Assembly: GCA_964450685.1 (NCBI GenBank)
Contig: CAYVDN010000006.1
Location: forward strand, 3,532-67,531
Direction of reading: 5' to 3'
Length of the DNA stretch: 64,000 bases
Origin: an uncultured Microthrixaceae bacterium
Lineage (GTDB): Bacteria > Actinomycetota > Acidimicrobiia > Acidimicrobiales > Microtrichaceae
Positions 1-64,000 of the stretch are shown one piece after another. The position numbers and the translations under genes were made by a program. Numbering within the stretch: position 1 is the first letter of the stretch; every line of letters starts with the position of its first letter. Under the pieces are notes generated by a model. That model saw nothing but the letters and a program-made list of their open reading frames with translations, was not told the DNA's origin and searched no databases.

Positions 1-828
1 AGTGTCGATCAGCAGCGCACCGTCGCGAAGCTCGACCATCTGGCCGGCCGTCGTCGTGTGGCGACCGCGCCCGTCCGTGTCACGGACCTCGGCCGTCAGC
101 TGGACACGGCGACCGGCCAGCGAGTTGACCAGCGATGACTTGCCTGCCCCGGAGGCACCCAGCAGGGCAACGACATGGCCGGCGCCGAGCTCCTTCGCCA
201 GGACGTCCAGACCCCTGCCGCTCTTCATCGACACCACATGGACGCCGACTCCGGGGGCGTGTCCACGGGCGGCCGCCACCTGGTCCTCGACCGAGCTCTC
301 GGTGACCAGGTCCGCCTTGGTCAGCACGACGATCGGCAGAGCGCCGCTCTCCCAGGCGAGCACCAGTTCGCGTGCGAGTCGTGAGGTGTTGAGTCCGGGC
401 TCCAGGGGTTGGAGCACCAGGACGAGGTCCATGTTGGCGGCGACCGCCCTGGACTCCAGGTGGAGCTGGTCACGCGAGACACCCGGTGCACGCCGCTCGA
501 ACACCGTCGAGCGCGGAAGGATCAGCTCTATGCGTCCGGCGTCGGCATCGAGGCCGCAGAAGTCACCCACGACGACCCTGCGCACCGCCTTGGCGGCCAC
601 CACCAACCTCTCCTCGCCGGCGCCAGTGGCCACGGTGATACCACCCTTGTCGATGCGGACGACCCGACACGGGGCCAGCCCGACCCCAGGGCTCGCTTCG
701 ACCGCTGCAGTGGCGGCGCGCCATGCCGCCGCCCAGTCGTCGTTCCATCCGGGCAGCGCGGGTGCCGGCGACTTCGACGGAGCCGACCCGGGAGTCGGCG
801 GTTCGATGGGCGGTGGATCGGCGGGCAT
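1..828 (-). CDS. rsgA: Ribosome small-subunit-dependent GTPase A (RsgA), 3' end cut by window edge
   Basis: Absent from the ORF track because it runs off the left edge. My minus-strand translation from ATG 828 reads MPADPPPIEPP...LTKADLV...ELGAGHVVALLGASGAGKSSLVNSLAGR...GRGRHTTT. The order TKxD before the P-loop is the circularly permuted GTPase arrangement, and GRHTTT is an RsgA/YjeQ hallmark. Confidence 0.85.
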   Translation of the reverse strand, partial: MPADPPPIEPPTPGSAPSKSPAPALPGWNDDWAAAWRAATAAVEASPGVGLAPCRVVRIDKGGITVATGAGEERLVVAAKAVRRVVVGDFCGLDADAGRIELILPRSTVFERRAPGVSRDQLHLESRAVAANMDLVLVLQPLEPGLNTSRLARELVLAWESGALPIVVLTKADLVTESSVEDQVAAARGHAPGVGVHVVSMKSGRGLDVLAKELGAGHVVALLGASGAGKSSLVNSLAGRRVQLTAEVRDTDGRGRHTTTAGQMVELRDGALLIDT

Positions 829-871
829 GACGCGACAATGGTCGCGCAGTAGCGGCCACTAACCTGTCGAA

Positions 872-2359
872 GTGGCCGTCGAGCAGATGTTGTCTCTCGA
901 CAACTCGTTCGCCAGGGAGCTCCCCGAGCTGTGCATGTCGTGGCGGGCAGAGACGGCCCCTTCTCCGAGGCTGCTCGCCTTCGACGACGATCTCGCGTCG
1001 GAGCTCGGCCTGGATCCGGGCGCACTGCGAACACCTGCCGGGGTCGACCTGCTGGTGGGGAACTGCGTGGCGGAGGGGGCCGAACCGGTCGCCCAGGCGT
1101 ACGCGGGTCACCAGTTCGGTGGGTACTCGCCGCGCCTGGGTGACGGCAGGGCTCTGTTGCTGGGCGAGATCGTCGATTCCGAGCACCGCCGCTGGGACCT
1201 GCACCTGAAGGGATCGGGTCGCACGCCTTTCGCCCGCGGCGGCGACGGCCGCGCAGCGGTCGGCCCGATGCTGCGCGAGTACCTGATGGGTGTCGCGATG
1301 CACGCGCTCGGCGTGCCGACGACACGCGCCCTCGCCGTCGTGGCGACGGGTGCCGATGTGGCCCGCGACGAGATGCTCGCGGGCGCGGTGCTCGCAAGGG
1401 TGGCGGCCAGCCACATACGGGTCGGCACGTTCCAGTACGCGGTCGCGGCCGGTGGCACCGATCTGGTTCGCAGACTCGCCGACTACGTCATCGTCCGCCA
1501 CCATCCGTCCGTCGTCGGAGCGGAGAACTCCTACCTCGCCCTTCTGGAAGCGGTCGTCGAGGGTCAGGCCGCGCTCGTTGCTCGCTGGATGCAGATCGGT
1601 TTCATCCACGGGGTGATGAACACCGACAACATGGCCATCTCTGGTGAGACCATCGACTACGGGCCTTGCGCCTTCATGGACCGCTACGACCCGGCGACCG
1701 TGTACAGCTCGATCGACCACGCAGGGCGGTACGCGTTCGGTAACCAACCGACTATCGCTCTGTGGAACCTGGCCCGTTTCGCCGAGACCTTGCTCGAGTT
1801 GATCGACTCGGACTCCGACCGGGCGATCTCGGCGGCCACCGCGGTGCTCGAGAGCTTCGCCGGTAGGTACCGCCGGCACTGGGTCGACGGCATGTGCTCG
1901 AAGGTGGGCCTCGACGCGACACTCGGTGCCGGCGGTGACGAGGACGCTCGCCTGGTCGACGACCTTACCGGGCTGATGGCCGAGCAGCGGATCGACCACA
2001 TCCGTCTGATGCGTTCGCTGTCGACCGCCGTTCGTGGCGACCGGCGTCCATCCGCGGGGCTCTTCGACGATCCGAGCCGCTTCGAGAGTTGGTGCGACAG
2101 GTGGGACGCCAGGCGCGCCGCACTGGGAGCCGACCCTGACGAGACAGCGACGGAGATGGACCGGGTCAACCCGGCCCGGATACCCCGCAACCACCTGGTC
2201 GAGGACGCGCTGGGCGCCGCCACCGCGGGCGACATGGCACCGTTCGACCGGTTGGTCGAAGTCTTGCGGGAACCGTTCGTGTCCACTCCCGGTGCCGAGG
2301 TGTATGAGCTCGGCGCGCCCGACGGCTTCGGTCCGTACCGGACCTTCTGTGGGACCTGA
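872..2359 (+). CDS. selO: Protein adenylyltransferase SelO (YdiU family)
   Basis: 495-aa ORF with [40 protein letters not shown] and [25 protein letters not shown], characteristic SelO motifs. Confidence 0.9.
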
Positions 2360-2383
2360 CCCGAGCCGGCATACACTGCGCGC

Positions 2384-3940
2384 ATGTCGATGCCCGACAC
2401 GCTGGCCGCCATCGACATAGGCACGAACTCGGTGCACATGCTCATAGCCCGGGTCGTCCCCAACGACCGCTTCGAGGTGGTCACCCGCCAGAAGGAGATG
2501 GTCCGACTCGGGTCGGGTAGAGGTGAGATGAAGCGCCTCGAGCCCGAGGCGATCGACCGCGGAGTGGCGGCGCTCGCAAGGTGCAGGTCGCTGGCGGAGT
2601 CCTTCGAAGCACCTGTGCACGCGGTAGCCACATCAGCGGTCCGCGAGGCGACCAATGCCGAGGAGTTCCTGCGGCGGGCCCGTGACGAGGCCGGTGTCGA
2701 GGTGCAGGTCATCTCGGGATACGAGGAGGCAAGGCTCATCCAGCTCGGAGTGTTGCAGGCCCTGCCTGTCTTCGACCGCAAGCTGGTGCTCATGGACGTG
2801 GGCGGTGGATCCACCGAGGTGCTGTTCGGCGAACGCGGAGTGCCCGACTACTCCCGGTCGCTCAAGGTCGGGTCGTTGCGAATGACGCGGCGGTTCTTCC
2901 CCGACGGAGTGGTTGAGCCCGGCGCGTTGCAGCGATGCCGGACATACGTGCGTGGAGTGCTGGCACCGATCGTGCACGACACAGCGAACCTCTCCCACAA
3001 GATGGCGGTCGCGTGTTCGGGGACGGCCGAGGCGCTGGCGGCGATGGTCCTGAGTCGTCGCGACGGGCCGGCACCCCAGTCGCTTAACGCTGCAACCATC
3101 ACTGCAGCTGAGCTGACTGCGGTGGTCGACGAGCTGGCATCCGCTCCCACGACCGAGGAGCGCCGCAAGCTGCCCGGTGTCGAGCCGTCCCGCGCCGACA
3201 TACTCGTGGGCGGCGGGGTGGTGCTCGAACAGGTCGCGCTGGCCGTGCGGGCGAAGGAGCTGACCATCTCGGAGTACGCCCTTCGCGAAGGCGTCCTGCT
3301 CGATGCGCTGCACCGTCGTCGGGGCGGAACCCTCCACCACCTTTCCGACCTTCGTCGCGCATCTGTGTTCCACCTGATGGAGCTCTGCGACGACGACCCG
3401 GACCACTCGCTCCAAGTGGCTCGGCTTGCGTTGCAACTGCACGACGCCCTCGGTGAGCGGCTGGGGTTGGACGATGAGGACCGGGAGTTGCTCGAGGCTG
3501 CGGCGTTGCTGTGCAACGTCGGGCTCTTCGTCTCGCACTCCGGGCACCACAAGCACAGCTACTACGTCATCCGGAACTCGCAGCACCTGATGGGGTTCAC
3601 CGACCAGGAGATCGAGCTGATCGCCCAGATCGCCCGCTATCACCGCAAGAGCCAGCCATCGGAGCAGAAGCACCCCGAGTTCGCGGCGCTCGATGACGCC
3701 GACCGTGCCCGGGTGCGTGCGATGGCAGCCTTGTTGAGAGTCGCCATAGGCCTGGACCGCAACCACGACGGCGCGGTCGATCACGTAGTGGTGCGGATCT
3801 CCGATGACGGCGTCGACCTGGAGCCGGTCGCCCACGACGAGGGTGGCGACCTGTCGTTGGAGTGCTACTCGGCCGACGCCCGATCCGGATTGCTGGCCAG
3901 CGGTCTGGGACGACCGGTGCGCGTGTGTAGCCCGGTCTGA
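2384..3940 (+). CDS. ppx: Ppx/GppA family phosphatase with C-terminal HD domain
   Basis: 518-aa ORF. The N-terminus AAIDIGTNSVHMLIA is an actin-like ATPase fold start, followed by GYEEARL. The C-terminal HD-type region is VSHSGHHKHSYYVI. Confidence 0.85.
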   Translation: MSMPDTLAAIDIGTNSVHMLIARVVPNDRFEVVTRQKEMVRLGSGRGEMKRLEPEAIDRGVAALARCRSLAESFEAPVHAVATSAVREATNAEEFLRRARDEAGVEVQVISGYEEARLIQLGVLQALPVFDRKLVLMDVGGGSTEVLFGERGVPDYSRSLKVGSLRMTRRFFPDGVVEPGALQRCRTYVRGVLAPIVHDTANLSHKMAVACSGTAEALAAMVLSRRDGPAPQSLNAATITAAELTAVVDELASAPTTEERRKLPGVEPSRADILVGGGVVLEQVALAVRAKELTISEYALREGVLLDALHRRRGGTLHHLSDLRRASVFHLMELCDDDPDHSLQVARLALQLHDALGERLGLDDEDRELLEAAALLCNVGLFVSHSGHHKHSYYVIRNSQHLMGFTDQEIELIAQIARYHRKSQPSEQKHPEFAALDDADRARVRAMAALLRVAIGLDRNHDGAVDHVVVRISDDGVDLEPVAHDEGGDLSLECYSADARSGLLASGLGRPVRVCSPV

Positions 3941-3955
3941 TGTCGACGCGTCGGA

Positions 3956-4342
3956 TCAGGCGTTGCCCGGCTGCTGGTCGGCGATTCGTTCCAGCAGGGC
4001 GACCATCTTCTCCTCGTTGGACAGCTCTACGTCAGCCTCGTTGCCGCGTTCACGGCGTTCGCGTAGGGCGTTGAACGGGGCGACGACGAAGAAGTAGAGC
4101 GCCGCGGCGGTCAGCAGGAAGGTGATCGCCGCGTTGACGAAGGCACCCCAGTCGAACACGACATCGTTGATCCTGAACGTTCCCGCAACCTTGCCGCCCC
4201 CGCCGATCAGGCGGATCAGTGGCTCGATGAACGACTTGGTCAGCTGGGTGATCAGCGCGTTGAACGCGGCACCGATGACGACACCGACCGCAAGGTCGAT
4301 GACGTTGCCGCGCATGATGAACTCCTTGAACCCCTTGACCAT
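3956..4342 (-). CDS. mscL: Large-conductance mechanosensitive channel
   Basis: 128-aa ORF starting MVKGFKEFIMRGNVIDLAVGVVIGAAF, a textbook MscL N-terminus and TM1. Confidence 0.95.
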   Translation of the reverse strand: MVKGFKEFIMRGNVIDLAVGVVIGAAFNALITQLTKSFIEPLIRLIGGGGKVAGTFRINDVVFDWGAFVNAAITFLLTAAALYFFVVAPFNALRERRERGNEADVELSNEEKMVALLERIADQQPGNA

Positions 4343-4399
4343 CGTCTGTCACTCCTTCGTCTGCCGACGCCTCGGACCGTAGTCCACGGCATCGGCCGC

Positions 4400-6052
4400 T
4401 CAGCGTTCGGAGACGAGGCCGTCGAGCACGTCGAGGCGGCGATCCGTCCTCATCGCCTCGAGCAGGCGCCGATCGTGGCTCACCAGCAGCAGGGTGCCGT
4501 CGAACACGTCGAGGGCTGATTCGAGCTGCTCGATCGCCGGAAGGTCGAGGTGATTGGTCGGTTCATCGAGGACGAGGAGGTTGGTGCCCCGGGCCTGCAG
4601 GAGCGCGAGAGCGGCCCTGGTGCGCTCTCCCGGTGACAGTCGAGAGGTCCGCTGTGATGCTGCCTCACCACCAAGTCCGAACTTGGCCAGCAGGGTGCGA
4701 GTCTCGGAGATGCTCGGCATGGGATCTCCTCCGGCCGAGACGTTCTCGAGGAACGCGTCGACGAGCGACCGATCGTCATCGAAGGCTGCCCGTGCCTGAT
4801 CTACCCGGCCGACTCGCACCGACGCCCCGAGCGTGACCCTGCCCTCATCCGCTGCCAGCCCACCGGTCAGCAGGCCGAGAAGCGTCGATTTGCCCGACCC
4901 GTTGGGCCCGGTGATGGCGATTCTGTCACCGCGGTCGACCTGCAACGTGATGGGGCCGAGCGTGAAGGCGCCGCGCCTGACCACCGCACCGGCGGTCGAT
5001 GCGACCACCTGTCCCGACGGCGGTGCGCCCGCGATCGAGAAGCGCAGCTCCCATTCCTTGCGTGGCTCCTGCACTACTTCCAGCCGCTCGATCGCCTTCT
5101 CCGTGCGACGTGCCTTGGAAGCAAGTTGTTCCGAGGTGGCGACCCTGTGGTTGCGGATGAACTTGTCGCGCTCCGACATGTCCCGGCGCGCAGCGCGCAC
5201 ACCCTTCTCCGCCCAGGCGTGCTGGGTCCGTGCTCGCTCACTCAACGTGGCCACGGTCTCCGCGTAGTCGTCGTAGCGCTCGCGTGCTTCACGCCGGGCA
5301 CGTTCACGCTCGACGAGGTATGCCTCGTAGCCGCCGCCATAGAGCCGCCAGCTGTCCTGGTGGCGGTCGAGTTCCAGGACCTGTGTCGCCGTGCGGGCCA
5401 GGAACTCACGATCGTGGCTGACCACCACGATGCCTGCGTCTGCCTGGTCGACGAACCGTTCCAGGCGATCGAGTCCGGCAAGGTCCAGGTCGTTCGTGGG
5501 TTCGTCGAGCAGCAGCACGTCGAACCGGCTGAGCAGCAGAGCCACTAGCGCGGCGCGGGCCGCCTGCCCACCCGACAGCGTCGTCATCTGCTGATCGACC
5601 TCGACGTCGAGCCCGACGTCGACCATCGCCTGGCCGATGCGGGACTCCAGATCCGCTCCGCCCAAGGCCAGCCACCGCTCCAGCGCCGCCGAGTAGCGAC
5701 AGTCGGCCCCGCTTGCGCCATCGGCGAGGTCAGCAGTGGCAGAGTCCAAGTCCGCTGCAGCGCTGGTCACACCGGTGCGACGCTCCAGATAGGCGGCGAC
5801 AGTCTCCCCGTCGAGTCTTTCCGGCTCCTGGGGGAGCAGCCCAACTGTCGAGTCCGACGGTTGGATGCTCACCTCGCCTGCAGCAGGACGGTCGAGCCCC
5901 GCCAGGATTCGCAGCAACGTCGACTTGCCGGCGCCGTTGGCACCGACGAGGCCGGTCACCGAGCCGGGCGCAACAACCAGCTCCACCCCGCTGAACACGG
6001 TCCGTGGACCGAACTCGGCCGTGAGGCCCCGCGCCACGAGCTGTGCGGACAT
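4400..6052 (-). CDS. ABC-F family ATPase (two NBDs, no membrane domain)
   Basis: 550 aa with two Walker A motifs (GANGAGKSTLL, GPNGSGKSTLL) and two signature motifs (LSGGQAARAAL, LSPGERTRAAL). A charged linker lies between them and no TM segments are present. Confidence 0.85.
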   Translation of the reverse strand: MSAQLVARGLTAEFGPRTVFSGVELVVAPGSVTGLVGANGAGKSTLLRILAGLDRPAAGEVSIQPSDSTVGLLPQEPERLDGETVAAYLERRTGVTSAAADLDSATADLADGASGADCRYSAALERWLALGGADLESRIGQAMVDVGLDVEVDQQMTTLSGGQAARAALVALLLSRFDVLLLDEPTNDLDLAGLDRLERFVDQADAGIVVVSHDREFLARTATQVLELDRHQDSWRLYGGGYEAYLVERERARREARERYDDYAETVATLSERARTQHAWAEKGVRAARRDMSERDKFIRNHRVATSEQLASKARRTEKAIERLEVVQEPRKEWELRFSIAGAPPSGQVVASTAGAVVRRGAFTLGPITLQVDRGDRIAITGPNGSGKSTLLGLLTGGLAADEGRVTLGASVRVGRVDQARAAFDDDRSLVDAFLENVSAGGDPMPSISETRTLLAKFGLGGEAASQRTSRLSPGERTRAALALLQARGTNLLVLDEPTNHLDLPAIEQLESALDVFDGTLLLVSHDRRLLEAMRTDRRLDVLDGLVSER

Positions 6053-6164
6053 GGGCTGTGATCGTAAAGCGTCGTCGTGGGGTGGCCAACGGGGTTTACG
6101 TCGCCGTTACGGAGGAGGCGAAGTCGATTGACCGACTGGTCAAGTCGCTCTGTAACCTCGTGCG

Positions 6165-7109
6165 ATGACCACGACCTCAGCCCCCGTCGCAGGGGAGCGA
6201 TTCGAGTCCGTAGCCAGCCTCCGTGAACAACTCCGGGGTGTCGACTACCTCTCCGACGAGGGCATCGCCGGCATCGTCTACCTGGCCGACCGTCTGGGCA
6301 AGCCGATCCTGGTCGAGGGCCCGGCCGGCACCGGCAAGACCCAGCTGGCCAAGTCCGTCGCCGAGATCTCCGGGGCCCGGCTCATCCGCCTCCAGTGCTA
6401 CGAGGGCCTCGACGAGTCCAAGGCGCTCTACGAGTGGAACTACAAGAAGCAGCTCCTGCGCATCCAGGCGTCGCGGGGCGAGGGCGAGACCGCCGGCTGG
6501 GACCAGATCGAGGAGGACATCTTCTCCGACGACTTCCTCCTCACCCGTCCGCTGCTCGAGGCGATCCGCGCCGAGGACCCCGTCGTGCTGCTGATCGACG
6601 AGGTCGACCGCGTCGAGGTCGAGACCGAGGCGCTGCTGCTCGAGATCCTCTCCGACTACCAGGTGTCCATTCCCGAGCTGGGCACCCTCACTGCCCGCCA
6701 GATCCCAATGGTGTTCCTGACTTCGAACAACACCCGTGAGCTGTCCGAAGCGCTCAAGCGTCGGTGCCTCTACCTGCACGTCGACTACCCCGAGATGGAC
6801 CGTGAGAAGGAGATCGTGCTCACGAAGGTTCCAGGGCTCAGCGAGTCCCTCGCCGATCAGATCGCCCGCGTCGTGCGTTCGATCCGACAGCTGGAGCTGA
6901 AGAAGTCGCCGTCGGTGTCCGAGACGCTCGACTGGGCTCGCACGCTCGTCCTGTTGGGGGTCGAGCAGATCGACTCGGAGACCGCCCGCAACACCGTCAA
7001 CATCCTGTTGAAGTACCAGAGCGACATCGCCAAGGTCGTCAAGGAGTTGGCGGCCGAGGAGAAGGCTTTCAACCCCGGTAACGGGATACTGACGTCCAAG
7101 GACGCCTGA
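6165..7109 (+). CDS. MoxR-family AAA+ ATPase (CoxD-like)
   Basis: 314 aa with Walker A GPAGTGKTQLAKS and Walker B VLLIDEVDR. Also has LQCYEGLDESKALYEWNY, typical of the MoxR/CoxD subgroup. Confidence 0.85.
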   Translation: MTTTSAPVAGERFESVASLREQLRGVDYLSDEGIAGIVYLADRLGKPILVEGPAGTGKTQLAKSVAEISGARLIRLQCYEGLDESKALYEWNYKKQLLRIQASRGEGETAGWDQIEEDIFSDDFLLTRPLLEAIRAEDPVVLLIDEVDRVEVETEALLLEILSDYQVSIPELGTLTARQIPMVFLTSNNTRELSEALKRRCLYLHVDYPEMDREKEIVLTKVPGLSESLADQIARVVRSIRQLELKKSPSVSETLDWARTLVLLGVEQIDSETARNTVNILLKYQSDIAKVVKELAAEEKAFNPGNGILTSKDA

Positions 7110-7119
7110 GCCGGCGGCC

Positions 7120-8655
7120 ATGAGCACCACCGACGGCCCGCCACCCACGCAATCGACTGTCCCGGCGGATGTCCTGACAGCGGACGAGATCGCCCAGGTG
7201 GGCCAGCCCCTGGTCGACCTGCTGGCCGGCTTCATCGTCGAGCTGCGTCGCGCCGGGCTGCCGGTGAGCCTCACCGAGAACCTCGACGCCATGCAGGCGG
7301 TGCGTCACATACCCCTCGACGATCGAGAGGCGTTCAAGTACGCGCTGGCGGCCACCCTGGTCAAGAACCACGCTCACTGGCGGGCGTTCGAGACCGTGTT
7401 CGAGGTCTACTTCTCGATGCGCGGAGCGCAGTGGTCCATGGATCCCGACGCCGTCGACCTGGTCCTACCCGAGGACGAGGAGCTCCCCGAGGCCCCCGAG
7501 GGAACCGGGGACGCAGCGGGCCAGGCGGGGTCGGGAGCCGGCGACGGCATGACCCCCGAGGAGCTCGCCGAGATGCTCTACCGGTCGCTCCAGAAGGGCG
7601 ACCAGGCGATGATGCGCGCCATGGCCCGCCAGGCCGTCAAGCGCTTCGCTGGCATGGAGCCCGGGCGACCGGTGGGTGGTACCTACTACCTGTACCGGAC
7701 GCTGCGGAACCTGGACCTCGACGGTCTGCTCGAACGGCTGATGGAGTCCGCTCACGACGAGGCACCGGAGCCGCTGACATCGCTCGAAGAGCGGTTGGAG
7801 CGCGACGAGTTCGAGCATCGGATCGAGGAGTTCCGCAAGGAGGTCGAGGCCGAGATCCGCCGTCGCCTAGTCGCCGACCGCGGCGTCGAGGCGATGTCCA
7901 AGACGCTGCGCAAACCGCTGCCCGAGGACATCGACTTCATGCACGCCAGCCGCGACGAGATGGCCGCGTTGCGCAAGGCGCTCCAGCCGCTCACCCGGCG
8001 TCTGGCGGTGCGACTCGCCCGCAAGCGCCGACACGGTCGCAAAGGCGCGCTCGACTTCCGCAACACCGTGCGCCACTCACTCAGCTACGGCGGGGTGCCT
8101 GCGGAGCCCAAGTTCAAGTACCCGCGCCCGGCGAAGCCCGAGATCTTCGTGATCGCTGACATCTCCGGGTCGGTCGCCGCCTTCGCCCGCTTCACCCTGC
8201 ATCTCGTGTATGCGATATCGGGGCAGTTCTCGAAGGTGCGCAGCTTCGTTTTCATCGACGGCATCGACGAGGTCACGCGGTTCTTCGAAGGGACCGAGGA
8301 CATCGTCGAGGCGATCCACCGTGTCAACAGCGAGGCCGACGTCGTGTGGGTGGACGGTCACTCCGACTACGGCCACGCGTTCGAGGTCTTCTGGCAGCGC
8401 TACGGACGAGAGGTGGGGCCACGAACAACCGTGATGATCCTCGGTGACGCGCGGAACAACTACCACGCGTCGAACAGTTGGGTGGTCAAGGAGATTCGCG
8501 CGAAAGCGCGCCACGTCTACTGGCTCAACCCCGAGCCGCGGGCGTACTGGGACACGGGCGACTCGATAGTGGGGGAGTACGCGACACACTGCGATGGCGC
8601 GTTCGAGTGCCGCAACCTCCGCCAGCTCGAGCGGTTCGTCGACCATCTCGTCTGA
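7120..8655 (+). CDS. VWA domain protein, CoxE-like partner of the MoxR ATPase
   Basis: 511 aa, starting 10 nt after the MoxR gene. The C-terminal half has a MIDAS-like FVIADISGSV motif and ILGDARNN. The N-terminal half is acidic low-complexity sequence. Confidence 0.7.
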   Translation: MSTTDGPPPTQSTVPADVLTADEIAQVGQPLVDLLAGFIVELRRAGLPVSLTENLDAMQAVRHIPLDDREAFKYALAATLVKNHAHWRAFETVFEVYFSMRGAQWSMDPDAVDLVLPEDEELPEAPEGTGDAAGQAGSGAGDGMTPEELAEMLYRSLQKGDQAMMRAMARQAVKRFAGMEPGRPVGGTYYLYRTLRNLDLDGLLERLMESAHDEAPEPLTSLEERLERDEFEHRIEEFRKEVEAEIRRRLVADRGVEAMSKTLRKPLPEDIDFMHASRDEMAALRKALQPLTRRLAVRLARKRRHGRKGALDFRNTVRHSLSYGGVPAEPKFKYPRPAKPEIFVIADISGSVAAFARFTLHLVYAISGQFSKVRSFVFIDGIDEVTRFFEGTEDIVEAIHRVNSEADVVWVDGHSDYGHAFEVFWQRYGREVGPRTTVMILGDARNNYHASNSWVVKEIRAKARHVYWLNPEPRAYWDTGDSIVGEYATHCDGAFECRNLRQLERFVDHLV

Positions 8656-8718
8656 GCCCCCACCGCTCGGCAGCATCACATTGTCAACCCGACGTGATCG
8701 CCTGCCGATGACGTTTTC

Positions 8719-10152
8719 GTGGAGCAGGTGACGATCTCGACCGGGGCCGATCAGTGGACACTCGCGGGCTTCGCCGCCCGCGAGTGTCCCGACTTGGTGG
8801 CCGTCGTCGATCCGTGCGGAGTGGTGCGCTGGGTCAACGACGCCACGCAGCGGATCTTCGGCGTCGACCCTGGGGAAGCACTGGGTCACGCCATCTGGGA
8901 TTTCGTGCACCCCGAGGACCTGGTGGCCGCGGCAGGTGCGGTGTCCGAGGCGAGCAGGACCACCGGATACCACCAGCCGACCCTTTTCCGAGTGGCGATC
9001 GACGACAGCGGGTGGATCGAGTGCGAGGTCAACGGCTCGACGATCGAGCGCGACGACGGCCCGTGGCTCGTACTGGCCGTGCGTCCCACCGGCGACCGCG
9101 AGGAGCTGTCGGGGCGGCGGCGTCGGATCGAGCAGCTGATCCGCATGGCGTCCCTCGAGTGCTCGTCGGTGCCGTGGGCCGAGGTGGACGCCCTCGTTGA
9201 ACGCTACCTGCAGGAGCTGGCGGCGGTCGTGGGTGCCGAGCTCGTCGAGCTTGCATGGCAGGAGCCGGATCAGCCGCTGCAGATCGGGGCCCGCTGGCCG
9301 GTCGTGCGCACCGGTCCCGCAGTGAGGCACTCGGCCGAGCCTTTCGTCGCTCTGTGGCCCCTGGAGGAGACCGCAGTCGGTCTGCTCCAGTTCACGAGCG
9401 ACCTAGGTTCGCTCGACCCGACCTCGGCACGGGACCGGTTCGTCTCACTCGGCAGCCGAGCGGTGGTCGAGGTCCCGCTGTCGCCGGGAGCCCCGTGGTC
9501 GGTCCTGCGCTGCGCGTTCGGATCCCATTGGCAGCGGTGGGACGATGCGAACGTCGACCTCGTGGTGGTCCTGGCGTCAACTCTGATTGCGACGCTGCGG
9601 CGGTGCCAGGCCGAGGAGCACCTGCACGAGCAGGCCAGGACCGACGCGTTGACCGGCCTGATCAACCGGGCCGAGCTGTATCGCCGGTTCGGTGAGCTGC
9701 TCGCCAGGTACGAGCGTGCTGCCGAGCGGAGCTCAGATCCGCTCGGAATGGGTGTCCTCTACTGCGATCTCGACCACTTCAAGGACGTCAACGACCGCCT
9801 CGGTCACGCCGCCGGCGACAGGCTGCTGGTCGAGGTGGCCGACGCGCTGCGGGCCAACACCCGCGACGGGGACCTGATAGCCCGTGTCGGGGGTGACGAG
9901 TTCATCCTTGTCTGCCCCGATCTCGAGTCGCCCGAGATCCTCTCGCTGGTGATAGCCCGTCTGACTCACGCGGTGGACGCGTTGGCGCCCGGAGAGATCC
10001 CGCTCCGCCTCAGCGTCGGCACCGCGTTGGCCCGCCCCGGGCTGGGAGCGGACGAGATGATCCGGCTCGCCGACGAACGCATGTACCGCGCGAAGCGGGA
10101 GCGGCGTCGCAGCGGCGGTGTGGGCCGCGCAGCTGACGCATACATCTCCTGA
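8719..10152 (+). CDS. PAS/GAF-like sensor diguanylate cyclase (GGDEF)
   Basis: 477 aa. The N-terminal part is PAS-like (VAVVDPCGVVRWVNDATQRIFG). The C-terminal part reads DALTGLINRAEL...YCDLDHFKDVNDRLGHAAGD...RDGDLIARVGGDEFILV. This gives an intact GGDEF motif and an RxxD I-site five residues upstream. Confidence 0.85.
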   Translation: MEQVTISTGADQWTLAGFAARECPDLVAVVDPCGVVRWVNDATQRIFGVDPGEALGHAIWDFVHPEDLVAAAGAVSEASRTTGYHQPTLFRVAIDDSGWIECEVNGSTIERDDGPWLVLAVRPTGDREELSGRRRRIEQLIRMASLECSSVPWAEVDALVERYLQELAAVVGAELVELAWQEPDQPLQIGARWPVVRTGPAVRHSAEPFVALWPLEETAVGLLQFTSDLGSLDPTSARDRFVSLGSRAVVEVPLSPGAPWSVLRCAFGSHWQRWDDANVDLVVVLASTLIATLRRCQAEEHLHEQARTDALTGLINRAELYRRFGELLARYERAAERSSDPLGMGVLYCDLDHFKDVNDRLGHAAGDRLLVEVADALRANTRDGDLIARVGGDEFILVCPDLESPEILSLVIARLTHAVDALAPGEIPLRLSVGTALARPGLGADEMIRLADERMYRAKRERRRSGGVGRAADAYIS

Positions 10153-10178
10153 GCGGCCTGCGGCCTCGTCGAAGTCGC

Positions 10179-11108
10179 TCAGGGAAGGTGGGCGATCGCG
10201 TCGTCGAACACCCGGAACAGCGCAGGGCCGGACTTGTCCTCGCGTGCGAGCACACCGAGTTTGCGGCATCGGGCCAGCACGTCGCGGGCCTCTCGTCCAG
10301 GCCACGGGCGTGGTAGCAGTTCCGGCGGCAGCAGCGGGTCGGACTCGAAGCACGCGTTGAACCGGATCGCAAGGTGCAGGACCCCCGCCAGGAAGTCGTG
10401 TTCGCTGATCCGCTCACCTCGGCGGCGCATCTCCTCGAGCTGGTCGGGCACGCCGCGGTAGGTGTCGATGAACTCCTGATATCGCTGTGCCAGGTCGTCG
10501 ATCTGCCAGAGCATCGAGACGATCTTCCTCGGGTCGGTCTCGCCGCCGACGTCCAGGTCGTCCGTCGTCGCGATCACTACGTGTCGGGCTATCTCGAGGC
10601 GCTCTGCCTCGACCCGGATGTCCTGCTCCCATCGGTGCGGCGACACGTACACGCCCGGTTGGAGCACAGCGCCACCTAGAGCGAGCAGGTGATCGCGGAA
10701 CTCGTCGCGAGCGCTTCGCCGGGTCTCGGGGATGGCGAACGAGACCAGGCGCCAACGTCGGTCCCAACCCCGACCGGCGGCATCCTGTGCGTAGGCGAGC
10801 AGGTGGCGCTGCTCCGTCACGTCCAGCTGGGCGCGCCCCGCGGGGGTCGCGTGGAAGACGGCCTCGCGGCCTTCGCCTACGCGTTCGAACAGTCCTTCGC
10901 CGGTGAGGCGTCGCAGGCACGACCTGACTGTCTCCACAGCGATGCCGCACTCCTCGGCGACGCTGTACAGCTCAGGGCCGTGGACAGTTCCGTCGCGATG
11001 CGCGAGTCCCATGATCATCAGTCGTGTCGGAAGGGTCTCGTCGCCTCCAGTTCGGCCGCCGACGTCGTCGGTCGTTCCCTCGTCGGTCGTTCCGGTCACG
11101 ACCGCCAT
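10179..11108 (-). CDS. PaaX-family transcriptional regulator
   Basis: I trimmed the 555-aa track ORF to the in-frame ATG at 11108 (MAVVTGTTDEG...). It has a winged-helix N-terminus (LYSVAEECGIAVETVRSCLRRLTGEGL). The PaaX-type C-terminus reads RWRLVSFAIPE...RDEFRDHLLALGGAVLQPGVYVSPH. Confidence 0.75.
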   Translation of the reverse strand: MAVVTGTTDEGTTDDVGGRTGGDETLPTRLMIMGLAHRDGTVHGPELYSVAEECGIAVETVRSCLRRLTGEGLFERVGEGREAVFHATPAGRAQLDVTEQRHLLAYAQDAAGRGWDRRWRLVSFAIPETRRSARDEFRDHLLALGGAVLQPGVYVSPHRWEQDIRVEAERLEIARHVVIATTDDLDVGGETDPRKIVSMLWQIDDLAQRYQEFIDTYRGVPDQLEEMRRRGERISEHDFLAGVLHLAIRFNACFESDPLLPPELLPRPWPGREARDVLARCRKLGVLAREDKSGPALFRVFDDAIAHLP

Positions 11109-11192
11109 CGTGGTCCTCGTTCGCGGCAGTGTCAATCGGCCCTCGGCAGGTGCCGTAGGGTACGCCGAACCTGCAGTCAGCCGATGGGGGGC

Positions 11193-12065
11193 ATGATGTC
11201 GTTGGTCGACAAGGTCAAGCAGAAGGTGGGTCCGCGTCTCGAAGCCGTGACGCCACGCGTCTCGGAGTGCGCAATCGTCGTACGTCCGCTGCCGCTGATC
11301 GCGGACGAGATCATCTCCGCCGGGGACGACTTCTACTTCAAGGTCGTGTTCGATCCCACCGACCGCCACCTGGTCGAACTGGAGCCGGCACAGCGTCTCG
11401 AGCTCATGAAGGGGCCCTTTGCCCGCGGTGCGGTCGTGATCCTGGCGATCCACAAGCCGACCGACAAGGCGATCGGCAAGATGTGGCTCATAACCCAGTC
11501 GCCGATCGCCGGCGACGGTCGGCGTGGCCTCCTGCCGATCCAGCTGGCCAAGGACGAGGTGTTCCTGTTCGACCTCTGGGTGCACGAGGACTTCCGTCGC
11601 AACGCCGTCGGGATAACCATGGCCTACGAGATGGGCGCCGCGGTGGACGAGTACTTCCCGGAGGCCCGCTGGGTCTACGGCTACGCACATGTGGACAACG
11701 AGGCTTCGATGTCGCTGATGTGGCACATCTACGGCATGTGGACCGTGCAGCACATCAAGGAGTACGAGATCGGCGACTACCACGTGGGAGTCGTGCCGGG
11801 ATCGGACGAGCCGAAGTTCGGGCCGTTCTCCAAGCGGGGCCGCCATTCCGGCGATGGTTTCCAGATGCCGGGACGACCACGCTCAGGGGACGGCTACCGT
11901 GACTACCACCACCCCGAGGGGTTCGCCCGACGCGACACCAGTGGACTCGAGGTCTCCGACGACTGGATGTGGCCCGGTCCGGAATGGTTCGACAACAACC
12001 ATCCGCTCGGCAACGACGGTCGCCCGGCCACGCCGGAGACGCTGCCGCGCAAGATCGAGATGTGA
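11193..12065 (+). CDS. Hypothetical protein, possible degenerate GNAT-fold acyltransferase with a Trp/His/Pro-rich tail
   Basis: I trimmed the track ORF to ATG 11193 (MMSLVDKVKQK...). FDLWVHEDFRRNAVGITMAYEM resembles GNAT motif A, with RxxAxG in place of R/QxxGxG/A. YGYAHVDNEASMSLMWHIYG resembles motif B. The gene is divergent from the PaaX gene. Confidence 0.55.
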   Translation: MMSLVDKVKQKVGPRLEAVTPRVSECAIVVRPLPLIADEIISAGDDFYFKVVFDPTDRHLVELEPAQRLELMKGPFARGAVVILAIHKPTDKAIGKMWLITQSPIAGDGRRGLLPIQLAKDEVFLFDLWVHEDFRRNAVGITMAYEMGAAVDEYFPEARWVYGYAHVDNEASMSLMWHIYGMWTVQHIKEYEIGDYHVGVVPGSDEPKFGPFSKRGRHSGDGFQMPGRPRSGDGYRDYHHPEGFARRDTSGLEVSDDWMWPGPEWFDNNHPLGNDGRPATPETLPRKIEM

Positions 12066-12078
12066 ACCGGACCGAGCC

Positions 12079-12801
12079 TCAGCTCAGGTGCAGACCACAC
12101 TCGGTCTTGTCCTGGCCGGACCACCTGCCGGAGCGAGGATCCTCGCCCGGGGCGACCGGCTGTGTGCAGGGCATGCAACCGATCGACGGGTAGCCCTTCA
12201 GCGTCAGCGGGTTGACCGGCACCTCGTGGCGGGCGATGTAGTCGTCGACGTCGGCCGCGCTCCAGTTGGCCAGCGGGTTCACCTTGATCAGGCCGCGGAG
12301 GTCACGTCCCAGTATCGGGGCACCGGCGCGCGACGGTGCTTCGTCACGCCGCAGGCCAGACATCCACGCCGCCTTGCCGGCGAGCGCCCGGTCCAGCTGG
12401 CCGACCTTGACCGCGGAGCAGCAGTTCGAGGGGTCGACCTTCCACAGCTCCTCGTCGTGTGGTGCGACGGTCATGATGCGCAGGTTGAGGCCGTAGCGAC
12501 GTCGAACGACCTCTACGGTCTCGAGCGTCTCGGGGAAGTGATAGCCGGTGTCGATGAACACCACCTCGATCGCGGGTGCCACCTTGACCGCCAGGTCGAT
12601 GAGAACGGCGTCGGTCATCGACGCGGCGAGCGCCATGTGCGGTCCGAAGTTGTCGGCGGCCCATCGGACGATCCGTGAAGCCGGTGCCGACTCGAACTCC
12701 GCGTTCAGCTCGGCCAGCTGGTCGTCGCTGAACTGGCTGGGGGAGAAGGGGCCCGGCAGGGGCTCGGGTGGCTGGTTGGTGGCCGTGAGCGTCGTCGACA
12801 T
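12079..12801 (-). CDS. cysH: Adenylyl-sulfate / phosphoadenylyl-sulfate reductase (thioredoxin-dependent, Fe-S type)
   Basis: Motifs VVFIDTGYHFPETLE, a CC pair (SNCCSAVKV), a CxxC (GCMPCT) and the C-terminal KTECGLH. ATG 12801 shares one nucleotide with the sirA stop. A GTG at 12813 is an alternative start. Confidence 0.9.
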   Translation of the reverse strand: MSTTLTATNQPPEPLPGPFSPSQFSDDQLAELNAEFESAPASRIVRWAADNFGPHMALAASMTDAVLIDLAVKVAPAIEVVFIDTGYHFPETLETVEVVRRRYGLNLRIMTVAPHDEELWKVDPSNCCSAVKVGQLDRALAGKAAWMSGLRRDEAPSRAGAPILGRDLRGLIKVNPLANWSAADVDDYIARHEVPVNPLTLKGYPSIGCMPCTQPVAPGEDPRSGRWSGQDKTECGLHLS

Positions 12802-14615
12802 CAGACCGCGCACTCCGACTCGCCCAGCTCCTTCTCGTACGGTCCCGTCTCTCCGTAGTCGACGTAGAACTCCGGAGCCGTCTCGGGCGTCGGGAACTCG
12901 TCGAGGTCCTTGAGCCCCTCCGCGACCGCCTTTGCTCCTCCGACCCTGGCGAGCCAGGCCTGGAATGTCTCACCGAGCTCGCGTTCACCGGCGTAGCGTC
13001 CGACGACGCGTACCGCCGCCTCGGGAGCGGCCTTCGCAGGCAGCCGCAGTGCCTTGGCGCCGAACTCGATCTTCTCGTCGCCGACGTAACCGCCGAGCAG
13101 CATCTGGTAGCCGGGAGCGGAGCGGCCGTGAGCGCGACGCTCGGCACCGAAGAAGCCGATATCGGCTATGTGGTGCTGTCCGCATGAGTTGGTGCAGCCC
13201 GAGATGTTCGTGCGCACACCCTCGACCTCGGCCAGGCCGGCCTCCGCGAGTGCCTCGCCGATGGCGTCAGCGAGGCCCCGCGACTGCGTCACAGCCAGGT
13301 TGCAGGTGTCGGCCCCCGGGCAGGCGACCACGTCGCGGCTCAGCTCGGCGCCCGCCTCCGCCATGCCGATCTCGCCAAGTCGCGTGTACAGCTCGGGGAG
13401 CTGGTCCTCGGTCAGGTCGCGCAGCACGAAGTTCTGTCGGTTGGTGATGCGGATCTCTGCGCCGAAGTCCCTGCTGATCGATGCGATGCCTCGGAACTGG
13501 TCGGCGGTCACGTCGCCGAGTCGGGACCATGCGAGCGCCGAGACGGTTCCCTTGGCGACCCCGCGCACGACGTTCGACTCCGACCAACGCTGTTGCGGAG
13601 AAGTGCCCCGCAGGAACACCGGTTGGCCCTGCCCGACCGGTGTCACCTCGCCTGAACCACGCCCGGCCGGCGCGTCGCCACGTTCGGTCACCTGCGCCGG
13701 GATGCCCCCCGGCCACGACGAGCTGGCCATCAGGAAACGCCGTGACGCCAGCACCCTGCGCTGAACCTCATCGAAGCCCAGTTCGTCCACCACCCACTTC
13801 ATGCGGGCACGCAGCTTGTTGTCGCGGTTGCCGGTCTGTTCGAACACGCGCACGCAGGCCTCGATCGTGGGCAGCAGCTGCTCACGTGGTGTGAACTCCT
13901 CGAGTGCGAGTGCGGCGTGCGGGTTGGCCCCCAGACCTCCGGCGACGAACACCCGGAACCCCGCCTCGGTGCTTCCGTCGTCCAGAGTGCGGGAGACGGC
14001 TATGACTCCCACATCGTTGAACATCGCCTGGCCGCAGTCGGTGGCGCAGCCCGAGAAGTTGATCTTGAACTTGCGGGGGAGGCGCTGGGAGATCGGGTTG
14101 CGCAGGAAGTGCCAGAACGCAGCATCCGCCCACGGCTGGATGTCGAGAACCTCGTGGGGGCATGCGCCGGCGAGGTGGCACCCCATGACGTTGCGGACGG
14201 TGTCCGAGCAGGCTTCGCGGGTGGTCAGTCCCACCCTGGCCAGCTCCCATAGGAGATCCGGGACCCTCTCGAGCTGCACGTAGTGGAACTGGACATTCTG
14301 GCGTGTGGTCAGGTGTCCCCAACCGCGGCTGTAACGCTCGGAGATGTCGGCCAGCGCATCGAGCTGGTCGGGTGTGATCGAACCGTACGGTGCCTTGACC
14401 CTGACCATCTGGTTGTGGCCGCCCTGGCGTTGCCCGTAGATGCCGTTGGCCAAGCGGAAGACCTTGAAGACGTCGTCCTCGATCTCGCCAGACAGGTAGC
14501 CGGCCAGGCACCGCTCGAACTTCTCGATGTCGGCGATCATCGCCGGATCGATCTGTACCGGGGCGCCGGGTCCAGTGACCACCTTGCCGTCGGTGTCGAT
14601 CTCGATCGTGCTCAT
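12801..14615 (-). CDS. sirA: Ferredoxin-dependent sulfite reductase (nitrite/sulfite reductase family)
   Basis: 604 aa with a duplicated NIR_SIR fold. Siroheme/4Fe-4S cysteine clusters are VACPGADTCNLA and SGCTNSCGQHH, with a degenerate first-half pair SGCATDCGQ. Confidence 0.9.
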   Translation of the reverse strand: MSTIEIDTDGKVVTGPGAPVQIDPAMIADIEKFERCLAGYLSGEIEDDVFKVFRLANGIYGQRQGGHNQMVRVKAPYGSITPDQLDALADISERYSRGWGHLTTRQNVQFHYVQLERVPDLLWELARVGLTTREACSDTVRNVMGCHLAGACPHEVLDIQPWADAAFWHFLRNPISQRLPRKFKINFSGCATDCGQAMFNDVGVIAVSRTLDDGSTEAGFRVFVAGGLGANPHAALALEEFTPREQLLPTIEACVRVFEQTGNRDNKLRARMKWVVDELGFDEVQRRVLASRRFLMASSSWPGGIPAQVTERGDAPAGRGSGEVTPVGQGQPVFLRGTSPQQRWSESNVVRGVAKGTVSALAWSRLGDVTADQFRGIASISRDFGAEIRITNRQNFVLRDLTEDQLPELYTRLGEIGMAEAGAELSRDVVACPGADTCNLAVTQSRGLADAIGEALAEAGLAEVEGVRTNISGCTNSCGQHHIADIGFFGAERRAHGRSAPGYQMLLGGYVGDEKIEFGAKALRLPAKAAPEAAVRVVGRYAGERELGETFQAWLARVGGAKAVAEGLKDLDEFPTPETAPEFYVDYGETGPYEKELGESECAV

Positions 14616-14684
14616 GCGCCGACTCCGTGCTCGTTCAAAACCTGATCGGACAGGTCAAGAATAAGCCCCCGAAATATGACTGTG

Positions 14685-14716
14685 CCAGTCGGGATTCGGG
14701 CCAGTCGGGATTCGGG
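14685..14716. repeat. Perfect tandem direct repeat, 2 x 16 bp (CCAGTCGGGATTCGGG), then a partial third copy TCAGTC
   Basis: Read directly from the sequence: 14685-14700 equals 14701-14716. It lies between the aroG stop (14721) and the relatively AT-rich region upstream of the sirA start (14615). Confidence 0.9.
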
Positions 14717-14720
14717 TCAG

Positions 14721-16091
14721 TCAGCCCTTCCTGAGCAGCTCTGCCACGCGGAACGCCAGGTCGAGCGACTGGCGGCCGTTCAGGCGGGGGTCGCACATCG
14801 TCTCGTAGCGCAGGCCCAGGTCGTCGTCGAGGAGGTCGTCGGCGCCGCCGAGGCATTCGGTGACGTCGTCGCCCGTCAGTTCGACGTGGACGCCGCCGGG
14901 CCAGGTTCCCTCGGCTTCGTGGGCGTCGAAGAAGCCTCGAATCTCGGCGAGGATCGCGTCGAAGTGTCGCGTCTTGCGACCGGACGGAGCGGTGAACGTG
15001 TTCCCGTGCATCGGGTCGCAAGCCCACACGACCGGATGGCCAGCGTCGGAGACGGCCCTCAGCAGGGGTCGGAGCCCGTCGGTGATGGCGTCAGCCCCCA
15101 TCCGGGTGATGAGCGTCAACCGGCCGGGGATCCTCCCGGGATTGAGTGCCTGGCAGAGCTCGAGTACCTCGTCGGTGCTGGCGCTGGGCCCGATCTTGCA
15201 GCCGATCGGATTGCTGATACCGCTGAAGAACTCGACGTGCGCTCCGTCGAGCTGACGGGTCCGTTCACCGATCCAGACCATGTGGGCCGAGCAGTCGTAC
15301 CAGTCGCCGGTGAGGGAGTCCCTGCGGGTCAGTGCCTCCTCGTAGCCGAGCACGAGGGCTTCGTGGCTGGTCCAGAAGTCGGTCTGGTGCAGAGCTGGCA
15401 TCTCGTGGTCCAGCCCGCAGGCCTCCATGAATCGCAGGGCCCGGTCGATCTCGGAGGCCAGCTGCTCGTAGCGCTGCCCTTCCGGGCTCGACGCGACGAA
15501 CTCCTGGTTCCACTGGTGCACGCGGGAGAGGTCGGCGAAGCCACCGGTGGTGAACGCACGCAGCAGGTTCAGCGTGGAAGCGGACTGGTTGTAGGCCTGC
15601 AGCAGCCGTTCCGGCACCGGAGTGCGCGCCGCTGCGGTGAACTCGATGTCATTGACGAGGTGCCCGCGGAAGCTCGGCAGCTCCGTCTCTCCGACCTTCT
15701 CGGTGTTCGCGGATCGTGGCTTAGCGAACTGCCCGGCGATGCGGCCGACCTTCACGGTGGGTACACCGGCCGAGTAGGTGAGCACGACCGCCATCTGGAG
15801 GATCACCCGGAGCCGTTCGCGGATTGCGTCGGCAGAGAAGGCTTCGAAGGACTCGGCGCAGTCACCCGCTTGGAGCAGGAATGCCTTGCCGTGGGCGACC
15901 CCACCGAGCGCACGGGTCAGGGCTCTCGACTCGCCAGCGAAGACCAACGGGGGATAGCCGGCCAGCTCCTTGAGCACTGCGTCCAGCTGGCCGAGGTCCG
16001 GCCAGTCGGGCTGCTGGGCGGCCTCGTGGGCGCGCCAGGACTGCGGCGACCACGGGGGTGCCTCGGCAGGGCGGGGGGTGCTGTCGGACAT
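14721..16091 (-). CDS. aroG: Class II 3-deoxy-7-phosphoheptulonate (DAHP) synthase
   Basis: 456 aa. The N-terminus WSPQSWRAHEAAQQPDWPD...PPLVFAGE and GRIAGQFAKPRS, together with length and overall pattern, fit plant-like/actinobacterial type II DAHP synthase. Confidence 0.9.
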   Translation of the reverse strand: MSDSTPRPAEAPPWSPQSWRAHEAAQQPDWPDLGQLDAVLKELAGYPPLVFAGESRALTRALGGVAHGKAFLLQAGDCAESFEAFSADAIRERLRVILQMAVVLTYSAGVPTVKVGRIAGQFAKPRSANTEKVGETELPSFRGHLVNDIEFTAAARTPVPERLLQAYNQSASTLNLLRAFTTGGFADLSRVHQWNQEFVASSPEGQRYEQLASEIDRALRFMEACGLDHEMPALHQTDFWTSHEALVLGYEEALTRRDSLTGDWYDCSAHMVWIGERTRQLDGAHVEFFSGISNPIGCKIGPSASTDEVLELCQALNPGRIPGRLTLITRMGADAITDGLRPLLRAVSDAGHPVVWACDPMHGNTFTAPSGRKTRHFDAILAEIRGFFDAHEAEGTWPGGVHVELTGDDVTECLGGADDLLDDDLGLRYETMCDPRLNGRQSLDLAFRVAELLRKG

Positions 16092-16171
16092 CGCCGAACA
16101 GGCTACCGGGGTAGTCGCCCCGGGCCGAAGCGGGCCTCAGCCACACGGCATCGCCCAAGACGGGACCGGCT

Positions 16172-16996
16172 TCAGGAAGCGGTCGCCATCGCCCGGTCCC
16201 GCACGGTGTTGACTGCACGCTTGACCAGCCGGCGGGCGGCTTCAGCGGTCACCCCGAGGTTCTCGCCGACCTCCCGGTAGCTGCGGCGACGGCCGTCGGT
16301 CAGCCCGAAGCGCTGTTCGACCGCCGAGCGGGCCCTGGGATCCAGGACGTCGAGCAGTCCGTTGAGCCACTCGGAGTGCTCGGAGTCGAGCAGCAGCTCC
16401 TCGGGACCCGCCTTCTGGCACGCGAGCAGGTCCACCAGCTCGTTCGAGTCGTCGTCGCCGACGGTGCGGTCGAGCGACGTCGGTGTGGTCAAGCGGTGCA
16501 GGCGGGCGTTCTCGTCGTCGAGCTCGTCGGCATCGCCCGACACCTGTCGCAGCGCGGCGCGCAGCGAAGCGGAACGGTCCCCCGGCAGCCGTACCAGCGA
16601 AGCCTTCTGATCGAGCGCCCGGCCGATCGCCTGGCGGATCCAGAAGGTGGCGTAGGTCGAGAACTTGAAACCCTTGCGCCAGTCGAACTTGTCGACAGCA
16701 TGCTCCAGCCCGAGGTTGCCTTCCTGGACCAGGTCGAGCAGCTCCATGCCGGCGGGCAGCGGGTACCGGCGGGCGACGCTGACGACCAGCCGCAGGTTCG
16801 CCCTGATGAACCGATCCTTCGCTGCATCCGCCGCAGCGATCGCTCGGCGGACCTCGCGGCTGTTGTCGCCGGCCTCTCGGCGCATGCGTGCCTCTGCGCC
16901 CAGCTCGATGATCTGGGAGAGCTCACGTTCCTCGTCGGCGGTGAGCAGTGCCACCATGCCGATCTCGTTGAGGTACATCCCGACGGAGTCGCTCAT
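16172..16996 (-). CDS. Sigma-70 family RNA polymerase sigma factor (no region 1.1)
   Basis: Trimmed to ATG 16996 (MSDSVGMYLNEIG), with GAGGAAGG about 12 nt upstream. Region 2 reads DLVQEGNLGLEHAVDKFDWRKGFKFSTYATFWIRQAI. Region 4 HTH reads SYREVGENLGVTAEAARRLVKRA. Confidence 0.85.
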   Translation of the reverse strand: MSDSVGMYLNEIGMVALLTADEERELSQIIELGAEARMRREAGDNSREVRRAIAAADAAKDRFIRANLRLVVSVARRYPLPAGMELLDLVQEGNLGLEHAVDKFDWRKGFKFSTYATFWIRQAIGRALDQKASLVRLPGDRSASLRAALRQVSGDADELDDENARLHRLTTPTSLDRTVGDDDSNELVDLLACQKAGPEELLLDSEHSEWLNGLLDVLDPRARSAVEQRFGLTDGRRRSYREVGENLGVTAEAARRLVKRAVNTVRDRAMATAS

Positions 16997-17099
16997 TGGT
17001 CTCAACACCTTCCTCGGGTCGGAGGTTGGTTTTCTCCGACGAGGTTGGTATCGGCCGGGTGGCGGCCGAGTTGAGGACTGTTGCACCTACACTCCCGCG

Positions 17100-17720
17100 A
17101 TGGCGTCCGGCCCCGCCGAACCAACGCTCGGTGCCGTCCGACGGGTCGGTGTGCTCGGCGGCACGTTCGATCCGCCCCACGTCGGCCACCTGGTGACCGC
17201 TGTCGACGTGCTCGAGCAGCTCGACCTGGACGTCGTGTTGATGGTCGTGGCGAACGAACCGTGGCAGAAAGTCGGCTCACGGGACATCACGCCGGCTGCC
17301 ACGAGGATGGAGATGATGCGGCTCGCCGTCGAAGGGGTTGATGGCGTCGAGGCGAGCGACGTCGAGCTTGCCCGCGGCGGACCGTCGTTTACGGTGGACA
17401 CTCTCGAACACCTGTCCCGGATCCATCCCGGAGCCGAGTTGCATCTGATCCTCGGATCCGACGCGGCGTCGCTGCTGCACACATGGCATCGCCCGGAGGA
17501 TGTCTCACGCCTGTGCCGGCTCGTCGTCGTGGCCCGACCGGGGGTCGACACCAGCGTCCCGGAGAGGTTCGAGGGCGTCACCGTGGAGGTGCCCAGACTG
17601 GATGTGTCGTCCACGGACTTGCGTCGTCGTGCAGCCACCGGCAGGTCGTTGCGCTTCCTCGTGCCGGAGCCTGTGATCTCGCTGGTCCGGGAGCGCGGCC
17701 TCTATCGTGAGCCCGGATGA
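17100..17720 (+). CDS. nadD: Nicotinate-nucleotide adenylyltransferase
   Basis: Trimmed to in-frame ATG 17100. VGVLGGTFDPPHVGHL is the (T/H)xGH nucleotidyltransferase motif, and the C-terminus has SSTDLRRR. Confidence 0.9.
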   Translation: MASGPAEPTLGAVRRVGVLGGTFDPPHVGHLVTAVDVLEQLDLDVVLMVVANEPWQKVGSRDITPAATRMEMMRLAVEGVDGVEASDVELARGGPSFTVDTLEHLSRIHPGAELHLILGSDAASLLHTWHRPEDVSRLCRLVVVARPGVDTSVPERFEGVTVEVPRLDVSSTDLRRRAATGRSLRFLVPEPVISLVRERGLYREPG

Positions 17721-19084
17721 CGTTGGCGCCAACGGAACACCCCACGGGGTCGGCTCCGGATCCCTCGGTAGACGGTGCCGATGACACCGTGCAGCCGGTC
17801 GTTCGCCGTCGCCGGGCAGACCAGCGTCGACGCCGTGACCGTAAAGTACTGGCCGTCCAGAGTGGATTGACGGCCTTCTTCGTCGTCGCCCTGGTCGGGT
17901 TGGTGTGGGCCGGCTGGTCAGCGGCGTTGCGGATCACGGGCGGCTCCGACGACAAGGTCACCGACCCTGCAGCACCCGGGTATGTCGCAGCCGTGAAGCC
18001 GACCGCTGTGACGCTCCTGGCCTTCACCTCCGACGAGCCACCTGCTGAGGGTTCGGTCGCACCGCCCACGTCGGAGGACGGCCAGCACCTGACCGGCATG
18101 CTGTTGGTGGTCGATCGGGGGGACGGTTACCGCACGATCTCACCCATTCCGGCCTTCACCACCCTGTGGGAGTTCGAGGACGCCCAGCCGGCATCCGCGG
18201 CGGAGGTGTTCGCCGATGGCGGGATCGACGTCCTCCGCATCCGCCTCGGCACCGATCTGTCGTTCGGCACGACCGCTGCGCTCACCGTGCCGACTTCGGT
18301 GATAGCCGACCTGGCAGGTCGGACCGGGCCGGTGACGATCGAGTTGGCAGACGACGTGCTCCAGGGAACCTCGGACGAGGATGCCGCGGTCCGCTACGCC
18401 GCCGGCGAGCTGACCCTGGAGCCCGAACAGGTCGCGGAGTTCCTCTCGTTCTACGGATACCGCGACTCCGAATCCAACCGGGCTCTGCGCCAGGAACTGG
18501 TGTGGAAGGCGCTGCTGGGCGAGGCGGGCGCGGGGGAGCAGGATGATGCCGCCGACACCTCGTCGACCGCAGCCGCGTCCGATCCCGCATCCGGGTCGGA
18601 CAGCGACGACGTGGTGGCTGCGTCGGAGCTCCTCGACGAGGTGGTCAGCGACGGGGGAGCGCAGTTCTCGGTCGTACCCATGCTCGCAGTCCCGCTGAAC
18701 GTGACACCGCCCGTCACACTCTACAGGATCGACCAGATGTCGATGCCCCAGTGGGTCGCAGCCGAAGTGCCCTTCCCGATCTCGGCGTTCCCGGGGCAAC
18801 GGGCCCGCGTCGAGCTGCTGAACGGCACGACGGATCCGGCGACGTTGCAGACGGTTGCGCCCAAGGTTGTGGGAGCGAACGGTGAGGTCGCCTTCACCGG
18901 CAACGCCGAGAGCTTCGACGTCGCCCAGACCCGGGTCGAGTGGGTGCGTGAGGACGCAAGAGTGGCCGCCGAGCAGATAGCGACAGCGCTGGGAATCACG
19001 GCCACAGAGACGACCACCGATGCCGACACGACGAACGTCGACGTCGTGGTCGTGACAGGCGCTGACCAGATGGGCCAGGGATGA
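17717..19084 (+). CDS. Membrane-anchored LytR_C-domain protein
   Basis: 455 aa with an ATGA overlap to nadD. It has a basic N-terminus plus one TM (LTAFFVVALVGLVWAGW). The C-terminal RVELLNGTTDPATLQTVAPKVVGANGEVAFTGNAESF resembles a LytR_C domain. This is the usual occupant of the nadD-rsfS gap in actinobacteria. Confidence 0.55.
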   Translation: MTLAPTEHPTGSAPDPSVDGADDTVQPVVRRRRADQRRRRDRKVLAVQSGLTAFFVVALVGLVWAGWSAALRITGGSDDKVTDPAAPGYVAAVKPTAVTLLAFTSDEPPAEGSVAPPTSEDGQHLTGMLLVVDRGDGYRTISPIPAFTTLWEFEDAQPASAAEVFADGGIDVLRIRLGTDLSFGTTAALTVPTSVIADLAGRTGPVTIELADDVLQGTSDEDAAVRYAAGELTLEPEQVAEFLSFYGYRDSESNRALRQELVWKALLGEAGAGEQDDAADTSSTAAASDPASGSDSDDVVAASELLDEVVSDGGAQFSVVPMLAVPLNVTPPVTLYRIDQMSMPQWVAAEVPFPISAFPGQRARVELLNGTTDPATLQTVAPKVVGANGEVAFTGNAESFDVAQTRVEWVREDARVAAEQIATALGITATETTTDADTTNVDVVVVTGADQMGQG

Positions 19085-19458
19085 CCAGCTCGAACGACGC
19101 CGACGGGTTCAGCTCCAGGGATCTGGCGATCGCTGCAGCCCGCGCTGCCGACGAGAAGGGTGCGACCGATGTCGTGGTGCTCGACGTCGGGGACCTGCTG
19201 GGTATCTGTGGCTGGTTCGTCATCGCAACGGCATCCAACCCGCGCCTGGTCAAAGCGGTGGTCGACGAGGTCGAGGAGCAGCTCGGCGAGCTGCACGACG
19301 TGAAGCCCCGCGCGGTCGAGGGCCTCGCCGAGCGGCGTTGGGTGCTGATCGACTACACCGACGTGGTCGTGCACGTGTTCCACACCGAGGAGCGCGACTT
19401 CTACCGGATCGAGAAGCTCTACAACGATGCGCCTGTCATCGACTGGCGAACTGGCTGA
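19081..19458 (+). CDS. rsfS: Ribosome silencing factor RsfS
   Basis: 125 aa with ATDVVVLDVGDLLGICGWFVIATASNPRLVKAV and WVLIDYTDVVVHVFHTEERDFYRIEKLY. Confidence 0.9.
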   Translation: MTSSNDADGFSSRDLAIAAARAADEKGATDVVVLDVGDLLGICGWFVIATASNPRLVKAVVDEVEEQLGELHDVKPRAVEGLAERRWVLIDYTDVVVHVFHTEERDFYRIEKLYNDAPVIDWRTG

Positions 19459-19516
19459 GCGATCTAGGCCCTGCTGCGGCCCCCCATTTGGCCCCCCTCG
19501 GGCATCCGGAGAAAGA

Positions 19517-19548
19517 ACAAGGGTCCGGCCGACCGGCCGGACCCTTGT
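19517..19548. terminator. Strong GC-rich hairpin between rsfS and tRNA-Ala (bidirectional terminator candidate)
   Basis: ACAAGGGTCCGGCCG (19517-19531) is the exact reverse complement of CGGCCGGACCCTTGT (19534-19548). Confidence 0.7.
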
Positions 19549-19567
19549 CTCTACGGGCTTCTCCGAG

Positions 19568-19641
19568 TGGAGCCGATGAGAATCGAACTCACGACCTCTT
19601 CCATGCCATGGAAGCGCTCTAGCCAACTGAGCTACGGCCCC
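19568..19641 (-). tRNA. tRNA-Ala (anticodon GGC)
   Basis: The reverse complement folds as a cloverleaf: GGGGCCG-TA-GCTC-AGTTGGCTA-GAGC-G-CTTCC-ATGGCAT-GGAAG-AGGTC-GTGAG-TTCGATT-CTCAT-CGGCTCC-A. It has the G3:U70 alanine identity pair and anticodon GGC. CCA is not encoded. Confidence 0.9.
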
Positions 19642-19762
19642 GTAGGGACGCACACACTAGCGGGAGCCGAGTCACGCGTGAAAACTCACAGGAGGCTGGC
19701 TGTGTCGCGGGTGCGAGCTGGCCGGTTCGGGGCCTTGCTGTGGGCCTCGATACGATCCGGGG

Positions 19763-22360
19763 ATGTCCGACCAGCCCTCCGCAGAGCGCGGCGCCTCCGC
19801 CGACGGCCCGCCCTACGCAACTTATGACCCGCAGGCGATCGAACCGCGGTGGCAGGAGTTCTGGCGCGAGAACCGCACCTACGAGGTCGACAACGACGAC
19901 CCCCGCGACCGCTACTACGTGCTGTGCATGTACCCGTACCCGTCCGGTGCGGCGCACATGGGACACGTTCGCAATTACACCTTCGGCGACCTGCTCACGC
20001 GTTATCGCACGATGCGCGGTGATGCGGTCCTGTCACCGATGGGCTTCGACAGCTTCGGGCTGCCGGCCGAGAACGCGGCGATCAAGACCGGGCGTCACCC
20101 GCGCGAGTTCACCGACGAGCGAATCGAGCAGCTGCGCAGCTCCATCACCCGCATCGGTGGCGTCTACGACTGGCGTCGCGAGGTTCGCAGCCACGATCCG
20201 GAGTACATCCGCTGGACCCAGTGGATCTTCCTGCAGTTCCTGAACGCAGGGCTCGTGTACCGCAAGGCGGCGCCGGTCAACTGGGACCCGGTCGACCAGA
20301 CGGTGCTGGCCAACGAGCAGGTGTTGCCGGACGGGACAGCTGAGCGCTCCGGTGCGATGGTCGAGAAGCGTGACCTGGAGCAGTGGTACTTCCGTATCAC
20401 CGACTACGCCCAGCAGCTGCTCGACGACCTCGAGAAGGTCGACTGGCCCGAGCGCGTGGTGGTCCAGCAACGCAACTGGATCGGACGCTCCGAGGGCGTC
20501 GAGTTCGCGATGCAGGTCGTGGACCGCGCAGGCGAGCCCGTCACCTCCGACGGTGGCGAGGCTCTGGGCTTCCGGGTCTTCACCACCCGTCCCGACACCA
20601 GCTACGGCATGACTTTCTGCGTGCTCGCTCCCGAGCACCCGCTGGTGCGGACGATCACCACACCCGACCGTCGCGAGGATGTCGAAGCGTTCGTCGAGCG
20701 TGCGCGCCGCACCTCCGAGATCGACCGCCTGTCGACCGAGCGCGACCTGGCGGATCGCGGCTGCTTCACCGGGGCGTTCGCCACGAACCCGTTCACCGGA
20801 AGGCCGGTGCCCGTCTTCCTCGCCGACTACGTGCTGGCCACCTACGGGACAGGTGCCGTCATGGCGGTGCCTGGCGAGGACCAGCGCGACTGGGACTTCG
20901 CCACCGCGTTTGGGTTGGAGATCATCCAGACCGTCGAGCGGCCAGACGGCTGGGACGGCCAGGCGTACAGCGGCGAAGGGGTGCACGTGAACTCGCCGGC
21001 CGGCGACTCTGTCGACGGCGCTCCGGTGCTGAACGGCATGTCGGTACCGGACTCGAAGGCAGCGGCAATCGAATGGCTGTCGGTCACGGGAATCGGGGAG
21101 AGACGGGTCAACTTCCGGCTGCGGGACTGGCTGCTGTCGCGCCAGCGGTTCTGGGGCTGCCCGATCCCGATCGTGTACTGCGACGGCGACGACTCGCGCG
21201 AGGGCTGCGGCATCGTGGCCCTGCCCCAGGACCAGCTGCCCGTCCTCGCGCCCGACGACGTCGAGTTCATGCCGACCGGCCAGTCGCCGCTGCAGTTCCA
21301 CGAAGGCTTCCTGAACACGAAGTGTCCGACGTGCGGAGGTCCCGCTCGCCGTGAGACAGACACGATGGACACATTCGTAGACAGCTCCTGGTACTACCTG
21401 CGCTTCTGTGACCCGTGGTCCGACGAGCTGCCGTTCCGTCGCGATGCGGTGGAAGCATGGATGCCCGTCGACCAGTACATCGGTGGCGCCGAGCACGCGG
21501 TGCTGCACCTCATGTACGCCCGGTTCTTCACAAAGGCGCTGTCGGACCTGGGTCTGGTCCCGGCAGATCTGCGCGAGCCGTTCCAACGGCTCTTCACCCA
21601 GGGCATGATCCGCCTGGACGGCGCCAAGATGTCGAAGTCCAAGGGCAACCTGGTGGCACCCGAAGAGATCATCGACACGCTCGGTGCGGACACCCTGCGC
21701 CTGGCGCACCTGCAGGTGAAGCCGCCCGAGGACGACGTCGACTGGGAGGATGTCGGCCTGGAGGGATGCGCCAAGTTCCTCCACCGGGTGTGGCGACTGG
21801 CCGTACCCGGGTCCGACCTGGCTGTCGTGGTGCGAGATGGGGACATCACGGCAGCAGACCAGCAGATCATCCGTGCGACGCACCGCCTGGTCGCCGACAT
21901 CACCGAGTCCTTCGACCGCTGGTCCTACAACGTGGCCGTGTCGCGCTACATGGCTTTCGTCAACGACCTGTACCGCTACGTCCAGACCGATGAGGGTGCC
22001 CACGCCGCCACCCTCGCAGAGGCGGTCGACACGTTGCTACGCGTGCTTGCCCCTGCATGCCCGCACATGACAGCCGAGCTCTGGTCGATGCGACACCCCG
22101 GTGACGGCGCGACGGTCGCCCACGTGCACGAGAGCCCGTGGCCGGTTCCAGACCCGGCGATGCTGGTCGAGGATTCCGTGACGCTCGTCGTGCAGGTCAA
22201 CGGCAAGGTGCGTGATCGGATCGAGATCGCCGCCGACGCCGACGAATCGGCTTGTGTCGAGGCTGCGCTCGCTTCGGAGAAGGTGCGCGCTCAGCTGGGG
22301 TCCGGTGAGCCGCGTAAGGTCATCGCACGGCCCCCGAAGCTGGTGAACTTCGTCGTCTGA
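19763..22360 (+). CDS. leuS: Leucine--tRNA ligase
   Basis: 865 aa with the HIGH-type motif YPSGAAHMGHVRNY, the KMSKS motif GAKMSKSKGN, and a typical LeuRS N-terminus YDPQAIEPRWQEFW. Confidence 0.97.
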   Translation: MSDQPSAERGASADGPPYATYDPQAIEPRWQEFWRENRTYEVDNDDPRDRYYVLCMYPYPSGAAHMGHVRNYTFGDLLTRYRTMRGDAVLSPMGFDSFGLPAENAAIKTGRHPREFTDERIEQLRSSITRIGGVYDWRREVRSHDPEYIRWTQWIFLQFLNAGLVYRKAAPVNWDPVDQTVLANEQVLPDGTAERSGAMVEKRDLEQWYFRITDYAQQLLDDLEKVDWPERVVVQQRNWIGRSEGVEFAMQVVDRAGEPVTSDGGEALGFRVFTTRPDTSYGMTFCVLAPEHPLVRTITTPDRREDVEAFVERARRTSEIDRLSTERDLADRGCFTGAFATNPFTGRPVPVFLADYVLATYGTGAVMAVPGEDQRDWDFATAFGLEIIQTVERPDGWDGQAYSGEGVHVNSPAGDSVDGAPVLNGMSVPDSKAAAIEWLSVTGIGERRVNFRLRDWLLSRQRFWGCPIPIVYCDGDDSREGCGIVALPQDQLPVLAPDDVEFMPTGQSPLQFHEGFLNTKCPTCGGPARRETDTMDTFVDSSWYYLRFCDPWSDELPFRRDAVEAWMPVDQYIGGAEHAVLHLMYARFFTKALSDLGLVPADLREPFQRLFTQGMIRLDGAKMSKSKGNLVAPEEIIDTLGADTLRLAHLQVKPPEDDVDWEDVGLEGCAKFLHRVWRLAVPGSDLAVVVRDGDITAADQQIIRATHRLVADITESFDRWSYNVAVSRYMAFVNDLYRYVQTDEGAHAATLAEAVDTLLRVLAPACPHMTAELWSMRHPGDGATVAHVHESPWPVPDPAMLVEDSVTLVVQVNGKVRDRIEIAADADESACVEAALASEKVRAQLGSGEPRKVIARPPKLVNFVV

Positions 22361-22404
22361 GCTCGGGGCCGTAACCGCAACGCCCACGGGAAGGTCAGAC
22401 AACC

Positions 22405-24060
22405 GTGCTGTCGCTCATCGATCGAATCGAGTCAGTAGCCGCTAACCCCCGGGGGACGATGACCTTCGCCAACGGCGACGACACGGTCACCATCGGCTGG
22501 GACGACCTCCACCGCGACGCCCGGGCAGCTGCGGCAGGGCTCCAGGCGAGGGGGGTGCGACCGGGCGACCACGTGGCGCTCATCGGGCCGACGACCCGCC
22601 GGCTGGTCACGACCATCCAGGCGACCTGGCTGAGCGGGGCAGCGCTGGTGACGATGCCGCTTCCCATGCGTATGGCTGCACTCGACCAGTTCATCGCCCA
22701 GACGCGCGCCCGCATCCACCGGTCGAACACCCGCATCGTCGTGATCGACCCGGACCTCGCTGCGTTCATCGAACCGGTCCCGGGTGATCCGCCGTTCGTC
22801 ACCCTTGACGAGCTCTTCGCGGACGACATGCCGGGGGAGGATGCCTACCGTCGCCCCGACAGCGACCCGGACTCGCTCGCCGTGCTGCAGTTCACCTCTG
22901 GTTCGACCTCGGAACCCAAGGGCGTGATGCTCTCTCACCGGGCCATCTGCAACAACCTCGACGGTGCCTGGCAGGCAGCCGAGATCGTCCCCGAGGACGT
23001 GATCGTGTCGTGGCTGCCGCTGTATCACGACATGGGTCTGGTCGGCCTTCTGACGATCCCGATGTCGCTCGGTTGCACGCTCGTCCAGGGTGCTCCCCAG
23101 GACTTCCTGGCGCGGCCGATCCGATGGCTGCGCTGGATCAGCGAATTCGGCGGCACCGGTACTGCCGGGCCGAACTTCTCGTACGCCCTGGCGACGAGGG
23201 CTCTCAAGCGCAGCGACGAGGAGCTCGACCTGTCCCACATGCGCGTCTGGTTGAACGGCGCCGAGCCGGTCGACCCGGAGACATACCGAGGGTTCTTCGA
23301 AGCGGGTGAGCGGTTCGGTCTGTCGCCCAAGGGCGCGTTCCCGGCGTTCGGGATGGCCGAGGTCTGCATCGCCGGTACGTTCCCCACACCCGGCGCCGGA
23401 CTGCAGACCGACTGGGTGGACCGCGAGGCTCTCGAGTCGGATCGCAAGGCAATCGCAGTCGAAGCCGGCAGCGGGGGCGCGACCGAGTTGGTCGTGCTGG
23501 GCCGGGCGGTGCCGGGACTCGAGGTCTCCGTCGTCGACCCCGAGTCCGGCGAGGTCTGCTCGGAGCGGGAGGTCGGTGAGCTGCGAATAACCGGCAACTC
23601 GCTGACCAGCGGCTACTTCAACGATGCCGAGTCGACCGACGCGCTGATCATCGACGGCTGGCTGCACACCGGCGACCTCGCCTACACCGTCGACGGTCAG
23701 CTGGTCGTGTGCGGCCGCATCAAGGATGTGATCATCGTCGGCGGACGCAACATCTACCCCCAGGACGTCGAGAAGGCAGCCGGTGAGGTCGCAGGTGTCC
23801 GCCCCGGCAACATCATCGCCTTCGGTACCGACGGGCGCCACGGAGCACAGAACATCATCGTGGTCGCCGAGGCGCGGGGCGACGATCCCGTCGGGATCGC
23901 GCGGGAAGTCACCCGGGTGGTCAACGACTCCGTGGGCATTCCCCCCAAGGAAGTCGTGCTCGTCGAGCCGGGGACAGTGCCCAAGACGTCGTCCGGCAAG
24001 CTCCAGCGCTCGGCCTGCAAGCAGCAGTACGGATCGGGCGAGCTCTCCCGTCTGGGCTGA
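22405..24060 (+). CDS. Fatty acyl-AMP ligase (FAAL, FadD32-like adenylating enzyme)
   Basis: 551 aa with FTSGSTSEPKGVMLSHRAI, LDLSHMRVWLNGAEPV, WLHTGDLAY, GRIKDVIIVGGRNIYPQDVE and TSSGKLQRSACK. This motif set matches FAAL-type rather than generic acyl-CoA synthetases. Confidence 0.75.
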   Translation: MLSLIDRIESVAANPRGTMTFANGDDTVTIGWDDLHRDARAAAAGLQARGVRPGDHVALIGPTTRRLVTTIQATWLSGAALVTMPLPMRMAALDQFIAQTRARIHRSNTRIVVIDPDLAAFIEPVPGDPPFVTLDELFADDMPGEDAYRRPDSDPDSLAVLQFTSGSTSEPKGVMLSHRAICNNLDGAWQAAEIVPEDVIVSWLPLYHDMGLVGLLTIPMSLGCTLVQGAPQDFLARPIRWLRWISEFGGTGTAGPNFSYALATRALKRSDEELDLSHMRVWLNGAEPVDPETYRGFFEAGERFGLSPKGAFPAFGMAEVCIAGTFPTPGAGLQTDWVDREALESDRKAIAVEAGSGGATELVVLGRAVPGLEVSVVDPESGEVCSEREVGELRITGNSLTSGYFNDAESTDALIIDGWLHTGDLAYTVDGQLVVCGRIKDVIIVGGRNIYPQDVEKAAGEVAGVRPGNIIAFGTDGRHGAQNIIVVAEARGDDPVGIAREVTRVVNDSVGIPPKEVVLVEPGTVPKTSSGKLQRSACKQQYGSGELSRLG

Positions 24061-24141
24061 CCCGCCCGGCTCCGGGTCTGTACCGACCACCGACCCCCGA
24101 CCTGGAGTCCCGTCACGTACTACGGTCGCCCCCGTTCCGGG

Positions 24142-26238
24142 GTGACCGGCGGCAGGTGCGCACATCGGGGGGTGGCGTTGTCCGTACGAGGGGGGAGAGC
24201 GCCTGATCGTCGTGTCGACGCGTGGCTTCTCGCTCCGGCGGCGCTGATCGTCGCAGTCCAGGTGACCCTGTTCCCGGTGCCGCTCGGTGCCGCGTTCTCC
24301 GGTCTGATCATCGGTCTGCTCGGCGCGCTGGGGGCGGTCGGGCTGGCACTCGTCTGGCGATCCAACCGGGTCGTCAACTTCGCGCAGGGAGACCTGGGCG
24401 TGTTCCCGGCGACGCTGACGGTTCTCCTGGTCACCATCGTCGGCCTCCCGTGGATCGTCGGGATGGCCGCAGGGTTCGCCTCGGCGTTGATCGTCGGGCT
24501 CCTGGCCGACGTGCTCGTCGTCCGGCGATTCTACCGGGCGCCCCGGCTGCAGCTCACGGTGGCGACCTTGGGGCTGGCCCAGATACTGGGTTTCGCGGCA
24601 CTGGTGCTTCCGAGGGCGTGGGGAGAAGGCCCGGTGATCCGCAGCCTGCCGGCCCCCTTCGAGGTCTCGTTCAGTGTCGGGGAGGTCAACTTCGATGCGA
24701 ACGACCTGATCGCACTCATCGTGGCACCACTGCTGATCGGCGGTCTTGCCGCGTTCCTGCGCCTGACCGACACCGGAATCGCTGTGCGCGCAGCAGCCGA
24801 TCGCCCCGACCGGGCAGCGGGTCTGGGCATACCGGTCCGTCGTCTCGAGGCGCAGGTCTGGACGCTCGCCGCGCTGCTTTCGTTCGTGTCGGTCTGTCTG
24901 ACCGCCGGGGTCACGAACCTGCCTTTCGGTGTCGGCACCGGCCTGGTGATAGTCCTGCGTGCCCTTGCAGCGCTCGTGATCGGACGGATGACCCACATGG
25001 TCGTCATCGCGACCACAGCGGTTTGCCTGGGGTTGCTCGAGACCGGCATCCGCTGGAACACAGGCGACGTGGCACTCGTCGCGCCGATCCTCGCGGCTCT
25101 GATCATCGCCAGTCTCCTGATCCAGCGGCGGGGAGCCACCCGCGCCGACCGCGACGACTCGGCGAGCTTCGCCTCGACGACTGAGGTGCGCCGGGTTCCG
25201 ACAGCGGTGGCCCGGCTGAGCGTCGTCAGGCTCGCCCGATGGGCCACGGGGTCGGCGCTGGCGTTGCTCGTCGTGCTGGGACCGTTGGCGATGGGCACCA
25301 ACGGTCAGCTCAAGGCGGGGGTGGTTGTGATCTTCGCGATCATCGGTACGTCGGTGGTCGTCCTCACCGGTTGGGCGGGTCAGGTGTCGCTCGGACAGAT
25401 GGTCTTCGTCGGGGTCGGCGCGGCGGTTGGCGCGTGGTGCACCGTGGAAAGAGGGTGGGATCCGTTCGTGTCGATGATGATCGCCGGACCACTCGGCGCC
25501 GCCGCGGCCGTCGTCGTGGGCCTGCCGGCTCTGAGACTCCGTGGTCTGTACCTGGCTGTGACCACGCTCGCCGTCTCGCTCGCCGCGTCGGAATGGGTGT
25601 TCTCCAACCGTGCTGTCGAAGTGATCCCAACAGGGTCTTTCGAACGACCGGCGTTGTTCGGTCGCATACCGCTGGACACCCCGATGCGCCTCTACTACTT
25701 CGCGCTGGGCGTCCTCGCCGTCGTATTCGTCGCTCTCCGCGGAATCCGACGGAGCCGTAGCGGTCGGGTCCTGGTGGCACTGCGCGACAACGAGGACGGT
25801 GCCGCCGCGTTCGGAGTCGACCCCACCCGCGCCAAGTTGTCCGCGTTCGCCCTGTCGGGGTTCGTCGCCGCCTGGGCAGGAGTGGTGATGGTGATCCACC
25901 AGGCCTCTTTCCGCTCCGTCACGTACAGCGCCGAGGAGAGCCTCACGGTCTTCGTCGCGACCGTCATCGGTGGCCTCGGCAGCCTGACCGGAGCGGTCCT
26001 GGGAGCGGTGTTCCAGCGCGGTGCCCAATGGTTGCTGCCGGCCCCGTGGTCGGTGCTTGCCACAGGCCTGGGAGTCCTGGTGGTTCTGCTCGTACTTCCG
26101 GAAGGGCTGTCCGGTCTGCTCTGGCGGGGTCGTGACGCCCTGCTCGGACGTGTGACGCTGCCCGGCGAGACCGCGTCTGATGAGACCGCGTCTGATGAGA
26201 CCGCGTCCGATGAGACCGGCGAGGTGCGCGAGTCGTGA
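24142..26238 (+). CDS. Fused LivH-LivM type ABC importer permease
   Basis: 698 aa, polytopic. The N-terminal half has the LivH-like motif NFAQGDLGVFPA. The C-terminal half is LivM-like (VVLTGWAGQVSLGQMVFVGVGA). The C-terminal tail carries ETASD x3. Confidence 0.8.
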   Translation: MTGGRCAHRGVALSVRGGRAPDRRVDAWLLAPAALIVAVQVTLFPVPLGAAFSGLIIGLLGALGAVGLALVWRSNRVVNFAQGDLGVFPATLTVLLVTIVGLPWIVGMAAGFASALIVGLLADVLVVRRFYRAPRLQLTVATLGLAQILGFAALVLPRAWGEGPVIRSLPAPFEVSFSVGEVNFDANDLIALIVAPLLIGGLAAFLRLTDTGIAVRAAADRPDRAAGLGIPVRRLEAQVWTLAALLSFVSVCLTAGVTNLPFGVGTGLVIVLRALAALVIGRMTHMVVIATTAVCLGLLETGIRWNTGDVALVAPILAALIIASLLIQRRGATRADRDDSASFASTTEVRRVPTAVARLSVVRLARWATGSALALLVVLGPLAMGTNGQLKAGVVVIFAIIGTSVVVLTGWAGQVSLGQMVFVGVGAAVGAWCTVERGWDPFVSMMIAGPLGAAAAVVVGLPALRLRGLYLAVTTLAVSLAASEWVFSNRAVEVIPTGSFERPALFGRIPLDTPMRLYYFALGVLAVVFVALRGIRRSRSGRVLVALRDNEDGAAAFGVDPTRAKLSAFALSGFVAAWAGVVMVIHQASFRSVTYSAEESLTVFVATVIGGLGSLTGAVLGAVFQRGAQWLLPAPWSVLATGLGVLVVLLVLPEGLSGLLWRGRDALLGRVTLPGETASDETASDETASDETGEVRES
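26167..26211 (+). repeat. In-frame tandem repeat, 3 x 15 bp (GAGACCGCGTC[T/C]GAT), encoding ETASD x3 at the permease C-terminus
   Basis: Read directly. Units at 26167, 26182 and 26197, followed by a partial GAGACCG. Confidence 0.85.
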
Positions 26239-29200
26239 GCCACGCCGATCGCATCACACTTCTCGACCTCCGCGAGTCGTCCCGTGGGGTCGTCGACCCA
26301 CGGCGCTGGGGCGCCGGTCTGCGCCGGCCGCGACGATCGCTGCGTGCGATGGTCGGTGACGGGCCCGTGTTCCCTCTGCTCGTGCTGTTCGGCCTGAACG
26401 CCGTTGACGAGCTCGACCGCACGGGCTTCGGCATCCTGCTGCCCAACATCCGCGACGCGTTCGGCATGTCCAACACCGGTGTCCTGACTCTGGTGGGTGT
26501 CACGGCACTCGGCGCGCTGGCGATGCAGATGCCCATCGCGATCGCGTCCGACCGCGGCAACAGGGTTGCGATAACGCTCGTCGGCGCATCCGCCTGGGCT
26601 GTGTTCTCGGTCATGACAGGTGCTGCGACCACGATCTGGATGCTGCTCGTCGCCCGGGTCGGTACCGGCATCGGCCGGGCGGTCGTGGACCCCACACACA
26701 ACGCTCTGCTGTCGGACTGGTACGCGGTCGACCGTCGCCCGGCGGTGTTCTCGTTCCACCGCGCTGCGAACGTGCTCGGCAACTTCGCGGGGCCTCTGCT
26801 CGCCGGAGGGCTGGCGGCTGCGTTCAGCTGGCGGGTCCCGTTCTTCGTGTTCGCTGTGCCGACAGTCGTCCTGGTCGTGCTCGGCATGCGCTTGCGCGAC
26901 CCGGTCAGAGGAGCGCAGGAACGCCGTGCGGCGGGCGCGGGTGAACACGTGGCAGAGACGGCCGAGGTTCCGCCGAGCTTCGCCGAGGCGTGGCGGCTCC
27001 TGTGGAAGATCGATGTGCTGCGCCGGATGTGGTACTCGGTGCCGTTTCTGGCGGTTGCGATCGTCGGTTTCATCTCCCTCGCAGGGCTCCTCTACGAAGA
27101 GGTGTACCGGCTCGACGAGTTGGAGCGCGGCTATCTGGCAGCGGTGGCCGAACCGTTCCAGTTCCTCGGTCTGGCGGTCGGAGCGCGGCTCGGGACCAGA
27201 TTGTTCCTGCGCGGTCCCCACCTGATCTTCCGGCTGCTGCGCGGCGTCGCCTTCGCCTGTTCCGCCCTGGTCGCATGCTTTGCTCTGGCGCCGACGTTGC
27301 CGCTGACGATCGTCGCCAACATCGCTCTCACAACCGTTCTCGCCATCTTGTTGCCAGGGCTGTTCGCGACCCTTTCCCTGGCCATCCCGGCCCGCGCCCG
27401 TTCCGTCGGCTTCTCGATCGCGGCCTGGTGGGCGATCCCGGGTCTGGCGATGCTGCCCTTGATCGGCTGGGTCTCCGACACGTTCGGCATCCGTCTCGGG
27501 ATGCTCGTCATGGTGCCGATCCTCGTCGTCGGCGGGCTGATCATCTCCACCGGCGGTTCGGTCGTCGAGCGTGACATCAACGACGCGTGGCGGGCATCGG
27601 CCACACGTTCGCAGGCGTTGATCGAGCGAGAGGACGGCCGCTCGAAGCTGCTCGTCGTCAAGGACCTGCAGGTGGGCTACGGGCAGGTCCGGATCCTCCA
27701 CGACATCGACTTCGAGGTGGCAGAGGGGGAGGTGCTCGCAGTGCTGGGAACCAACGGCGCCGGCAAGTCGACTCTGATCAGAGCCATCTCTGGTGTCACC
27801 GAGGCCGACTTCGGAGCGGTCGTCCTCGACGGTCGAGACATCACCCACGCACCGCCGAACGAGATCGCGTCGTTGGGTGTCGCCCAGGTGCCCGGCGGTG
27901 CCGGCACCTTCCCGTCGTTGAGCGTCGCCGAGAACCTGCGCGCAGCCGGGTGGCAGCTCAGGCGTGACCGGGCCGGGCTGGCAGAGCGGACCGACGAGGT
28001 GCTCGACGTGTTCCCAGTCCTGCGCGACCGGTTGGACGAGCCGGCGGCCAACCTGTCGGGTGGGCAGCAGCAGATGCTCGCGTTGGCGATGGCGCTGCTG
28101 TCACGACCGAAGCTCCTCCTCGTCGACGAGCTCAGCATGGGGCTCGCGCCTGTCGTGGTCGGTCAGCTCGCCTCACTCGTCCGTCGGGTTGCGTCAGAGG
28201 GCACGACCGTCGTGCTGGTCGAACAATCGATCAACGTCGCCCTCGGCATCGCTACGAGCGCGCTGTTCATCGAGCGCGGCCGGATCCGGTACGCGGGACC
28301 GGCACACGAGTTGGTCGAGCATCCCGAACTGCTGCGCGCAGCGTTCCTGGCCGAGGGCGCTGCGTCTGTCGAGCAACGATCCGTAGTTCGGGCCGACAGG
28401 CGCTCGCCGGAGGCGTTGGAGCTCACATCGGTGACTCGCCGGTTCGGTGGGATCTCGGCGGTGGACGATGTCAGCTTCGCCGTCGCTCCCGGGGAGATCG
28501 TCGGTCTGATCGGCCAGAACGGCGCCGGTAAGACGACGCTGCTCGATCTGATCTGCGGCTATCAGCCCCTCGACGGTGGACATGTCCGGATCGGTGGGGT
28601 CGACGTCTCCCGACGATCTCCCCACGAGCGAGCCGGAGCGGGGCTCGGCCGCACGTTCCAGGGTGGGCATCTGTTCCCGGGTCTGACCGTCACCGAGGCA
28701 GTCGCAGTGGCGTTGGAACGGTCGACGATCGTGCGCGACATGATCAACCCCGCCCTCCGCCTGCCCGCGGCGTTCGACAGCGAGGCGGCGGTGATGCGAC
28801 GGGTCCTCGAACTGCTCGACCTTTTCGGTCTGGATCCCTACCGCGACGCGTTCACGTCGGATCTCTCGATCGGCACGAGGCGCATCGTCGAGTTCGCGTG
28901 CGCTGTGGCGCACCAGCCGGACGTGCTCCTGCTCGACGAGCCGGCCGCGGGAGTGGCTCAACGCGACGTCGAGCAGCTGGGCGGAATCCTCTCGCGTATC
29001 CGCGTCGAGCTCGGTTGTGCGATGGTCGTCATAGAACACGACATGCCCCTGGTCGCCTCGGTGTGTGATCGGCTCGTCGCCCTGGAGGCAGGCTCGGTGA
29101 TCGCCGAGGGCCCACCCGGCAAGGTGCTGAACGATCCGGCTGTCGTGGCGTCCTACCTGGGTGATGACATGGCGTCGGTCCACCGGTCGGGGACAGGCGA

Positions 29201-29267
29201 CGGCTTCAGGGCCGGCAGCCAGACGGACGGGACGATGACTCGACAGTCCGAGGAGAGTGACCGATGA
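26235..29267 (+). CDS. Tri-domain protein: N-terminal 12-TM MFS domain fused to LivF-like and LivG-like ABC ATPase domains
   Basis: 1010 aa with a GTGA overlap to the permease gene. Residues 1 to about 445 have 12 predicted TM helices and the MFS motif-A-like IASDRGNRVAIT. NBD1 reads GTNGAGKSTLIRAISG / LSGGQQQMLALA / LLLVDELSMGL. NBD2 reads GQNGAGKTTLLDLICG / LSIGTRRIVEFA / VLLLDEPAAGV. Confidence 0.8.
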   Translation: MSHADRITLLDLRESSRGVVDPRRWGAGLRRPRRSLRAMVGDGPVFPLLVLFGLNAVDELDRTGFGILLPNIRDAFGMSNTGVLTLVGVTALGALAMQMPIAIASDRGNRVAITLVGASAWAVFSVMTGAATTIWMLLVARVGTGIGRAVVDPTHNALLSDWYAVDRRPAVFSFHRAANVLGNFAGPLLAGGLAAAFSWRVPFFVFAVPTVVLVVLGMRLRDPVRGAQERRAAGAGEHVAETAEVPPSFAEAWRLLWKIDVLRRMWYSVPFLAVAIVGFISLAGLLYEEVYRLDELERGYLAAVAEPFQFLGLAVGARLGTRLFLRGPHLIFRLLRGVAFACSALVACFALAPTLPLTIVANIALTTVLAILLPGLFATLSLAIPARARSVGFSIAAWWAIPGLAMLPLIGWVSDTFGIRLGMLVMVPILVVGGLIISTGGSVVERDINDAWRASATRSQALIEREDGRSKLLVVKDLQVGYGQVRILHDIDFEVAEGEVLAVLGTNGAGKSTLIRAISGVTEADFGAVVLDGRDITHAPPNEIASLGVAQVPGGAGTFPSLSVAENLRAAGWQLRRDRAGLAERTDEVLDVFPVLRDRLDEPAANLSGGQQQMLALAMALLSRPKLLLVDELSMGLAPVVVGQLASLVRRVASEGTTVVLVEQSINVALGIATSALFIERGRIRYAGPAHELVEHPELLRAAFLAEGAASVEQRSVVRADRRSPEALELTSVTRRFGGISAVDDVSFAVAPGEIVGLIGQNGAGKTTLLDLICGYQPLDGGHVRIGGVDVSRRSPHERAGAGLGRTFQGGHLFPGLTVTEAVAVALERSTIVRDMINPALRLPAAFDSEAAVMRRVLELLDLFGLDPYRDAFTSDLSIGTRRIVEFACAVAHQPDVLLLDEPAAGVAQRDVEQLGGILSRIRVELGCAMVVIEHDMPLVASVCDRLVALEAGSVIAEGPPGKVLNDPAVVASYLGDDMASVHRSGTGDGFRAGSQTDGTMTRQSEESDR

Positions 29268-30985
29268 GGGCAATGGACGATCCTGCCGGGTCCGAGCGTA
29301 CGAGGCGCATCGCCCGCACCGGCCCTGCTGTCGTGCTGGTGGTCCTGGCAGCGCTCGTCGCCGCTCTGATCGCGACCACCCCGGCGCAGGAGTCCGCGAC
29401 AACCTCGTCGGCTCCACCGAGCACGGGCGAGCTTGCGGATGTCGAGCTACCACCGGGTGTTCTGCCCTTCTCGGTCGCGGAGGCGCGTGGCGAGGTCGGC
29501 GACATCGACTGGGGTGACCGCTGCGACGTCGCCAATGGCGTGCTCGCGCTGCCGATGGCTCCACCGCCAGGCTGCTTCGCTCCCTATGCGGGGCCTGCAG
29601 GCGGAGCCACCGACACGGGGGTCACCAGCGACTCGATTCGCGTCGTCGTCTACGTGCCGCAGGAGAACGACCCGATTCTCAGCTTCGTCTACCGGCAGGT
29701 GGGAGCGGACGACACGCCGTCGGACACGTTCGCCACCTACCAGGGCTACAGCGAGTTGCTGGGCCGCTACTTCGAGACGTATCGCCGGCGGATCGAACTG
29801 GTTCGTTACGACGCCACGGGGTCGATCAGCGACGACGTCGCCGCCACCACCGACGCCGAGACGATCGCGCGTGACATCGAGCCGTTCGCTGTGATCGGAG
29901 GGCCGATGCTGAGCGATGCGTTCGCCGAGACACTCGCCGCGAACGAGATCATGTGCGTGTCCTGCGTGCCGGGCAGGACTACCGAGTGGTACGAGCAGCG
30001 GGCCCCCTACGTCTGGGACCTGCAGAAGAACACCGGTCAGTCACAGTCGATGGCCGCCGAGTACGTCGGCAAGCGCCTGGCCGGTCGGCCGGCGAGCTTC
30101 GGCGGCGATGCCGTCCGGGACGAGCAGCGCATGTTCGGTCTGATCTACCTCTCGTCGGGTCCCGAGGCGGAGGCGCTCCGTGAACGGATGGAGGAGGTGC
30201 TGGCCGATGACTACGGGGTCACCTTCGCCGACGTCGCGTCGTTCACCGATCCGATCTCGCTGGGCGGCCAGGCACGGGAGATGCTCGCCCGGATGAAGTC
30301 GAGAGGCGTCACGACCATCCTCTACGTCGGTGACCCCCTTGCTCCGCAGGCCCTGACGCAGAACGCGACCGCCCAGGACTATTTCCCCGAATGGGTGGTG
30401 ACCGGCTCGTCGCTGGTCGACACCTCGGTGTTCGGACGCACCTACGACCAGGAGCAGTGGCGTCACGCGTTCGGTCCCTCGAACCTGTTCGCCCGCGTCT
30501 CTCCATCGGTCGCGGGTGCGGTGTCGCTGTACCACTGGTACTACGGCGAGGACCCTCCGGCCCGCTCCACCGCGCCGCTGATCCTGCCGAACCTCCAGTT
30601 CATCTACTCCGTCGTCCAGGGGGCGGGCACCGAGTTGACCCACGAGATGTTCCAGCGCGCCGTCTTCGGTGCGCAGATCATCCCCGGCAACGTCCTCTCA
30701 CCCCAGATCTCCTGGGGTGAGCGCGGCATCTGGCCGGGAGTGGACTACGCCGGGGTGGACGATCAGACCGAGGTCTGGTGGGACGCCGAGGCAGAAGGTG
30801 TAGACGAGACCGGCAAGAACGGCCGCGGGCTCTGGGCGTACGTCGACGGCGGTGAGCGATACCTGCCCGGCGAGTGGCCGGAGACCGAGCCGAAGGTGTT
30901 CGACCCCGAAGGTGCGGTGACCGTCTACGACGAGTTGCCGCCCGGCATCACCCTGCCCGAGTACGAGCCCCTACCAGAGGAGTGA
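29264..30985 (+). CDS. Membrane-anchored periplasmic-binding-protein type substrate-binding protein (Liv/type-1 PBP-like)
   Basis: 573 aa with an ATGA overlap to the upstream ATPase gene. It has an N-terminal TM anchor (GPAVVLVVLAALVAALIA). Its position as the fourth gene of the ABC operon supports the call. Family assignment comes from context and overall pattern only. Confidence 0.65.
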   Translation: MRAMDDPAGSERTRRIARTGPAVVLVVLAALVAALIATTPAQESATTSSAPPSTGELADVELPPGVLPFSVAEARGEVGDIDWGDRCDVANGVLALPMAPPPGCFAPYAGPAGGATDTGVTSDSIRVVVYVPQENDPILSFVYRQVGADDTPSDTFATYQGYSELLGRYFETYRRRIELVRYDATGSISDDVAATTDAETIARDIEPFAVIGGPMLSDAFAETLAANEIMCVSCVPGRTTEWYEQRAPYVWDLQKNTGQSQSMAAEYVGKRLAGRPASFGGDAVRDEQRMFGLIYLSSGPEAEALRERMEEVLADDYGVTFADVASFTDPISLGGQAREMLARMKSRGVTTILYVGDPLAPQALTQNATAQDYFPEWVVTGSSLVDTSVFGRTYDQEQWRHAFGPSNLFARVSPSVAGAVSLYHWYYGEDPPARSTAPLILPNLQFIYSVVQGAGTELTHEMFQRAVFGAQIIPGNVLSPQISWGERGIWPGVDYAGVDDQTEVWWDAEAEGVDETGKNGRGLWAYVDGGERYLPGEWPETEPKVFDPEGAVTVYDELPPGITLPEYEPLPEE

Positions 30986-30995
30986 GCCGGGGTGG

Positions 30996-31892
30996 TCAGC
31001 TGTCGCCGGGGTGGTCCCGCAGGAACTCCTGGAGCTCCTCGGCCAGTTCGTCGCCGCTTGGCAGGCTGTCGAAATCGATCGTCGGCGCATCGTCGGGACC
31101 ACCGAGGCCCTGGTCCATCAGCTCCTCGAGCTGGCTGATCATCGTGCGGTGCTCGGGGTTCTCGGCGACCAGCTCGTCGAGCCGCACCCTGGTGCCGCGG
31201 GCGTCCGACGGAAGCTGGCCGGCGTCGACCCGCAGTCCGGCGACGTCGCCGAGGCCCTCGAGAAGCGCCACGCTCGCAGCCGGGTATGGCATGGACGCAA
31301 CGTAATGAGGGACCTGGGCCCAGAGCCCGAGTGTCGGCAGACCGGCCTCGTTCGCTGTGACGTCGATGACGGTGTGGATGCCGGCGGGGACGTCGAGCGT
31401 GCCACGGACGTACCCGTGCAGAGAGCCTGATAGGTCCGCTGACGACGTCGTTATCGACAAGGCAGTAGGACGGGTGTGGGCGACTGGAGCGGGGTAGGCG
31501 CCGAGGGTGACGATCATCCGGCACTCGTGGTCGTCGGCCAGTTCGACGACGGTGTCGGCGAACGCCTGCCACTCGTAGTCCGGTTCGGCACCGACGAGTG
31601 CCAACACATCGTTGCCGGCGTTGTCGGTGCCGGCACGCAGCTCGATGGCGGGCCAGGTCAGCCCGGTCACCAGACCGTTCACGAGGTGCATGATCGGTCG
31701 GCGCGACCTGTGGTCCAGGAGGCGGTCGGCGTCGAACTCGGCGATCGTCTCGGCGTTCGTCGCTGCGAGCAGGGCTGCGATCGCATTGGCTCCGCCCGCA
31801 CCCGAGTCGATCCAGCCATCGAGCGCGACGACCATCACGGGTTCGGTGAGCTCCGGTGCGAAGTGGACCTCGACCAGGGGGTTCTCGCTCAT
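30996..31892 (-). CDS. PAC2 (proteasome assembly chaperone 2-like) family protein
   Basis: 298 aa. The N-terminus PVMVVALDGWIDSGAGGANAIAAL and the acidic C-terminal tail are typical of actinobacterial PAC2-family proteins. Confidence 0.7.
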   Translation of the reverse strand: MSENPLVEVHFAPELTEPVMVVALDGWIDSGAGGANAIAALLAATNAETIAEFDADRLLDHRSRRPIMHLVNGLVTGLTWPAIELRAGTDNAGNDVLALVGAEPDYEWQAFADTVVELADDHECRMIVTLGAYPAPVAHTRPTALSITTSSADLSGSLHGYVRGTLDVPAGIHTVIDVTANEAGLPTLGLWAQVPHYVASMPYPAASVALLEGLGDVAGLRVDAGQLPSDARGTRVRLDELVAENPEHRTMISQLEELMDQGLGGPDDAPTIDFDSLPSGDELAEELQEFLRDHPGDS

Positions 31893-33031
31893 GAGATCTC
31901 CTTCGATGCATCGCGTGTCAGCTCGGTGAGGTGGTCGAGCATGTGGCGGAAACCCGAGATCGTCTGCGCCGGGACGTCACCCATGGCGCCGCCGGCGTAA
32001 CGCGCATAGACGCCGGCGATGATGCAGGTGAGCTTCCAGTAGCCGAACGCCACGTAGAACGGAAGGTCGGACAGGTCCCTACTCGATGCCCTTGCGTAGC
32101 GCTCGATGAGTTCGCGCTTGCGAGGGAAGCCGTCGAGTGCAGTCGGTGAGGCCTGGGGCATCACGGCGTCCTCGTCGGGGTCGGACCAGTAGACCCAAAG
32201 CAGACCGACATCTGCCAGAGGGTCTCCGAGGGTGCAGATCTCCCAGTCGAGCACTGCCGCGATCGATCCGTCCGCGCCCAGCATGCAGTTGTCGAGCCGG
32301 TAGTCGCCGTGCACGATCGTGGCAGGGCCCTGCGGCGGCACCGTGCGGGCCAACAGGTCGTGGACGTCGTGGACCGCCTGCAGGCCGAGGCCGCCGTCGA
32401 CCTGTGCCTCGGACCCCTGGAACTGGGTGTACCAGCGTCTCAGCTGGCGGGCCACGTAGTCCTCCTTACGGCCCAGTTCTCCGAGCCCGACTCGGTCGAC
32501 GTCGACAGCATGGATCGATGCGAGGACGTCGATGATCGACTCGCCGGCACGGGACCGCTGGGCCGCGTCGAGCGAAGCGGCATCGTCGTGCGAGCGGATC
32601 ACCCTGCCCTCGACGAAGTCCATTACGTAGAACGGCGCTCCGTTGACCGACGGGTCATCGCACAGCCCGACAGTCGGTGGCACAGGGACATCCGTCGGGC
32701 CGAGAGCCGAGATGATCGTGTGTTCCCTGGACATGTCGTGAGCGGTTGCAAGTACCTGACCCAGCGGAGGTCGACGCAGCACCCACCGGCGCGAAGTCGT
32801 GTCCGTGACCGAGTAGGTGAGGTTGGAGTGGCCGCCGGCGATCAACTCGAAACGCAGCGGTGCCGCTGCTTCGGGCACGTGCTGGGCGAACCAGCGGGTC
32901 ACGCCGGCCGCGTCGATCCCGTCGGGAACACCGGACGTCGCCCCCGAACGGGGTGAGTCTGGGGACAGGTCGGTTGCGTCGTTCACGGCGCGCTCCGGGA
33001 TCGGTAGGGGTGGAAGGGGCGGGGCGACCAC
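31889..33031 (-). CDS. Aminoglycoside-phosphotransferase-fold kinase (APH/ACAD10-11 type phosphotransferase)
   Basis: 380 aa with catalytic loop IVHGDYRLDNCML and metal-binding segment AVLDWEICTLGDPLAD. ATGA overlap with the PAC2 gene (31889-31892). Confidence 0.7.
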   Translation of the reverse strand: MVAPPLPPLPIPERAVNDATDLSPDSPRSGATSGVPDGIDAAGVTRWFAQHVPEAAAPLRFELIAGGHSNLTYSVTDTTSRRWVLRRPPLGQVLATAHDMSREHTIISALGPTDVPVPPTVGLCDDPSVNGAPFYVMDFVEGRVIRSHDDAASLDAAQRSRAGESIIDVLASIHAVDVDRVGLGELGRKEDYVARQLRRWYTQFQGSEAQVDGGLGLQAVHDVHDLLARTVPPQGPATIVHGDYRLDNCMLGADGSIAAVLDWEICTLGDPLADVGLLWVYWSDPDEDAVMPQASPTALDGFPRKRELIERYARASSRDLSDLPFYVAFGYWKLTCIIAGVYARYAGGAMGDVPAQTISGFRHMLDHLTELTRDASKEIS

Positions 33032-33088
33032 GCTAGTTGCCGCGCGGTGATCACGGCCGTCGAAGCGCCACCCTTAAACTCCCTGGCC

Positions 33089-33790
33089 ATGGTCGACGTC
33101 ACCGATGCCACGTTCCAGACAGCTGTCATAGATCGCTCCGCTGTAGTGCCCGTGCTCGTCGACCTCTGGGCTGAGTGGTGCGGCCCCTGCAAGACCCTCG
33201 GACCGATCCTCGAACGGGTCGTGGCAGAAACCGACGGAGGGGTCGAGCTGGCCAAGGTCGACGTCGACTCGAATCCGGCCATCGCCCAGGCCTTCCGCGC
33301 ACAGTCGATACCCGCGGTCCATGCGATCAAGGACGGCCGCCCGGTCGACTCGTTCCTGGGTGCGCTGCCCGAAGCAGAGGTGCGGGCCTTCGTGCAGCGG
33401 CTCCTGCCCCCGAAGGAGCTGAGCGAGGTCGAGCGGCTCGTCGAGGTCGGCGACGAGGCGTCACTTCTGGCGGCATTGGAGCTGGAGGCCGACAACGTAG
33501 AGGCAGTCATCTCGCTCGCCGAGCTGTACGCGGGTGAGGAGCGTGGCGCGGAGGCGCTGGCCCTGCTCGAGCGCATCCCCGAGTCACCCGACACCCGCCG
33601 TGTGGCCGCGCTGGCTCGCCGTGGCCCTGTGGCGGCGTCGGGAATCGACGGTCGCCTGGCCGAGCTGCTGCGATCGGTGAAGGCCGACGACGACGCCCGG
33701 CGTGAGTTCGTCGACCTGCTCGAGCTGCTCGCCGACGACGACCCGACCAAGGTCGACTGGCGGCGCAAGCTGAGCGCCCAGCTGTTCTAG
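33089..33790 (+). CDS. Thioredoxin-domain protein with C-terminal TPR-like domain (YbbN/CnoX-like)
   Basis: Start moved to ATG 33089 (MVDVTDATFQTAV). It has the WCGPC active site (DLWAEWCGPCKTLGP). The helical C-terminal half ALELEADNVEAVISLAELY is TPR-like. Confidence 0.85.
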   Translation: MVDVTDATFQTAVIDRSAVVPVLVDLWAEWCGPCKTLGPILERVVAETDGGVELAKVDVDSNPAIAQAFRAQSIPAVHAIKDGRPVDSFLGALPEAEVRAFVQRLLPPKELSEVERLVEVGDEASLLAALELEADNVEAVISLAELYAGEERGAEALALLERIPESPDTRRVAALARRGPVAASGIDGRLAELLRSVKADDDARREFVDLLELLADDDPTKVDWRRKLSAQLF

Positions 33791-33957
33791 CCCGGCCCTG
33801 CTGGTCTGGACCGCCCTGCTGTTTTGGCCGGGGAGCGCGACCCTCATCGCTGAGCGTCGGCCCGGCGACCTCGGCGGCTACCGTTCGTGGCCTTCCCCCA
33901 GAAGCCCACGCGGCGCCTTGAACAGTCGCGCGCTGCTGATCGAAGGGGACGGCCACA

Positions 33958-34734
33958 GTGGTCGACGACGGGGCATTCACCGACGCCACCGGGCGGGCCC
34001 AGGCAGCACTTGACCGCCTTGTCCGTGACAGCGGGTCCACCGAGGCTCCACGTGGACGCCGGGTACGGGTCGCCGCCCTGGTCCTCGCCACCGTCGCTGT
34101 GATCCTGGTCCTCGTGTTCCGGCGCCCCGCCCCCGTGGAGGAGAGCCTGCCGATGGTGGCCGACAGCGCTGCCGAATCAGCTGGGTCCGAGTCAGATGGG
34201 TCCGAATCAGGTGGGTCTGGATCCGACACCGGGTCCGAGCAGGAGGTCGCGACGACCGTCGCCGACGCCGGACTCGTGGTGCACGTGGTCGGCGCCGTGG
34301 CCTCGCCAGGAGTGGTCACCCTCGGGGCGGGTAGCAGAGTCGTCGACGCGGTCACGGCTGCAGGAGGGCTCCGGCCGGACGCCGATCCCGATCGGGTCAA
34401 CCTGGCGGCGCCGCTCGAGGACGGCCAGAGGGTGGTGGTGCCCGTGGTGGGCCAGGAACCGCCGACAGTGGTCGGTTCGGGTGGCACGGGCGGGTCCTCG
34501 GCGGGGGATGGGTCGTCGTCCGCCGGATCGCAGTCCGCGCCGATCGACCTGAACTCGGCAACCGCGCAGGATCTCGAGACCCTGCCTGGAGTCGGGCCGG
34601 CGACATCGTCGGCGATCATCAGCCACCGCGAGAAGGAAGGGCCCTTCCGTAGTGTTGATGACCTCCTCGACGTACGTGGCATCGGTGAGGCGAAGCTCGA
34701 TGCTCTCAGGGATCTGGTCTCCGTCGGGTCATGA
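33958..34734 (+). CDS. comEA: ComEA family DNA-binding competence protein
   Basis: 258 aa with an N-terminal TM, a SLBB-like middle (VVHVVGAVASPGVVTL) and C-terminal tandem helix-hairpin-helix motifs. These read IDLNSATAQDLETLPGVGPATSSAII...VRGIGEAKLDAL. Confidence 0.85.
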   Translation: MVDDGAFTDATGRAQAALDRLVRDSGSTEAPRGRRVRVAALVLATVAVILVLVFRRPAPVEESLPMVADSAAESAGSESDGSESGGSGSDTGSEQEVATTVADAGLVVHVVGAVASPGVVTLGAGSRVVDAVTAAGGLRPDADPDRVNLAAPLEDGQRVVVPVVGQEPPTVVGSGGTGGSSAGDGSSSAGSQSAPIDLNSATAQDLETLPGVGPATSSAIISHREKEGPFRSVDDLLDVRGIGEAKLDALRDLVSVGS

Positions 34735-36626
34735 GCCTGGGTGCCGGCCGGGACAGCTCGGCTTCCGAGAGCGGGTCCACACCTCCGGGCGCACACGCAA
34801 GGTTTGCTCGGTCGTCGCTGCAGCGTGTGGACGTGGCTCATCTGCTCGTAGCGGCAGCGGTGACGCTGTCGGCGTGGTTGACCTTGCCGCTCGATCGGAA
34901 CACCGCCCTGGTGTCGGTCGCTGTGATGGTGGTCACGGGCGTTCTTGTCCGAGAACCGCTGCTGTTGGCGGCGTCAGCGATCCTGTTCACGGGGGCGAAC
35001 GCCGGCGAGCAGCTTCGAGCACTCGCTGTCGAACCGCCCGCGAGCGTGAGCGGAATCGCTCTTCTCGTGGGGGACCCGGAGCGGTCGGACTTCGGTTGGC
35101 AGGTGCTGCTGGAGTTCGCCGGTCGCCGATACGCGGCAGCTGTCGACGGAGATGTCGGACGACCCCTGTCGACGCTCGCGACCGGTGATCACGTGGTCGT
35201 GGAGGGACGCCCCCGACCGTTGCGCAACGCACCGGTCGGGTGGGTCCGCTCCAACCACCTCGTCGCAAGGCTTGCGGTCCGTAGTCTCGAACGGGGTCCT
35301 CCGGCCGCTCCGTGGTACCGGTTGGCCAACGGTGTCAGGAACGTGCTCGCCGCCGGTTCACGGTCGTTCGACCAGGAGCGGAGCCCGCTGTATCTGGGGA
35401 TGGTGATAGGCGACGACCGAGACCTGTCCGCTCTGCGCGAGTTCCGGTTCCGGTCGGCTGGACTCACCCATCTGAGCGCCGTGTCCGGTCAGAACGTCGG
35501 GTTCCTACTGCTCCTGTTCTCACCCGTGCTGGCCAGGTTCGAACGGCGCGCGCGTTGGGCGGCGACCTGCTTCGTCCTGGTGTTCTTCGTGCTGGTCACC
35601 CGGGCGGACCCGTCGGTGCTCCGGGCGGCAGTCATGGCATCGGTCGCGGCAGCCGCACTCTCGAGCGGCAGGTCGTTGTCGACGTCGCGGGCGCTCGCGG
35701 TCGCCGTGGTGGTCCTGTTGATCGTGGATCCCCTGATGGTGCACTCGATCGGGTTCTCGTTGTCGGTGACCGCGACGCTCGCGCTCGTGTTCGCGGCTCC
35801 ACTCGTGGCGATGCATCTGCCCGGCCCCAGTTGGCTGCGCGTACCGCTATCAGCGACTGTGTGCGCGCAGCTGGCGACTGCACCTCTGCTGGCGTCGATC
35901 GGATCGACCAGCTCCCCGATGGCAGTACCTGCCAACCTGCTCGCCGTACCCGTCGCCGGAGCGGTGATGGTGCTCGGCATGACCGTGGGCACTGTGGCAG
36001 GTCTGGTGGCAGAACCGATCGCCGCGGTCCTGCAGCTGCCGTGCCGGGCTGCAGTCGGATGGGTGGACATGGTCGCAGCGGTCGCTTCCGGCGTGCCGTG
36101 CCGACCCATCGGGATCGCCCGGTTGGCGGCCGTGGTGACACTCGTGGCTCTGGCTGTCGTCGCCAGGTCGCGGTCGGTCGGAGCGTGTGCGGCAGAGCGG
36201 CCCTGGGGGCTGTCGGCGCTGCGTGTGTGTCGACGACTCGTCCTGGTCGCTGCCGTTGTCGTGGTGGTCATCTCGTGCTGGCCGAGCCGACCCGGCGCCG
36301 GGGTGTTCAGCCCGGCGAAGGGAGTGGATGTCGTCGTAGGAGGATGTGGCGCAGTGGTGGTGAAACTCTCACGCGGAGCTCGCGGGGTGGCTACGCTCAC
36401 GGCCCTTTCATCCATGGGAGTCAGACGGGTCGACGTGTTGGTGGTGGGTGGAGGAGCGGGCCGTGTCGGCGCGTCGGTCGCCGAGCAGTGGCCGGTCCGG
36501 CGACGTCTCGACGAGGGACGCGTGTCCGGTCCGGAGTCGTTCTCAGTAGGGGGAGTGGACGTGGATGTGAGCGAGGACGCTGTGCAGATAGGGCTGTCGG
36601 AGGGGCCGTGTAGTTTGGGTCCGTGA
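34731..36626 (+). CDS. comEC: ComEC/Rec2 family membrane channel protein, without a recognisable metallo-beta-lactamase motif
   Basis: 631 aa with an ATGA overlap to comEA. It has a DUF4131-like N-terminus and the competence domain SAGLTHLSAVSGQNVGFLL plus many TM helices. The last ~130 residues contain no His at all. Confidence 0.8.
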   Translation: MSLGAGRDSSASESGSTPPGAHARFARSSLQRVDVAHLLVAAAVTLSAWLTLPLDRNTALVSVAVMVVTGVLVREPLLLAASAILFTGANAGEQLRALAVEPPASVSGIALLVGDPERSDFGWQVLLEFAGRRYAAAVDGDVGRPLSTLATGDHVVVEGRPRPLRNAPVGWVRSNHLVARLAVRSLERGPPAAPWYRLANGVRNVLAAGSRSFDQERSPLYLGMVIGDDRDLSALREFRFRSAGLTHLSAVSGQNVGFLLLLFSPVLARFERRARWAATCFVLVFFVLVTRADPSVLRAAVMASVAAAALSSGRSLSTSRALAVAVVVLLIVDPLMVHSIGFSLSVTATLALVFAAPLVAMHLPGPSWLRVPLSATVCAQLATAPLLASIGSTSSPMAVPANLLAVPVAGAVMVLGMTVGTVAGLVAEPIAAVLQLPCRAAVGWVDMVAAVASGVPCRPIGIARLAAVVTLVALAVVARSRSVGACAAERPWGLSALRVCRRLVLVAAVVVVVISCWPSRPGAGVFSPAKGVDVVVGGCGAVVVKLSRGARGVATLTALSSMGVRRVDVLVVGGGAGRVGASVAEQWPVRRRLDEGRVSGPESFSVGGVDVDVSEDAVQIGLSEGPCSLGP

Positions 36627-37510
36627 TCCTGGAGCTGGGTCCGGACCACCGGTACGACATCACCCATCGAGCACTCGTGATGGGAATCCTCAACAGGACT
36701 CCGGACTCGTTCTTCGACGGTGGTCGATACTTCGCCTTCGACGGGTTCCTGTCGAAGGCGGAAGCACTCGTCGACGACGGCGCTGACTTCTTGGACGTGG
36801 GCGGCGTGAAGGCCGGGCCGGGACCCGAAGTCGGTACCGAGGAGGAGCTCGAGCGCGTCGTTCCGGCGGTTGCAGCGCTCCGTGAGCGCTTCGACGTGCC
36901 CGTCTCGGTGGACACGTGGAACCCGGTGGTGCTCCGTGCAGCGCTCGAGGCTGGTGCGGCGGTCGGCAACGACATCTCCGGCTTCGCCGCCCCCGACTAC
37001 CTGTCGATCTGCGCCGAGTTCGGGGCGAGTGTCGTCGCCACCCACATCCGCCTGGGACCGCGGATCCCCGACCCCGAGCCGGTGTACCGGGACCTCTGCG
37101 CCGATGTCCGTCACTTCCTCGGCGAGCGTGCACAGATGGCACTGGACGCGGGAATTCCGCGGGAGCGCATCATGGTCGACGACGGTCTCGACCTGGGCAA
37201 GACCGAGCCCCAGTCCCTGGAGCTGCTGCGGACATCGGATCAGCTCGTGGCGCTCGGATACGCGGCGTTCCTGTCCGCCTCCAACAAACGATTCCTGGGC
37301 GAGCTGCTCTGCTTGGATGTCACGGACAGGCGTGAGGCCAGTCACGCTGCTCACGTGGTGGGTATCAGCCTCGGTTGCCGGGTACTGAGGGCACATGACG
37401 TGCGTGGCGCCCGCCGAACGGTGGACATAGTCGCGGAGCTGCTCGAGCGCCGGGCGGAGCATGCTCCATCACCGGGACAGGCTCCATCACCGGGCCAGGC
37501 GGTGTACTGA
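36623..37510 (+). CDS. folP: Dihydropteroate synthase
   Basis: 295 aa with GILNRTPDSFFDGG, FLDVGGVKAGPG and SVDTW. GTGA overlap with the comEC stop. Confidence 0.9.
   Translation: MILELGPDHRYDITHRALVMGILNRTPDSFFDGGRYFAFDGFLSKAEALVDDGADFLDVGGVKAGPGPEVGTEEELERVVPAVAALRERFDVPVSVDTWNPVVLRAALEAGAAVGNDISGFAAPDYLSICAEFGASVVATHIRLGPRIPDPEPVYRDLCADVRHFLGERAQMALDAGIPRERIMVDDGLDLGKTEPQSLELLRTSDQLVALGYAAFLSASNKRFLGELLCLDVTDRREASHAAHVVGISLGCRVLRAHDVRGARRTVDIVAELLERRAEHAPSPGQAPSPGQAVY
37463..37498 (+). repeat. In-frame tandem repeat, 2 x 18 bp, encoding APSPGQ x2 at the FolP C-terminus
   Basis: GCTCCATCACCGGGACAG (37463-37480) and GCTCCATCACCGGGCCAG (37481-37498). Confidence 0.85.
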
Positions 37511-38520
37511 TGACCGAGCGAGTACCCATCCATCTCGTCAAGGGCGGAGACGAGGTGCTGCTGGCCGATGGTGCGCGCGATCTCGTCGAGTCGCTGGTGG
37601 GTGACAGCGACCGCAACGAGGTGCTGACCGAGTTCAGCGGGGACGACTACTCGCTGGGCGACGTGCTCATCTCGGCGTCCACGGTGTCGATGTTCGGCTC
37701 GCGGGTCGTCGTGGCCCGCAACGCCGGGCGTTTCGTCGCCGAGGACGTCGCTCCGCTCGTCGCGTACCTCGACGATCCGGCACCCGATTCGACCTTGGTG
37801 ATCGTTTGGGAGCGGGCAGCCAATCCTCAGGCCCGGCTGAGTCCGGTCCCCAAGAAGCTCACCGACGCGATCAAGTCGGCTGGGGGTAAGGTCCAGGACT
37901 GCGGCCTGCCGGGCGGCAAGGGTCGCCAGATGTGGGCGGACGACCAGTTCGACGCCGCCGGTGTGCAGCTCTCGCCCCGGGCCCGGAAGCTGATCGTGGA
38001 GCGTCTGGGCGACGACCTGAACCGGTTGGGTGGCATCCTCACGGTGCTCGAGGCGACGTTCGGAGATGTCCGGCTCGAACCCGATGACGTCGAGCCGTAT
38101 CTGGGCGAGGCGGGCGCGGTGCCCCCGTGGGACCTGACGGACGCGATCGACAGGGGAGACATAGCTGGCTCAGTGGCGAACCTGCATCGTCTGCTCGGTA
38201 ACGGGGCGCGTCACCCGTTGCAGGTGATGGTCACGCTGCAGTCCCACGTCGAGCGCATGCTGCGCCTCGATGGGTCCGGCGCCCGCGACGAGAAGGCCGC
38301 TGCCTCGGTCCTGGGTATGAAGGGCTCCACCTTCCCGGCGAAGAAGGCTCTTGCACAGGCCAACAAACTGGGTTCGCAACGGATCGCCAGGGCGACCCGT
38401 TTGGTCGCAGCAGCGGACGTGGATCTGCGGGGTCGTACCGAGCAGAGCGGTGAGGCCGTGCTCGAGACCCTCGTCGCCAGGCTGGCAGCGCTATCGGGCA
38501 GGAGAAGCGGCCGGCGGTAG
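37510..38520 (+). CDS. holA: DNA polymerase III delta subunit
   Basis: 336 aa. Its start shares one nt with the folP stop (TGATG). Gene position after comEC and the pattern VHLVKGGDEVLL...MFGSRVVVARNAG...LRLDGSG fit HolA. Confidence 0.8.
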   Translation: MTERVPIHLVKGGDEVLLADGARDLVESLVGDSDRNEVLTEFSGDDYSLGDVLISASTVSMFGSRVVVARNAGRFVAEDVAPLVAYLDDPAPDSTLVIVWERAANPQARLSPVPKKLTDAIKSAGGKVQDCGLPGGKGRQMWADDQFDAAGVQLSPRARKLIVERLGDDLNRLGGILTVLEATFGDVRLEPDDVEPYLGEAGAVPPWDLTDAIDRGDIAGSVANLHRLLGNGARHPLQVMVTLQSHVERMLRLDGSGARDEKAAASVLGMKGSTFPAKKALAQANKLGSQRIARATRLVAAADVDLRGRTEQSGEAVLETLVARLAALSGRRSGRR

Positions 38521-38537
38521 CGCAGCTGGAAGAAGGC

Positions 38538-38566
38538 GAGAGCCCGACCACTCGGGCCGGGCTCTC
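38538..38566. terminator. Hairpin between convergent holA and rpsT (bidirectional terminator candidate)
   Basis: GAGAGCCCG (38538-38546) pairs with CGGGCTCTC (38558-38566). An inner alternative stem CCCGA/TCGGG also exists. Confidence 0.65.
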
Positions 38567-38596
38567 GGAGGATGTTGCTGATCAGCCGGGTGTTGC

Positions 38597-38863
38597 TCAG
38601 CTGGCCTGCGACTCGTTCAGGCTACGGGCGAGGCGCGACTTGCGACGAGCAGCAGCGTTGCGGTGGTAGACGCCCTTGGTAGCGGCGGTGTCGATCGCCT
38701 TGATGGCGGCCCGGGTGAGTTCAGCTGCGTCGTCCGAGCCTTCGGCGATGGCTGCCTCGGCTGACTTGGTGCGGGTCTTGACCTCGGAACGCACCGACTT
38801 GTTGCGCTCTCGTGCAGCCTCGTTGGTGCGGTTGCGCTTGATCTGGCTCTTGATGTTCGCCAT
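38597..38863 (-). CDS. rpsT: 30S ribosomal protein S20
   Basis: 88 aa starting MANIKSQIKRNRTNEAARERNKSVRSEVKT, which is unmistakably S20. Confidence 0.95.
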   Translation of the reverse strand: MANIKSQIKRNRTNEAARERNKSVRSEVKTRTKSAEAAIAEGSDDAAELTRAAIKAIDTAATKGVYHRNAAARRKSRLARSLNESQAS

Positions 38864-39022
38864 TGGTGTGGTCGATCTCTTCGCGTGGGGGTTCAGGGAA
38901 CCGGTAGAGGTTAGCCGCGAGCGGCTGGGACGTCATCTTCGGCTCTGGCACGAGTTCCGGGCGGGTGCTGGGTCGGTGCCGATGCGGGTAGGGAACGGGG
39001 CAGCGGGCAGAATGGCGACGTC

Positions 39023-40810
39023 GTGACCGAACTCGCTCGCATCCGCAACATCTCAATCATCGCCCACATAGACCACGGCAAGTCGACCCTCGCGGATCGA
39101 ATGCTCGAAATGTGCGGCGCCGTCGATCCGCGCGAGATGCGTGCCCAGTACCTGGACTCGATGGACATCGAGCGTGAGCGGGGCATCACGATCAAGCTGC
39201 AGTCGGTCCGGCTCAACCACCGGGATCATGTCATCAACCTGATCGACACTCCCGGCCACGTCGACTTCGGCTACGAGGTGTCGCGATCGCTTGCCGCTTG
39301 CGAGGGTGTGATCCTGGTGGTCGATGCATCGCAGGGGATCGAGGCGCAGACGCTGGCGAACTGCTATCTGGCGCTCGAGAACGACCTGGAGATGGTCGCA
39401 GTCCTGAACAAGATCGACCTTCCGGCAGCGGACCCCGACACCTATGCGGCCGAGATCGAACAGGTGCTGGGCATACCCGCAGACGACATCCTGCGCATCT
39501 CGGCCAAGACCGGTGAGGGTGTGTCCGAGGTGCTCGACGCCGTGGTCGACAGGATCCCCGCACCCGAGGGTGACGGTGCTGCACCGTTGCAGGGGCTCAT
39601 CTTCGATTCCCACTTCGACCAGTACCGCGGGGTGGTCAGCTCGATCCGAGTGGTCAACGGCAACCTGCGGACCGGTTCCAAGTTGCGCTTCATGCAGGCC
39701 GGGGCGACGTACGAGGCCCTCGAGGTGGGAGTGCGCCTGCCGGACAACACGCCTGTCCAGTCGTTGGGGCCCGGGGAGGTCGGCTACCTGATCGCTGGTA
39801 TCAAGGACGTCGGCGAGGCACGTTCCGGTGAGACGGTCACCGAGGCAGGACGCCAGGCGGACGATCCGCTCGACGGGTACAAGGACCCCAAGCCGATGGT
39901 GTTCTGCGGCCTGTACCCAGTCGACGGCGACGAGTTCGAGGACCTGCGTGAGTCGCTCGAGAAGCTCCGCCTGAACGACAGCTCGTTCACCTACGAGCCC
40001 GAGACATCGGGTGCGCTGGGCTTTGGTTTCCGCTGCGGCTTCCTCGGGTTGCTGCACATGGAGATCGTCCGTGAGCGGCTCGAACGCGAGTACGACCTGA
40101 ACCTGATCGCCACCGCCCCGTCGGTGGAGTACCGGGTGGTGCGCTCCGATGGGGTGGAGCTAGGTATCGACAACCCGGCTGACATGCCGGATCCAGCGAG
40201 CATCGACCGGATCCTCGAGCCCTTCCTGAAGGTCACCGTCATCACGCCGTCGAGCTTCACCGGCGCTCTCATGGACCTGTGTCAGACCCGGCGGGGCGAG
40301 ATGATCAAGATGGAGTACCTGAGCCCGGAGCGACTCGAAATCCAGTACAAGATGCCGCTGGCCGAGGTTGTAACCGACTTCTTCGACCAGATGAAGAGCC
40401 GGAGCCAGGGCTACGCGTCGCTCGACTACGAGCCGATCGGTGACGAGCCGGGAGACCTGGTGAAGGTGGACGTGCTCATCGCAGGGGAACCGGTCGACGC
40501 GTTCAGCTCGATCGTGCACAAGGACAAGGCGTACGACTACGGCAAGAAGATGGCCGACAAGCTCAAGGAGTTGATCCCACGTCAGCAGTTCGACGTGCCG
40601 ATCCAGGCTGCCATCGGTAGTCGCATCCTGAGCCGTCAGACGGTCAAGGCCTACCGCAAGGACGTGACGGCCAAGCTCTACGGCGGAGACGTGTCCCGCA
40701 AGCGCAAGCTCCTGGAGAAGCAGAAGAAGGGTAAGAAGCGGATGAAGAACCTGGGGCGGGTAGAGGTCCCGTCCGAGGCCTTCACCTCGGCGCTCAGGCT
40801 GGACGAATAG
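39023..40810 (+). CDS. lepA: Elongation factor 4 (LepA)
   Basis: 595 aa with [34 protein letters not shown] and the LepA C-terminal domain [23 protein letters not shown]. Confidence 0.97.
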
Positions 40811-40909
40811 GTCTGGCCGTACAGGTCTGGCCGCTCCCGGCGGGCCTCTGGACGGCTGGTGTCGGTACTGTGGGGCCGCGGACGTGTCGAGACCGGCCGG
40901 ACGCTCTCC

Positions 40910-41587
40910 ATGCGGGGACGGCGAGAGGAGCCCCCGTTGCGACACGTGGATCCATCGGTCGGCTGGGACGATCCGGCGTTCACACAACCGCCAGTTGACG
41001 ACAACGTGCGGCCGGGTTGGCAGCTCGCGTGGGTGTACCTGGGGCTGACCGCCGTCCTGGCGGTGGTCTACCTGTGGTCGATCGCGGTGCCTGGCCTGCG
41101 ATTCTTCGCATGGGCGGCAAGCGTCATCGGGCTTGCTGTCGTGGGCCTGATCTGGATCGGCCTGGTCGCCGTCGCCCTGCTACGAGCTTTTCGCAAGCGG
41201 ACCCGAAGCATGACCCGTCCACTCGCAACATGTCTCGTGGTCATCCCAGTGGTAGCGGTCGTGCTCCTGGGCGCGAGGCTGGTCGATGCACCGCTCCGCT
41301 TGCGCGTCGAGCTCTCGAGGGGCCAACTCACCGACTATGCGGAGTCGCTGCTGGAGCAGGGGCGGCCTGAGGTTGTCACGCCCGAGTCCGTAGCGGGCTT
41401 CCCTCTCAGCTCGGTCGAGGTCCGCGACGGCGGGGTGTTCCTCTACGACCTCGATGGAGCCCTCTTCGACGATGCCGGGCTGCTGTATCTGCCAGAGGGG
41501 CAGCCATCGGACGTTGTGGGAACCATGGAAGCACCGCACTTCAGGCCGCTCGGCGGTGGATGGTGGGCGTTCACCGCCAGTTGGTGA
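40910..41587 (+). CDS. Hypothetical membrane protein (3 TM plus a C-terminal soluble domain)
   Basis: ATG 40910 lies within the 242-aa track ORF. TM segments are WVYLGLTAVLAVVYLWSIAV, AASVIGLAVVGLIWIGLVAVALL and LATCLVVIPVVAVVLLG. I recognise no family. Confidence 0.5.
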   Translation: MRGRREEPPLRHVDPSVGWDDPAFTQPPVDDNVRPGWQLAWVYLGLTAVLAVVYLWSIAVPGLRFFAWAASVIGLAVVGLIWIGLVAVALLRAFRKRTRSMTRPLATCLVVIPVVAVVLLGARLVDAPLRLRVELSRGQLTDYAESLLEQGRPEVVTPESVAGFPLSSVEVRDGGVFLYDLDGALFDDAGLLYLPEGQPSDVVGTMEAPHFRPLGGGWWAFTASW

Positions 41588-41676
41588 CCCTGGCCGATCC
41601 AACGACTCGGCCGGGCGAAGGATCCAGGCCGTTGGCAGCAGGCGGTTTGGCAGTAGGCGGTCAGGCTCGAGAGCGG

Positions 41677-43158
41677 TCAAGCGACGCAGCGCAGGGTGTA
41701 TGCACGTTCGCGTGCGCGCCTGGTCATCTCGCTCTCGTCCAGCTCCGGCAGGGGTGGGCCAGTTGCCCGATCACGTTCTGGCGGACTGGCGTCATGGTTC
41801 GGTTCTGGCGGGCCTGTCTCCGGAGCCTGGACAAGCCGCGGTGGCCAGCCCACCGCGCGATCCACCGGAGTGCCATCGGGCCTGAACCAATGCGGCATCC
41901 CATGGTCATCGGGTTTGACCATCCAGCCTTCCTCGTGGACCAGGCGATGGTGGGTGGACCAGCAGGCAAGCGTCAGGTTGGACATGTCGCTGGGTCCGCC
42001 GTCACGCCAAGGGGTCATGTGGTGGGCATCGCAGTCCGCAGGCGGCGCGTCGCATCCCGGAAAGCTGCAGCCACCGTCACGGATCGACAGGGCTGACCGC
42101 TGCGTACGGGTGACGAGTCGTCTCTTGCGGCCCCAGTCGAGCACCGCTCCGCTGTGCCGGTCGCGAACGACCCCGACAACCGATCCATCGCAGAGGAGTC
42201 GGTCCGTAGCGGTGGGGTCGAGGTGATTCCCGGCGGGCATGTCAGCACCGCGGCCGCCTTCCAGATCGCCCGCATCGATCACGAGGTGCAGCGTCGGCAC
42301 CACAGCTGGCGAGTCGGCTGTGCCTCGACCGCAACCACGTCGGACCAGCTCGACCAGCGCGTCGGCGCGGAGCTGAGCCCTGCTTCGCCGCGGGCTCTCG
42401 TCAGCCCGGTTCTCGGAGCGCCACAACGATTCGGCCATGGCGTTGACCGCCGAGTCGACGAGCGCTCCGTCCGCTGCTCCCAGATCGAGACGGCCGGTCC
42501 ACGAGTCGTCCAGCGTCTGCACGAAGGTGAATGAGCGGCCGCGATGCCCGGGCTCAGGCTCGGCACCGTCGGTATCTACCATCTCGGCCCAGCCGCGCAT
42601 CTCGCGGGCGAAATCGTCGGGACGGAGCTTCTCGGCGAGGTCGGCCAAGGTCGACTCGTCCTGCTCCATGGCGTCCATCGTGCGCTCGTTGCGGTTCCGT
42701 GCGAACACGTCCGCCTGATCGGCCGAAAGTCGTCCGCGGCGGCAGCGATCGGCGACGTCGGGTAGGTGCCGCAGGGAACGCGCAACGCGAACACGTCTGG
42801 CTGCGGTTGCCGAACTCATCTGTGCGTGCTGCTGCAGCCACGACCGAGTGGATCCCAGACCGTCGTATGCAGCACCGCCATCGGCATCGAATTGGCCGAT
42901 GATTGCAGCGGTAGACGAATCGAGTACCGCTCGTGTGGCCTCGATCTGCTGGATCAGGGGACCGAGCTCCTGGACCGGAATTCCAGCTGGTGCGACGGTG
43001 GTGAGTCGATCTGCACAGGACCGCAGGTCGCTCAGGAGTGACGCGACCTCGTCAGCATGCGCGGCGTGATCGGAACTCCCTGGTCCCTCGGATCCGATCG
43101 AAGTGGGCTCCCCAGCCGCCATGCAAGTCATGCTATCGAACAAGTGTTCGATGTGCAA
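41677..43158 (-). CDS. DUF222 + HNH endonuclease domain protein (REP13E12-like family)
   Basis: 493 aa. The HNH region is CSFPGCDAPPADCDAHHMTPWRDGGPSDMSNLTLACWSTHHRLVH. The long helical N-terminus is typical of actinobacterial DUF222 proteins. Confidence 0.8.
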   Translation of the reverse strand: MHIEHLFDSMTCMAAGEPTSIGSEGPGSSDHAAHADEVASLLSDLRSCADRLTTVAPAGIPVQELGPLIQQIEATRAVLDSSTAAIIGQFDADGGAAYDGLGSTRSWLQQHAQMSSATAARRVRVARSLRHLPDVADRCRRGRLSADQADVFARNRNERTMDAMEQDESTLADLAEKLRPDDFAREMRGWAEMVDTDGAEPEPGHRGRSFTFVQTLDDSWTGRLDLGAADGALVDSAVNAMAESLWRSENRADESPRRSRAQLRADALVELVRRGCGRGTADSPAVVPTLHLVIDAGDLEGGRGADMPAGNHLDPTATDRLLCDGSVVGVVRDRHSGAVLDWGRKRRLVTRTQRSALSIRDGGCSFPGCDAPPADCDAHHMTPWRDGGPSDMSNLTLACWSTHHRLVHEEGWMVKPDDHGMPHWFRPDGTPVDRAVGWPPRLVQAPETGPPEPNHDASPPERDRATGPPLPELDESEMTRRARERAYTLRCVA

Positions 43159-43212
43159 GTTGATTTGTCAGGTCATGGGAGGTGATCGCGGCACCCGTAC
43201 CGCGTGGGGCGA

Positions 43213-43239
43213 CTGGCACTCGCGTAGACTGAGTGCCAG
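43213..43239. promoter_or_regulatory. CIRCE operator (HrcA binding site)
   Basis: CTGGCACTC-N9-GAGTGCCAG is a perfect 9-bp inverted repeat with a 9-nt spacer. It matches the CIRCE consensus TTAGCACTC-N9-GAGTGCTAA at 7 of 9 positions per arm. It lies directly upstream of hrcA. Confidence 0.85.
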
Positions 43240-43268
43240 TGTCGGATGATCGTCAGGATCAGCGCAGC

Positions 43269-44267
43269 ATGGACAACCGCAAGGCGGCGATCCTGCGCGC
43301 GGTCGTACAGCAGTACATAGAGACGGCCCAACCGGTCGGCTCGTCCTCGATCTCGGCGCGCAGCGAGGTAGCGGTGTCCTCCGCGACCGTTCGCAACGAC
43401 ATGACCCAGCTGGAGCGTGATGGCTATCTGGTGCAGCCCCACACGAGCGCTGGTCGTGTCCCGACCGAGAAGGGCTACCGGTTCTTCGTCGACAGCCTGA
43501 CCGAGCCCGGACCGCTCAGTCCCACCAACGTCCGACTCGTGCGCGAGTTCTTCGCCACCACCCACGGAGAGCTCGAGCAGATGCTCTCCGAGACGAGCAG
43601 GCTGTTGGCCGACGTGACCGGAACCACCGCTGTGGTGGTCGGTGAGCCGGCGGAGATAGCAACAATCAGGTCCGTCCAGCTGGTGGATCTCTCGCCTCGC
43701 ACGCTGCTGGGTGTTGCTGTCATGAGCAATGGCGTCGTGCTCAAGCGAACGGTGGAGCTCGACTCCGACGTCGATGCTGACGTGCTGATCGCAGCACAGC
43801 AGCTTCTCGTCGAGAGCGCTTCGGGCCAGTCCATGCGGGACCTCTCGGTGTGGGACGCTCCCGACGGGCATCCCGGAGGGGCGCTCGCTGTCATGGTGTC
43901 CGCGGCATTGCAGGACGCTGCAGAGTCCGAAGCGCAGAGGGTCTTCGTGGACGGCCGGTCGAGGCTCGCTGGGAGCTTCGATGCCACTGAGACGATCGAG
44001 GCTGTGCTGGGCATCCTCGAGCAGCAGTTCGTGGTGGTGAGCCTGCTCAAGGAGCTCGTCGACAACGGCCTCGCTGTCGCCATCGGTTCGGAGAGCGGCG
44101 TGGCACCCCTGGCCGACTGCTCGTTGGTTGTGGCGCCGTACCAGGCCGACGGCGAGCCAGCGGGTGCGATCGCCGTGCTCGGCCCGACACGCATGAACTA
44201 CCCGGAGACGCTGTCGGCCGTCGCGGTCGTGAGTCAGCGTCTGAGTCGACTTCTGAGCGAGGGCTGA
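43269..44267 (+). CDS. hrcA: Heat-inducible transcription repressor HrcA
   Basis: The track start (GTG 43233) lies inside the CIRCE element, so I moved the start to in-frame ATG 43269 (MDNRKAAILRAVVQQYIETAQPVGS). It also has TVRNDMTQLERDGYLVQPHTSAGRVPT. Confidence 0.9.
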   Translation: MDNRKAAILRAVVQQYIETAQPVGSSSISARSEVAVSSATVRNDMTQLERDGYLVQPHTSAGRVPTEKGYRFFVDSLTEPGPLSPTNVRLVREFFATTHGELEQMLSETSRLLADVTGTTAVVVGEPAEIATIRSVQLVDLSPRTLLGVAVMSNGVVLKRTVELDSDVDADVLIAAQQLLVESASGQSMRDLSVWDAPDGHPGGALAVMVSAALQDAAESEAQRVFVDGRSRLAGSFDATETIEAVLGILEQQFVVVSLLKELVDNGLAVAIGSESGVAPLADCSLVVAPYQADGEPAGAIAVLGPTRMNYPETLSAVAVVSQRLSRLLSEG

Positions 44268-44268
44268 C

Positions 44269-45390
44269 GTGACCGATCTGTACGAGGTTCTCGGGGTCGC
44301 ACCCGATGTCGGACCGGAGGAGCTCAAGAAGGCATACCGGAAGCTGGCGCGCGAGTCGCACCCCGACGCGAACCCCGACGACCCCGAGGCCGAGGCTCGC
44401 TTCAAGGACTTGTCGGCCGCCTATGAGATCCTGTCCGACCCCGACAAGCGGGCCAGGTACGACCGCTACGGCAGCGCGAACGGTTTCGATCTGTCAGATC
44501 CCTTCGGGTCGGGAGTGGGCGGACTCGGCGACCTGTTCGACTCGTTCTTCGGCGGTGGAAGCCCCTTCGGCGGAGGCCGGCCGCGTGGCCCGTCCGGTCC
44601 GCCCCGGGGGGAGGACCTGGATGCTCGCGCGGTGCTCGACTTCACCGACGCCGTGTTCGGTTGTCAGTGCGATGTCTCGGTGCGAACGGCGGTCGCGTGC
44701 GAGGAATGCGGCTCCACCGGCGCCCAGCCGGGATCCACCGCCGAGCAGTGCCCCGACTGCGGCGGCAGCGGCGAAGTCCGCGTCGTCCGCCAGACGGTTC
44801 TGGGCCAAATGATGTCGGCTTCGGTGTGCCGTCGTTGCGGGGGGCAGGGCCAATACCTGCCGTCGCCGTGCTCAGCCTGTGCGGGCGACGGACGTCTCGT
44901 CGAGGACAAGACATACACCGTTGACGTGCCCAAGGGCGTCGACGACGGCTCGACGTTGCGCCTGACCGGTCGAGGCGCGGTAGGCCTGCGCGGGGGTCCC
45001 CCCGGCGACTTGTACGTCCGGCTGCGGGTCAAGCCGCACGAGCATTTCGTTCGCCAAGGTGACGACCTGGTGCGAGATCTCGACGTATCGATGGTCCAGG
45101 CGACCCTCGGTGCGACTCTGCCGCTCGAGACGCTCGACGGGATCGAGGAGCTCGAGCTCCCGCGAGGTACGCAGGTGGGCAAGGTGTTCAAGATCAAGGG
45201 CAAGGGAGTTCCCCGCCTCGATGGCCGGGGCAGGGGCGACCTGATGGTCCGCGTGAACGTCGCAATCCCGACCTCGCTCGACGATGAGTCCGAGGACCTG
45301 CTGCGCCAGTACGCGGTGATCCGGGGCGAGTCGGTGTCGGAGGCGAAGGAAGGCTTCTTCTCCCGGTTCACCGCGCCGTTCAAGAGCTGA
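44269..45390 (+). CDS. dnaJ: Molecular chaperone DnaJ
   Basis: 373 aa with J-domain DLYEVLGV...YRKLARESHPD, a G/F-rich linker and four CxxCxGxG zinc-finger repeats. Confidence 0.95.
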   Translation: MTDLYEVLGVAPDVGPEELKKAYRKLARESHPDANPDDPEAEARFKDLSAAYEILSDPDKRARYDRYGSANGFDLSDPFGSGVGGLGDLFDSFFGGGSPFGGGRPRGPSGPPRGEDLDARAVLDFTDAVFGCQCDVSVRTAVACEECGSTGAQPGSTAEQCPDCGGSGEVRVVRQTVLGQMMSASVCRRCGGQGQYLPSPCSACAGDGRLVEDKTYTVDVPKGVDDGSTLRLTGRGAVGLRGGPPGDLYVRLRVKPHEHFVRQGDDLVRDLDVSMVQATLGATLPLETLDGIEELELPRGTQVGKVFKIKGKGVPRLDGRGRGDLMVRVNVAIPTSLDDESEDLLRQYAVIRGESVSEAKEGFFSRFTAPFKS

Positions 45391-45391
45391 C

Positions 45392-46129
45392 GTGTCGGGC
45401 GCAGGCGCGAACGGCGACATGCCGGCCGCCGAGTGGCGAGCAGCCGAGGCCCAGGTCCTCGTTGACGATCTGACCACCCCTCACCTGGACCGGGACGCTG
45501 CACACCATCTCGGTCGTGTGCTCCGGTTGCGTGACGGCGCCGCTGTGTGCGCGACCGACGGTGCCGGGGGTTGGGTCAGCTGCCGACTCAGCGGCGAGGA
45601 GCTCGAACCCGTCGGTTCTGTCATGGTCGAGGGTCGTCGGGAACCAGCGCTGACTGTTGGTTTCGCTCTCGTCAAGGGGCAGAAGCCCGAGCTGGTCGTC
45701 CAGAAGCTGACCGAGCTAGGCATCGACAGGATCCTCGTGTTCTCGGCCCATCGTTCGGTGGTGCGCTGGGACGATGAGCGGTCTGCCCGCAACATCGAGC
45801 GGCTGCAGCGCGTCGCCGTCGAAGCGTGCGCTCAGTCTCGACGCCTGTGGATCCCCGAGGTCGGGTTGGCAGATCTGGGCACGCTCCTGGCCGGCGGCGC
45901 AGTGTTGGCGGACGCTGGTGGCAGGCCGCTGAGCCCATCGGACATCACAGTGCTGATCGGGCCGGAGGGTGGATGGGATCCCCGGGACCTGCAAGCCGCG
46001 TCGTCAGGCGCGGCTCGCGCCGACGGATCGCCCGACCGGGTCGGCCTGGGAGACAACATCCTGCGAGCGGAGACCGCAGCCATCACTGCAGGCGTGCTCA
46101 TGACAGCTAGGAGAGCTGGACTGCTGTAG
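45392..46129 (+). CDS. rsmE: 16S rRNA (uracil1498-N3)-methyltransferase
   Basis: 245 aa in the conserved position after dnaJ. Motifs: HLGRVLRLRDG, KGQKPELVVQKLTELGIDRI, VLIGPEGGW, LGDNILRAETAAI. Confidence 0.8.
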   Translation: MSGAGANGDMPAAEWRAAEAQVLVDDLTTPHLDRDAAHHLGRVLRLRDGAAVCATDGAGGWVSCRLSGEELEPVGSVMVEGRREPALTVGFALVKGQKPELVVQKLTELGIDRILVFSAHRSVVRWDDERSARNIERLQRVAVEACAQSRRLWIPEVGLADLGTLLAGGAVLADAGGRPLSPSDITVLIGPEGGWDPRDLQAASSGAARADGSPDRVGLGDNILRAETAAITAGVLMTARRAGLL

Positions 46130-46238
46130 CACGGGAGAGTCAGAGCACAGGAGAGACACGAATGGCATGAATGGCCCGAACGGCCCATCACCCAGAGTGG
46201 TGGTCAGGGAGTTCTCCCCATGGAACGTGCGGCTAGGT

Positions 46239-46251
46239 TGACGCAGAGTGA
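46239..46251. promoter_or_regulatory. BldD-box-like palindrome upstream of the bldD-like gene
   Basis: TGACGCAGAGTGA fits every fixed position of the Streptomyces BldD box as I recall it, TnACnC(A/T)GnGTnA. It lies 71 nt upstream of ATG 46322. Confidence 0.45.
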
Positions 46252-46321
46252 GATCGCGGGATCGGCCGGGTGGTCGAACGGGCGAGTCGCCCGGACCCAT
46301 CGAGAAGGACCGAGCGGGACA

Positions 46322-46834
46322 ATGAGCGTGGAACTGATCGACGACGACGAGCTGCGTGATGGCCAGTACTCCAAGGCGGTGGGCGAGCGGCTGCGTCACA
46401 TCAGGCGACAGAAGAGGCTGTCCCTGCAGGAGGTCGAGACGATCTCGGCCCACGAGTTCAAGGCGTCGGTGCTCGGCGCCTACGAGCGTGGGGAACGGGC
46501 CATCTCGGTGCCCCGGCTCCAGAGGCTTGCCCGCTTCTACAAGGTGCCCGTGGACCAGCTGCTGCCCGGGGACGACGTCGTCGAGGAGCTTCCGGCCCGA
46601 CGCGATCTCGATGGCGGAGCGAAGATCGACCTGACCCGACTCGAGGGTCTGAACGGAGCCGAGTCCGAGATGCTCTCGCGCTACCTGCGGATGATCCAGG
46701 TGCAGCGACAGGACTTCAACGGCCGTGTGCTCACGATCCGTCGGGACGACATGCGGGCCATCGCATGCATCCTCGGGGTCACCGAGGACGCAGCCGATCG
46801 CCGCCTCGACGAGATGGGCCTGCGCCTCGGCTGA
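46322..46834 (+). CDS. bldD: BldD-like XRE-family developmental regulator with a c-di-GMP binding signature
   Basis: Starts at ATG 46322 (170 aa; Streptomyces BldD is of similar length). The sequence is collinear with remembered S. coelicolor BldD. AVGERLRHIRRQKRLSLQEVE...SVLGAYERGERAISVPRLQRLARFYKVPVDQLLPG aligns with QLGAKLRAIRTQQGLSLHGVE...VVVGSYERGDRAVTVQRLAELADFYGVPVQELLPG. The C-terminal domain has RQD-FNGRVLTI-RRDD, which fits RXD-X8-RXXD. Confidence 0.8.
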   Translation: MSVELIDDDELRDGQYSKAVGERLRHIRRQKRLSLQEVETISAHEFKASVLGAYERGERAISVPRLQRLARFYKVPVDQLLPGDDVVEELPARRDLDGGAKIDLTRLEGLNGAESEMLSRYLRMIQVQRQDFNGRVLTIRRDDMRAIACILGVTEDAADRRLDEMGLRLG

Positions 46835-46896
46835 ATCCATCGTGCGCCTCGGCTGAGGCGCCCGTGTGTTTCGAGTCAGGCCCCGTGGGTCCGGTC

Positions 46897-47811
46897 CTAC
46901 GGGAGCACGATGGTCTGACCGACGTGCAGCAGTGACGGGTCCCCGGGGTCGACCAGTCGATCGCGGTTCTCCTCGACGAGCCGGGCCCAGTAGGTCGCGA
47001 CAGGTTCCGCGTGGCCGCGTTCGGCTACGACGCGTTCGGCGATCGCCCAGAAATGCTCGCCGGGTTCGACCGAGTGCAGGGAAACAGCGGGCGCTGCTGC
47101 TGATGGGTAGGTGGCTACCCCGTCGGTTGATGCTGGGTCGTTGAACTCTGGACCGTTGAACGCTGGGTCATTGGGCACTGGGACAGTCGATGCCGGGTCG
47201 CTGGACAGATCCGGGGTGGATGGATTCGGGGCCGGCGCCCACGGGAGCATCGTTCGCGCAGACGTGGTTGTCGAGGACGTGGGGCTGTCGACCAGGGACT
47301 CGAGTGTGATCGTGCGTGGGTCTGTCGGATTCTCCACGGCTCCGACGCTCGGAATGCTCACCGATGCAGCGGCCACGCTCACAGCTGCTGCCGTCAACCA
47401 GCGGGGCGTCGCACGGCGGGCCAGCACAGCGACCCGACCGCTGTGACTACCTGCGCCAGGCATCGGGCCGTGGACCAGGCCAACCAGGAGATTCAGTCCC
47501 GCGACGATCGTCAAGTAGCCGAGCGTGGCCAACGCGACTACCACGAGCGTCGAACTCACGAGCCCGACAATGTCCCAGGTGGCAGTCGTGGATCCGGCGA
47601 AGCTCTGCCAGTCGAGCCATGGCGGGCGGTTGCCCCAGACCGCCGCCAGTCCGACCGACGAGATCAGCATCGTGGCCAACGCACGCCGTAGTTGGCGACG
47701 TCTCAGGGACCGGGGTGACATATCGGACCTGCGGCCCGGTACCGGTCTGTTCGTGGCGTGGTCCGATCCGAGGCTGGGTCGACGGTACGAGCGGTCCTCG
47801 ATGATGGTCAT
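46897..47811 (-). CDS. Polytopic membrane protein with C-terminal LysM peptidoglycan-binding domain (last gene of the Tad operon)
   Basis: ATG 47811 forms an ATGA overlap with the upstream stop (47808-47811). TM segments include LATMLISSVGLAAVWG and IVGLVSSTLVVVALATLGYLTIVAGLNLLVGLV. A Pro/Ser/Thr-rich linker is followed by the LysM-like HSVEPGEHFWAIAERVV...NRDRLVDPGDPSLLHVGQTIVLP. Confidence 0.65.
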   Translation of the reverse strand: MTIIEDRSYRRPSLGSDHATNRPVPGRRSDMSPRSLRRRQLRRALATMLISSVGLAAVWGNRPPWLDWQSFAGSTTATWDIVGLVSSTLVVVALATLGYLTIVAGLNLLVGLVHGPMPGAGSHSGRVAVLARRATPRWLTAAAVSVAAASVSIPSVGAVENPTDPRTITLESLVDSPTSSTTTSARTMLPWAPAPNPSTPDLSSDPASTVPVPNDPAFNGPEFNDPASTDGVATYPSAAAPAVSLHSVEPGEHFWAIAERVVAERGHAEPVATYWARLVEENRDRLVDPGDPSLLHVGQTIVLP

Positions 47812-49046
47812 GTCTGCTCCTTGGCAACTGGGGACCCTGCGGCGTCGAGCGGGCGGAGTCGAACACATCCGTCAACCTCGTCGACACCGAGCGAGGTCGC
47901 TCCGGGGTAGGTGCCGAGATATCGGGCTGTGGTAGTCGCCCCGGATCCAGGCCACTCGTCGAACGTGAACACCTCGGACGAGGAGGCTCTGAGGAGAACG
48001 ACCTGAGCCGGTCCCCGACAGGTGATCGGAGCGACGACGACATGGTCTCCTGGTTCTCCAGCACTGAAGCGATCGCTCCCGACCGTCACGATGTTGCCCG
48101 AGACGGAGACGTCGTCGGGGCAATCGTCACGGTCAAGGTCCGGGCCGGCACTTGCCCAGGGATTGGCGGTGGGCGAGTGGGCGCATGCCGGTCTGTCGTC
48201 GGACGCGAGTGGCGAAGGGCTGCTCGACTCCACCCGGCCACTGCTCTGGCCGGCGGCGGCCACCGCTCCCCAGGTCAGGCCGAGCACACCGACCCCGACG
48301 GCGGCACCCACCAGCCGGAGAGGTGTCCCACCGAGCGGCGATCGGCCGCCTGCCTTCGCCCCCTGGCCCGGACGAGACGTCGGGTCGCCGATCCGTGGCG
48401 GCGACATTCGTGAGCTCAGGTCAACTGCGAGCTCACGAAGGTCAGCCGCCAGGGCTTCGACTGATCGACAGCCCGCTTCCGGCGAGACCGAGTTCGTTCT
48501 TCCGAGGCCCCGGTGGTAACGACGCACGGCAGAGCGGTACACCCACGATGCCCTCGGACCCCACGTGTCGCCGCGGTGGCGCAGGACGTGCTCGATCAGA
48601 TCCACAAGCTGTTGGAGGTCGGTGAGGGTATCGGGTCCCTCGTCACCAGCGTTGCTGCAGCGAACCCTTGCCGAACCGAGCGAGCAGAGACGAACAGTTC
48701 CTTCCGCGGCGATGACCACGTGCTCAGAGCACAACGCACCATGGGTCCAGCCGGCTGCGTGCAGCTCCGCGACGGCGTCGGCTGTGTCGGCGAGAGCCGT
48801 GAGCAGCTCTGTAGGCGACCGCCCCTGCAGCTGTGATAGGTCGCGGTCGCCTGCGTCGACGGTGACGAGATCGGTCCTGTCATCGGACTCCCGCAACGCG
48901 ACGAGCTCCACCACTGGTAGTCCCCGCATGTGTTCGAGCAGTTCTGCCTCGCGACGCAGATGCTGACGAGAACCTCCTCGGGCACTCTTGGCCACGAGCG
49001 GTGTACCGCCGACGGTGAGCCGGTGGACCCGATTGGCCCCGGTCAT
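47808..49046 (-). CDS. Single-pass membrane protein: cytoplasmic kinase-fold domain with substituted catalytic residues (pseudokinase), plus an extracytoplasmic 4-Cys domain
   Basis: 412 aa with ATGA overlaps at both ends. It keeps a beta3-like Lys (PLVAKSA) and an alphaC-like Glu (REAELLEH). The catalytic loop reads LHAAGWTHGALCSEHVVI, where kinases have HxD....N. The DFG position reads LCSLGSA. TM segment: LRLVGAAVGVGVLGLTWGAVAAAG. Confidence 0.55.
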   Translation of the reverse strand: MTGANRVHRLTVGGTPLVAKSARGGSRQHLRREAELLEHMRGLPVVELVALRESDDRTDLVTVDAGDRDLSQLQGRSPTELLTALADTADAVAELHAAGWTHGALCSEHVVIAAEGTVRLCSLGSARVRCSNAGDEGPDTLTDLQQLVDLIEHVLRHRGDTWGPRASWVYRSAVRRYHRGLGRTNSVSPEAGCRSVEALAADLRELAVDLSSRMSPPRIGDPTSRPGQGAKAGGRSPLGGTPLRLVGAAVGVGVLGLTWGAVAAAGQSSGRVESSSPSPLASDDRPACAHSPTANPWASAGPDLDRDDCPDDVSVSGNIVTVGSDRFSAGEPGDHVVVAPITCRGPAQVVLLRASSSEVFTFDEWPGSGATTTARYLGTYPGATSLGVDEVDGCVRLRPLDAAGSPVAKEQT

Positions 49047-49513
49047 CGGTTGAGCCTGGCGGTAGCAGTGACGACGATCCGCTCGCTGTCCGCGCGACCT
49101 GGAACAGCGCGGAGCATCACGTGGTCGACCAGGAGCTCGATCGTGACAGTCACCGTCGAACCCTCGTCACCGACCCGCACGGTCGGTTCAGACACAAGAT
49201 CTCCGGGGAGGCTGACAGTGCTCAGGTGTGCATCGACCACGCGTCGTGCTCTGCCGGGGTCGATTGTCAGCCCGCCGCTCCGCTGGAGCTCCTCGGTGTC
49301 GATCATCGCCGCGGCATCGTCGGCGGCCGCGGACACCGTCCGATGGGCCGAACGGTGCGCACCGTGCAGGAGAGTCAGGTCGATCGCGATGGTGCCCAGG
49401 CAGATGAGGACGAGCATCATCGCCGGTACGAGCATCAACGCGCTCGCAGTCTCGCCTCCGTGTCGCTCAGTCCAGTGCGCAAGGCGTGGTCGCCGGGTCA
49501 TGGCTGGGTCCAC
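49043..49513 (-). CDS. TadE/TadG-like minor pilin / pilus assembly protein
   Basis: 156 aa. The N-terminus ERHGGETASALMLVPAMMLVLICLGTIAIDL has a TadE-type hydrophobic segment. GTG 49513 or ATG 49501 are possible starts. It overlaps the upstream gene by 47 or 35 nt. Confidence 0.6.
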   Translation of the reverse strand: MDPAMTRRPRLAHWTERHGGETASALMLVPAMMLVLICLGTIAIDLTLLHGAHRSAHRTVSAAADDAAAMIDTEELQRSGGLTIDPGRARRVVDAHLSTVSLPGDLVSEPTVRVGDEGSTVTVTIELLVDHVMLRAVPGRADSERIVVTATARLNR

Positions 49514-49985
49514 TGGTCATCTCCCTGTGTGGGTCGACGAGCTCCCGGTGCGTGACTCGCACAGGTCGGGTCCCGAGGTCGTCGAGGAATGGGAGGCGTG
49601 CAGCGGGAGCTTCTGCCTCGAGGGTGACGGTCGCCGGTTCACAGGGCCCGAACCGGTTCGGGTCGGGGGCTGTGAACCGGATGTCTGCCAGGCGAGTGCC
49701 ACGTCGCAGCAGGACCTCTGAAGCAGCTCGTTGTCCGGCTGATGCTGCCTCCCGGGGTGTAGAGGCTTCCGTGTAGCTGCGCATGTACTCGCGTGCCGCA
49801 GCGTCCATGGCGGCGCGGGTGTCGATGATCGACCAGATGTTCAGTACCGCTAGCGAGCCGGCGACCAGGATGAACAGGCCGAAGAGGATTCCCTCGGCGC
49901 CGCCGACGAAGCCGCCCTGACAGCGGCGGCGAGCTGATGGATGTGGTGCCATGTTGCGGCATCCGTCGCCGGCCGTCCCGTTCAC
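49467..49985 (-). CDS. TadE-like protein
   Basis: 172 aa with a GTGA overlap to the upstream stop (49982-49985). N-terminal hydrophobic segment: GGAEGILFGLFILVAGSLAVLNIWSIIDTRAAMDAAAREY. Confidence 0.5.
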   Translation of the reverse strand: MNGTAGDGCRNMAPHPSARRRCQGGFVGGAEGILFGLFILVAGSLAVLNIWSIIDTRAAMDAAAREYMRSYTEASTPREAASAGQRAASEVLLRRGTRLADIRFTAPDPNRFGPCEPATVTLEAEAPAARLPFLDDLGTRPVRVTHRELVDPHREMTSGPSHDPATTPCALD

Positions 49986-50422
49986 GGTCTCTCCACCCTG
50001 ACCGAGATGGTTCGATCCAGAGCACCGACGACCGGGCCTCCGTCGATCATCGCTGGTAGCAGCGAGACACCCCTGGATCGCAGCCGGAGGACGACACGGT
50101 CGTCGTCCAACGACTCGATGTCGAGTTGCACGTCGCCGCCGTGCTCGCCGAGCGCGTCCCTGGCATCATCGAGGACCTGTGCTGCCACAGTGGCGCGGTC
50201 ATAGCCGACAGGTGCCGTCGCGATGTCGCGTGCTGCGTCGTAGGCGACAGCATCGACGGTGCTTCGTGCCCACAGGCCGATGCAGATGTTCGACGCGAGC
50301 CCGACCGACGCCGCAACGGCGGCGACACCGAACACCGTGCTCAGGAGCCCTGACCCGCGCTCGTCGCGACGAGAACAGCGCCTGGGTACACCCCGCCGGG
50401 TCGAGCTCCGGGTGCCGTTCAT
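49982..50422 (-). CDS. TadE-like protein (actinobacterial ERGS-type N-terminus)
   Basis: Trimmed to ATG 50422, which forms an ATGA overlap with the flp-like stop. RDERGSGLLSTVFGVAAVAASVGLASNI resembles the DRGSA-type start of the Rv3654c-family TadE-like proteins. Confidence 0.6.
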   Translation of the reverse strand: MNGTRSSTRRGVPRRCSRRDERGSGLLSTVFGVAAVAASVGLASNICIGLWARSTVDAVAYDAARDIATAPVGYDRATVAAQVLDDARDALGEHGGDVQLDIESLDDDRVVLRLRSRGVSLLPAMIDGGPVVGALDRTISVRVERP

Positions 50423-50658
50423 CCGCCGATCTGCTCCACCTGGGCGCGGGTCCGGTCGGTAGCCGAGTTCATCATCGAGTCGAACCCGGTCCAAAGACCG
50501 ATGCCGAGGAAGGCGACTATCAGGACTGCAATCGCGGTCGAGATGACCCCCTCGCCCCGCTCGTTGCACAGCGGAGCAGGGGCAGGCTTTGCCGCTCGGT
50601 GAGCAGGCTCCGTGTGTGCGGGCTCGGACAGGACTCGTGAGTCGGTGTTGTTCTCCAT
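50419..50658 (-). CDS. flp: Flp/DUF4244-like prepilin candidate
   Basis: 79 aa. CCAGGAGGTCATC precedes ATG 50658 (AGGAGG Shine-Dalgarno). A 34-aa charged leader ends in NERG, followed by the hydrophobic EGVISTAIAVLIVAFLGIGLW. The gene sits between tadC and the tadE-like genes. Confidence 0.55.
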   Translation of the reverse strand: MENNTDSRVLSEPAHTEPAHRAAKPAPAPLCNERGEGVISTAIAVLIVAFLGIGLWTGFDSMMNSATDRTRAQVEQIGG

Positions 50659-50692
50659 GATGACCTCCTGGTCGTTGTTCTTCTTGTCGGGT

Positions 50693-51586
50693 TCACCCGC
50701 CGGCGACCTGCTCCATGGCGGAGGTGAAAGGGACGGCGAGGAAGATGAGGCCCGGTACGAGGGTCGCGACGGTGACCGGGATCCAGACCAGTTGTGAGCG
50801 CCGCTCGATGGCCTCGATCAAGTCGCGGTGTGCCGCAGCCCGGGCGCTCCGTGCTTCCTGGGACACGAGCTGGCCCAGGTCGCCCGCATCTCCGTGCAGT
50901 CGGAGGACAGAGACCAGGCGGCCGATTGCGTCGACTCCGCTGTCATCGGCCCATTCGGCAAGCGCTGCGTTGGTGCTCAGGCCCTGGCGGATCCTCCGGC
51001 TGACTGAACGCAGGTCCGATGCGATCGCCCCGTCGCCGCGTTGCGCCAGGCGGTTCAGCGCGCCCGGAACCGAGTATCCGGCCGACAGGAGCAGACCGAG
51101 CTGCTCGGTGACCACCGGAAGCTCGTCGCGTCGACGCGAGCGCCGCTCCTCGACCGCGGAGTCCAATCGGCGTTCCTCGATCAGCGCAGCCAGGACGGGC
51201 AGGCCGAGGATCGCGACGACTGCGACGACGGGCTTGGGGGTGACAGCGACGCTGAAAGCTGCTCCTGCGACGAACGTGACACCGGCGAACGTGGCCTGCC
51301 GCATCCGGAACGCGGCAGGGTCCAGGGACCAGCCAGCCTGGTCGAGCCTGGTGGACAGCAGCTGGCGCACGCCGAGCAAGGATGATGCTCGCTCCCCCCA
51401 TCGTTCGATTCCGGGAGCGAGGATGGCCCTCATCGAGTCCGAGGTGCGGTGTGTCGTCGCGTGGGGGCGGTGGCGCCGATATGGCGCCAGCCGATCCGCA
51501 AGACGCGAGCGTCGGAACCAGGGTGCCTCGCACAGGAGGAGGGTGATCCCGGCAGCGAGAAACGCCCATACGATAGGAAGGGTCAT
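50693..51586 (-). CDS. tadC: Type II secretion system F-family membrane protein (TadC-like)
   Basis: Trimmed to ATG 51586 (ATGA overlap with the tadB stop). It has 3-4 TM helices flanking a T2SSF-type cytoplasmic domain (DELPVVTEQLGLLLSAGYSVPGAL). Confidence 0.75.
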   Translation of the reverse strand: MTLPIVWAFLAAGITLLLCEAPWFRRSRLADRLAPYRRHRPHATTHRTSDSMRAILAPGIERWGERASSLLGVRQLLSTRLDQAGWSLDPAAFRMRQATFAGVTFVAGAAFSVAVTPKPVVAVVAILGLPVLAALIEERRLDSAVEERRSRRRDELPVVTEQLGLLLSAGYSVPGALNRLAQRGDGAIASDLRSVSRRIRQGLSTNAALAEWADDSGVDAIGRLVSVLRLHGDAGDLGQLVSQEARSARAAAHRDLIEAIERRSQLVWIPVTVATLVPGLIFLAVPFTSAMEQVAGG

Positions 51587-52449
51587 CGGTCGAACACCCG
51601 TCTCTGCTCGGGAAGTCGCATGACACGGCTTGCCCACCACCAGCACGCGGCCATGACGAGCAGCCCGACTGCCACCAGCGCCTGCCCGACCGGTGTCTGG
51701 TAGGCCGCCCTCCCGTCGCCGACGCTCAGCCCGGCGAGGGCCATTCCCGCCGGTACGAGCACCACGAACACCCTGGCGAAGCGCGCGCCGGACTGGCGTG
51801 CCTCGGCCTCCCTGCGTCCCGCCAGATCCTGACGACGATCGTCTGCGAGAGCGGCGAGGCGGGAGTCGAGGTCGCCGCCGACATCAGCGGCGACGAGCAG
51901 TGTCTCACAGGTTGCGTCAGCCGTCGGGTCCGCGAGTTGTCGCTTCAGTTCTGCGACGGTGCGAGGGAAGTCGGTCGTGAGCGACCACTCCCGTTGTGCC
52001 GAGATGAAGGCTCCGTGGAGCTCCTCGGGTCCTCGGAGCCCGACCTCGAGGAGCGCCTGGGGGATCGACCGGCCGGCCGACCCGGTCAGGACTCTGAGCT
52101 CCTCGATGAGGCGCGGCCAAGCGGCCCTCGCTGCGTGTCGTCTGGCGGTGCGTCGAGACCTCCAGACCGTCGCCGGGACGATCGCACCGGCTCCCGCAAC
52201 GAGTAGCGCGGGCAGGCCGGGGCCGAACACGACCAGAGCAGGGAGTGAGCTCGTAGCACCGACCAGAAGCGATGCGAGCAGGAACTGCACCGGGCTCACC
52301 CCTTCGAGCCCTGCCTGGTCCAGGATCAGTCGGGCGCGTCCTGCAGCCATCGAGCGCACATCGGTCTGATTCCAACGGGAACGGGGTTCACTCCAGACCA
52401 GCAGGTAGGTGCCTGTTGCTGCGAGGGCGGCGAGCAGGAGGCCGGTCAT
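51583..52449 (-). CDS. tadB: Type II secretion system F-family membrane protein (TadB-like)
   Basis: 288 aa with an ATGA overlap to the tadA stop. T2SSF pattern: WPRLIEELRVLTGSAGRSIPQAL, plus terminal TM helices. Confidence 0.75.
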   Translation of the reverse strand: MTGLLLAALAATGTYLLVWSEPRSRWNQTDVRSMAAGRARLILDQAGLEGVSPVQFLLASLLVGATSSLPALVVFGPGLPALLVAGAGAIVPATVWRSRRTARRHAARAAWPRLIEELRVLTGSAGRSIPQALLEVGLRGPEELHGAFISAQREWSLTTDFPRTVAELKRQLADPTADATCETLLVAADVGGDLDSRLAALADDRRQDLAGRREAEARQSGARFARVFVVLVPAGMALAGLSVGDGRAAYQTPVGQALVAVGLLVMAACWWWASRVMRLPEQRRVFDR

Positions 52450-53756
52450 GATCGTCCTACGGCTTCGCCGAGCAGGAGTCGTCCGTCGAAACCTGCTCTC
52501 TGGAGCCGTTCGAGCGCCCGCATCGGCATCAGTCCTGTCGGGCGCAGCGGTCCGTCGATCCGTGGACGCTCGAACAGCTCTGTCGTGGTGAACTGCACGG
52601 CGTCCGCGCCCGCAGTCAGGTCCTCCACCGCCAGTACCGAGGTGACGCGTGGACCGTTCGGACCTCGCTCGGAGTGGACGACCAGGTCGATCGCGTCGCT
52701 GACCAGGCTGTTGAGCGCGGCAACAGGCAATTGATGGGAATCGGAGAGCTGGGCGATGAACCTCAATCTCGTCAAGGCCTGCTTCGATGACGAAGCATGA
52801 ATGGTCGTGTAGCCGGTAACGCCGGACGACAGGGTCAACAGCAGTGGCATCGCTTCGCGGTCGCGGACCTCGCCGACTATCGCCACGTCCGGGGCCATTC
52901 GCAGGAATCCGGCGACCAGTCGTCGCAGATCGACCTCGGCGCGGTCGGCGCGGGCGGGCCGGGTCTGGAGGCTGGCGATGTTCGCGAGCGGTACGTCGGC
53001 TTCGAAGACCTCCTCGGCGATCACGACTCTCAGGGACGGTTCGAGTTCCGCTGCGCAGCAGGACAGCAGCGTCGTCTTGCCGGCTCCGGGTGCGCCGGCG
53101 AACACGATGCTCATGCGGGCCCGCACGCAGGCGACCAGGAAGGTGGCGGCCTGCGGGGAAAGCGTCTCTCGTCGCACGAGCTCGTCCAGCGAGCTGATTG
53201 CCACGCCGGTGAACTTGCGGATGTTGACCATCAGGTGATTCCCGCGGCTCAGGTCACCGTGCACGATGTGGAGCCGCGATCCGTCGTCGAGCTGTGCGTC
53301 CTGGAGTCCCTCCGTGGGGTCGAGCTTGCGATGTGACGAAGCAGCATCCTCGAGGAGCTTGGTCAGGGTCCTGGCCACGTGGTCGTCGTCGTGGAACACC
53401 TCGTGGTGGTAGCGGCTACCACCGGAGTGCCTGCGCACGAAGATCTCGGTGGGGGCGTTGATCATGATCTCCCACACGTCGTCGTCGTCGAGCAGGTCCG
53501 TCAACGGCCCGTACCGTGCGAGATTCCGGAACGCCCTTTCCGCGATCCCCTCGGGATCGTTCAACCCATCCCGGATGAGACCTCGGCGGTGATCTGCCTG
53601 GTGTTCGTCGATCACGTGGTCGATCAAGCGGCGAAGTCGTACCTGGCCCCCTGGCTCATCGACGTCGAGGAGCTCACGGGTGGCTCGGAGCTGCACCTCG
53701 TGCTCGACTCGCTGAAGCGGCGAAGGTGCGGACGGGGCGGTCGTGGTGGCCTTCAT
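52446..53756 (-). CDS. tadA: CpaF/TadA-type secretion ATPase
   Basis: Trimmed from the 622-aa track ORF to ATG 53756 (436 aa; ATGA overlap with the tadZ stop). Walker A is FAGAPGAGKTTLL, Walker B is RVVIAEEVFE, and it has IVGEVRDREA and TGYTTIHASS. The discarded N-terminal extension is Arg/Pro-rich antisense sequence of tadZ. Confidence 0.9.
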   Translation of the reverse strand: MKATTTAPSAPSPLQRVEHEVQLRATRELLDVDEPGGQVRLRRLIDHVIDEHQADHRRGLIRDGLNDPEGIAERAFRNLARYGPLTDLLDDDDVWEIMINAPTEIFVRRHSGGSRYHHEVFHDDDHVARTLTKLLEDAASSHRKLDPTEGLQDAQLDDGSRLHIVHGDLSRGNHLMVNIRKFTGVAISSLDELVRRETLSPQAATFLVACVRARMSIVFAGAPGAGKTTLLSCCAAELEPSLRVVIAEEVFEADVPLANIASLQTRPARADRAEVDLRRLVAGFLRMAPDVAIVGEVRDREAMPLLLTLSSGVTGYTTIHASSSKQALTRLRFIAQLSDSHQLPVAALNSLVSDAIDLVVHSERGPNGPRVTSVLAVEDLTAGADAVQFTTTELFERPRIDGPLRPTGLMPMRALERLQRAGFDGRLLLGEAVGRS

Positions 53757-55111
53757 GCGACGTCCCTCCTGTTGCGCGCGAAGAGCTGCACCCGGTCGTC
53801 GATGTCGGTGCCGAGCTCTCCCGGACGGACCCGCTCGGCGACCTCGCCGCCCTGCGTCGGTCGAGGGGGGAGCGAGTCGGCGAGAGCGAGCACGTGACGC
53901 CCGAGAGGATCGACGAGGCACGAAGGCAACGGCGCTACTCGGTCGTGGACCTCGTCCATGGCTCGAGCCCGGCTCAGCATGACCGGGTCGGCGATGTCGG
54001 CGTGACGTTCGCTGTCGAACAGCTTCGACACCTGGCGGCGCAGCAGTGTTCGTCGAGAGGCCGAGCGTGGCGAGCTCGAGATCACGGGTACGAGCCGGTG
54101 TGCAGGTACCCCGGCGTCGAGCAGGTCCTCTGTGAGAGTGGTGAGTCCGTGCAGGCCGTGAAGGTCGCCGCGGGCGACGACGAGAACCAGGTGGGCGCGG
54201 TCGACTGCTGCGAGGTTCACGGAGTGGCGGTCCTCCACGTCCGATGATCCAGTGTCCGCCTGATTGTCGAGCTCTGCGTCGAAGTCGACGATCACCGTGT
54301 CGAACGCGCGGCACATGGCATCAAGTGCTGCATCCGCGGACCTGCGTCGGAGGGTCACCCAGTCGGAGATCCGGCGGCGCCCCAGCAGCAGCGAGTAGTG
54401 ACGGGTCGGAACCGGGAAGGTGATTCTCCTCACCTCGTCGGGATCGAGCCTGTCGGAGCGATGTGACTCCACGAGCTCGGGAAGCCCGGGGACTACGTCG
54501 CCGATGTGGTGATACATCGCAAGTGACCCGCGTGCGCAGCCGTCGACCAGCGCGACGGTCCCCCTGCTGGTCGATTCAGCAGGTTCGTCCGGTGCGTATC
54601 GCCACCGGGTGGTTGCAGCGGCTTGGGCCAGGGCCATCGCTGCGGAGCTCGCCCCGCCGCCGCCCGGGCCCGTCACCGCCACGAGCAGGCCCTCACCGCG
54701 CACGGACTCACTCAGGACTGATCGGCCCGGGCGGCGGGCAGGTCCGACCGGACGTGCGTGGCGCTTCAGGGCCTCGACGAGCGTCGCGGGGTCCAGACGG
54801 TCGTCGATCACCGCCGCACAGCCAAGAGCTTCCCAGTCGCGGTGAACGGATCCGTCCGTGACCACCAGGCTGGGGGTGCCGGCACCGGCGGCGGCATCTA
54901 TGAGGTCGCGGTCGATCCCGGGGCCCCTCGCGTCGAGCAGCAGAGCGGAGACACGGCGGCCTGTGCCGAGCACAGCAGCAGCTTCGGTGGCGGTCAGACA
55001 GCTCACGAACTCGACGGGAGCAGCACCGTCGGTCGACCAGCGCGCCAGGTCGGCCACCCACCGTGCCCGAGCCCTGGTAACCCCGACGACGACGAACCGG
55101 TCGGAGCTCAT
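53753..55111 (-). CDS. tadZ: CpaE/TadZ-like (Ssd-like) ParA/MinD-fold protein with receiver-like N-domain and lysine-less P-loop
   Basis: 452 aa. The N-terminal flavodoxin-like region reads FVVVGV...SALLLDARGPGIDRDLI. The central LLVAVTGPGGGGASSAAMALA sits where MinD/ParA have GxxGxGK(S/T). ATGA overlaps at both ends. Confidence 0.7.
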   Translation of the reverse strand: MSSDRFVVVGVTRARARWVADLARWSTDGAAPVEFVSCLTATEAAAVLGTGRRVSALLLDARGPGIDRDLIDAAAGAGTPSLVVTDGSVHRDWEALGCAAVIDDRLDPATLVEALKRHARPVGPARRPGRSVLSESVRGEGLLVAVTGPGGGGASSAAMALAQAAATTRWRYAPDEPAESTSRGTVALVDGCARGSLAMYHHIGDVVPGLPELVESHRSDRLDPDEVRRITFPVPTRHYSLLLGRRRISDWVTLRRRSADAALDAMCRAFDTVIVDFDAELDNQADTGSSDVEDRHSVNLAAVDRAHLVLVVARGDLHGLHGLTTLTEDLLDAGVPAHRLVPVISSSPRSASRRTLLRRQVSKLFDSERHADIADPVMLSRARAMDEVHDRVAPLPSCLVDPLGRHVLALADSLPPRPTQGGEVAERVRPGELGTDIDDRVQLFARNRRDVA

Positions 55112-55824
55112 CGCCCGAGCTCCGACTCGTTCGGCCCGGGAGCAGGGAGTACCAGAGTCACGTCAGTACGTACCGCGGCGTCGACGATCGCTTCGGCAGT
55201 CGCCACGTCAGCAACTCCAACTCGGACCCGAATGCCTCCGTCCACCCCGATGGCGTCGTCGTCATCGCCCTGGACGGAGGTGACCAGCACCCCGGTCGCC
55301 ACCGTCGAAGTGCCGGTCGAGTCAGGGTCGGTCGAGAGCACGGTGACTCGGTCACCTGCCTCCAGGGCCCCGTGCATCGCTGCGGCAGGGGGCAGGTCCA
55401 GCACCAATTCGTTGGTCGCATCCGGACCGAACCGACCGGACTCGAACACGTCGCCGTCGCGGACCAGGTCCATCGGGCGCAGCGCGACGCGGGTGGTGCG
55501 GCCGATCAGGTCATCGGCATCGGCCTTGTCGATTGTGTTCAGATCGTCCGGTATCTCCGCTGTGACGGTTCCGAGATCAGCTGCGCTCAGAGGCGAACCG
55601 GCCGGAACCTCTCGAACTGCGACCACATAGGAAGTGGATGGTGGAGCAGTCGCCGCGCGCTGGGAGACGAGAACACCCACCGCGGCAGTGGCGACAAGAG
55701 CCCCTCCGAGAACGGCTCGACTCGACGGGCGCCTCGAGACGCCTGACCGGCGTGACCGCGCCCGTGACGAAATCGGCCCGCCCGGGCCGGGGTGGTCGAT
55801 CTGTCGGTCGGCTGTCTCTGCCAC
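55108..55824 (-). CDS. cpaB: SAF-domain Flp pilus assembly protein CpaB/RcpC-like (first gene of the operon)
   Basis: 238 aa with a GTG start. N-terminal TM is VLGGALVATAAVGVLV. The SAF-like segment is YVVAVREVPAGSPLSAADL. The CpaB-like C-terminus reads GDRVTVLST...VRVRVGVADVATAEAIV. Confidence 0.65.
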   Translation of the reverse strand: MAETADRQIDHPGPGGPISSRARSRRSGVSRRPSSRAVLGGALVATAAVGVLVSQRAATAPPSTSYVVAVREVPAGSPLSAADLGTVTAEIPDDLNTIDKADADDLIGRTTRVALRPMDLVRDGDVFESGRFGPDATNELVLDLPPAAAMHGALEAGDRVTVLSTDPDSTGTSTVATGVLVTSVQGDDDDAIGVDGGIRVRVGVADVATAEAIVDAAVRTDVTLVLPAPGPNESELGR

Positions 55825-55858
55825 GTCCTGTTCCCCCTCTAGGTGATGGCGAGAAGGT

Positions 55859-55935
55859 ATGAAACGACATGATAAGTGTCAAGGGGTAGGTACGAACCCT
55901 GAAAGCGCCTTCAAGTGTCGTCAGGGCATGAAACG
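55859..55935. promoter_or_regulatory. Mirror-arranged repeat pair in the divergent tad/HTH intergenic region
   Basis: The left arm is ATGAAACG (55859-55866), N7, then AAGTGTCA (55874-55881). The right arm is AAGTGTCG (55913-55920), N7, then ATGAAACG (55928-55935). The region is visibly less GC-rich than its surroundings. Confidence 0.35.
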
Positions 55936-55955
55936 CGCGACGCGGCGGGGGTACG

Positions 55956-56198
55956 GTGTCCTACGTGAGCACCGCGGACATCGAGTGGCTGAACACGAAG
56001 GAGAGCGCACGGCGCCTCGGCATCACGCCTCGAACGCTGTATCGCTTCATCGATGACGGGAAGATCCCGGCATATCGCCTCGGTCGGGTGATCCGGCTGA
56101 AGGAGAGCGAGGTCGCCGACTTCATCGAGCGCAGCCGCATCGTTCCGGGCACGCTCGAGTCGGACGTGATCGACGAAGAAGAGCTCGACCAGACCTGA
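55956..56198 (+). CDS. Excisionase/MerR-like HTH_17 DNA-binding protein (stand-alone DNA-binding domain, BldC-type architecture)
   Basis: 80 aa. WLNTKESARRLGITPRTLYRFIDDGKIPAYRLGRVIRLKESEVADFIE is a typical Xis-family helix-turn-helix. GTG 55956 or GTG 55965 are possible starts. Confidence 0.75.
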   Translation: MSYVSTADIEWLNTKESARRLGITPRTLYRFIDDGKIPAYRLGRVIRLKESEVADFIERSRIVPGTLESDVIDEEELDQT

Positions 56199-56209
56199 AC
56201 CGCGCGGGG

Positions 56210-56725
56210 TCAGCCTCGCCGGACGCCCGCCGCGCCGATCGCCGTCGGTTCGACGACCAGCAGTGAGCCCGCGTCGTCGGAGATGGCGAGGGTCTCGCCG
56301 AACGCAACCGGGATACCGGCGATCTTTCGGCCCGAGGTGAGCGCCACGACAGTGGGCAGTTCCATGTCGACCAGGTCGGCGAGCACATCCGTGAGACAGG
56401 TCGATGCTCGTTCGTCCCAGGCGCTGATGCGGGTTCCGGCCGATACGCCGACCGCTGTGATCGAGTCGAGCGACACGAACCAGGTGGTTGTACCCGCCAG
56501 GATCTCGACCACATCGACACCGACCGCGACGACGGTTCCGCTCAGTGGATCCTGCCAGCAGGTGGCGTGGACGATTGCGGTGCGTTCCAGCGCGCCGCAG
56601 AGGGTGTCGGTGATCGATCTGGACTCCGCAGCGCGACGCTCGAGCGATTCGCGTCGTCGCCGGTCACGCGCCGCGCTGTCGCGCCGCGCTCGTGCCGCGA
56701 TCGACTCGACCGGTTCGTCGGCCAC
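56210..56725 (-). CDS. Hypothetical protein (basic coiled N-terminus, no recognised domain)
   Basis: Trimmed to GTG 56725, with AGAGGGCGAG upstream, so that it does not overlap phoH. Third-codon-position G+C in this frame looks very high by eye, consistent with genuine coding. Confidence 0.5.
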   Translation of the reverse strand: MADEPVESIAARARRDSAARDRRRRESLERRAAESRSITDTLCGALERTAIVHATCWQDPLSGTVVAVGVDVVEILAGTTTWFVSLDSITAVGVSAGTRISAWDERASTCLTDVLADLVDMELPTVVALTSGRKIAGIPVAFGETLAISDDAGSLLVVEPTAIGAAGVRRG

Positions 56726-56777
56726 TGGAATCTCGCCCTCTTGGTCACCCGGCTTCACCACTACACTGTGCTCTGCA

Positions 56778-57794
56778 ATGCAACCTCTCGACATCTCCGG
56801 TGCGCCAGACGCGTCCGGTGGCCCAAGCGGCACCGCCACCGACGACACACTCCGGACTCTCGTTCGGGTTCCCGGCAATCACCTGATGGCCGACCTCCTC
56901 GGCCCGCGCGACGAGTTGTTGGACCAGATCGAGGACGCGTTCGCCGGTACCTCGATCACGGTGCGAGGCAATGAGATCTCCATCGTCGGTCGTGACGCGA
57001 CCCTTGTGGGCAGGTTGTTCGCGGAGCTGGTGGTCCTGCTCGAGGCGGGTCACCGACTCGAGCCTGCGTCGATTCGTCGAACCATCGACATGGTCAAGGC
57101 CGACGAGTCTCCCTCGGAGGTGCTCACCGCCGAGTTGTTGCGCACATCCCGAGGCGGTCGGATACGACCCAAGACCTCGGGCCAGAAGCGCTACGTCGAC
57201 GCCATCGGCGCCAACACGATCACCTTCGGCATCGGCCCTGCAGGTACGGGCAAGTCGTGGTTGGCGGTCGCCATGGCCGTGCAGTCCCTCCAGGCCAAGG
57301 AGGTCGAGCGCATCGTCCTGACCCGTCCGGCTGTAGAGGCGGGTGAGCGGCTGGGCTTCCTGCCCGGCGATCTGATGGCCAAGGTCGACCCCTACCTGCG
57401 GCCCCTGTACGACGCGCTGAACGACATGACCGGGGCCGAAGGCGCCCAGAAGCTGCTCGAGCGTGGCGTGGTCGAGGTTGCGCCGCTGGCGTTCATGCGC
57501 GGTCGCACGCTCAACAACTCGTTCATCATCCTCGACGAGGCGCAGAACACCACACCAGAGCAGATGAAGATGTTCCTGACCCGTATCGGGTTCGGCTCCA
57601 AAGCAGTCATCACCGGGGACACGACCCAGATCGACGTGCCCGGTGGCCGCTCAGGGCTGGCTCGCGTGGAGTCGATCCTCTCAGGCATAGACGGCCTGGC
57701 GTTCGTCCGACTCACCGGCCGGGACGTGGTACGACACAGGATCGTCCAGGAGATCGTCGACGCTTACGAGAGGCATGGCGAGGTCTCGACGTGA
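56778..57794 (+). CDS. phoH: PhoH-like ATPase (YbeZ)
   Basis: Trimmed from the 503-aa track ORF to ATG 56778. Motifs: GPAGTGKSWLAVAMAV, RIVLTRPAVEAGERLGFLPGDL, FIILDEAQNTT, VITGDTTQIDVP. Confidence 0.9.
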   Translation: MQPLDISGAPDASGGPSGTATDDTLRTLVRVPGNHLMADLLGPRDELLDQIEDAFAGTSITVRGNEISIVGRDATLVGRLFAELVVLLEAGHRLEPASIRRTIDMVKADESPSEVLTAELLRTSRGGRIRPKTSGQKRYVDAIGANTITFGIGPAGTGKSWLAVAMAVQSLQAKEVERIVLTRPAVEAGERLGFLPGDLMAKVDPYLRPLYDALNDMTGAEGAQKLLERGVVEVAPLAFMRGRTLNNSFIILDEAQNTTPEQMKMFLTRIGFGSKAVITGDTTQIDVPGGRSGLARVESILSGIDGLAFVRLTGRDVVRHRIVQEIVDAYERHGEVST

Positions 57795-58333
57795 GCGTCG
57801 CTGCGGCGGTTGGTGACCCCGACGACCCCTCGTCTCCGGTCGGCCCGGCGGTGGCCGTGGCGGACGAGCGGTGCACCGACGAGCTGGCCGTCGACTCCAC
57901 GGCAGTGGACGGAGAGTCCCTGGGGCGTTTGCTGGCCGGTGTACTCGCTGCAGAAGGTGCCCCGAGCGGGTCTGAGGCGTCGCTGTTCCTCGTGGACCCC
58001 GACCGGATCGCGCAGCTCAAGGCCGAGCACCTGGAGGGCGACGGATCGCCGACGGACGTGCTGAGCTTTCCGTTGGACGGAGTGTCTGAAGACTCGGAGC
58101 TGATCGGCGACGTGTTCCTGTGTGTGTCGGTGGCAGCACAACAGGCGCCGGACCACGCCGGTTCGGTGGACGACGAGTTGGCGTTGCTGGTCGTCCACGG
58201 TGGCCTGCACCTGGCAGGCTGGGACCACGTGACAGACGACGAGCGCAAGGCGATGTGGGGACGTGAGAGGGAGTTGCTGACGGCTCTTCACGGCCGGCCC
58301 GCACGCGACCCGTGGGGTGGACCGACGAAATGA
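57791..58333 (+). CDS. ybeY: rRNA maturation RNase YbeY
   Basis: 180 aa with a GTGA overlap to phoH. Zinc motif: VVHGGLHLAGWDH, fitting HGxLHLxGxDH. Confidence 0.9.
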   Translation: MSVAAAVGDPDDPSSPVGPAVAVADERCTDELAVDSTAVDGESLGRLLAGVLAAEGAPSGSEASLFLVDPDRIAQLKAEHLEGDGSPTDVLSFPLDGVSEDSELIGDVFLCVSVAAQQAPDHAGSVDDELALLVVHGGLHLAGWDHVTDDERKAMWGRERELLTALHGRPARDPWGGPTK

Positions 58334-59613
58334 CCAGCGCCGACGTCGCCATGCTTGTGGTGATCATCGTGATGACGCTCCTGGCCGCCGTACTGGCGTT
58401 GGCCGAGACGTCGATCACCAGGATGACCCGCTCCCGCGCTGTCGCTCTGGCACAGACCCAACCCCGCGGCGGCGGCAGAGTGCTCCGGATAGTCGAGAAC
58501 CTGGAGCGAGACCTCAACTCGGTCTACCTGTCGGTCAACATCGTCCAGACGATCCAGTCCGCGCTGGTCGGTGTTCTGGCGGCCCGACTGTTCGGTGCCG
58601 CGGGCGTTGCAATCGGCATCGTCATCAACGTGCTCGTCCTGTTCGTGATCGCGGAGGCCGCACCGAAGACGTGGGCTCTGCAGCACACCGAACGGGCAGC
58701 TCTGCTCACCGCTCCGATGGTCGAGTTCGCCGGTTGGGTCCTGCGACTCCCCGCCCGGGCTCTCATCGGCGTCGCCAACATCATCCTGCCCGGTAAGGGG
58801 CTCAAGAAGGGTCCGTTCGTCACCGAGGAGGAGATCCTCGCCCTGGCCGAGGAGGCGATGGAGCACGCGGTGATCGAGGAGTCCGAGCGGGACCTGATCG
58901 AGTCGATCATCGACTTCGGGGACACTGTGGTGCGCGAGATCATGGTTCCGAGGACGGACATGGTCACGGTCGGTGCCGACGAGTCGATCGGTGAGTGCAT
59001 CGACTTGGCCATCTCCAAGGGGCTCTCACGGATCCCGGTGTACGGCGAGAACGCGGATGACATCGAGGGGATCGTCTACATCAAGGACATGGTGCGCGCC
59101 GAGCGCGAAGGCGGCCAGCAACTGCCCATCCGTGGGCTGGCGCGCCCGGCGATGTTTGTGCCCGAGACCAAGCGTGTGACCGAGCTCCTGGCAGAGATGC
59201 AGGCGAGGCGGACCCACATGGCGATCGTCGTGGACGAGTACGGCGGTACGGCCGGGGTGGCGACGCTGGAGGATCTGCTCGAGGAGCTCGTGGGTGAGAT
59301 CGCCGACGAGTTCGACGACGAGGTGCCCAACGTCGAACAGCTTTCCAACGGCGACGTCCTCGTCAACGCAACCCTCAACGTGGACGACCTGAACGAGGAG
59401 CTCGGTCTGGAGCTCCCCGAAGGCAACTACGACTCGCTCGGAGGCATGGTCTTCGAGATGCTGGGTCGCGTGCCCGTCGCAGGTGACGAGGTCACCGTCG
59501 AGGGCGCGGCTGTGCGCGTGATCGTCGAACGGGTCGACGGCAGGCGGGTGACGAGGGTGAGGCTCGTCCGTGTCGTAACCGCCGAGCTGGCCGAAGCGGA
59601 GGAATCGGCATGA
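58330..59613 (+). CDS. CNNM/CorC-family membrane protein (DUF21 TM domain + CBS pair + CorC_HlyC)
   Basis: ATG 58330 forms an ATGA overlap with the ybeY stop. It has TM helices, then VREIMVPRTDMV, IPVYGENADDIEGIVYIKD and HMAIVVDEYGGTAGVATLEDLLEELVGEI. Confidence 0.85.
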   Translation: MTSADVAMLVVIIVMTLLAAVLALAETSITRMTRSRAVALAQTQPRGGGRVLRIVENLERDLNSVYLSVNIVQTIQSALVGVLAARLFGAAGVAIGIVINVLVLFVIAEAAPKTWALQHTERAALLTAPMVEFAGWVLRLPARALIGVANIILPGKGLKKGPFVTEEEILALAEEAMEHAVIEESERDLIESIIDFGDTVVREIMVPRTDMVTVGADESIGECIDLAISKGLSRIPVYGENADDIEGIVYIKDMVRAEREGGQQLPIRGLARPAMFVPETKRVTELLAEMQARRTHMAIVVDEYGGTAGVATLEDLLEELVGEIADEFDDEVPNVEQLSNGDVLVNATLNVDDLNEELGLELPEGNYDSLGGMVFEMLGRVPVAGDEVTVEGAAVRVIVERVDGRRVTRVRLVRVVTAELAEAEESA

Positions 59614-60554
59614 GTCGCCCGATCGACGCCGAAGGCGCCGACGAAGGGGGAACCGCGGATCTCGACTCGATGCTCGCCGCCGCCGGTATCACCTCCGATG
59701 ACGACGTTCCCGAAGGATTCCGGTCAGGTTTCGTGACGATCGTCGGTCGACCCAACGTCGGCAAGTCGACGCTGGTGAACCGCATCCTCGGACAGAAGGT
59801 GTCGATCGTCTCCGACAAGCCCCAGACCACGCGTCACCAGATAAGGGGAGTGCTGCACCGTCCGGATGCCCAGATCGTCTTCGTGGACACACCCGGCATC
59901 CACAAGCCGCGCACGCTCATGGGTGAGCGTCTCAACGACACGGCGACCACTGCGCTCGACGGGATCGACGTCGCCTGCCTGCTGGTCGAGGCCCACGCCT
60001 CGATCGGCCCCGGTGACCGCTTCATTGCCGAGCGGCTGCCCAAGGACTCGGTACTCGTGGTCAACAAGATCGACCGCTCGCAGCCGGACCGGATCCTCTC
60101 GCAGCTGGCCGCGGCATCGGAGTTCGGCTTCGCCGAGTACTTCCCGGTCTCGGCACGCACCGGTGAGGGCGTGGACCGCTTCGTCGAATACCTGCTCGAG
60201 CGGCTGCCCGAAGGTCCGCGCTGGTATCCAGCGGACGAGGTGAGCGACGTGCCCGAGCCGTTCATGGTCGCGGAGCTGGTACGCGAGCAGCTGCTGGCCG
60301 TCACGCGTGAGGAGCTGCCACATTCGATCGCGACGAGGGTCGCGGAATGGGAATGGCCCCGGATCCGTGTCGAGATCATCGTCGAGCGCGACTCGCAGAA
60401 GGGCATCGTCATCGGCAAGGGCGGTTCGGTGCTCAAGGAGGTCGGCACCCGTGTCCGTGCACAGCTCCCACCCGGGGCGTTCATCGAGCTGCACGTCACC
60501 GTCGACAAGGACTGGCAGTCCAAGGCGGCATCATTGGAGCGTCTGGGCTACTGA
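59610..60554 (+). CDS. era: GTPase Era
   Basis: 314 aa with GRPNVGKSTLVN, DTPGIHKP and NKID. KH domain: IVERDSQKGIVIGKGGSVLKEVG. Confidence 0.95.
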   Translation: MSRPIDAEGADEGGTADLDSMLAAAGITSDDDVPEGFRSGFVTIVGRPNVGKSTLVNRILGQKVSIVSDKPQTTRHQIRGVLHRPDAQIVFVDTPGIHKPRTLMGERLNDTATTALDGIDVACLLVEAHASIGPGDRFIAERLPKDSVLVVNKIDRSQPDRILSQLAAASEFGFAEYFPVSARTGEGVDRFVEYLLERLPEGPRWYPADEVSDVPEPFMVAELVREQLLAVTREELPHSIATRVAEWEWPRIRVEIIVERDSQKGIVIGKGGSVLKEVGTRVRAQLPPGAFIELHVTVDKDWQSKAASLERLGY

Positions 60555-60591
60555 GCCGGGGTTACAGGAACCGGTCCTGGTGTCAGGTACC

Positions 60592-61365
60592 GTGCGGAGC
60601 GTGGATCTGAGCGAGCTGGACCCGACGCGAATCCCGACTCATGTCGCGGTCGTCATGGACGGAAACGGTCGGTGGGCACAGCGTCGAGGACTACCTCGTA
60701 CCGACGGCCACGCGGCCGGCGAGGAAGCGCTGATGGACACGATCTGGGGCGCCCACGAAGCCGGGATCCGTTGGCTGACCGTCTACGCGTTCTCGACCGA
60801 GAACTGGAAGCGCCCGGTAGACGAGGTGCGCTTCCTGATGAACTTCAACGAGCGGCTGCTGCTGACCCGCCGCGACGAGCTGCACGCCAAGAACATCAAG
60901 ATGCAGTTCCTGGGCCGGCGCGACTGGCGGGTGCCGAAGCGGATCCTGCGGCGGATCGACGAAACCCTCGAGCTGACCGGGAACAACACGGCCATGACTG
61001 TGTCGATGGCGTTCAACTACGGCGGCCGGGCCGAGATCGTCGATGCCGTCCGTCAGATCGTGGCGTCGGGGGTCAAGGCGGACAAGGTCAACGAGAAGAC
61101 GATCCGCGCCCATCTGTACGACCCGACGATGCCCGACCCGGAGCTGATGGTCAGGACCTCGGGCGAGTACCGCATGTCGAACTTCCTGCTCTGGGAGCTG
61201 GCATACGCCGAGCTGGTGTTCACCGACGTGCTGTGGCCCGACTTCAGACGTGGTGACCTCTACACAGCGATCGACGAGTACCAGAGGCGCGATCGCCGTT
61301 TCGGAGGACTGAACGACGGCGGATCCAGCAACGGCGGATCGAGCGACATCTCCACGAGCGGCTGA
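60592..61365 (+). CDS. uppS: Isoprenyl transferase (undecaprenyl-diphosphate synthase family)
   Basis: Trimmed to GTG 60592; GTG 60601 is an alternative. Motifs: HVAVVMDGNGRWA, LTVYAFSTENWKRP, RTSGEYRMSNFLLWELAYAEL. Confidence 0.9.
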   Translation: MRSVDLSELDPTRIPTHVAVVMDGNGRWAQRRGLPRTDGHAAGEEALMDTIWGAHEAGIRWLTVYAFSTENWKRPVDEVRFLMNFNERLLLTRRDELHAKNIKMQFLGRRDWRVPKRILRRIDETLELTGNNTAMTVSMAFNYGGRAEIVDAVRQIVASGVKADKVNEKTIRAHLYDPTMPDPELMVRTSGEYRMSNFLLWELAYAELVFTDVLWPDFRRGDLYTAIDEYQRRDRRFGGLNDGGSSNGGSSDISTSG

Positions 61366-61370
61366 GCGGA

Positions 61371-62087
61371 ATGAGCCTCTACCGGGACACAGCGATCGTG
61401 TTGCGGACCCACAAGCTCGGTGAGGCAGACCGGGTGGTCGTCCTGTTCACCAGACAGCATGGCAAGGTGCGCGGGGTGGCAAAGGGAGTGCGGCGCACCA
61501 CGTCGAAGTTCGGGTCGCGACTCGAACCGGGAAGCCATGTGCAGGTGCAGCTCCACGAGGGTCGTGGTGAGCTCGACATCGTCACGCAGGCAGAGACGGT
61601 CGTCCCGTACCACCGGACCCGCGAGGACCTCTCGCGCCTCTCTCGTGCGTCCTCCTTGCTCGAAGCGGTCGAGCAGGCGACTCAGGATCGCGAGCCGACG
61701 CCGCGGCTGTTCGACATGCTCGCCGGCGGGCTGGGCGTGATCGAGGATCGCAACCCTCCGATGGTCTCGGCTGCGTTCTACCTGAAGCTGCTGGCGCTCG
61801 AAGGCCTGGCCCCGGAGCTCGACCACTGCGTCGAGTGCCACGAGGACGGCGGCCCGTTGTACTGGGCGGTCGAGGCCGGGGGAGTGCGCTGTCGCAGCTG
61901 TGGGGGTGGGCGCAGCGTCTCGGATGCAGCCCTGGCGGTCAGCAGGGCGGTGCTGAACGGTGGCTTGAACGCGGTCCTCGATCTGCCCGAGGACGCCGTC
62001 ACCCACGAGGTGGAAGGGCTGGCCACGACCAGCCTCGAAGCTCACGTCGAACGGCGGCTCAAGTCGTTACGACTGCTGCACCACTGA
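61371..62087 (+). CDS. recO: DNA repair protein RecO
   Basis: 238 aa. N-terminal OB fold: LYRDTAIVLRTHKLGEADRVVVLFTRQHGKVRGVAKGVRR. Zinc cluster: CVECH...CRSC. Confidence 0.85.
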   Translation: MSLYRDTAIVLRTHKLGEADRVVVLFTRQHGKVRGVAKGVRRTTSKFGSRLEPGSHVQVQLHEGRGELDIVTQAETVVPYHRTREDLSRLSRASSLLEAVEQATQDREPTPRLFDMLAGGLGVIEDRNPPMVSAAFYLKLLALEGLAPELDHCVECHEDGGPLYWAVEAGGVRCRSCGGGRSVSDAALAVSRAVLNGGLNAVLDLPEDAVTHEVEGLATTSLEAHVERRLKSLRLLHH

Positions 62088-62173
62088 GCAGCCCAAGCAC
62101 ATTCGCACTACCCCCGGGCGCGACGACGGGGCCCAGCAGGCCCCGTCGACAGGTCGTTCCTATTGTCCCTGTA

Positions 62174-63016
62174 TCAGGGGATCACTGCCTCATTGGTGAG
62201 TGCCCGGTAGCTGTAGACGATCGCGATCAGTGCGACCGGTGCCGACACGAGCAGGCCCACACCGCACAGGCAGGCGCCTGCCAGGTACACCAGGTAGGAC
62301 ACCAGCAGGATCAGGAAGACCTGGCCGAAGTTGTCCTTGACCCAGTTGATGCTGGTCTGGATCGCCTCGACCGGGTCCATCCCCTTGTCCAGCGCCAGCA
62401 AGGGTGCGTAGGCGGTGAAGATCAGCCAGATGATGCCGGGGATGAAGCAGAGGATGAAGCCGACGAAAGCGCCGAGCCCTACCAGGACCACCGTCAGGAT
62501 GTAGGGGACGATGTTGTCGGTCTGGGTCAGCTGCGACACCTCGGGTTCCTGCCCGCGGGTGACGCCGAGTCCAGCTCGCCAGACGCCAGCTTGCACGATC
62601 CACATGACCACGTAGGCGACGGCGCCGAGCAGTGAAGACCACAGGAAGACAATGAACCCACCGTCGTTCGGTGTGAGCACCATACGGAGGATGCCGACGA
62701 CGATGCCGATGACGAAGACGGCCACCATCAGGAGGATGAAGGCGCCGACGTTCTCGGTGAACTTCTTCCAGCCGTAGCTGATAGCAGAACCGACGTCGAG
62801 TGACGGCATCTGGCCGCCTCCGGTTCCGCCGTAGGGCTGCGCAGGAGGCGGAGTGAACCCGCCACCGCCACCGAAGCTGCCGGGCGGCGGTCCGGCCGGA
62901 GGAGGAGCAGCTGGTGGTGGTGCAGACGGTGGAGGCCCCGCAGGTGGCATTCCACCCGGTGGAGGCGGCGGCGGTTGGTTTCCGCCGGGTGGCGGCGGGA
63001 AGTTCGGGTCACTCAT
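62174..63016 (-). CDS. Integral membrane protein with Pro/Gly-rich N-terminal tail
   Basis: 280 aa. It begins MSDPNFPPPPGGNQPPPPPPGGMPPAGPPPSAPPPAAPPPAGPPPG, followed by about 6 TM helices. I did not assign a family. Confidence 0.6.
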   Translation of the reverse strand: MSDPNFPPPPGGNQPPPPPPGGMPPAGPPPSAPPPAAPPPAGPPPGSFGGGGGFTPPPAQPYGGTGGGQMPSLDVGSAISYGWKKFTENVGAFILLMVAVFVIGIVVGILRMVLTPNDGGFIVFLWSSLLGAVAYVVMWIVQAGVWRAGLGVTRGQEPEVSQLTQTDNIVPYILTVVLVGLGAFVGFILCFIPGIIWLIFTAYAPLLALDKGMDPVEAIQTSINWVKDNFGQVFLILLVSYLVYLAGACLCGVGLLVSAPVALIAIVYSYRALTNEAVIP

Positions 63017-63112
63017 GGAAGCTCTCCTATGTGCTGGAGGTTGTCGTTGCTGGAGGTTGTCTGGATGGCGGTGGGTCGGGGGAGGGGCTCCTGGCCTGAC
63101 GCCGCGCCGTGT

Positions 63113-63787
63113 TCAGGCGGTGACCACAACCGTCTTGGCGGCCAGGTCGAACGGCGTCTGGCGCAGCGGATTGCTGAAGAGGTTGACCAGCGCCCAGATC
63201 ATCAGGCCGAGGCTCAGCAGGCTGCCGATGCAGGGCACGAGGCTCACGAGGTTCGGCAGCCAACGCATGAAGGCAGGCCCCCAGCCAGGGATCTGTCCGT
63301 CGCTGTGGCGGACCACCTTGACCTTCATGGCCATCTTGCCCGGGGTCTGACCCTTGATCGCGATGAAGGCGACCTCGTATGCGACCTGGCCGACCGTCGC
63401 GACGATCATGAACATGAACATCCCGCCGATGAACAGCCCGCTCGCGGCATCAGAACCGGAGCTCGATGCCCCAAGACCGATCAGCAGGAAGTACATGGGA
63501 ACGAGGACTACCGCCATGATCAGCCAGTCGATGATCCGGGCGATTATGCGCTTGCCCGGCTCTGCAAGTGCGACCTGGTTCGGCACACCCGCGCCGTACT
63601 GGTAGGGCTGCGCGGGGATCTGTCCGCCTCCCGGGTAGCCGGCACCGTAGGGCTGGGGTGACCCGTAGGGCTGTGGTGTGCCATAGGGCTGGGGCGACCC
63701 GTAGGGCTGCGGCGACCCGTAGGGCTGCTGGTTGCCGGGCTGGGGCTGGTCGCCACCGGGTGGCGGTGGTGGGTACGAGTCGGTCAT
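63113..63787 (-). CDS. RDD-family membrane protein with (QPYGxP)n N-terminal tail
   Basis: Trimmed to ATG 63787 (MTDSYPPPPPGG...). The RDD-type core reads GKRIIARIIDWLIMAVVLVP...FIAIKGQTPGKMAMKVKVV. Confidence 0.75.
   Translation of the reverse strand: MTDSYPPPPPGGDQPQPGNQQPYGSPQPYGSPQPYGTPQPYGSPQPYGAGYPGGGQIPAQPYQYGAGVPNQVALAEPGKRIIARIIDWLIMAVVLVPMYFLLIGLGASSSGSDAASGLFIGGMFMFMIVATVGQVAYEVAFIAIKGQTPGKMAMKVKVVRHSDGQIPGWGPAFMRWLPNLVSLVPCIGSLLSLGLMIWALVNLFSNPLRQTPFDLAAKTVVVTA
63645..63734 (-). repeat. In-frame tandem repeat, 5 x 18 bp, encoding QPYG(S/T)P units of the RDD protein tail
   Basis: Plus-strand units of the form CCGTAGGGCTGnGGnGnn start at 63645, 63663, 63681, 63699 and 63717. Confidence 0.8.
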
Positions 63788-63924
63788 CGGAGTCCAGTGC
63801 GTGTCGAGAGGCGCTACCGCGATTTGCACGGTATCGGCCGTGGGTGGGGACGCGGCGGATCTATGCAATCACCCGGTCGATCACGGTTCGGGCTGCGTCG
63901 ACGGTGCCGGTAGCGTGTCGATCC

Positions 63925-64000
63925 ATGTCATCGTCAGAGGGGGAATCCCCCGCGGCCACGCCGGAGCTGTTCGACAAGATCGTCAACCTGACCAAGCGCC
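63925..64000 (+). CDS. glyQS: Glycine--tRNA ligase, 5' fragment (runs off the window)
   Basis: ATG 63925 gives MSSSEGESPAATPELFDKIVNLTKR. The FDKIVNLTKR segment matches the conserved GlyRS N-terminus (xDxIVxLxKRRGF), and the position after recO is the usual one. Confidence 0.65.
   Translation, partial: MSSSEGESPAATPELFDKIVNLTKR

Follow-up and report, generated by a model that had tools for sequence, protein, structure and literature searches.

A pseudokinase and a LysM-like membrane protein as candidate accessory components of a Tad/Flp-type pilus operon in Acidimicrobiales

Known single-membrane Tad machines look minimal, with no wall-binding part. How such a complex passes through the cell wall and is held together is an acknowledged open question, and CpaB/RcpC has been described as 'missing' in these systems (PMC6916266). 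The tad2003 locus of Bifidobacterium breve and the tad/com locus of Micrococcus luteus (PMC6916266, PMC4322843) share the gene order TadZ, TadA, TadB, TadC, small pilin and TadE-like proteins with the operon studied here, which comes from a Microthrixaceae (Acidimicrobiales) genome, and neither they nor this operon include a secretin or a prepilin peptidase gene. Compared with those loci, the present operon adds a CpaB/RcpC-like SAF protein, a third TadE-like gene, a divergent HTH_17 gene and two genes encoding a pseudokinase (KIN) and a LysM-like membrane protein (LYSM), and its pilin is without the Flp family signature. The Ssd/TadA cluster of Mycobacterium tuberculosis (Rv3654c-Rv3660c; TIGR03815-TIGR03819; PMC9531140) matches it in gene kinds, order and phylum. 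A preceding interpretation made from the DNA alone (the sequence-only reading) had likened the operon core to this TIGRFAM helicase/secretion neighbourhood; the likeness holds for gene kinds and order, whereas TadA and the TadZ-like product fall far under the family cutoffs (174 bits against 373 for TIGR03819 and 14.4 bits against 154 for TIGR03815, respectively), and the gene tables for homologous loci showed no helicase.

Within the 64,000-nucleotide stretch of DNA analysed (the window), 11 genes are chained on the minus strand from 55824 to 46897, in the order CpaB-like, TadZ-like, TadA, TadB, TadC, small pilin-like, three TadE-like, KIN and LYSM (Table 1). The chain described by the sequence-only reading was recovered in full: all eight 4-nt start/stop overlaps are there, as ATGA at 55108, 53753, 52446, 51583, 50419, 49043 and 47808 and as GTGA at 49982; the longer overlap, put at 35-47 nt, lies between tadE2 and tadE3 and measures 47 nt from the GTG start at 49513 or 35 nt from the ATG start at 49501; and the sole intergenic gap, 34 nt 5' of the pilin-like gene, carries an AGGAGG 6 nt upstream of the ATG at 50658. 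A terminator scan detected no terminator-like site on the minus strand within the operon, and GC3 across all 11 genes (0.71-0.80) is similar to that of the flanks. Since 4-nt overlaps are frequent in this genome, the chain by itself is ordinary; in relatives, ybeY/CNNM and phoH/ybeY overlap as well. It is the conservation of the overlaps, not the chain itself, that exceeds chance, with the KIN→LYSM overlap kept in 40 of the 49 loci that carry either gene and the tadE3→KIN overlap in 24 of them.

The operon lies between rsmE and phoH, as had been read from the DNA, but that account of the block missed the BldD-like, HTH_17 and ~185-aa genes. The HTH_17 regulator is part of the module and probably controls the operon; it travels with the tad operon to other chromosomal sites (L012, L050, L063 and L066) and is missing from L102. 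In the intergenic region corresponding to the one upstream of cpaB, the pattern TTGAC[AT]-N16-19-TAnnnT is kept in 17 related loci, and a generic promoter scan made no call at the putative TTGACA-N17-TACCTT promoter of the window. A homologue of the ~185-aa gene occupies the same position in 26 of 104 fetched loci, and its product has no match in Pfam, NCBIfam or PADLOC. The BldD-like gene, whose product scores 141 bits against NF050110 (cutoff 250), adjoins the 3' end of LYSM in 35 of the 104 fetched loci; we treat it as no more than a neighbour of the operon, with which it is convergent, and the hairpin between the two convergent genes is a possible terminator shared by both. The 'phoH' ORF of 503 aa is over-long.

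Judged by profile matches, the identities of TadA, TadB and TadC are solid, and the TadA/CpaF-type ATPase and the two paralogous platform proteins are two of the features expected of a Tad system; TadA is 65-79% identical to the TadA proteins of 80 Acidimicrobiales species. The CpaB-, TadZ- and TadE-like assignments given by the sequence-only reading are weak. The CpaB-like product matches TIGR03177 at E 4.5e-9, under the family cutoff, and its homologue in L102 matches SAF and RcpC weakly. The TadZ-like product has no Pfam match, and the place of its gene between cpaB and tadA is kept in relatives. The best score among the TadE-like proteins of the window is E 0.052; in 30 scanned homologues (24 TadE-like and 6 pilin-like), there were four matches to PF13400, three to PF07811 and two to PF09977, counts that may overlap and that come from a mixed set, and five sequences of that mixed set matched DUF6133 weakly (best E 1.1e-5). 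The label flp-like did not hold: a Pfam profile search gave no match to the Flp family PF04964, the pilin-like family resembles DUF6133 weakly instead, the conserved motif RG-EGVISTAIAVLI is without the Glu-Tyr of the Flp processing motif G/XXXXEY, and the apparent likeness to a pilin is one of size, position and hydrophobic segment only. As previously read, the window seems to hold no prepilin peptidase (TadV/CpaA), none being found among its three high-GC3 ORFs with at least four predicted membrane helices; the enzyme may be encoded at a separate genomic locus, as it is in B. breve (PMC6916266).

Table 1 Features of the operon and its surroundings, with positions counted from the first nucleotide of the window
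Feature	Position	Strand	Basis
BldD-like regulator, convergent with operon	46220..46834	+	PF21179 62 bits; HTH_31 36.6 bits; HTH_3 34.5 bits
GC-rich hairpin between convergent bldD-like and LYSM ends	46844..46861		Scan; T-run on + strand only
LYSM, membrane protein, 304 aa	46897..47811	-	Profile, alignment, hydropathy
LysM-like domain of LYSM, aa 246-304	46900-47076	-	PF01476 sub-threshold; motif halves
KIN, single-pass membrane pseudokinase, 412 aa	47808..49046	-	Predicted structure and motif loss
KIN all-beta outer domain, aa ~300-410	47817-48149	-	Predicted model, pLDDT 86.8
KIN membrane helix, aa 245-263	48258-48314	-	Hydropathy prediction
KIN cytoplasmic kinase-fold domain, aa 1-~215	48402-49046	-	AF2 and Foldseek
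TadE-like pseudopilin 3, start 49513 or 49501	49043..49513	-	Motif, position, family-level profile scan
TadE-like pseudopilin 2	49467..49985	-	N-terminal motif and position conserved
TadE-like pseudopilin 1	49982..50422	-	PF07811 E 0.052; conserved ERG-xGxL and hydrophobic helix
Small pilin-like protein, 79 aa	50419..50658	-	Conserved RG-EGVISTAIAVLI hydrophobic segment; AGGAGG upstream
TadC-like platform protein	50693..51586	-	PF00482 39.8 bits (cutoff 25.2)
TadB-like platform protein	51583..52449	-	PF00482 27.7 bits (cutoff 25.2)
TadA/CpaF-type secretion ATPase	52446..53756	-	PF00437 94.4 bits (cutoff 24.9)
TadZ/Ssd-like, weak assignment	53753..55111	-	TIGR03815 E 0.015 only
CpaB/RcpC-like, SAF domain, one membrane helix (aa 37-55)	55108..55824	-	SAF 22 bits (cutoff 21)
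Promoter-like TTGACA-N17-TACCTT upstream of cpaB	55854..55882	-	Read from sequence
HTH_17 / excisionase-family DNA-binding protein, divergent from cpaB	55956..56198	+	PF12728 56.9 bits; TIGR01764 52 bits
Conserved protein, ~185-194 aa, start 56794, 56761 or 56758	56210..56794	-	No family match

The two terminal genes encode proteins for which neither Pfam nor NCBIfam provides a curated family at cutoff, KIN giving only weak, generic kinase matches and LYSM only weak LysM matches. The AF2 model of KIN has a pLDDT of 81.6, and a Foldseek search retrieves IRAK4, LCK and CDK2 (E ~2e-8), the best 50 matches being canonical eukaryotic-type kinases; the outer domain finds only weak structural matches to propeller blades. 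In the window protein, HGA stands at the HRD position, His109 at the position of the catalytic-loop Asn and SLG at that of DFG, with a very short activation segment of ~14 residues from SLG to the next helix. Among 167 KIN homologues, Asp occurs at the HRD position in 6 and at the DFG position in 1, whereas His102 is found in 167 and His109 in 166, and the β3 Lys and αC Glu are conserved at 149 of 155 and 157 of 164 non-gap positions, respectively (~96%). Because the predicted kinase fold is without its catalytic Asp residues throughout the family, which forms at least 521 clusters at 50% identity, KIN is called here a pseudokinase; the earlier suggestion to this effect gains from both the fold model and the homologues. 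An active Hanks-type Ser/Thr kinase was considered and rejected, with the HRD Asp, the catalytic-loop Asn and the DFG Asp all gone from the window protein. Given the retained Lys and Glu and the two invariant His, KIN may still bind nucleotide or have some atypical activity, either of which would speak for a role in signalling.

LYSM begins with a basic tail, followed by about three hydrophobic segments; a linker rich in Pro, Ser and Thr then leads to the LysM-like domain at the C-terminus. A hydropathy scan calls two of its membrane helices; the third and the topology are inferred, and the distribution of positive charges, read by the positive-inside rule, agrees with an N-terminus in the cytoplasm and a LysM-like domain outside the membrane, where it may bind peptidoglycan. 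The sequence-only reading had named this a LysM protein, a description that we soften to LysM-like: PF01476 scores 17.1 bits, under the Pfam cutoff of 20.9, and precomputed matches to it exist for 4 of 15 homologues. Both halves of the LysM motif align to the LysM domains of SafA and a chitinase, at an E of 0.14 that is not significant alone.

The attachment of this pair to the operon is conserved. KIN and/or LYSM lie directly 3' of tadE3 in 49 of 61 informative species-level Acidimicrobiales loci found via TadA. An independent look-up starting from KIN placed it 3' of tadE3 for 7 of 7 proteins, 8 of 8 metagenome loci and 3 of 3 distant representatives (L102, L103 and L104, in differing chromosomal contexts). 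The proposed co-occurrence of the terminal genes with tad genes is therefore seen from both directions, and the survey did not find their homologues scattered without enrichment near tad genes. Even where the operon is split (L083), KIN remains beside tadE2-tadE3. Pair-bearing loci occur on both sides of the root of the TadA tree, with absences in two to three clades. The pair is nevertheless an accessory one that some machines can dispense with, since in about 10 related tad operons neither gene is present and tadE3 is the last gene, followed by housekeeping genes. In four of the 49 loci (L034, L052, L055 and L065), which fall at two places in the TadA tree, KIN and LYSM form a single gene encoding pseudokinase, membrane helices and LysM in that order, with the KIN domain joined to the LYSM N-terminal tail. 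Such natural fusions indicate that the two proteins are linked functionally and, probably, physically. We found neither a paper nor a Pfam or NCBIfam family that describes the pair; an already characterised Tad accessory family would have counted against the sequence-only reading. To our knowledge, no pseudokinase or LysM gene has been described for the M. tuberculosis Ssd/TadA cluster.

The sequence-only reading had hypothesized that the pair is a wall-spanning or signalling adaptor. We propose, with a probability of roughly 0.55, that this is a Tad/Flp (type IVc) pilus operon of a single-membrane Acidimicrobiales bacterium and that KIN and LYSM, encoded at its end, form an accessory membrane complex of the machine that has not been described before. 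In this model, (i) the pseudokinase domain would be a hub for docking at the cytoplasmic side of the membrane, with no catalytic role; (ii) the hub would contact the platform or ATPase and also the N-terminal tail of LYSM, to which it is joined in the fused proteins; (iii) the LysM-like domain would grip peptidoglycan outside the membrane; and (iv) the two proteins together would hold the pilus machine in position and alignment within the thick wall. By analogy, such an anchoring or scaffolding role may resemble those of the pseudokinases EssB/YukC, of type VIIb secretion, and TraF, of Gram-positive (pIP501) type IV secretion (PMC3526858, PMC9600267, PMC13037476), and of FimV and TsaP, the LysM proteins of double-membrane type IV pili (PMC12918733).

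It is conceivable, though rather unlikely, that the pair instead constitutes a receptor-like signalling module, in which the LysM-like domain and the outer domain of KIN would sense wall state or muropeptides and the pseudokinase would switch pilus assembly, either through nucleotide binding or, as in MviN, through phosphorylation by a true Ser/Thr kinase and recruitment of a partner; the fused forms would then be bacterial proteins resembling the LysM receptor pseudokinases of plants, for example NFR5. The conserved Lys, Glu and His residues suggest a preserved nucleotide pocket, the domain order of the fusions suits a receptor, MviN (PMC12599244) and plant LysM pseudokinases (PMC11572979) offer precedents, and dispensability in some operons is what might be expected of an accessory regulator. 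However, among the genes tabulated for KIN loci there is none for an FHA-domain protein, a phosphatase or an active kinase, the very short activation segment is a further argument against it, and the close placement after the pseudopilin genes, which persists in the split operon, fits a machine part better. A general role in local wall remodelling or envelope organisation, only loosely linked to pili, for example in hydrolase recruitment or site marking, is improbable. The wall contact implied by the LysM-like domain would accommodate it, and one lineage (L010/L011) has neighbouring KIN-like and LYSM-like genes but is devoid of tad genes for 10 kb around them, so the role of the pair may not be tied to pili; yet all other family members whose context was examined sit in tad operons, the start/stop overlap with tadE3 recurs in 24 of 49 loci, and we noted no hydrolase among the genes tabulated for KIN-containing loci. 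That the two genes are unrelated passengers held by inherited gene order, as the hrcA-dnaJ-rsmE ... phoH-ybeY frame common to many loci might suggest, or that the locus serves anti-phage defence, in line with weak matches between KIN and defence kinases and between HTH_17 and MAD1, is very improbable, since the passenger reading is largely refuted by the context survey, in which the pair lies 3' of tadE3 despite differing flanks (L012, L022-L029, L064, L102 and L103) and also occurs fused, and the defence matches concern generic domains far under their cutoffs (19 bits for a cutoff of 460; 31.5 bits for one of 80).

Returning to the accessory complex, the locus gives two concrete, widely conserved candidate proteins for holding a filament machine in the wall, and at least one cultured carrier exists (strain IMCC26207, L016). 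A further-reaching and less probable reading is that KIN and LYSM form the subcomplex, so far missing, that anchors Tad pili in the wall of single-membrane bacteria and aligns them, and that KIN is a third independently evolved membrane-pseudokinase hub after EssB and TraF; if so, the fused forms would correspond in bacteria to the LysM receptor pseudokinases of plants. FimV/HubP and TsaP, accessory proteins of type IV pili and type II secretion (PMC12918733, PMC8811193), are membrane-associated and carry a peptidoglycan-binding LysM-type domain, an arrangement like the one proposed here for LYSM, whose domain is LysM-like. They belong to bacteria with two membranes, where they mostly serve to assemble secretins or to place the machine at the pole, and are unrelated to LYSM in sequence and architecture, whereas this locus has no secretin and its LysM-like domain is divergent, with a longer insert. 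The mycobacterial MviN (MurJ) pseudokinase domain, compared together with the ActPs3 family (PMC12599244), is likewise actinobacterial, has a deleted activation loop comparable to the short one of KIN, continues into a membrane helix and an outer domain, and is linked to the cell wall, as in the setting proposed for KIN. Unlike KIN, the MviN pseudokinase no longer has the residues that bind ATP and forms one protein with a lipid II flippase, and the two show no sequence match at E ≤ 10. Compared by description only, ActPs3 is the nearest to KIN among ActPs1-3, GLW, CP1, DYD and DLHK (PMC12599244), although ActPs3 has lost all motifs and KIN keeps the Lys and Glu. EssB/YukC and TraF share with KIN an N-terminal cytoplasmic pseudokinase, one membrane helix, a C-terminal outer domain, a short activation segment and a place within the operon of a Gram-positive trans-envelope machine. 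KIN has no sequence match to EssB, YukC or TraF (PDB sequences, up to E 10); it keeps the β3 Lys and αC Glu where EssB lost all motifs (PMC12599244), its outer domain is predicted to be all-beta where that of EssB is helical (PMC3694306), and the machine here is of the Tad type. KIN adds a large unannotated family to the few bacterial pseudokinases that have been connected with a particular machine, and a third membrane-pseudokinase hub after EssB and TraF, if borne out, would point to a general design rule.

The last two genes of the eleven-gene operon, KIN (a kinase-fold membrane protein) and LYSM (a LysM-like membrane protein), represent two large uncharacterised accessory families that are linked to each other, through fusions and overlaps, and to Tad operons of this kind. 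From 55824 down to 46897 on the minus strand, eleven open reading frames succeed one another in the order cpaB-like, tadZ-like, tadA, tadB, tadC, a pilin-like gene, tadE1 to tadE3, KIN and LYSM. The junctions agree exactly with those of the sequence-only reading, an earlier inspection of this DNA: seven ATGA overlaps and one GTGA overlap, a tadE2/tadE3 overlap of 35 or 47 nt, and a sole gap of 34 nt, with AGGAGG inside, before the small pilin-like gene. No terminator-like site was found on the minus strand within the operon block.

The operon core belongs to the Tad (type IVc) kind but is divergent: its pilin is atypical and its TadZ weak. Assignments are secure for TadA (PF00437, 94 bits) and for TadB and TadC (PF00482, 27.7 and 39.8 bits, both over the cutoff). 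They are weak for the CpaB-like protein, with SAF barely over its cutoff and TIGR03177 (E 4.5e-9) under it, and for the TadZ-like protein, whose sole match is TIGR03815 (E 0.015), the Pfam, NCBIfam and PADLOC scans giving only weak generic matches. An N-terminal R-G motif with a hydrophobic helix after it is common to the TadE-like proteins; the three in the window individually give almost no profile signal, and 30 homologues scanned from related loci (24 TadE-like and six pilin-like) yielded PF13400 four times, PF07811 three times and PF09977 twice, counts in which overlap is not resolved. The gene previously called flp-like does encode a small pilin-like protein, but Pfam does not place it in the Flp family; homologues of its group give weak DUF6133 matches, and its own conserved core, RG-EGVISTAIAVLI, is without the Glu-Tyr of Flp. 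Likewise, the resemblance to the TIGRFAM helicase/secretion neighbourhood stands, but scores fall far under the family cutoffs, and the gene tables of homologous loci revealed no helicase. In line with the earlier inspection, no prepilin peptidase turned up among the three high-GC3 ORFs of the window with at least four predicted membrane helices; an RDD-family membrane protein (63116-63868, minus strand, five predicted helices) was examined to exclude this identity. At one locus of a relative (L007:300-6100), the pilus operon is disrupted by a mobile island: cpaB and tadZ have given way to a large serine recombinase, small HTH genes and a PvuII-type restriction-modification pair, and tadA is cut down to 176 aa.

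KIN is a pseudokinase. In its AlphaFold model (mean pLDDT 81.6), the N-terminal domain, about 215 aa long, is connected to a C-terminal domain of nine strands by a low-confidence linker in which the single membrane helix lies (aa 245-263). Canonical kinases (IRAK4, LCK and CDK2) are the Foldseek matches of the N-terminal domain (E ~2e-8, probability 1.0), and a KIN profile run against the sequences of solved structures retrieved faint kinases only, with EssB, YukC, TraF and MviN unmatched. The window protein has H-G-A-L-C-S-E-H as its catalytic loop and S-L-G at the DFG position. Across 167 KIN homologues, including representatives at <=50% identity, the β3 Lys (149 of 155 non-gap sequences), the αC Glu (157 of 164 non-gap sequences) and the HRD His (167/167) are present, the HRD-position Asp is found in 6/167 and the DFG-position Asp in 1/167, and His occupies the catalytic Asn position in 166/167; nucleotide may still be held. 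The outer domain, modelled alone with a pLDDT of 86.8, gave only β-propeller-blade matches in Foldseek, none of them significant (E >= 0.15), and carries putative, unconfirmed FG-GAP-like DxDxDG motifs. The family is large, since an exhaustive profile search returned 521 cluster representatives at E ≤ 1e-30 and 1780 at E ≤ 1e-10; word-indexed homologue search badly under-samples both families, giving 30 homologues for KIN and 15 for LYSM, to which a LYSM profile added two. Homologues of both proteins are named 'hypothetical' in databases, plus one 'Bud32', and scans of Pfam, NCBIfam and PADLOC, which have no model for either family, assigned them to none and gave weak generic matches only.

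LYSM begins with a basic N-terminal tail; some three hydrophobic segments and a linker rich in Pro, Ser and Thr then lead to the C-terminal domain, both ends of which (xTVxPGEHFWxIA and NPDLLxPGQxLxLP) align to LysM domains of solved structure. The LysM assignment is weak: scores are sub-threshold (17.1 against 20.9 bits in Pfam; PDB profile E 0.14), and 4 of the 15 LYSM homologues have a precomputed PF01476 match. A role for LysM is known in TsaP. The distribution of charge in LYSM fits an N-terminus that would lie inside and a LysM-like domain that would lie outside.

That homologues of the two terminal genes co-occur with tad genes was borne out whether the question was put from KIN or from TadA. 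Seven KIN homologues (34-63% alignment identity) led to nine loci, all with the same gene order of tadE3, KIN and a LYSM homologue. From TadA, scanning one genome per species gave 80 Acidimicrobiales loci, labelled Microthrixaceae, Iamiaceae, Aquihabitans, Rhabdothermincola, Acidimicrobiaceae and isolate IMCC26207, labels that come from metagenome-assembled genomes. All window proteins and the KIN and LYSM profiles were mapped on these loci, and among the 61 with sufficient downstream sequence, 40 have separate KIN and LYSM genes after tadE3, four have the pseudokinase domain and the LYSM family protein fused in one gene (L034, L052, L055 and L065), three have KIN and then the contig end, two have LYSM alone, and 12 have neither. 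Two of these 12 have a split operon: at L083 (L083:1-3260), tadE2, tadE3 and KIN have been relocated behind CNNM on the other strand while cpaB to tadE1 remain in place, a joint move by which KIN keeps the company of the pseudopilin genes, and in its sister L087 the operon likewise stops after tadE1. Among the ten others, both loci with identifiable downstream ORFs (L037 and L063) end at tadE3 and continue into housekeeping genes. In the TadA tree, pair-bearing loci occur on either side of the midpoint root, the absences group into two or three clades, and fusions appear at two places. A 4-nt start/stop overlap joins KIN to LYSM in 40/49 loci and tadE3 to KIN in 24/49. Scanning metagenomes with the KIN profile yielded eight true homologues, all directly after tadE3. 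Of about 521 distant KIN representatives, three had their context examined, and each is flanked by tadE3 and a LYSM-family gene. Chromosomal flanks at L102 and L103 are unrelated to those of the window (one with chorismate-binding and carboxyltransferase genes, the other with FtsK and RNase J), and L104 is too short for flanks to be visible. The sole exception seen is L010/L011, where a KIN-like and a LYSM-like gene are separated by 1.4 kb and tad genes are missing to a distance of 10 kb. This cluster (L010:7016-10936), possibly a form of the pair that is independent of pili, encodes a 528-aa KIN-like pseudokinase with the same GDWDCDG-type outer-domain motif as KIN, a 425-aa membrane protein of no assigned family with four predicted helices, and the LYSM-family protein P0045.

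Building on the observed architecture, loss of catalytic residues, genetic linkage and fusions, we propose a model in which KIN and LYSM would form one membrane complex, the LysM-like domain binding peptidoglycan and the pseudokinase offering a docking surface for cytoplasmic or platform parts. As the fusions join the pseudokinase to the cytoplasmic N-terminus of LYSM, docking at that site is probable in the two-gene form. The main rival is a signalling role for the pair, supported by the Lys/Glu pair that KIN retains, by its invariant His residues, and by MviN (PMC12599244) and plant LysM-receptor pseudokinases (PMC11572979) as precedents. However, KIN has a very short activation segment, the gene tables obtained for these loci list no partner of the kinase, phosphatase or FHA type, and the two genes keep to the pseudopilin end of the operon; we therefore rank the structural reading somewhat higher.

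Inherited gene order is insufficient as the sole cause of the association, and is largely ruled out as such by the context survey from KIN, TadA, metagenomes and distant representatives. Recent horizontal insertion of the operon is rejected because its composition fits that of the flanks (GC3 of 0.71-0.80 in the eleven genes and 0.76-0.85 in flanking genes) and because most of the order-wide loci recovered occupy the same site. A defence-system reading, invoking MADS/BREX kinases and MAD1, was dropped since scores were far under cutoffs.

The backbone around the operon runs hrcA-dnaJ-rsmE and then phoH-ybeY-CNNM. The location first given, between rsmE and phoH, is correct, but the interval contains three more genes that had been missed, namely those for a BldD-like regulator, an HTH_17 protein and a conserved protein of about 185 aa. 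The BldD-like regulator (NF050110, 141 bits, under the family cutoff) is encoded after LYSM in 35 of the 104 loci retrieved, and the HTH_17 gene accompanies the tad operon at other chromosomal sites too. The spacer between cpaB and the HTH_17 gene also has three TTTCA repeats, and its TTGACA-N17-TACCTT element is conserved, as a matching sequence, in 17 related loci; a generic promoter scan made no calls, and no inverted repeat was found in this spacer. For the ~185-aa protein, Pfam, NCBIfam and PADLOC gave nothing beyond weak generic matches. The 503-aa 'phoH' frame (56283-57794, plus strand) overlaps its gene on the opposite strand and has probably been extended too far, the true phoH start likely being 56778 or 56886. 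Elsewhere in the window, two very long stop-free frames (24061-26235 and 26214-29264, both plus strand), one predicted to contain 17 membrane helices and matching the BPD_transp_2 permease twice, the other uniting an MFS_1 domain with two ABC_tran ATPase domains in one frame, could represent a fused transporter of unusual type or else neighbouring genes that stop-to-stop reading has wrongly joined.

Coordinates of the terminal operon genes and of neighbouring features in the window
Feature	Position	Strand	Description
KIN	47808-49046	-	412 aa
LYSM	46897-47811	-	304 aa
GC-rich hairpin	46844-46861		between convergent ends of LYSM and BldD-like gene
BldD-like regulator	46220-46834	+	convergent with operon, toward LYSM end; HTH_31/HTH_3 and BldD C-terminal domain
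HTH_17 / excisionase-family gene	55956-56198	+	divergent from cpaB
TTGACA-N17-TACCTT element	55882-55854	-	upstream of cpaB
~185-aa conserved protein without family	56210-~56794	-	between HTH_17 gene and phoH

Full-text literature searches returned no Tad-linked pseudokinase or LysM protein, in line with the earlier statement that no described Tad system with both was known, and literature on Acidimicrobiia or Microthrix tad loci yielded nothing relevant. According to a review of single-membrane type IV pili, Tad machines there seem minimal, without RcpC, and it is not known what keeps the assembly complex together or copes with the thick wall (PMC6916266). A periplasmic LysM-like domain is present in FimV/HubP (PMC12918733), and TsaP is a further protein for comparison (PMC8811193). 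Single-pass membrane pseudokinases serve as interaction hubs in Gram-positive machines, as EssB/YukC in type VIIb secretion and as TraF in the pIP501 type IV secretion system (PMC3526858, PMC9600267, PMC13037476, PMC12599244). KIN has no detectable kinship with EssB, TraF or MviN and may be likened to them in function by analogy only.

Follow-up and report, generated by a model that had tools for sequence, protein, structure and literature searches.

EssB/YukC, a single-pass membrane pseudokinase of Firmicutes, is a scaffold of the type VIIb secretion system (T7SSb) (PMC12599244; also PMC9600267 and PMC3526858; PDB 6Z0F). Seven families of bacterial pseudokinases have been described, five of which always lack the lysine of the VAIK motif, while CP1 and DYD lack it in part; in ActPs1, ActPs2 and ActPs3 it is lost in every member (bioRxiv 10.1101/2025.01.12.632604). 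Bacterial pseudokinases are almost unstudied by experiment, and little is understood of the way Tad and other type IV filaments traverse and are anchored in the thick wall that surrounds single-membrane bacteria. The window, that is, the whole 64,000-nt stretch of DNA from an uncultured Microthrixaceae bacterium that we analysed, has the secretin-less Tad core (tadZ, tadA, tadB, tadC, flp and tadE/F-like pseudopilins) also seen in the loci of the single-membrane Actinobacteria Mycobacterium tuberculosis (Rv3654c-Rv3660c), Micrococcus luteus and Bifidobacterium breve (tad2003). Our literature search found neither a pseudokinase nor a LysM membrane protein as a member of those actinobacterial Tad operons, and we know of no such operon member in these loci. 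Literature on Tad pili in Acidimicrobiia, or on pseudokinases as parts of Tad or type IV pilus systems, was likewise searched for, and nothing relevant came up.

A preliminary description of the window, made from the DNA letters, had proposed a transmembrane pseudokinase embedded in a pilus operon and acting as a scaffold or sensor rather than as an enzyme. The analysis reported here supports this reading through the fold of the protein, its family-wide substitutions, its one transmembrane (TM) helix, its Cys-containing ectodomain and its coupling to Tad genes. The protein is probably a helper or regulator of the Tad pilus that does not act as an enzyme and has not been described before.

Fold and active site of the cytoplasmic domain

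The open reading frame (ORF) exists exactly as first delimited (Table 1); its start is the first one downstream of a stop codon, so it cannot be extended upstream. All motifs originally quoted from it are present, namely PLVAKSA (with K20), REAELLEH (with E33), DLVTVDAG, the catalytic-loop stretch LHAAGWTHGALCSEHVVI (H96...H102-G-A104...H109) and LCSLGSA (with C121-S122).

Table 1. Features of the Tad locus and of the pseudokinase that it encodes, in window coordinates
Feature	Position	Strand	Basis
Membrane pseudokinase CDS, whole, single-pass, 412 aa	47808..49046	(-)	ORF listing and homologues
Cytoplasmic pseudokinase domain, residues 1-215	48402..49046	(-)	AlphaFold2 (AF2), Foldseek, collinear Ser/Thr kinase (STK) alignment
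Kept β3 lysine K20 (partner αC glutamate E33 also kept)	48987..48989	(-)	Aligns to VAVK Lys of real STK
Catalytic-loop remnant, residues 96-109, H-AAGWT-H-G-A-LCSE-H	48720..48761	(-)	phmmer and STK alignments
DFG remnant C121-S122-L123-G124 (Asp→Ser)	48675..48686	(-)	phmmer and STK alignments
Single transmembrane helix, residues 243-266	48249..48320	(-)	Sole hydrophobic window, Kyte-Doolittle maximum 1.89
Extracytoplasmic part, residues 267-412	47811..48248	(-)	AF2 of domain alone, Cys counts
Partner gene, multi-pass membrane protein with C-terminal LysM-like domain	46897..47811	(-)	Coupled: ATGA overlap, AAGGAG Shine-Dalgarno
Three TadE-like (pseudopilin-like) genes: 49982-50422, 49467-49985, 49043-49513	49043..50422	(-)	ORFs, weak Pfam Tad match
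Flp-like prepilin gene, 79 aa	50419..50658	(-)	ORF and conservation
Core Tad genes	50693..55824	(-)	Pfam T2SSF, T2SSE, SAF
tadC	50693-51586	(-)	Core Tad gene
tadB	51583-52449	(-)	Core Tad gene
tadA/cpaF	52446-53756	(-)	Core Tad gene
tadZ-like	53753-55111	(-)	Core Tad gene
cpaB/rcpC-like SAF protein	55108-55824	(-)	Core Tad gene

The kinase fold suspected from these motifs was borne out by structure prediction. The AF2 model, with the two lobes of a kinase, reaches pLDDT >90 over residues ~10-220. In the PDB, Foldseek matched it at E<=1e-3 to about 2000 kinases, M. tuberculosis PknB (5u94) among them; the best match has E 1.3e-8 and probability 1.00. The domain comprises the β2-β3 hairpin, αC, β4-β5, αE, remnants of the catalytic loop and of DFG, αF, αH and αI; β1 and its Gly-rich loop, the APE-bearing activation loop and αG are absent. 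No Pfam or NCBIfam kinase profile reaches its curated threshold for this protein: Pkinase (PF00069) scores 17.2 bits against a cut-off of 31.7, Kdo 14.8 against 21.3 and arch_bud32 13 against 125, and the APH and PK_Tyr_Ser-Thr profiles also fall under theirs. Sub-threshold Pfam matches nevertheless recur among 29 homologues (Kdo in 27, Pkinase in 17, APH in 14), well beyond chance. The sub-threshold scores would fit a spurious kinase likeness, or a gene that is a functionless, decaying remnant. We regard either as very improbable, since both are contradicted by the confident model and its matches to solved kinases, by the collinear alignment with a real STK, and by hundreds of diverged intact members with invariant motifs and a conserved operon position.

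Residue correspondences were taken from alignments, beyond plain reading of the sequence. A phmmer search of the PDB pairs HGALCSEH with HRDLAARN and CSLGSA with ADFGLA. Consistently, BLASTP with a true receptor STK as subject (Pfam Pkinase E 7e-35) pairs VAKS with VAVK and RREAE with RREAE and, in the active-site part, THGALCSEH with LHRDVTPGN and LCSLGSA with LGDFGLA. In these alignments HRD is replaced by HGA (Asp→Ala104), the catalytic-loop Asn by His109 and the DFG Asp by Ser122, as initially claimed, and no alignment placed an intact Asp/Asn/Asp set elsewhere in the protein. The HRD His and the αF Asp are retained. The three substituted positions are thus the HRD Asp, the catalytic-loop Asn and the DFG Asp, with the VAIK Lys and αC Glu kept; the set used in the pseudokinase literature is a different one, the K/D/D triad.

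Conservation was counted in a MAFFT alignment of 167 family representatives sharing <=50% identity. The substitutions are family-wide: position 104 is A in 83, R in 42, S in 15, G in 9 and D in only 6 of the representatives, Asn occurs at position 109 in none (0/167), and position 122 is S in 126, G in 38 and D in one. Conservation of the β3 Lys K20 (155/167) and αC Glu E33 (157) is matched by that of H96 (165), H102 (167), G103 (155) and H109 (166) in the catalytic loop and of C121 (158) in the DFG remnant. Homology searches with the protein gave 29 homologues and, in a wider set, 3321 representatives at E<=1e-3; the family itself has 498 representative clusters at E<=1e-30. Conservation of the substituted states across the 167 representatives indicates a family under selection and not a decaying gene.

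Losses around the active site go beyond these residues. The protein starts 5 residues before the strand aligned with β2 of the real STK; because its first strand aligns with β2 and the ORF is not extendable, the Gly-rich loop (GxGxxG) is truly missing. About 18 activation-loop residues are also missing with respect to the STK, and only about 14 residues, with no APE-bearing activation segment, separate the DFG remnant from αF. From this pattern we infer that the protein is non-enzymatic.

It is improbable, in our judgement, that the domain is not inert and that the Lys-Glu pair and His109/Cys121, with Arg27/Arg31, build a ligand-binding or non-canonical catalytic site. Such a site would act as a nucleotide-, metal- or redox-controlled switch, like cation-independent nucleotide-binding pseudokinases or SelO-/SidJ-type repurposed kinases, and would be compatible with a pilus or an envelope context alike. 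Repurposed bacterial pseudokinases offer a precedent (PMC12599244), K20, E33, H102, H109 and C121 are each kept in 155-167 of the 167 representatives, and G24, R27 and R31 are invariant within the close family. However, with β1 and the Gly-rich loop absent there is nothing to clamp a nucleotide, all three metal-binding or catalytic carboxylate/amide residues are lost, and positions 104 and 109 differ even between two species of one genus (HRD..H vs HRS..N). Furthermore, the Lys-Glu pair, the HRD His and the residue preceding DFG also have structural roles within the kinase fold. A Cys/His metal site (H102, C106, H109, C121) in the old active site was set aside, since position 106 is Cys in only 49/167 representatives and no family-wide cluster exists; it counts at most as an improbable part of this alternative.

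Ectodomain and active relatives

The single TM helix noted at the outset corresponds to the one hydrophobic segment of the protein; the juxtamembrane stretch before it (about residues 215-242, pLDDT <50) is a disordered linker. The extracytoplasmic part opens with a Ser/Pro-rich spacer; behind it lies an all-β domain of nine strands that bears FG-GAP-like motifs and that AF2 models alone at pLDDT 82.9 (about 90 over the β core). The extracytoplasmic part carries the four cysteines previously noted there (C288, C309, C343 and C394), conserved in 75, 104, 160 and 153 of the 167 representatives, respectively; 98 representatives have four Cys and 59 have two, and the conserved pairs are confined to the C-terminal part of the protein. 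Foldseek against the PDB gave no significant match for the ectodomain (best E 0.14), the weak ones being mostly β-propellers. A Pfam scan of the ectodomain in the window was also negative, and a sub-threshold FG-GAP match (E 0.039) appeared in 2/29 homologues. The predicted resemblance to FG-GAP or β-propeller domains is therefore one of motifs only.

The same ectodomain is also fused to Pfam-positive kinases in other classes of Actinomycetota (L012-L014). These receptor STKs share with the window protein the succession of kinase domain, linker, TM helix and Cys-containing FG-GAP-like ectodomain, the ectodomain motifs GDW[D/N]CDG...RPxTG, and a collinear alignment over both domains. Unlike the pseudokinase, they have as a group the Gly-rich loop, HRD...N, DFG and activation loop. 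Only L014 is fully canonical (intact GxGxxG/K/E/HRD/N/DFG; Pfam Pkinase E 7e-35), the sites of L012 and L013 being partly degenerate. They are 100-150 residues longer than the pseudokinase, and their hosts lie outside the order.

Of the protein-kinase/Kdo-kinase topology originally assigned to the N-terminal region, the kinase fold stands and the Kdo type does not: the shared ectodomain and the collinear alignment favour a Hanks-type receptor STK origin. Long family variants read HGRLxPxH and RPTAxxL, like HRDLKPxN and RPSAxEL. A Bud32/RIO/Kdo-type 'HGD' origin was set aside given the collinearity with Hanks receptor kinases over both domains. Hints of that kind do occur, namely the HGA motif, the Pfam Kdo match in 27/29 homologues and a JGI 'Bud32' label. 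The cytoplasmic domain would accordingly be a descendant of Hanks-type receptor Ser/Thr kinases that kept the structural core (including helices αE-αI) and lost whatever phosphotransfer requires: the Gly-rich loop together with β1, the catalytic Asp, both Mg-binding residues (Asn and Asp) and the activation loop.

Operon position and distribution

The pilus-operon context was confirmed. The pseudokinase ATG overlaps the stop codon of the preceding TadE-like gene (ATGA, 49043-49046). At the other end of the gene, TGA and the start codon of the next gene overlap in the same way (ATGA, 47808-47811), with AAGGAG just before. The gene is thus translationally coupled within a Tad/Flp operon, an arrangement that recurs in 53 genomes of 31 families. 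It is usually the penultimate gene of this operon and is usually followed by that of the LysM membrane protein, which adjoins it in about 20/25 loci. This partner has several hydrophobic segments and a sub-threshold Pfam LysM match (E 0.005). Gene order is identical across five loci (L001-L005), the order of the TadE-like genes is conserved in related loci, and the Flp-like prepilin is 43-100% identical in those related Tad loci that carry it. Genes for FHA proteins or kinases were not found in the operon.

We searched 201 genomes of the order (Acidimicrobiales) for the pseudokinase and an orthologous TadA. The pseudokinase family occurs in about half of them: 78 genomes have both proteins, 27 the pseudokinase only, 22 TadA only and 74 neither, an association with an odds ratio of 9.7, uncorrected for phylogeny. 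In 53 of these 78 genomes with both, representing 31 GTDB families, at most 12 kb separates the two genes, and the typical distance is 4-5 kb. Outside the order, no member was found in a 401-genome sample of the phylum. With all its members in a single order among the genomes searched, the family does not qualify as a general Tad component.

These data bear on the alternative that the pseudokinase, alone or together with the LysM protein, serves the cell envelope at large as a sensor or scaffold and has no job in pilus assembly. It could, for example, act like the MviN pseudokinase domain as substrate and docking site of active Ser/Thr kinases and FHA proteins. We consider this alternative possible yet rather unlikely. 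Under it, the place behind tad would mostly be inherited order beside the bldD-rsmE-dnaJ-hrcA block. Indeed, five genomes without a cognate Tad operon (G528, G576, G471, G506 and G517) have only paralogous ATPases (31-38% identical) and an intact pseudokinase gene, and in six loci (L018, L019, L021-L023 and L029) the pair stays beside bldD-rsmE-dnaJ-hrcA with the tad genes elsewhere. The ectodomain is, in addition, a sensor module of active receptor kinases, none of the three seen turning up at a Tad locus, and a paralogous HGAL...LGSA kinase-like domain occurs in an unrelated membrane protein of the same genome. Against this stand the translational coupling to tadE-like genes in the window, the tadA adjacency across 31 families, the strong association with TadA presence and the lack of FHA or kinase genes in the operon. 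Rearranged loci also argue for the pilus, as the pseudokinase-LysM pair stays with the tad genes and leaves its bldD/dnaJ neighbours in L024, where it is inserted between tadA and tadZ on the opposite strand, and in L031 and L032, where it adjoins tad and the bldD cluster is absent. Obligatory adjacency to tad is ruled out by the Tad-less loci and genomes. The link between pseudokinase and pilus is frequent, not obligatory, and some of the adjacency could be inherited synteny.

Proposed role and comparison with known pseudokinases

On balance, we lean towards the pseudokinase being a non-catalytic scaffold or sensor accessory to the Tad machine. It is a single-pass membrane protein with its N-terminus inside and its C-terminus outside, and would be co-made from the tail of the Tad/Flp operon with a multi-pass membrane protein of the peptidoglycan-binding LysM type. 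As all phosphotransfer elements are lost, the dead kinase domain would most likely be a rigid docking or dimerisation module, which may recruit or position cytoplasmic Tad parts (TadZ/TadA). The ectodomain is predicted to be a disulfide-stabilised FG-GAP-like β module located in the cell-wall zone, its cysteines being expected to pair as C343-C394 and C288-C309. We infer that the two proteins form an accessory transmembrane sub-complex of the Tad machine in single-membrane Acidimicrobiales, whose outside parts may contact the wall, the pseudopilins or each other. The strict conservation of K20, E33, H109 and C121 exceeds the obvious needs of a pure scaffold and speaks against this reading.

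A bolder version, which we put forward tentatively and do not expect to hold in full, makes the pair a lineage-specific, essential wall-spanning module of the Tad machine. Its ectodomains, partial β-propeller-like and tethered by LysM, would form oligomers that surround or flank the pilus within the peptidoglycan, and the frozen kinase domain would pass that state on to TadZ/TadA as an assembly checkpoint. To our knowledge, a pseudokinase-based assembly checkpoint is undescribed for any type IV filament system.

Whichever role applies, the outcome is a large, well-defined and previously unnamed pseudokinase family. It clearly derives from active receptor kinases with which it shares the sensor domain, has a LysM membrane protein as fixed partner, and recurs at the end of Tad operons across the order. 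A profile of this family searched against the PDB retrieved only MNK1 (E~0.009), with EssB/YukC and MviN undetected. Judged by its residues, the Tad-operon pseudokinase fits none of the seven described bacterial pseudokinase families. Lys is substituted in all members of ActPs1, ActPs2, ActPs3, GLW and DLHK and is kept here in 155/167 representatives.

With ActPs1-3 (ActPs3 including the MviN pseudokinase domain, PDB 3UQC) it shares an actinobacterial host, membrane association, Hanks descent and the loss of the HRD and DFG Asp. The activation-loop deletion of ActPs3 and the G helix deletion of ActPs1 resemble its own losses, and ActPs1 often bears a C-terminal β-propeller-type (PQQ_2) domain. 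It differs from them in keeping Lys and the αC Glu, in scoring under the Pfam Pkinase threshold on which the bacterial STK atlas describing them was built, and in motifs of its own, LHxxG[W/I/V]xHG[A/R] ... H and LC[S/G][L/F]G. For ActPs1-3, no link to a pilus is described. Even as a pilus-independent envelope sensor, the protein would add an eighth bacterial pseudokinase family with an unusual signature (Lys/Glu kept, Asp/Asn/Asp lost).

By analogy, the best reading is a scaffold or sensor role in the Tad machine like that of EssB/YukC in type VIIb secretion. In both proteins a kinase-fold domain in the cytoplasm forms the N-terminal part, a single TM helix follows, and the C-terminal domain is extracytoplasmic. 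The Gly-rich loop is degraded in both, the activation loop is shortened and catalytic residues are replaced. Both are encoded in the operon of an envelope-spanning export machine, where EssB/YukC is a non-catalytic scaffold. The likeness is one of architecture only. EssB lacks the β3 Lys (LDMR) that the Tad-operon pseudokinase keeps, and the two differ in machine (T7SSb vs type IVc/Tad pilus), in ectodomain, in phylum and in that the role here is a proposed one. If part of the pilus, the Tad-operon protein would be the second dead-kinase scaffold in an envelope machine after EssB/YukC, and the first for a type IV filament.

A kinase fold stripped of its catalytic elements

The motifs quoted in the preliminary description are all found in the window protein, to whose N-terminal part a kinase fold had been ascribed. 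Its kinase-type matches in Pfam and NCBIfam were all sub-threshold yet mutually consistent, with residues 5-128 matched by each of APH, Pkinase, PK_Tyr_Ser-Thr and Kdo, and further sub-threshold matches to APH(3'), MAD6 kinase and Bud32. The same families recurred (Kdo 27/29, Pkinase 17/29, APH 14/29) among 29 homologues retrieved by word-indexed search from Microthrixaceae and other metagenomic bins, which are named 'hypothetical' and, once, 'Bud32'. AlphaFold2, with the 29-sequence alignment as input, modeled residues ~10-220 at pLDDT >90, with the element order strand-strand-helix-strand-strand-helix, short strands and three helices. Foldseek against the PDB gave at least 2000 matches, of which 1980 had E<=0.001; the best 50 of these at least 2000 were protein kinases without exception, the top ones being Lck, IRAK4, PKR and CDK2 (E~1e-8), and M. 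tuberculosis PknB was among the matches listed. The confident model and the kinase matches therefore uphold the proposed fold.

Substitution of all three catalytic positions had likewise been proposed. In phmmer searches of PDB sequences, HGALCSEH paired with HRDLAARN and LCSLGSA with VADFGLA. A stronger test of the residue mapping used relatives from genome searches across the phylum, with kinases sharing the ectodomain as reference. One of them, L014, from outside the order Acidimicrobiales (Pkinase E 7e-35), carries GAGAMG, VAVK, RREAE, HRDVTPGN and DFG, and in BLASTP both of its domains align collinearly to those of the window protein, pairing VAVK with VAKS at the β3 Lys, RREAE with RREAE in αC, LHRDVTPGN with THGALCSEH in the catalytic loop and LGDFGLA with LCSLGSA at the DFG site. 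This alignment therefore assigns the changes Asp to Ala, Asn to His and Asp to Ser, as claimed, and no alternative Asp/Asn/Asp set exists in the window protein. Since the protein starts at β2 of L014 and its ORF, opening at the first start codon past a stop, allows no upstream extension, the protein has neither β1 nor a Gly-rich loop; a second deletion with respect to L014 removes about 18 residues from the activation loop and APE. The domain still has K20 as β3 Lys, E33 as αC Glu, H102 as HRD His and D143, invariant in the close-family alignment, as αF Asp, along with an αI-like helix. The window protein is a kinase fold without any catalytic or nucleotide-clamping element, in which the structural spine is conserved.

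When 1.84 billion representatives were searched with a profile, 3321 proteins matched at E<=1e-3 (498 at E<=1e-30); conservation was counted over 167 representatives with <=50% identity to one another. K20 (155/167), E33 (157/167), H96 (165/167), G99 (166/167), H102 (167/167), G103 (155/167), H109 (166/167) and C121 (158/167) are maintained; position 104 is A, R, S or G (Asp in 6/167) and position 122 is S or G (Asp in 1/167). The 'dead' states of the pseudokinase are themselves under strong purifying selection. That the conserved K20, E33, H109 and C121 would compose a ligand-binding or non-canonical catalytic site, within a fold so depleted, strikes us as improbable, and is compatible with the other roles considered here. 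Long-linker variants of the family carry HGRLxPxH, LCG[LF] and RPTARxLA, motifs that resemble HRDLKPxN and RPSAxEL of Hanks kinases. Across 401 sampled genomes of the phylum, no full-length member turned up outside the order.

The same genome encodes, at L007 (G000 contig C8:40984-44295, ORF 325-2721, minus strand), a multi-pass membrane protein of 798 aa whose C-terminal domain is LPG_synthase_TM (Pfam E 1e-28). An internal kinase-like segment of this protein matches 110 residues of the window pseudokinase at 38% identity (E 4e-10) and shares the substitutions (HGAL...H and LSGLGSA); the dead-kinase module has therefore been reused in another membrane context.

The ectodomain and its kinase relatives

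A Kyte-Doolittle scan detected exactly one hydrophobic segment (residues 243-266), in agreement with the single TM described, and the sequence signals point to a single-pass, N-in/C-out topology. Folded alone, residues 267-412 gave a nine-stranded all-β core (AlphaFold2, pLDDT ~90). Its Foldseek search produced no significant match (best E 0.14), the weak ones being nearly all β-propellers (DDB1, LGI1-EPTP, GH93, RSL lectin, PQQ dehydrogenases). The consensus motifs DxDGDGC, GDWDCDG and LLRPxTGEVFxF are FG-GAP repeat-like, with a Pfam FG-GAP match in 2/29 homologues only (E 0.039); the second motif is degenerate in the window protein (PITCRG). C343 and C394 are near-universal, and about 60% of representatives have C288 and C309; 98 of the 167 have four Cys and 59 two, a pattern that fits one or two putative disulfides in an extracytoplasmic domain. 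The external domain reported earlier is thus a conserved, Cys-containing β ectodomain.

In three proteins from outside the order, the same ectodomain follows a Pfam-positive Ser/Thr kinase domain. L012 (G164) has HGH instead of HRD and retains Asn and DFG, L013 (G327) has DLD instead of DFG, and L014 (G393) has a fully canonical kinase site; together they look like graded steps leading to the pseudokinase. Because active receptor kinases outside the order have this ectodomain in common with the family, both the residue mapping and the origin are fixed.

Tad operon membership across Acidimicrobiales

The placement in a pilus operon holds: the gene lies at the tail of a Tad/Flp block and is ATGA-coupled at both ends, with AAGGAG upstream of the next ATG. 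From this layout, the pseudokinase and the LysM-like membrane protein are confidently predicted to be co-translated. Gene order is unchanged in five close-relative loci.

Genes of the tad block in minus-strand order, with the convergent flank
Feature	Position	Strand	Remarks
cpaB-like		-	SAF
tadZ-like	53753-55111	-	No ParA/CpaE-type match in Pfam
tadA	52446-54314	-	T2SSE; longest-ORF call
tadB, tadC		-	T2SSF
flp-like prepilin	50419-50658	-	Weak TrbC/VirB2 and DUF matches only
tadE-like (three)		-	
ATGA overlap	49043-49046	-	TGA of preceding tadE-like gene, ATG of pseudokinase
Pseudokinase	47808-49046	-	412 residues
ATGA overlap	47808-47811	-	TGA of pseudokinase, ATG of LysM-like gene
LysM-like	46897-47811	-	Multi-pass product
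BldD-like regulator	46322-46834	+	HTH_31 + BldD-like_C, E 3e-17; convergent to tad block
rsmE, dnaJ, hrcA			Beyond the regulator

The BldD-like regulator keeps its position in most related loci (53-95% identity). The tadA call includes a 186-residue Arg/Pro-rich N-terminal extension overlapping tadZ; translation almost certainly begins instead at position 53756, with an ATG (MKATTT...) that overlaps the stop codon of tadZ. The tadZ-like and Flp-like proteins are both very divergent from curated models.

Among 201 genomes of the order, the family (E<=1e-8) occurred in 105 and orthologous TadA (E<=1e-60) in 100 (both 78, pseudokinase only 27, TadA only 22, neither 74), an odds ratio of 9.7, uncorrected for phylogeny. 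In 53 of the 78 two-gene genomes, spanning 31 GTDB families, the pseudokinase lies <=12 kb from tadA, usually at the 4-5 kb of the window operon; the genes are far apart on the same contig in 3 and on separate contigs in 22, many of these being fragmented bins. Tad operon membership of the pseudokinase is frequent and deep-rooted. At L024 (G567:C11:19700-38800), the pseudokinase-LysM pair splits the tad operon, lying on the opposite strand with tadA on one side and tadZ on the other, and at L031 and L032 it adjoins tad genes with the bldD/dnaJ block not nearby.

At L018, L019, L021-L023 and L029, the pair stands beside bldD/dnaJ/hrcA with tadA elsewhere or absent, and at L027, L028 and L037 the pseudokinase is solitary. 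Five such genomes have ATPase paralogues only (31-38% identical) and intact pseudokinase genes. These Tad-less cases limit a pilus reading, and such retention favors its main rival, an envelope sensor or scaffold independent of the pilus, whose gene position would be largely inherited; set beside the adjacency counts, we deem this rather unlikely.

L027 and L028 (G528 and G576, same genus) have neither the cognate Tad operon nor the LysM neighbor; their pseudokinases differ at the 'catalytic' positions, reading HRDIGPSH in one species and HRSIRPAN in the other, with CGFS at both DFG sites. In L034 (G517) and L036 (G457), which belong to one genus, the Tad operon seems to be in decay: TadA is broken up in G457 and absent from G517, which keeps tadE-like remnants only. 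The pseudokinase gene is still matched in both, solely over the ectodomain part, and that of G457 has one in-frame TGA. A third species of this genus, G566, has an intact tadA.

Proposed role and described pseudokinases

We lean towards a role within the Tad system, in which the kinase-fold domain would serve docking or dimerisation and the pseudokinase-LysM pair would be an accessory sub-complex that spans the membrane as part of the single-membrane Tad machine. The literature searched contained no mention of the family, its motif signature or its association with a type IV filament operon. Seven bacterial pseudokinase families are defined by the bacterial STK atlas (bioRxiv 10.1101/2025.01.12.632604) and its review (PMC12599244). 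The VAIK Lys is missing from every member of ActPs1-3, GLW and DLHK, whereas the window family retains a Lys of this type; CP1 and DYD differ from it in taxonomy, topology or motifs. With its Lys kept and its scores under the Pfam threshold on which the atlas was built, the family is therefore none of the seven. This exclusion is new, as are the ectodomain found in common with active kinases outside the order, the Tad-less cases and the order-wide presence/absence and adjacency counts. Scaffolds of the membrane pseudokinase type are already known: EssB/YukC acts within T7SSb (PMC12599244), and by analogy the pair could anchor, align or regulate the Tad machine.
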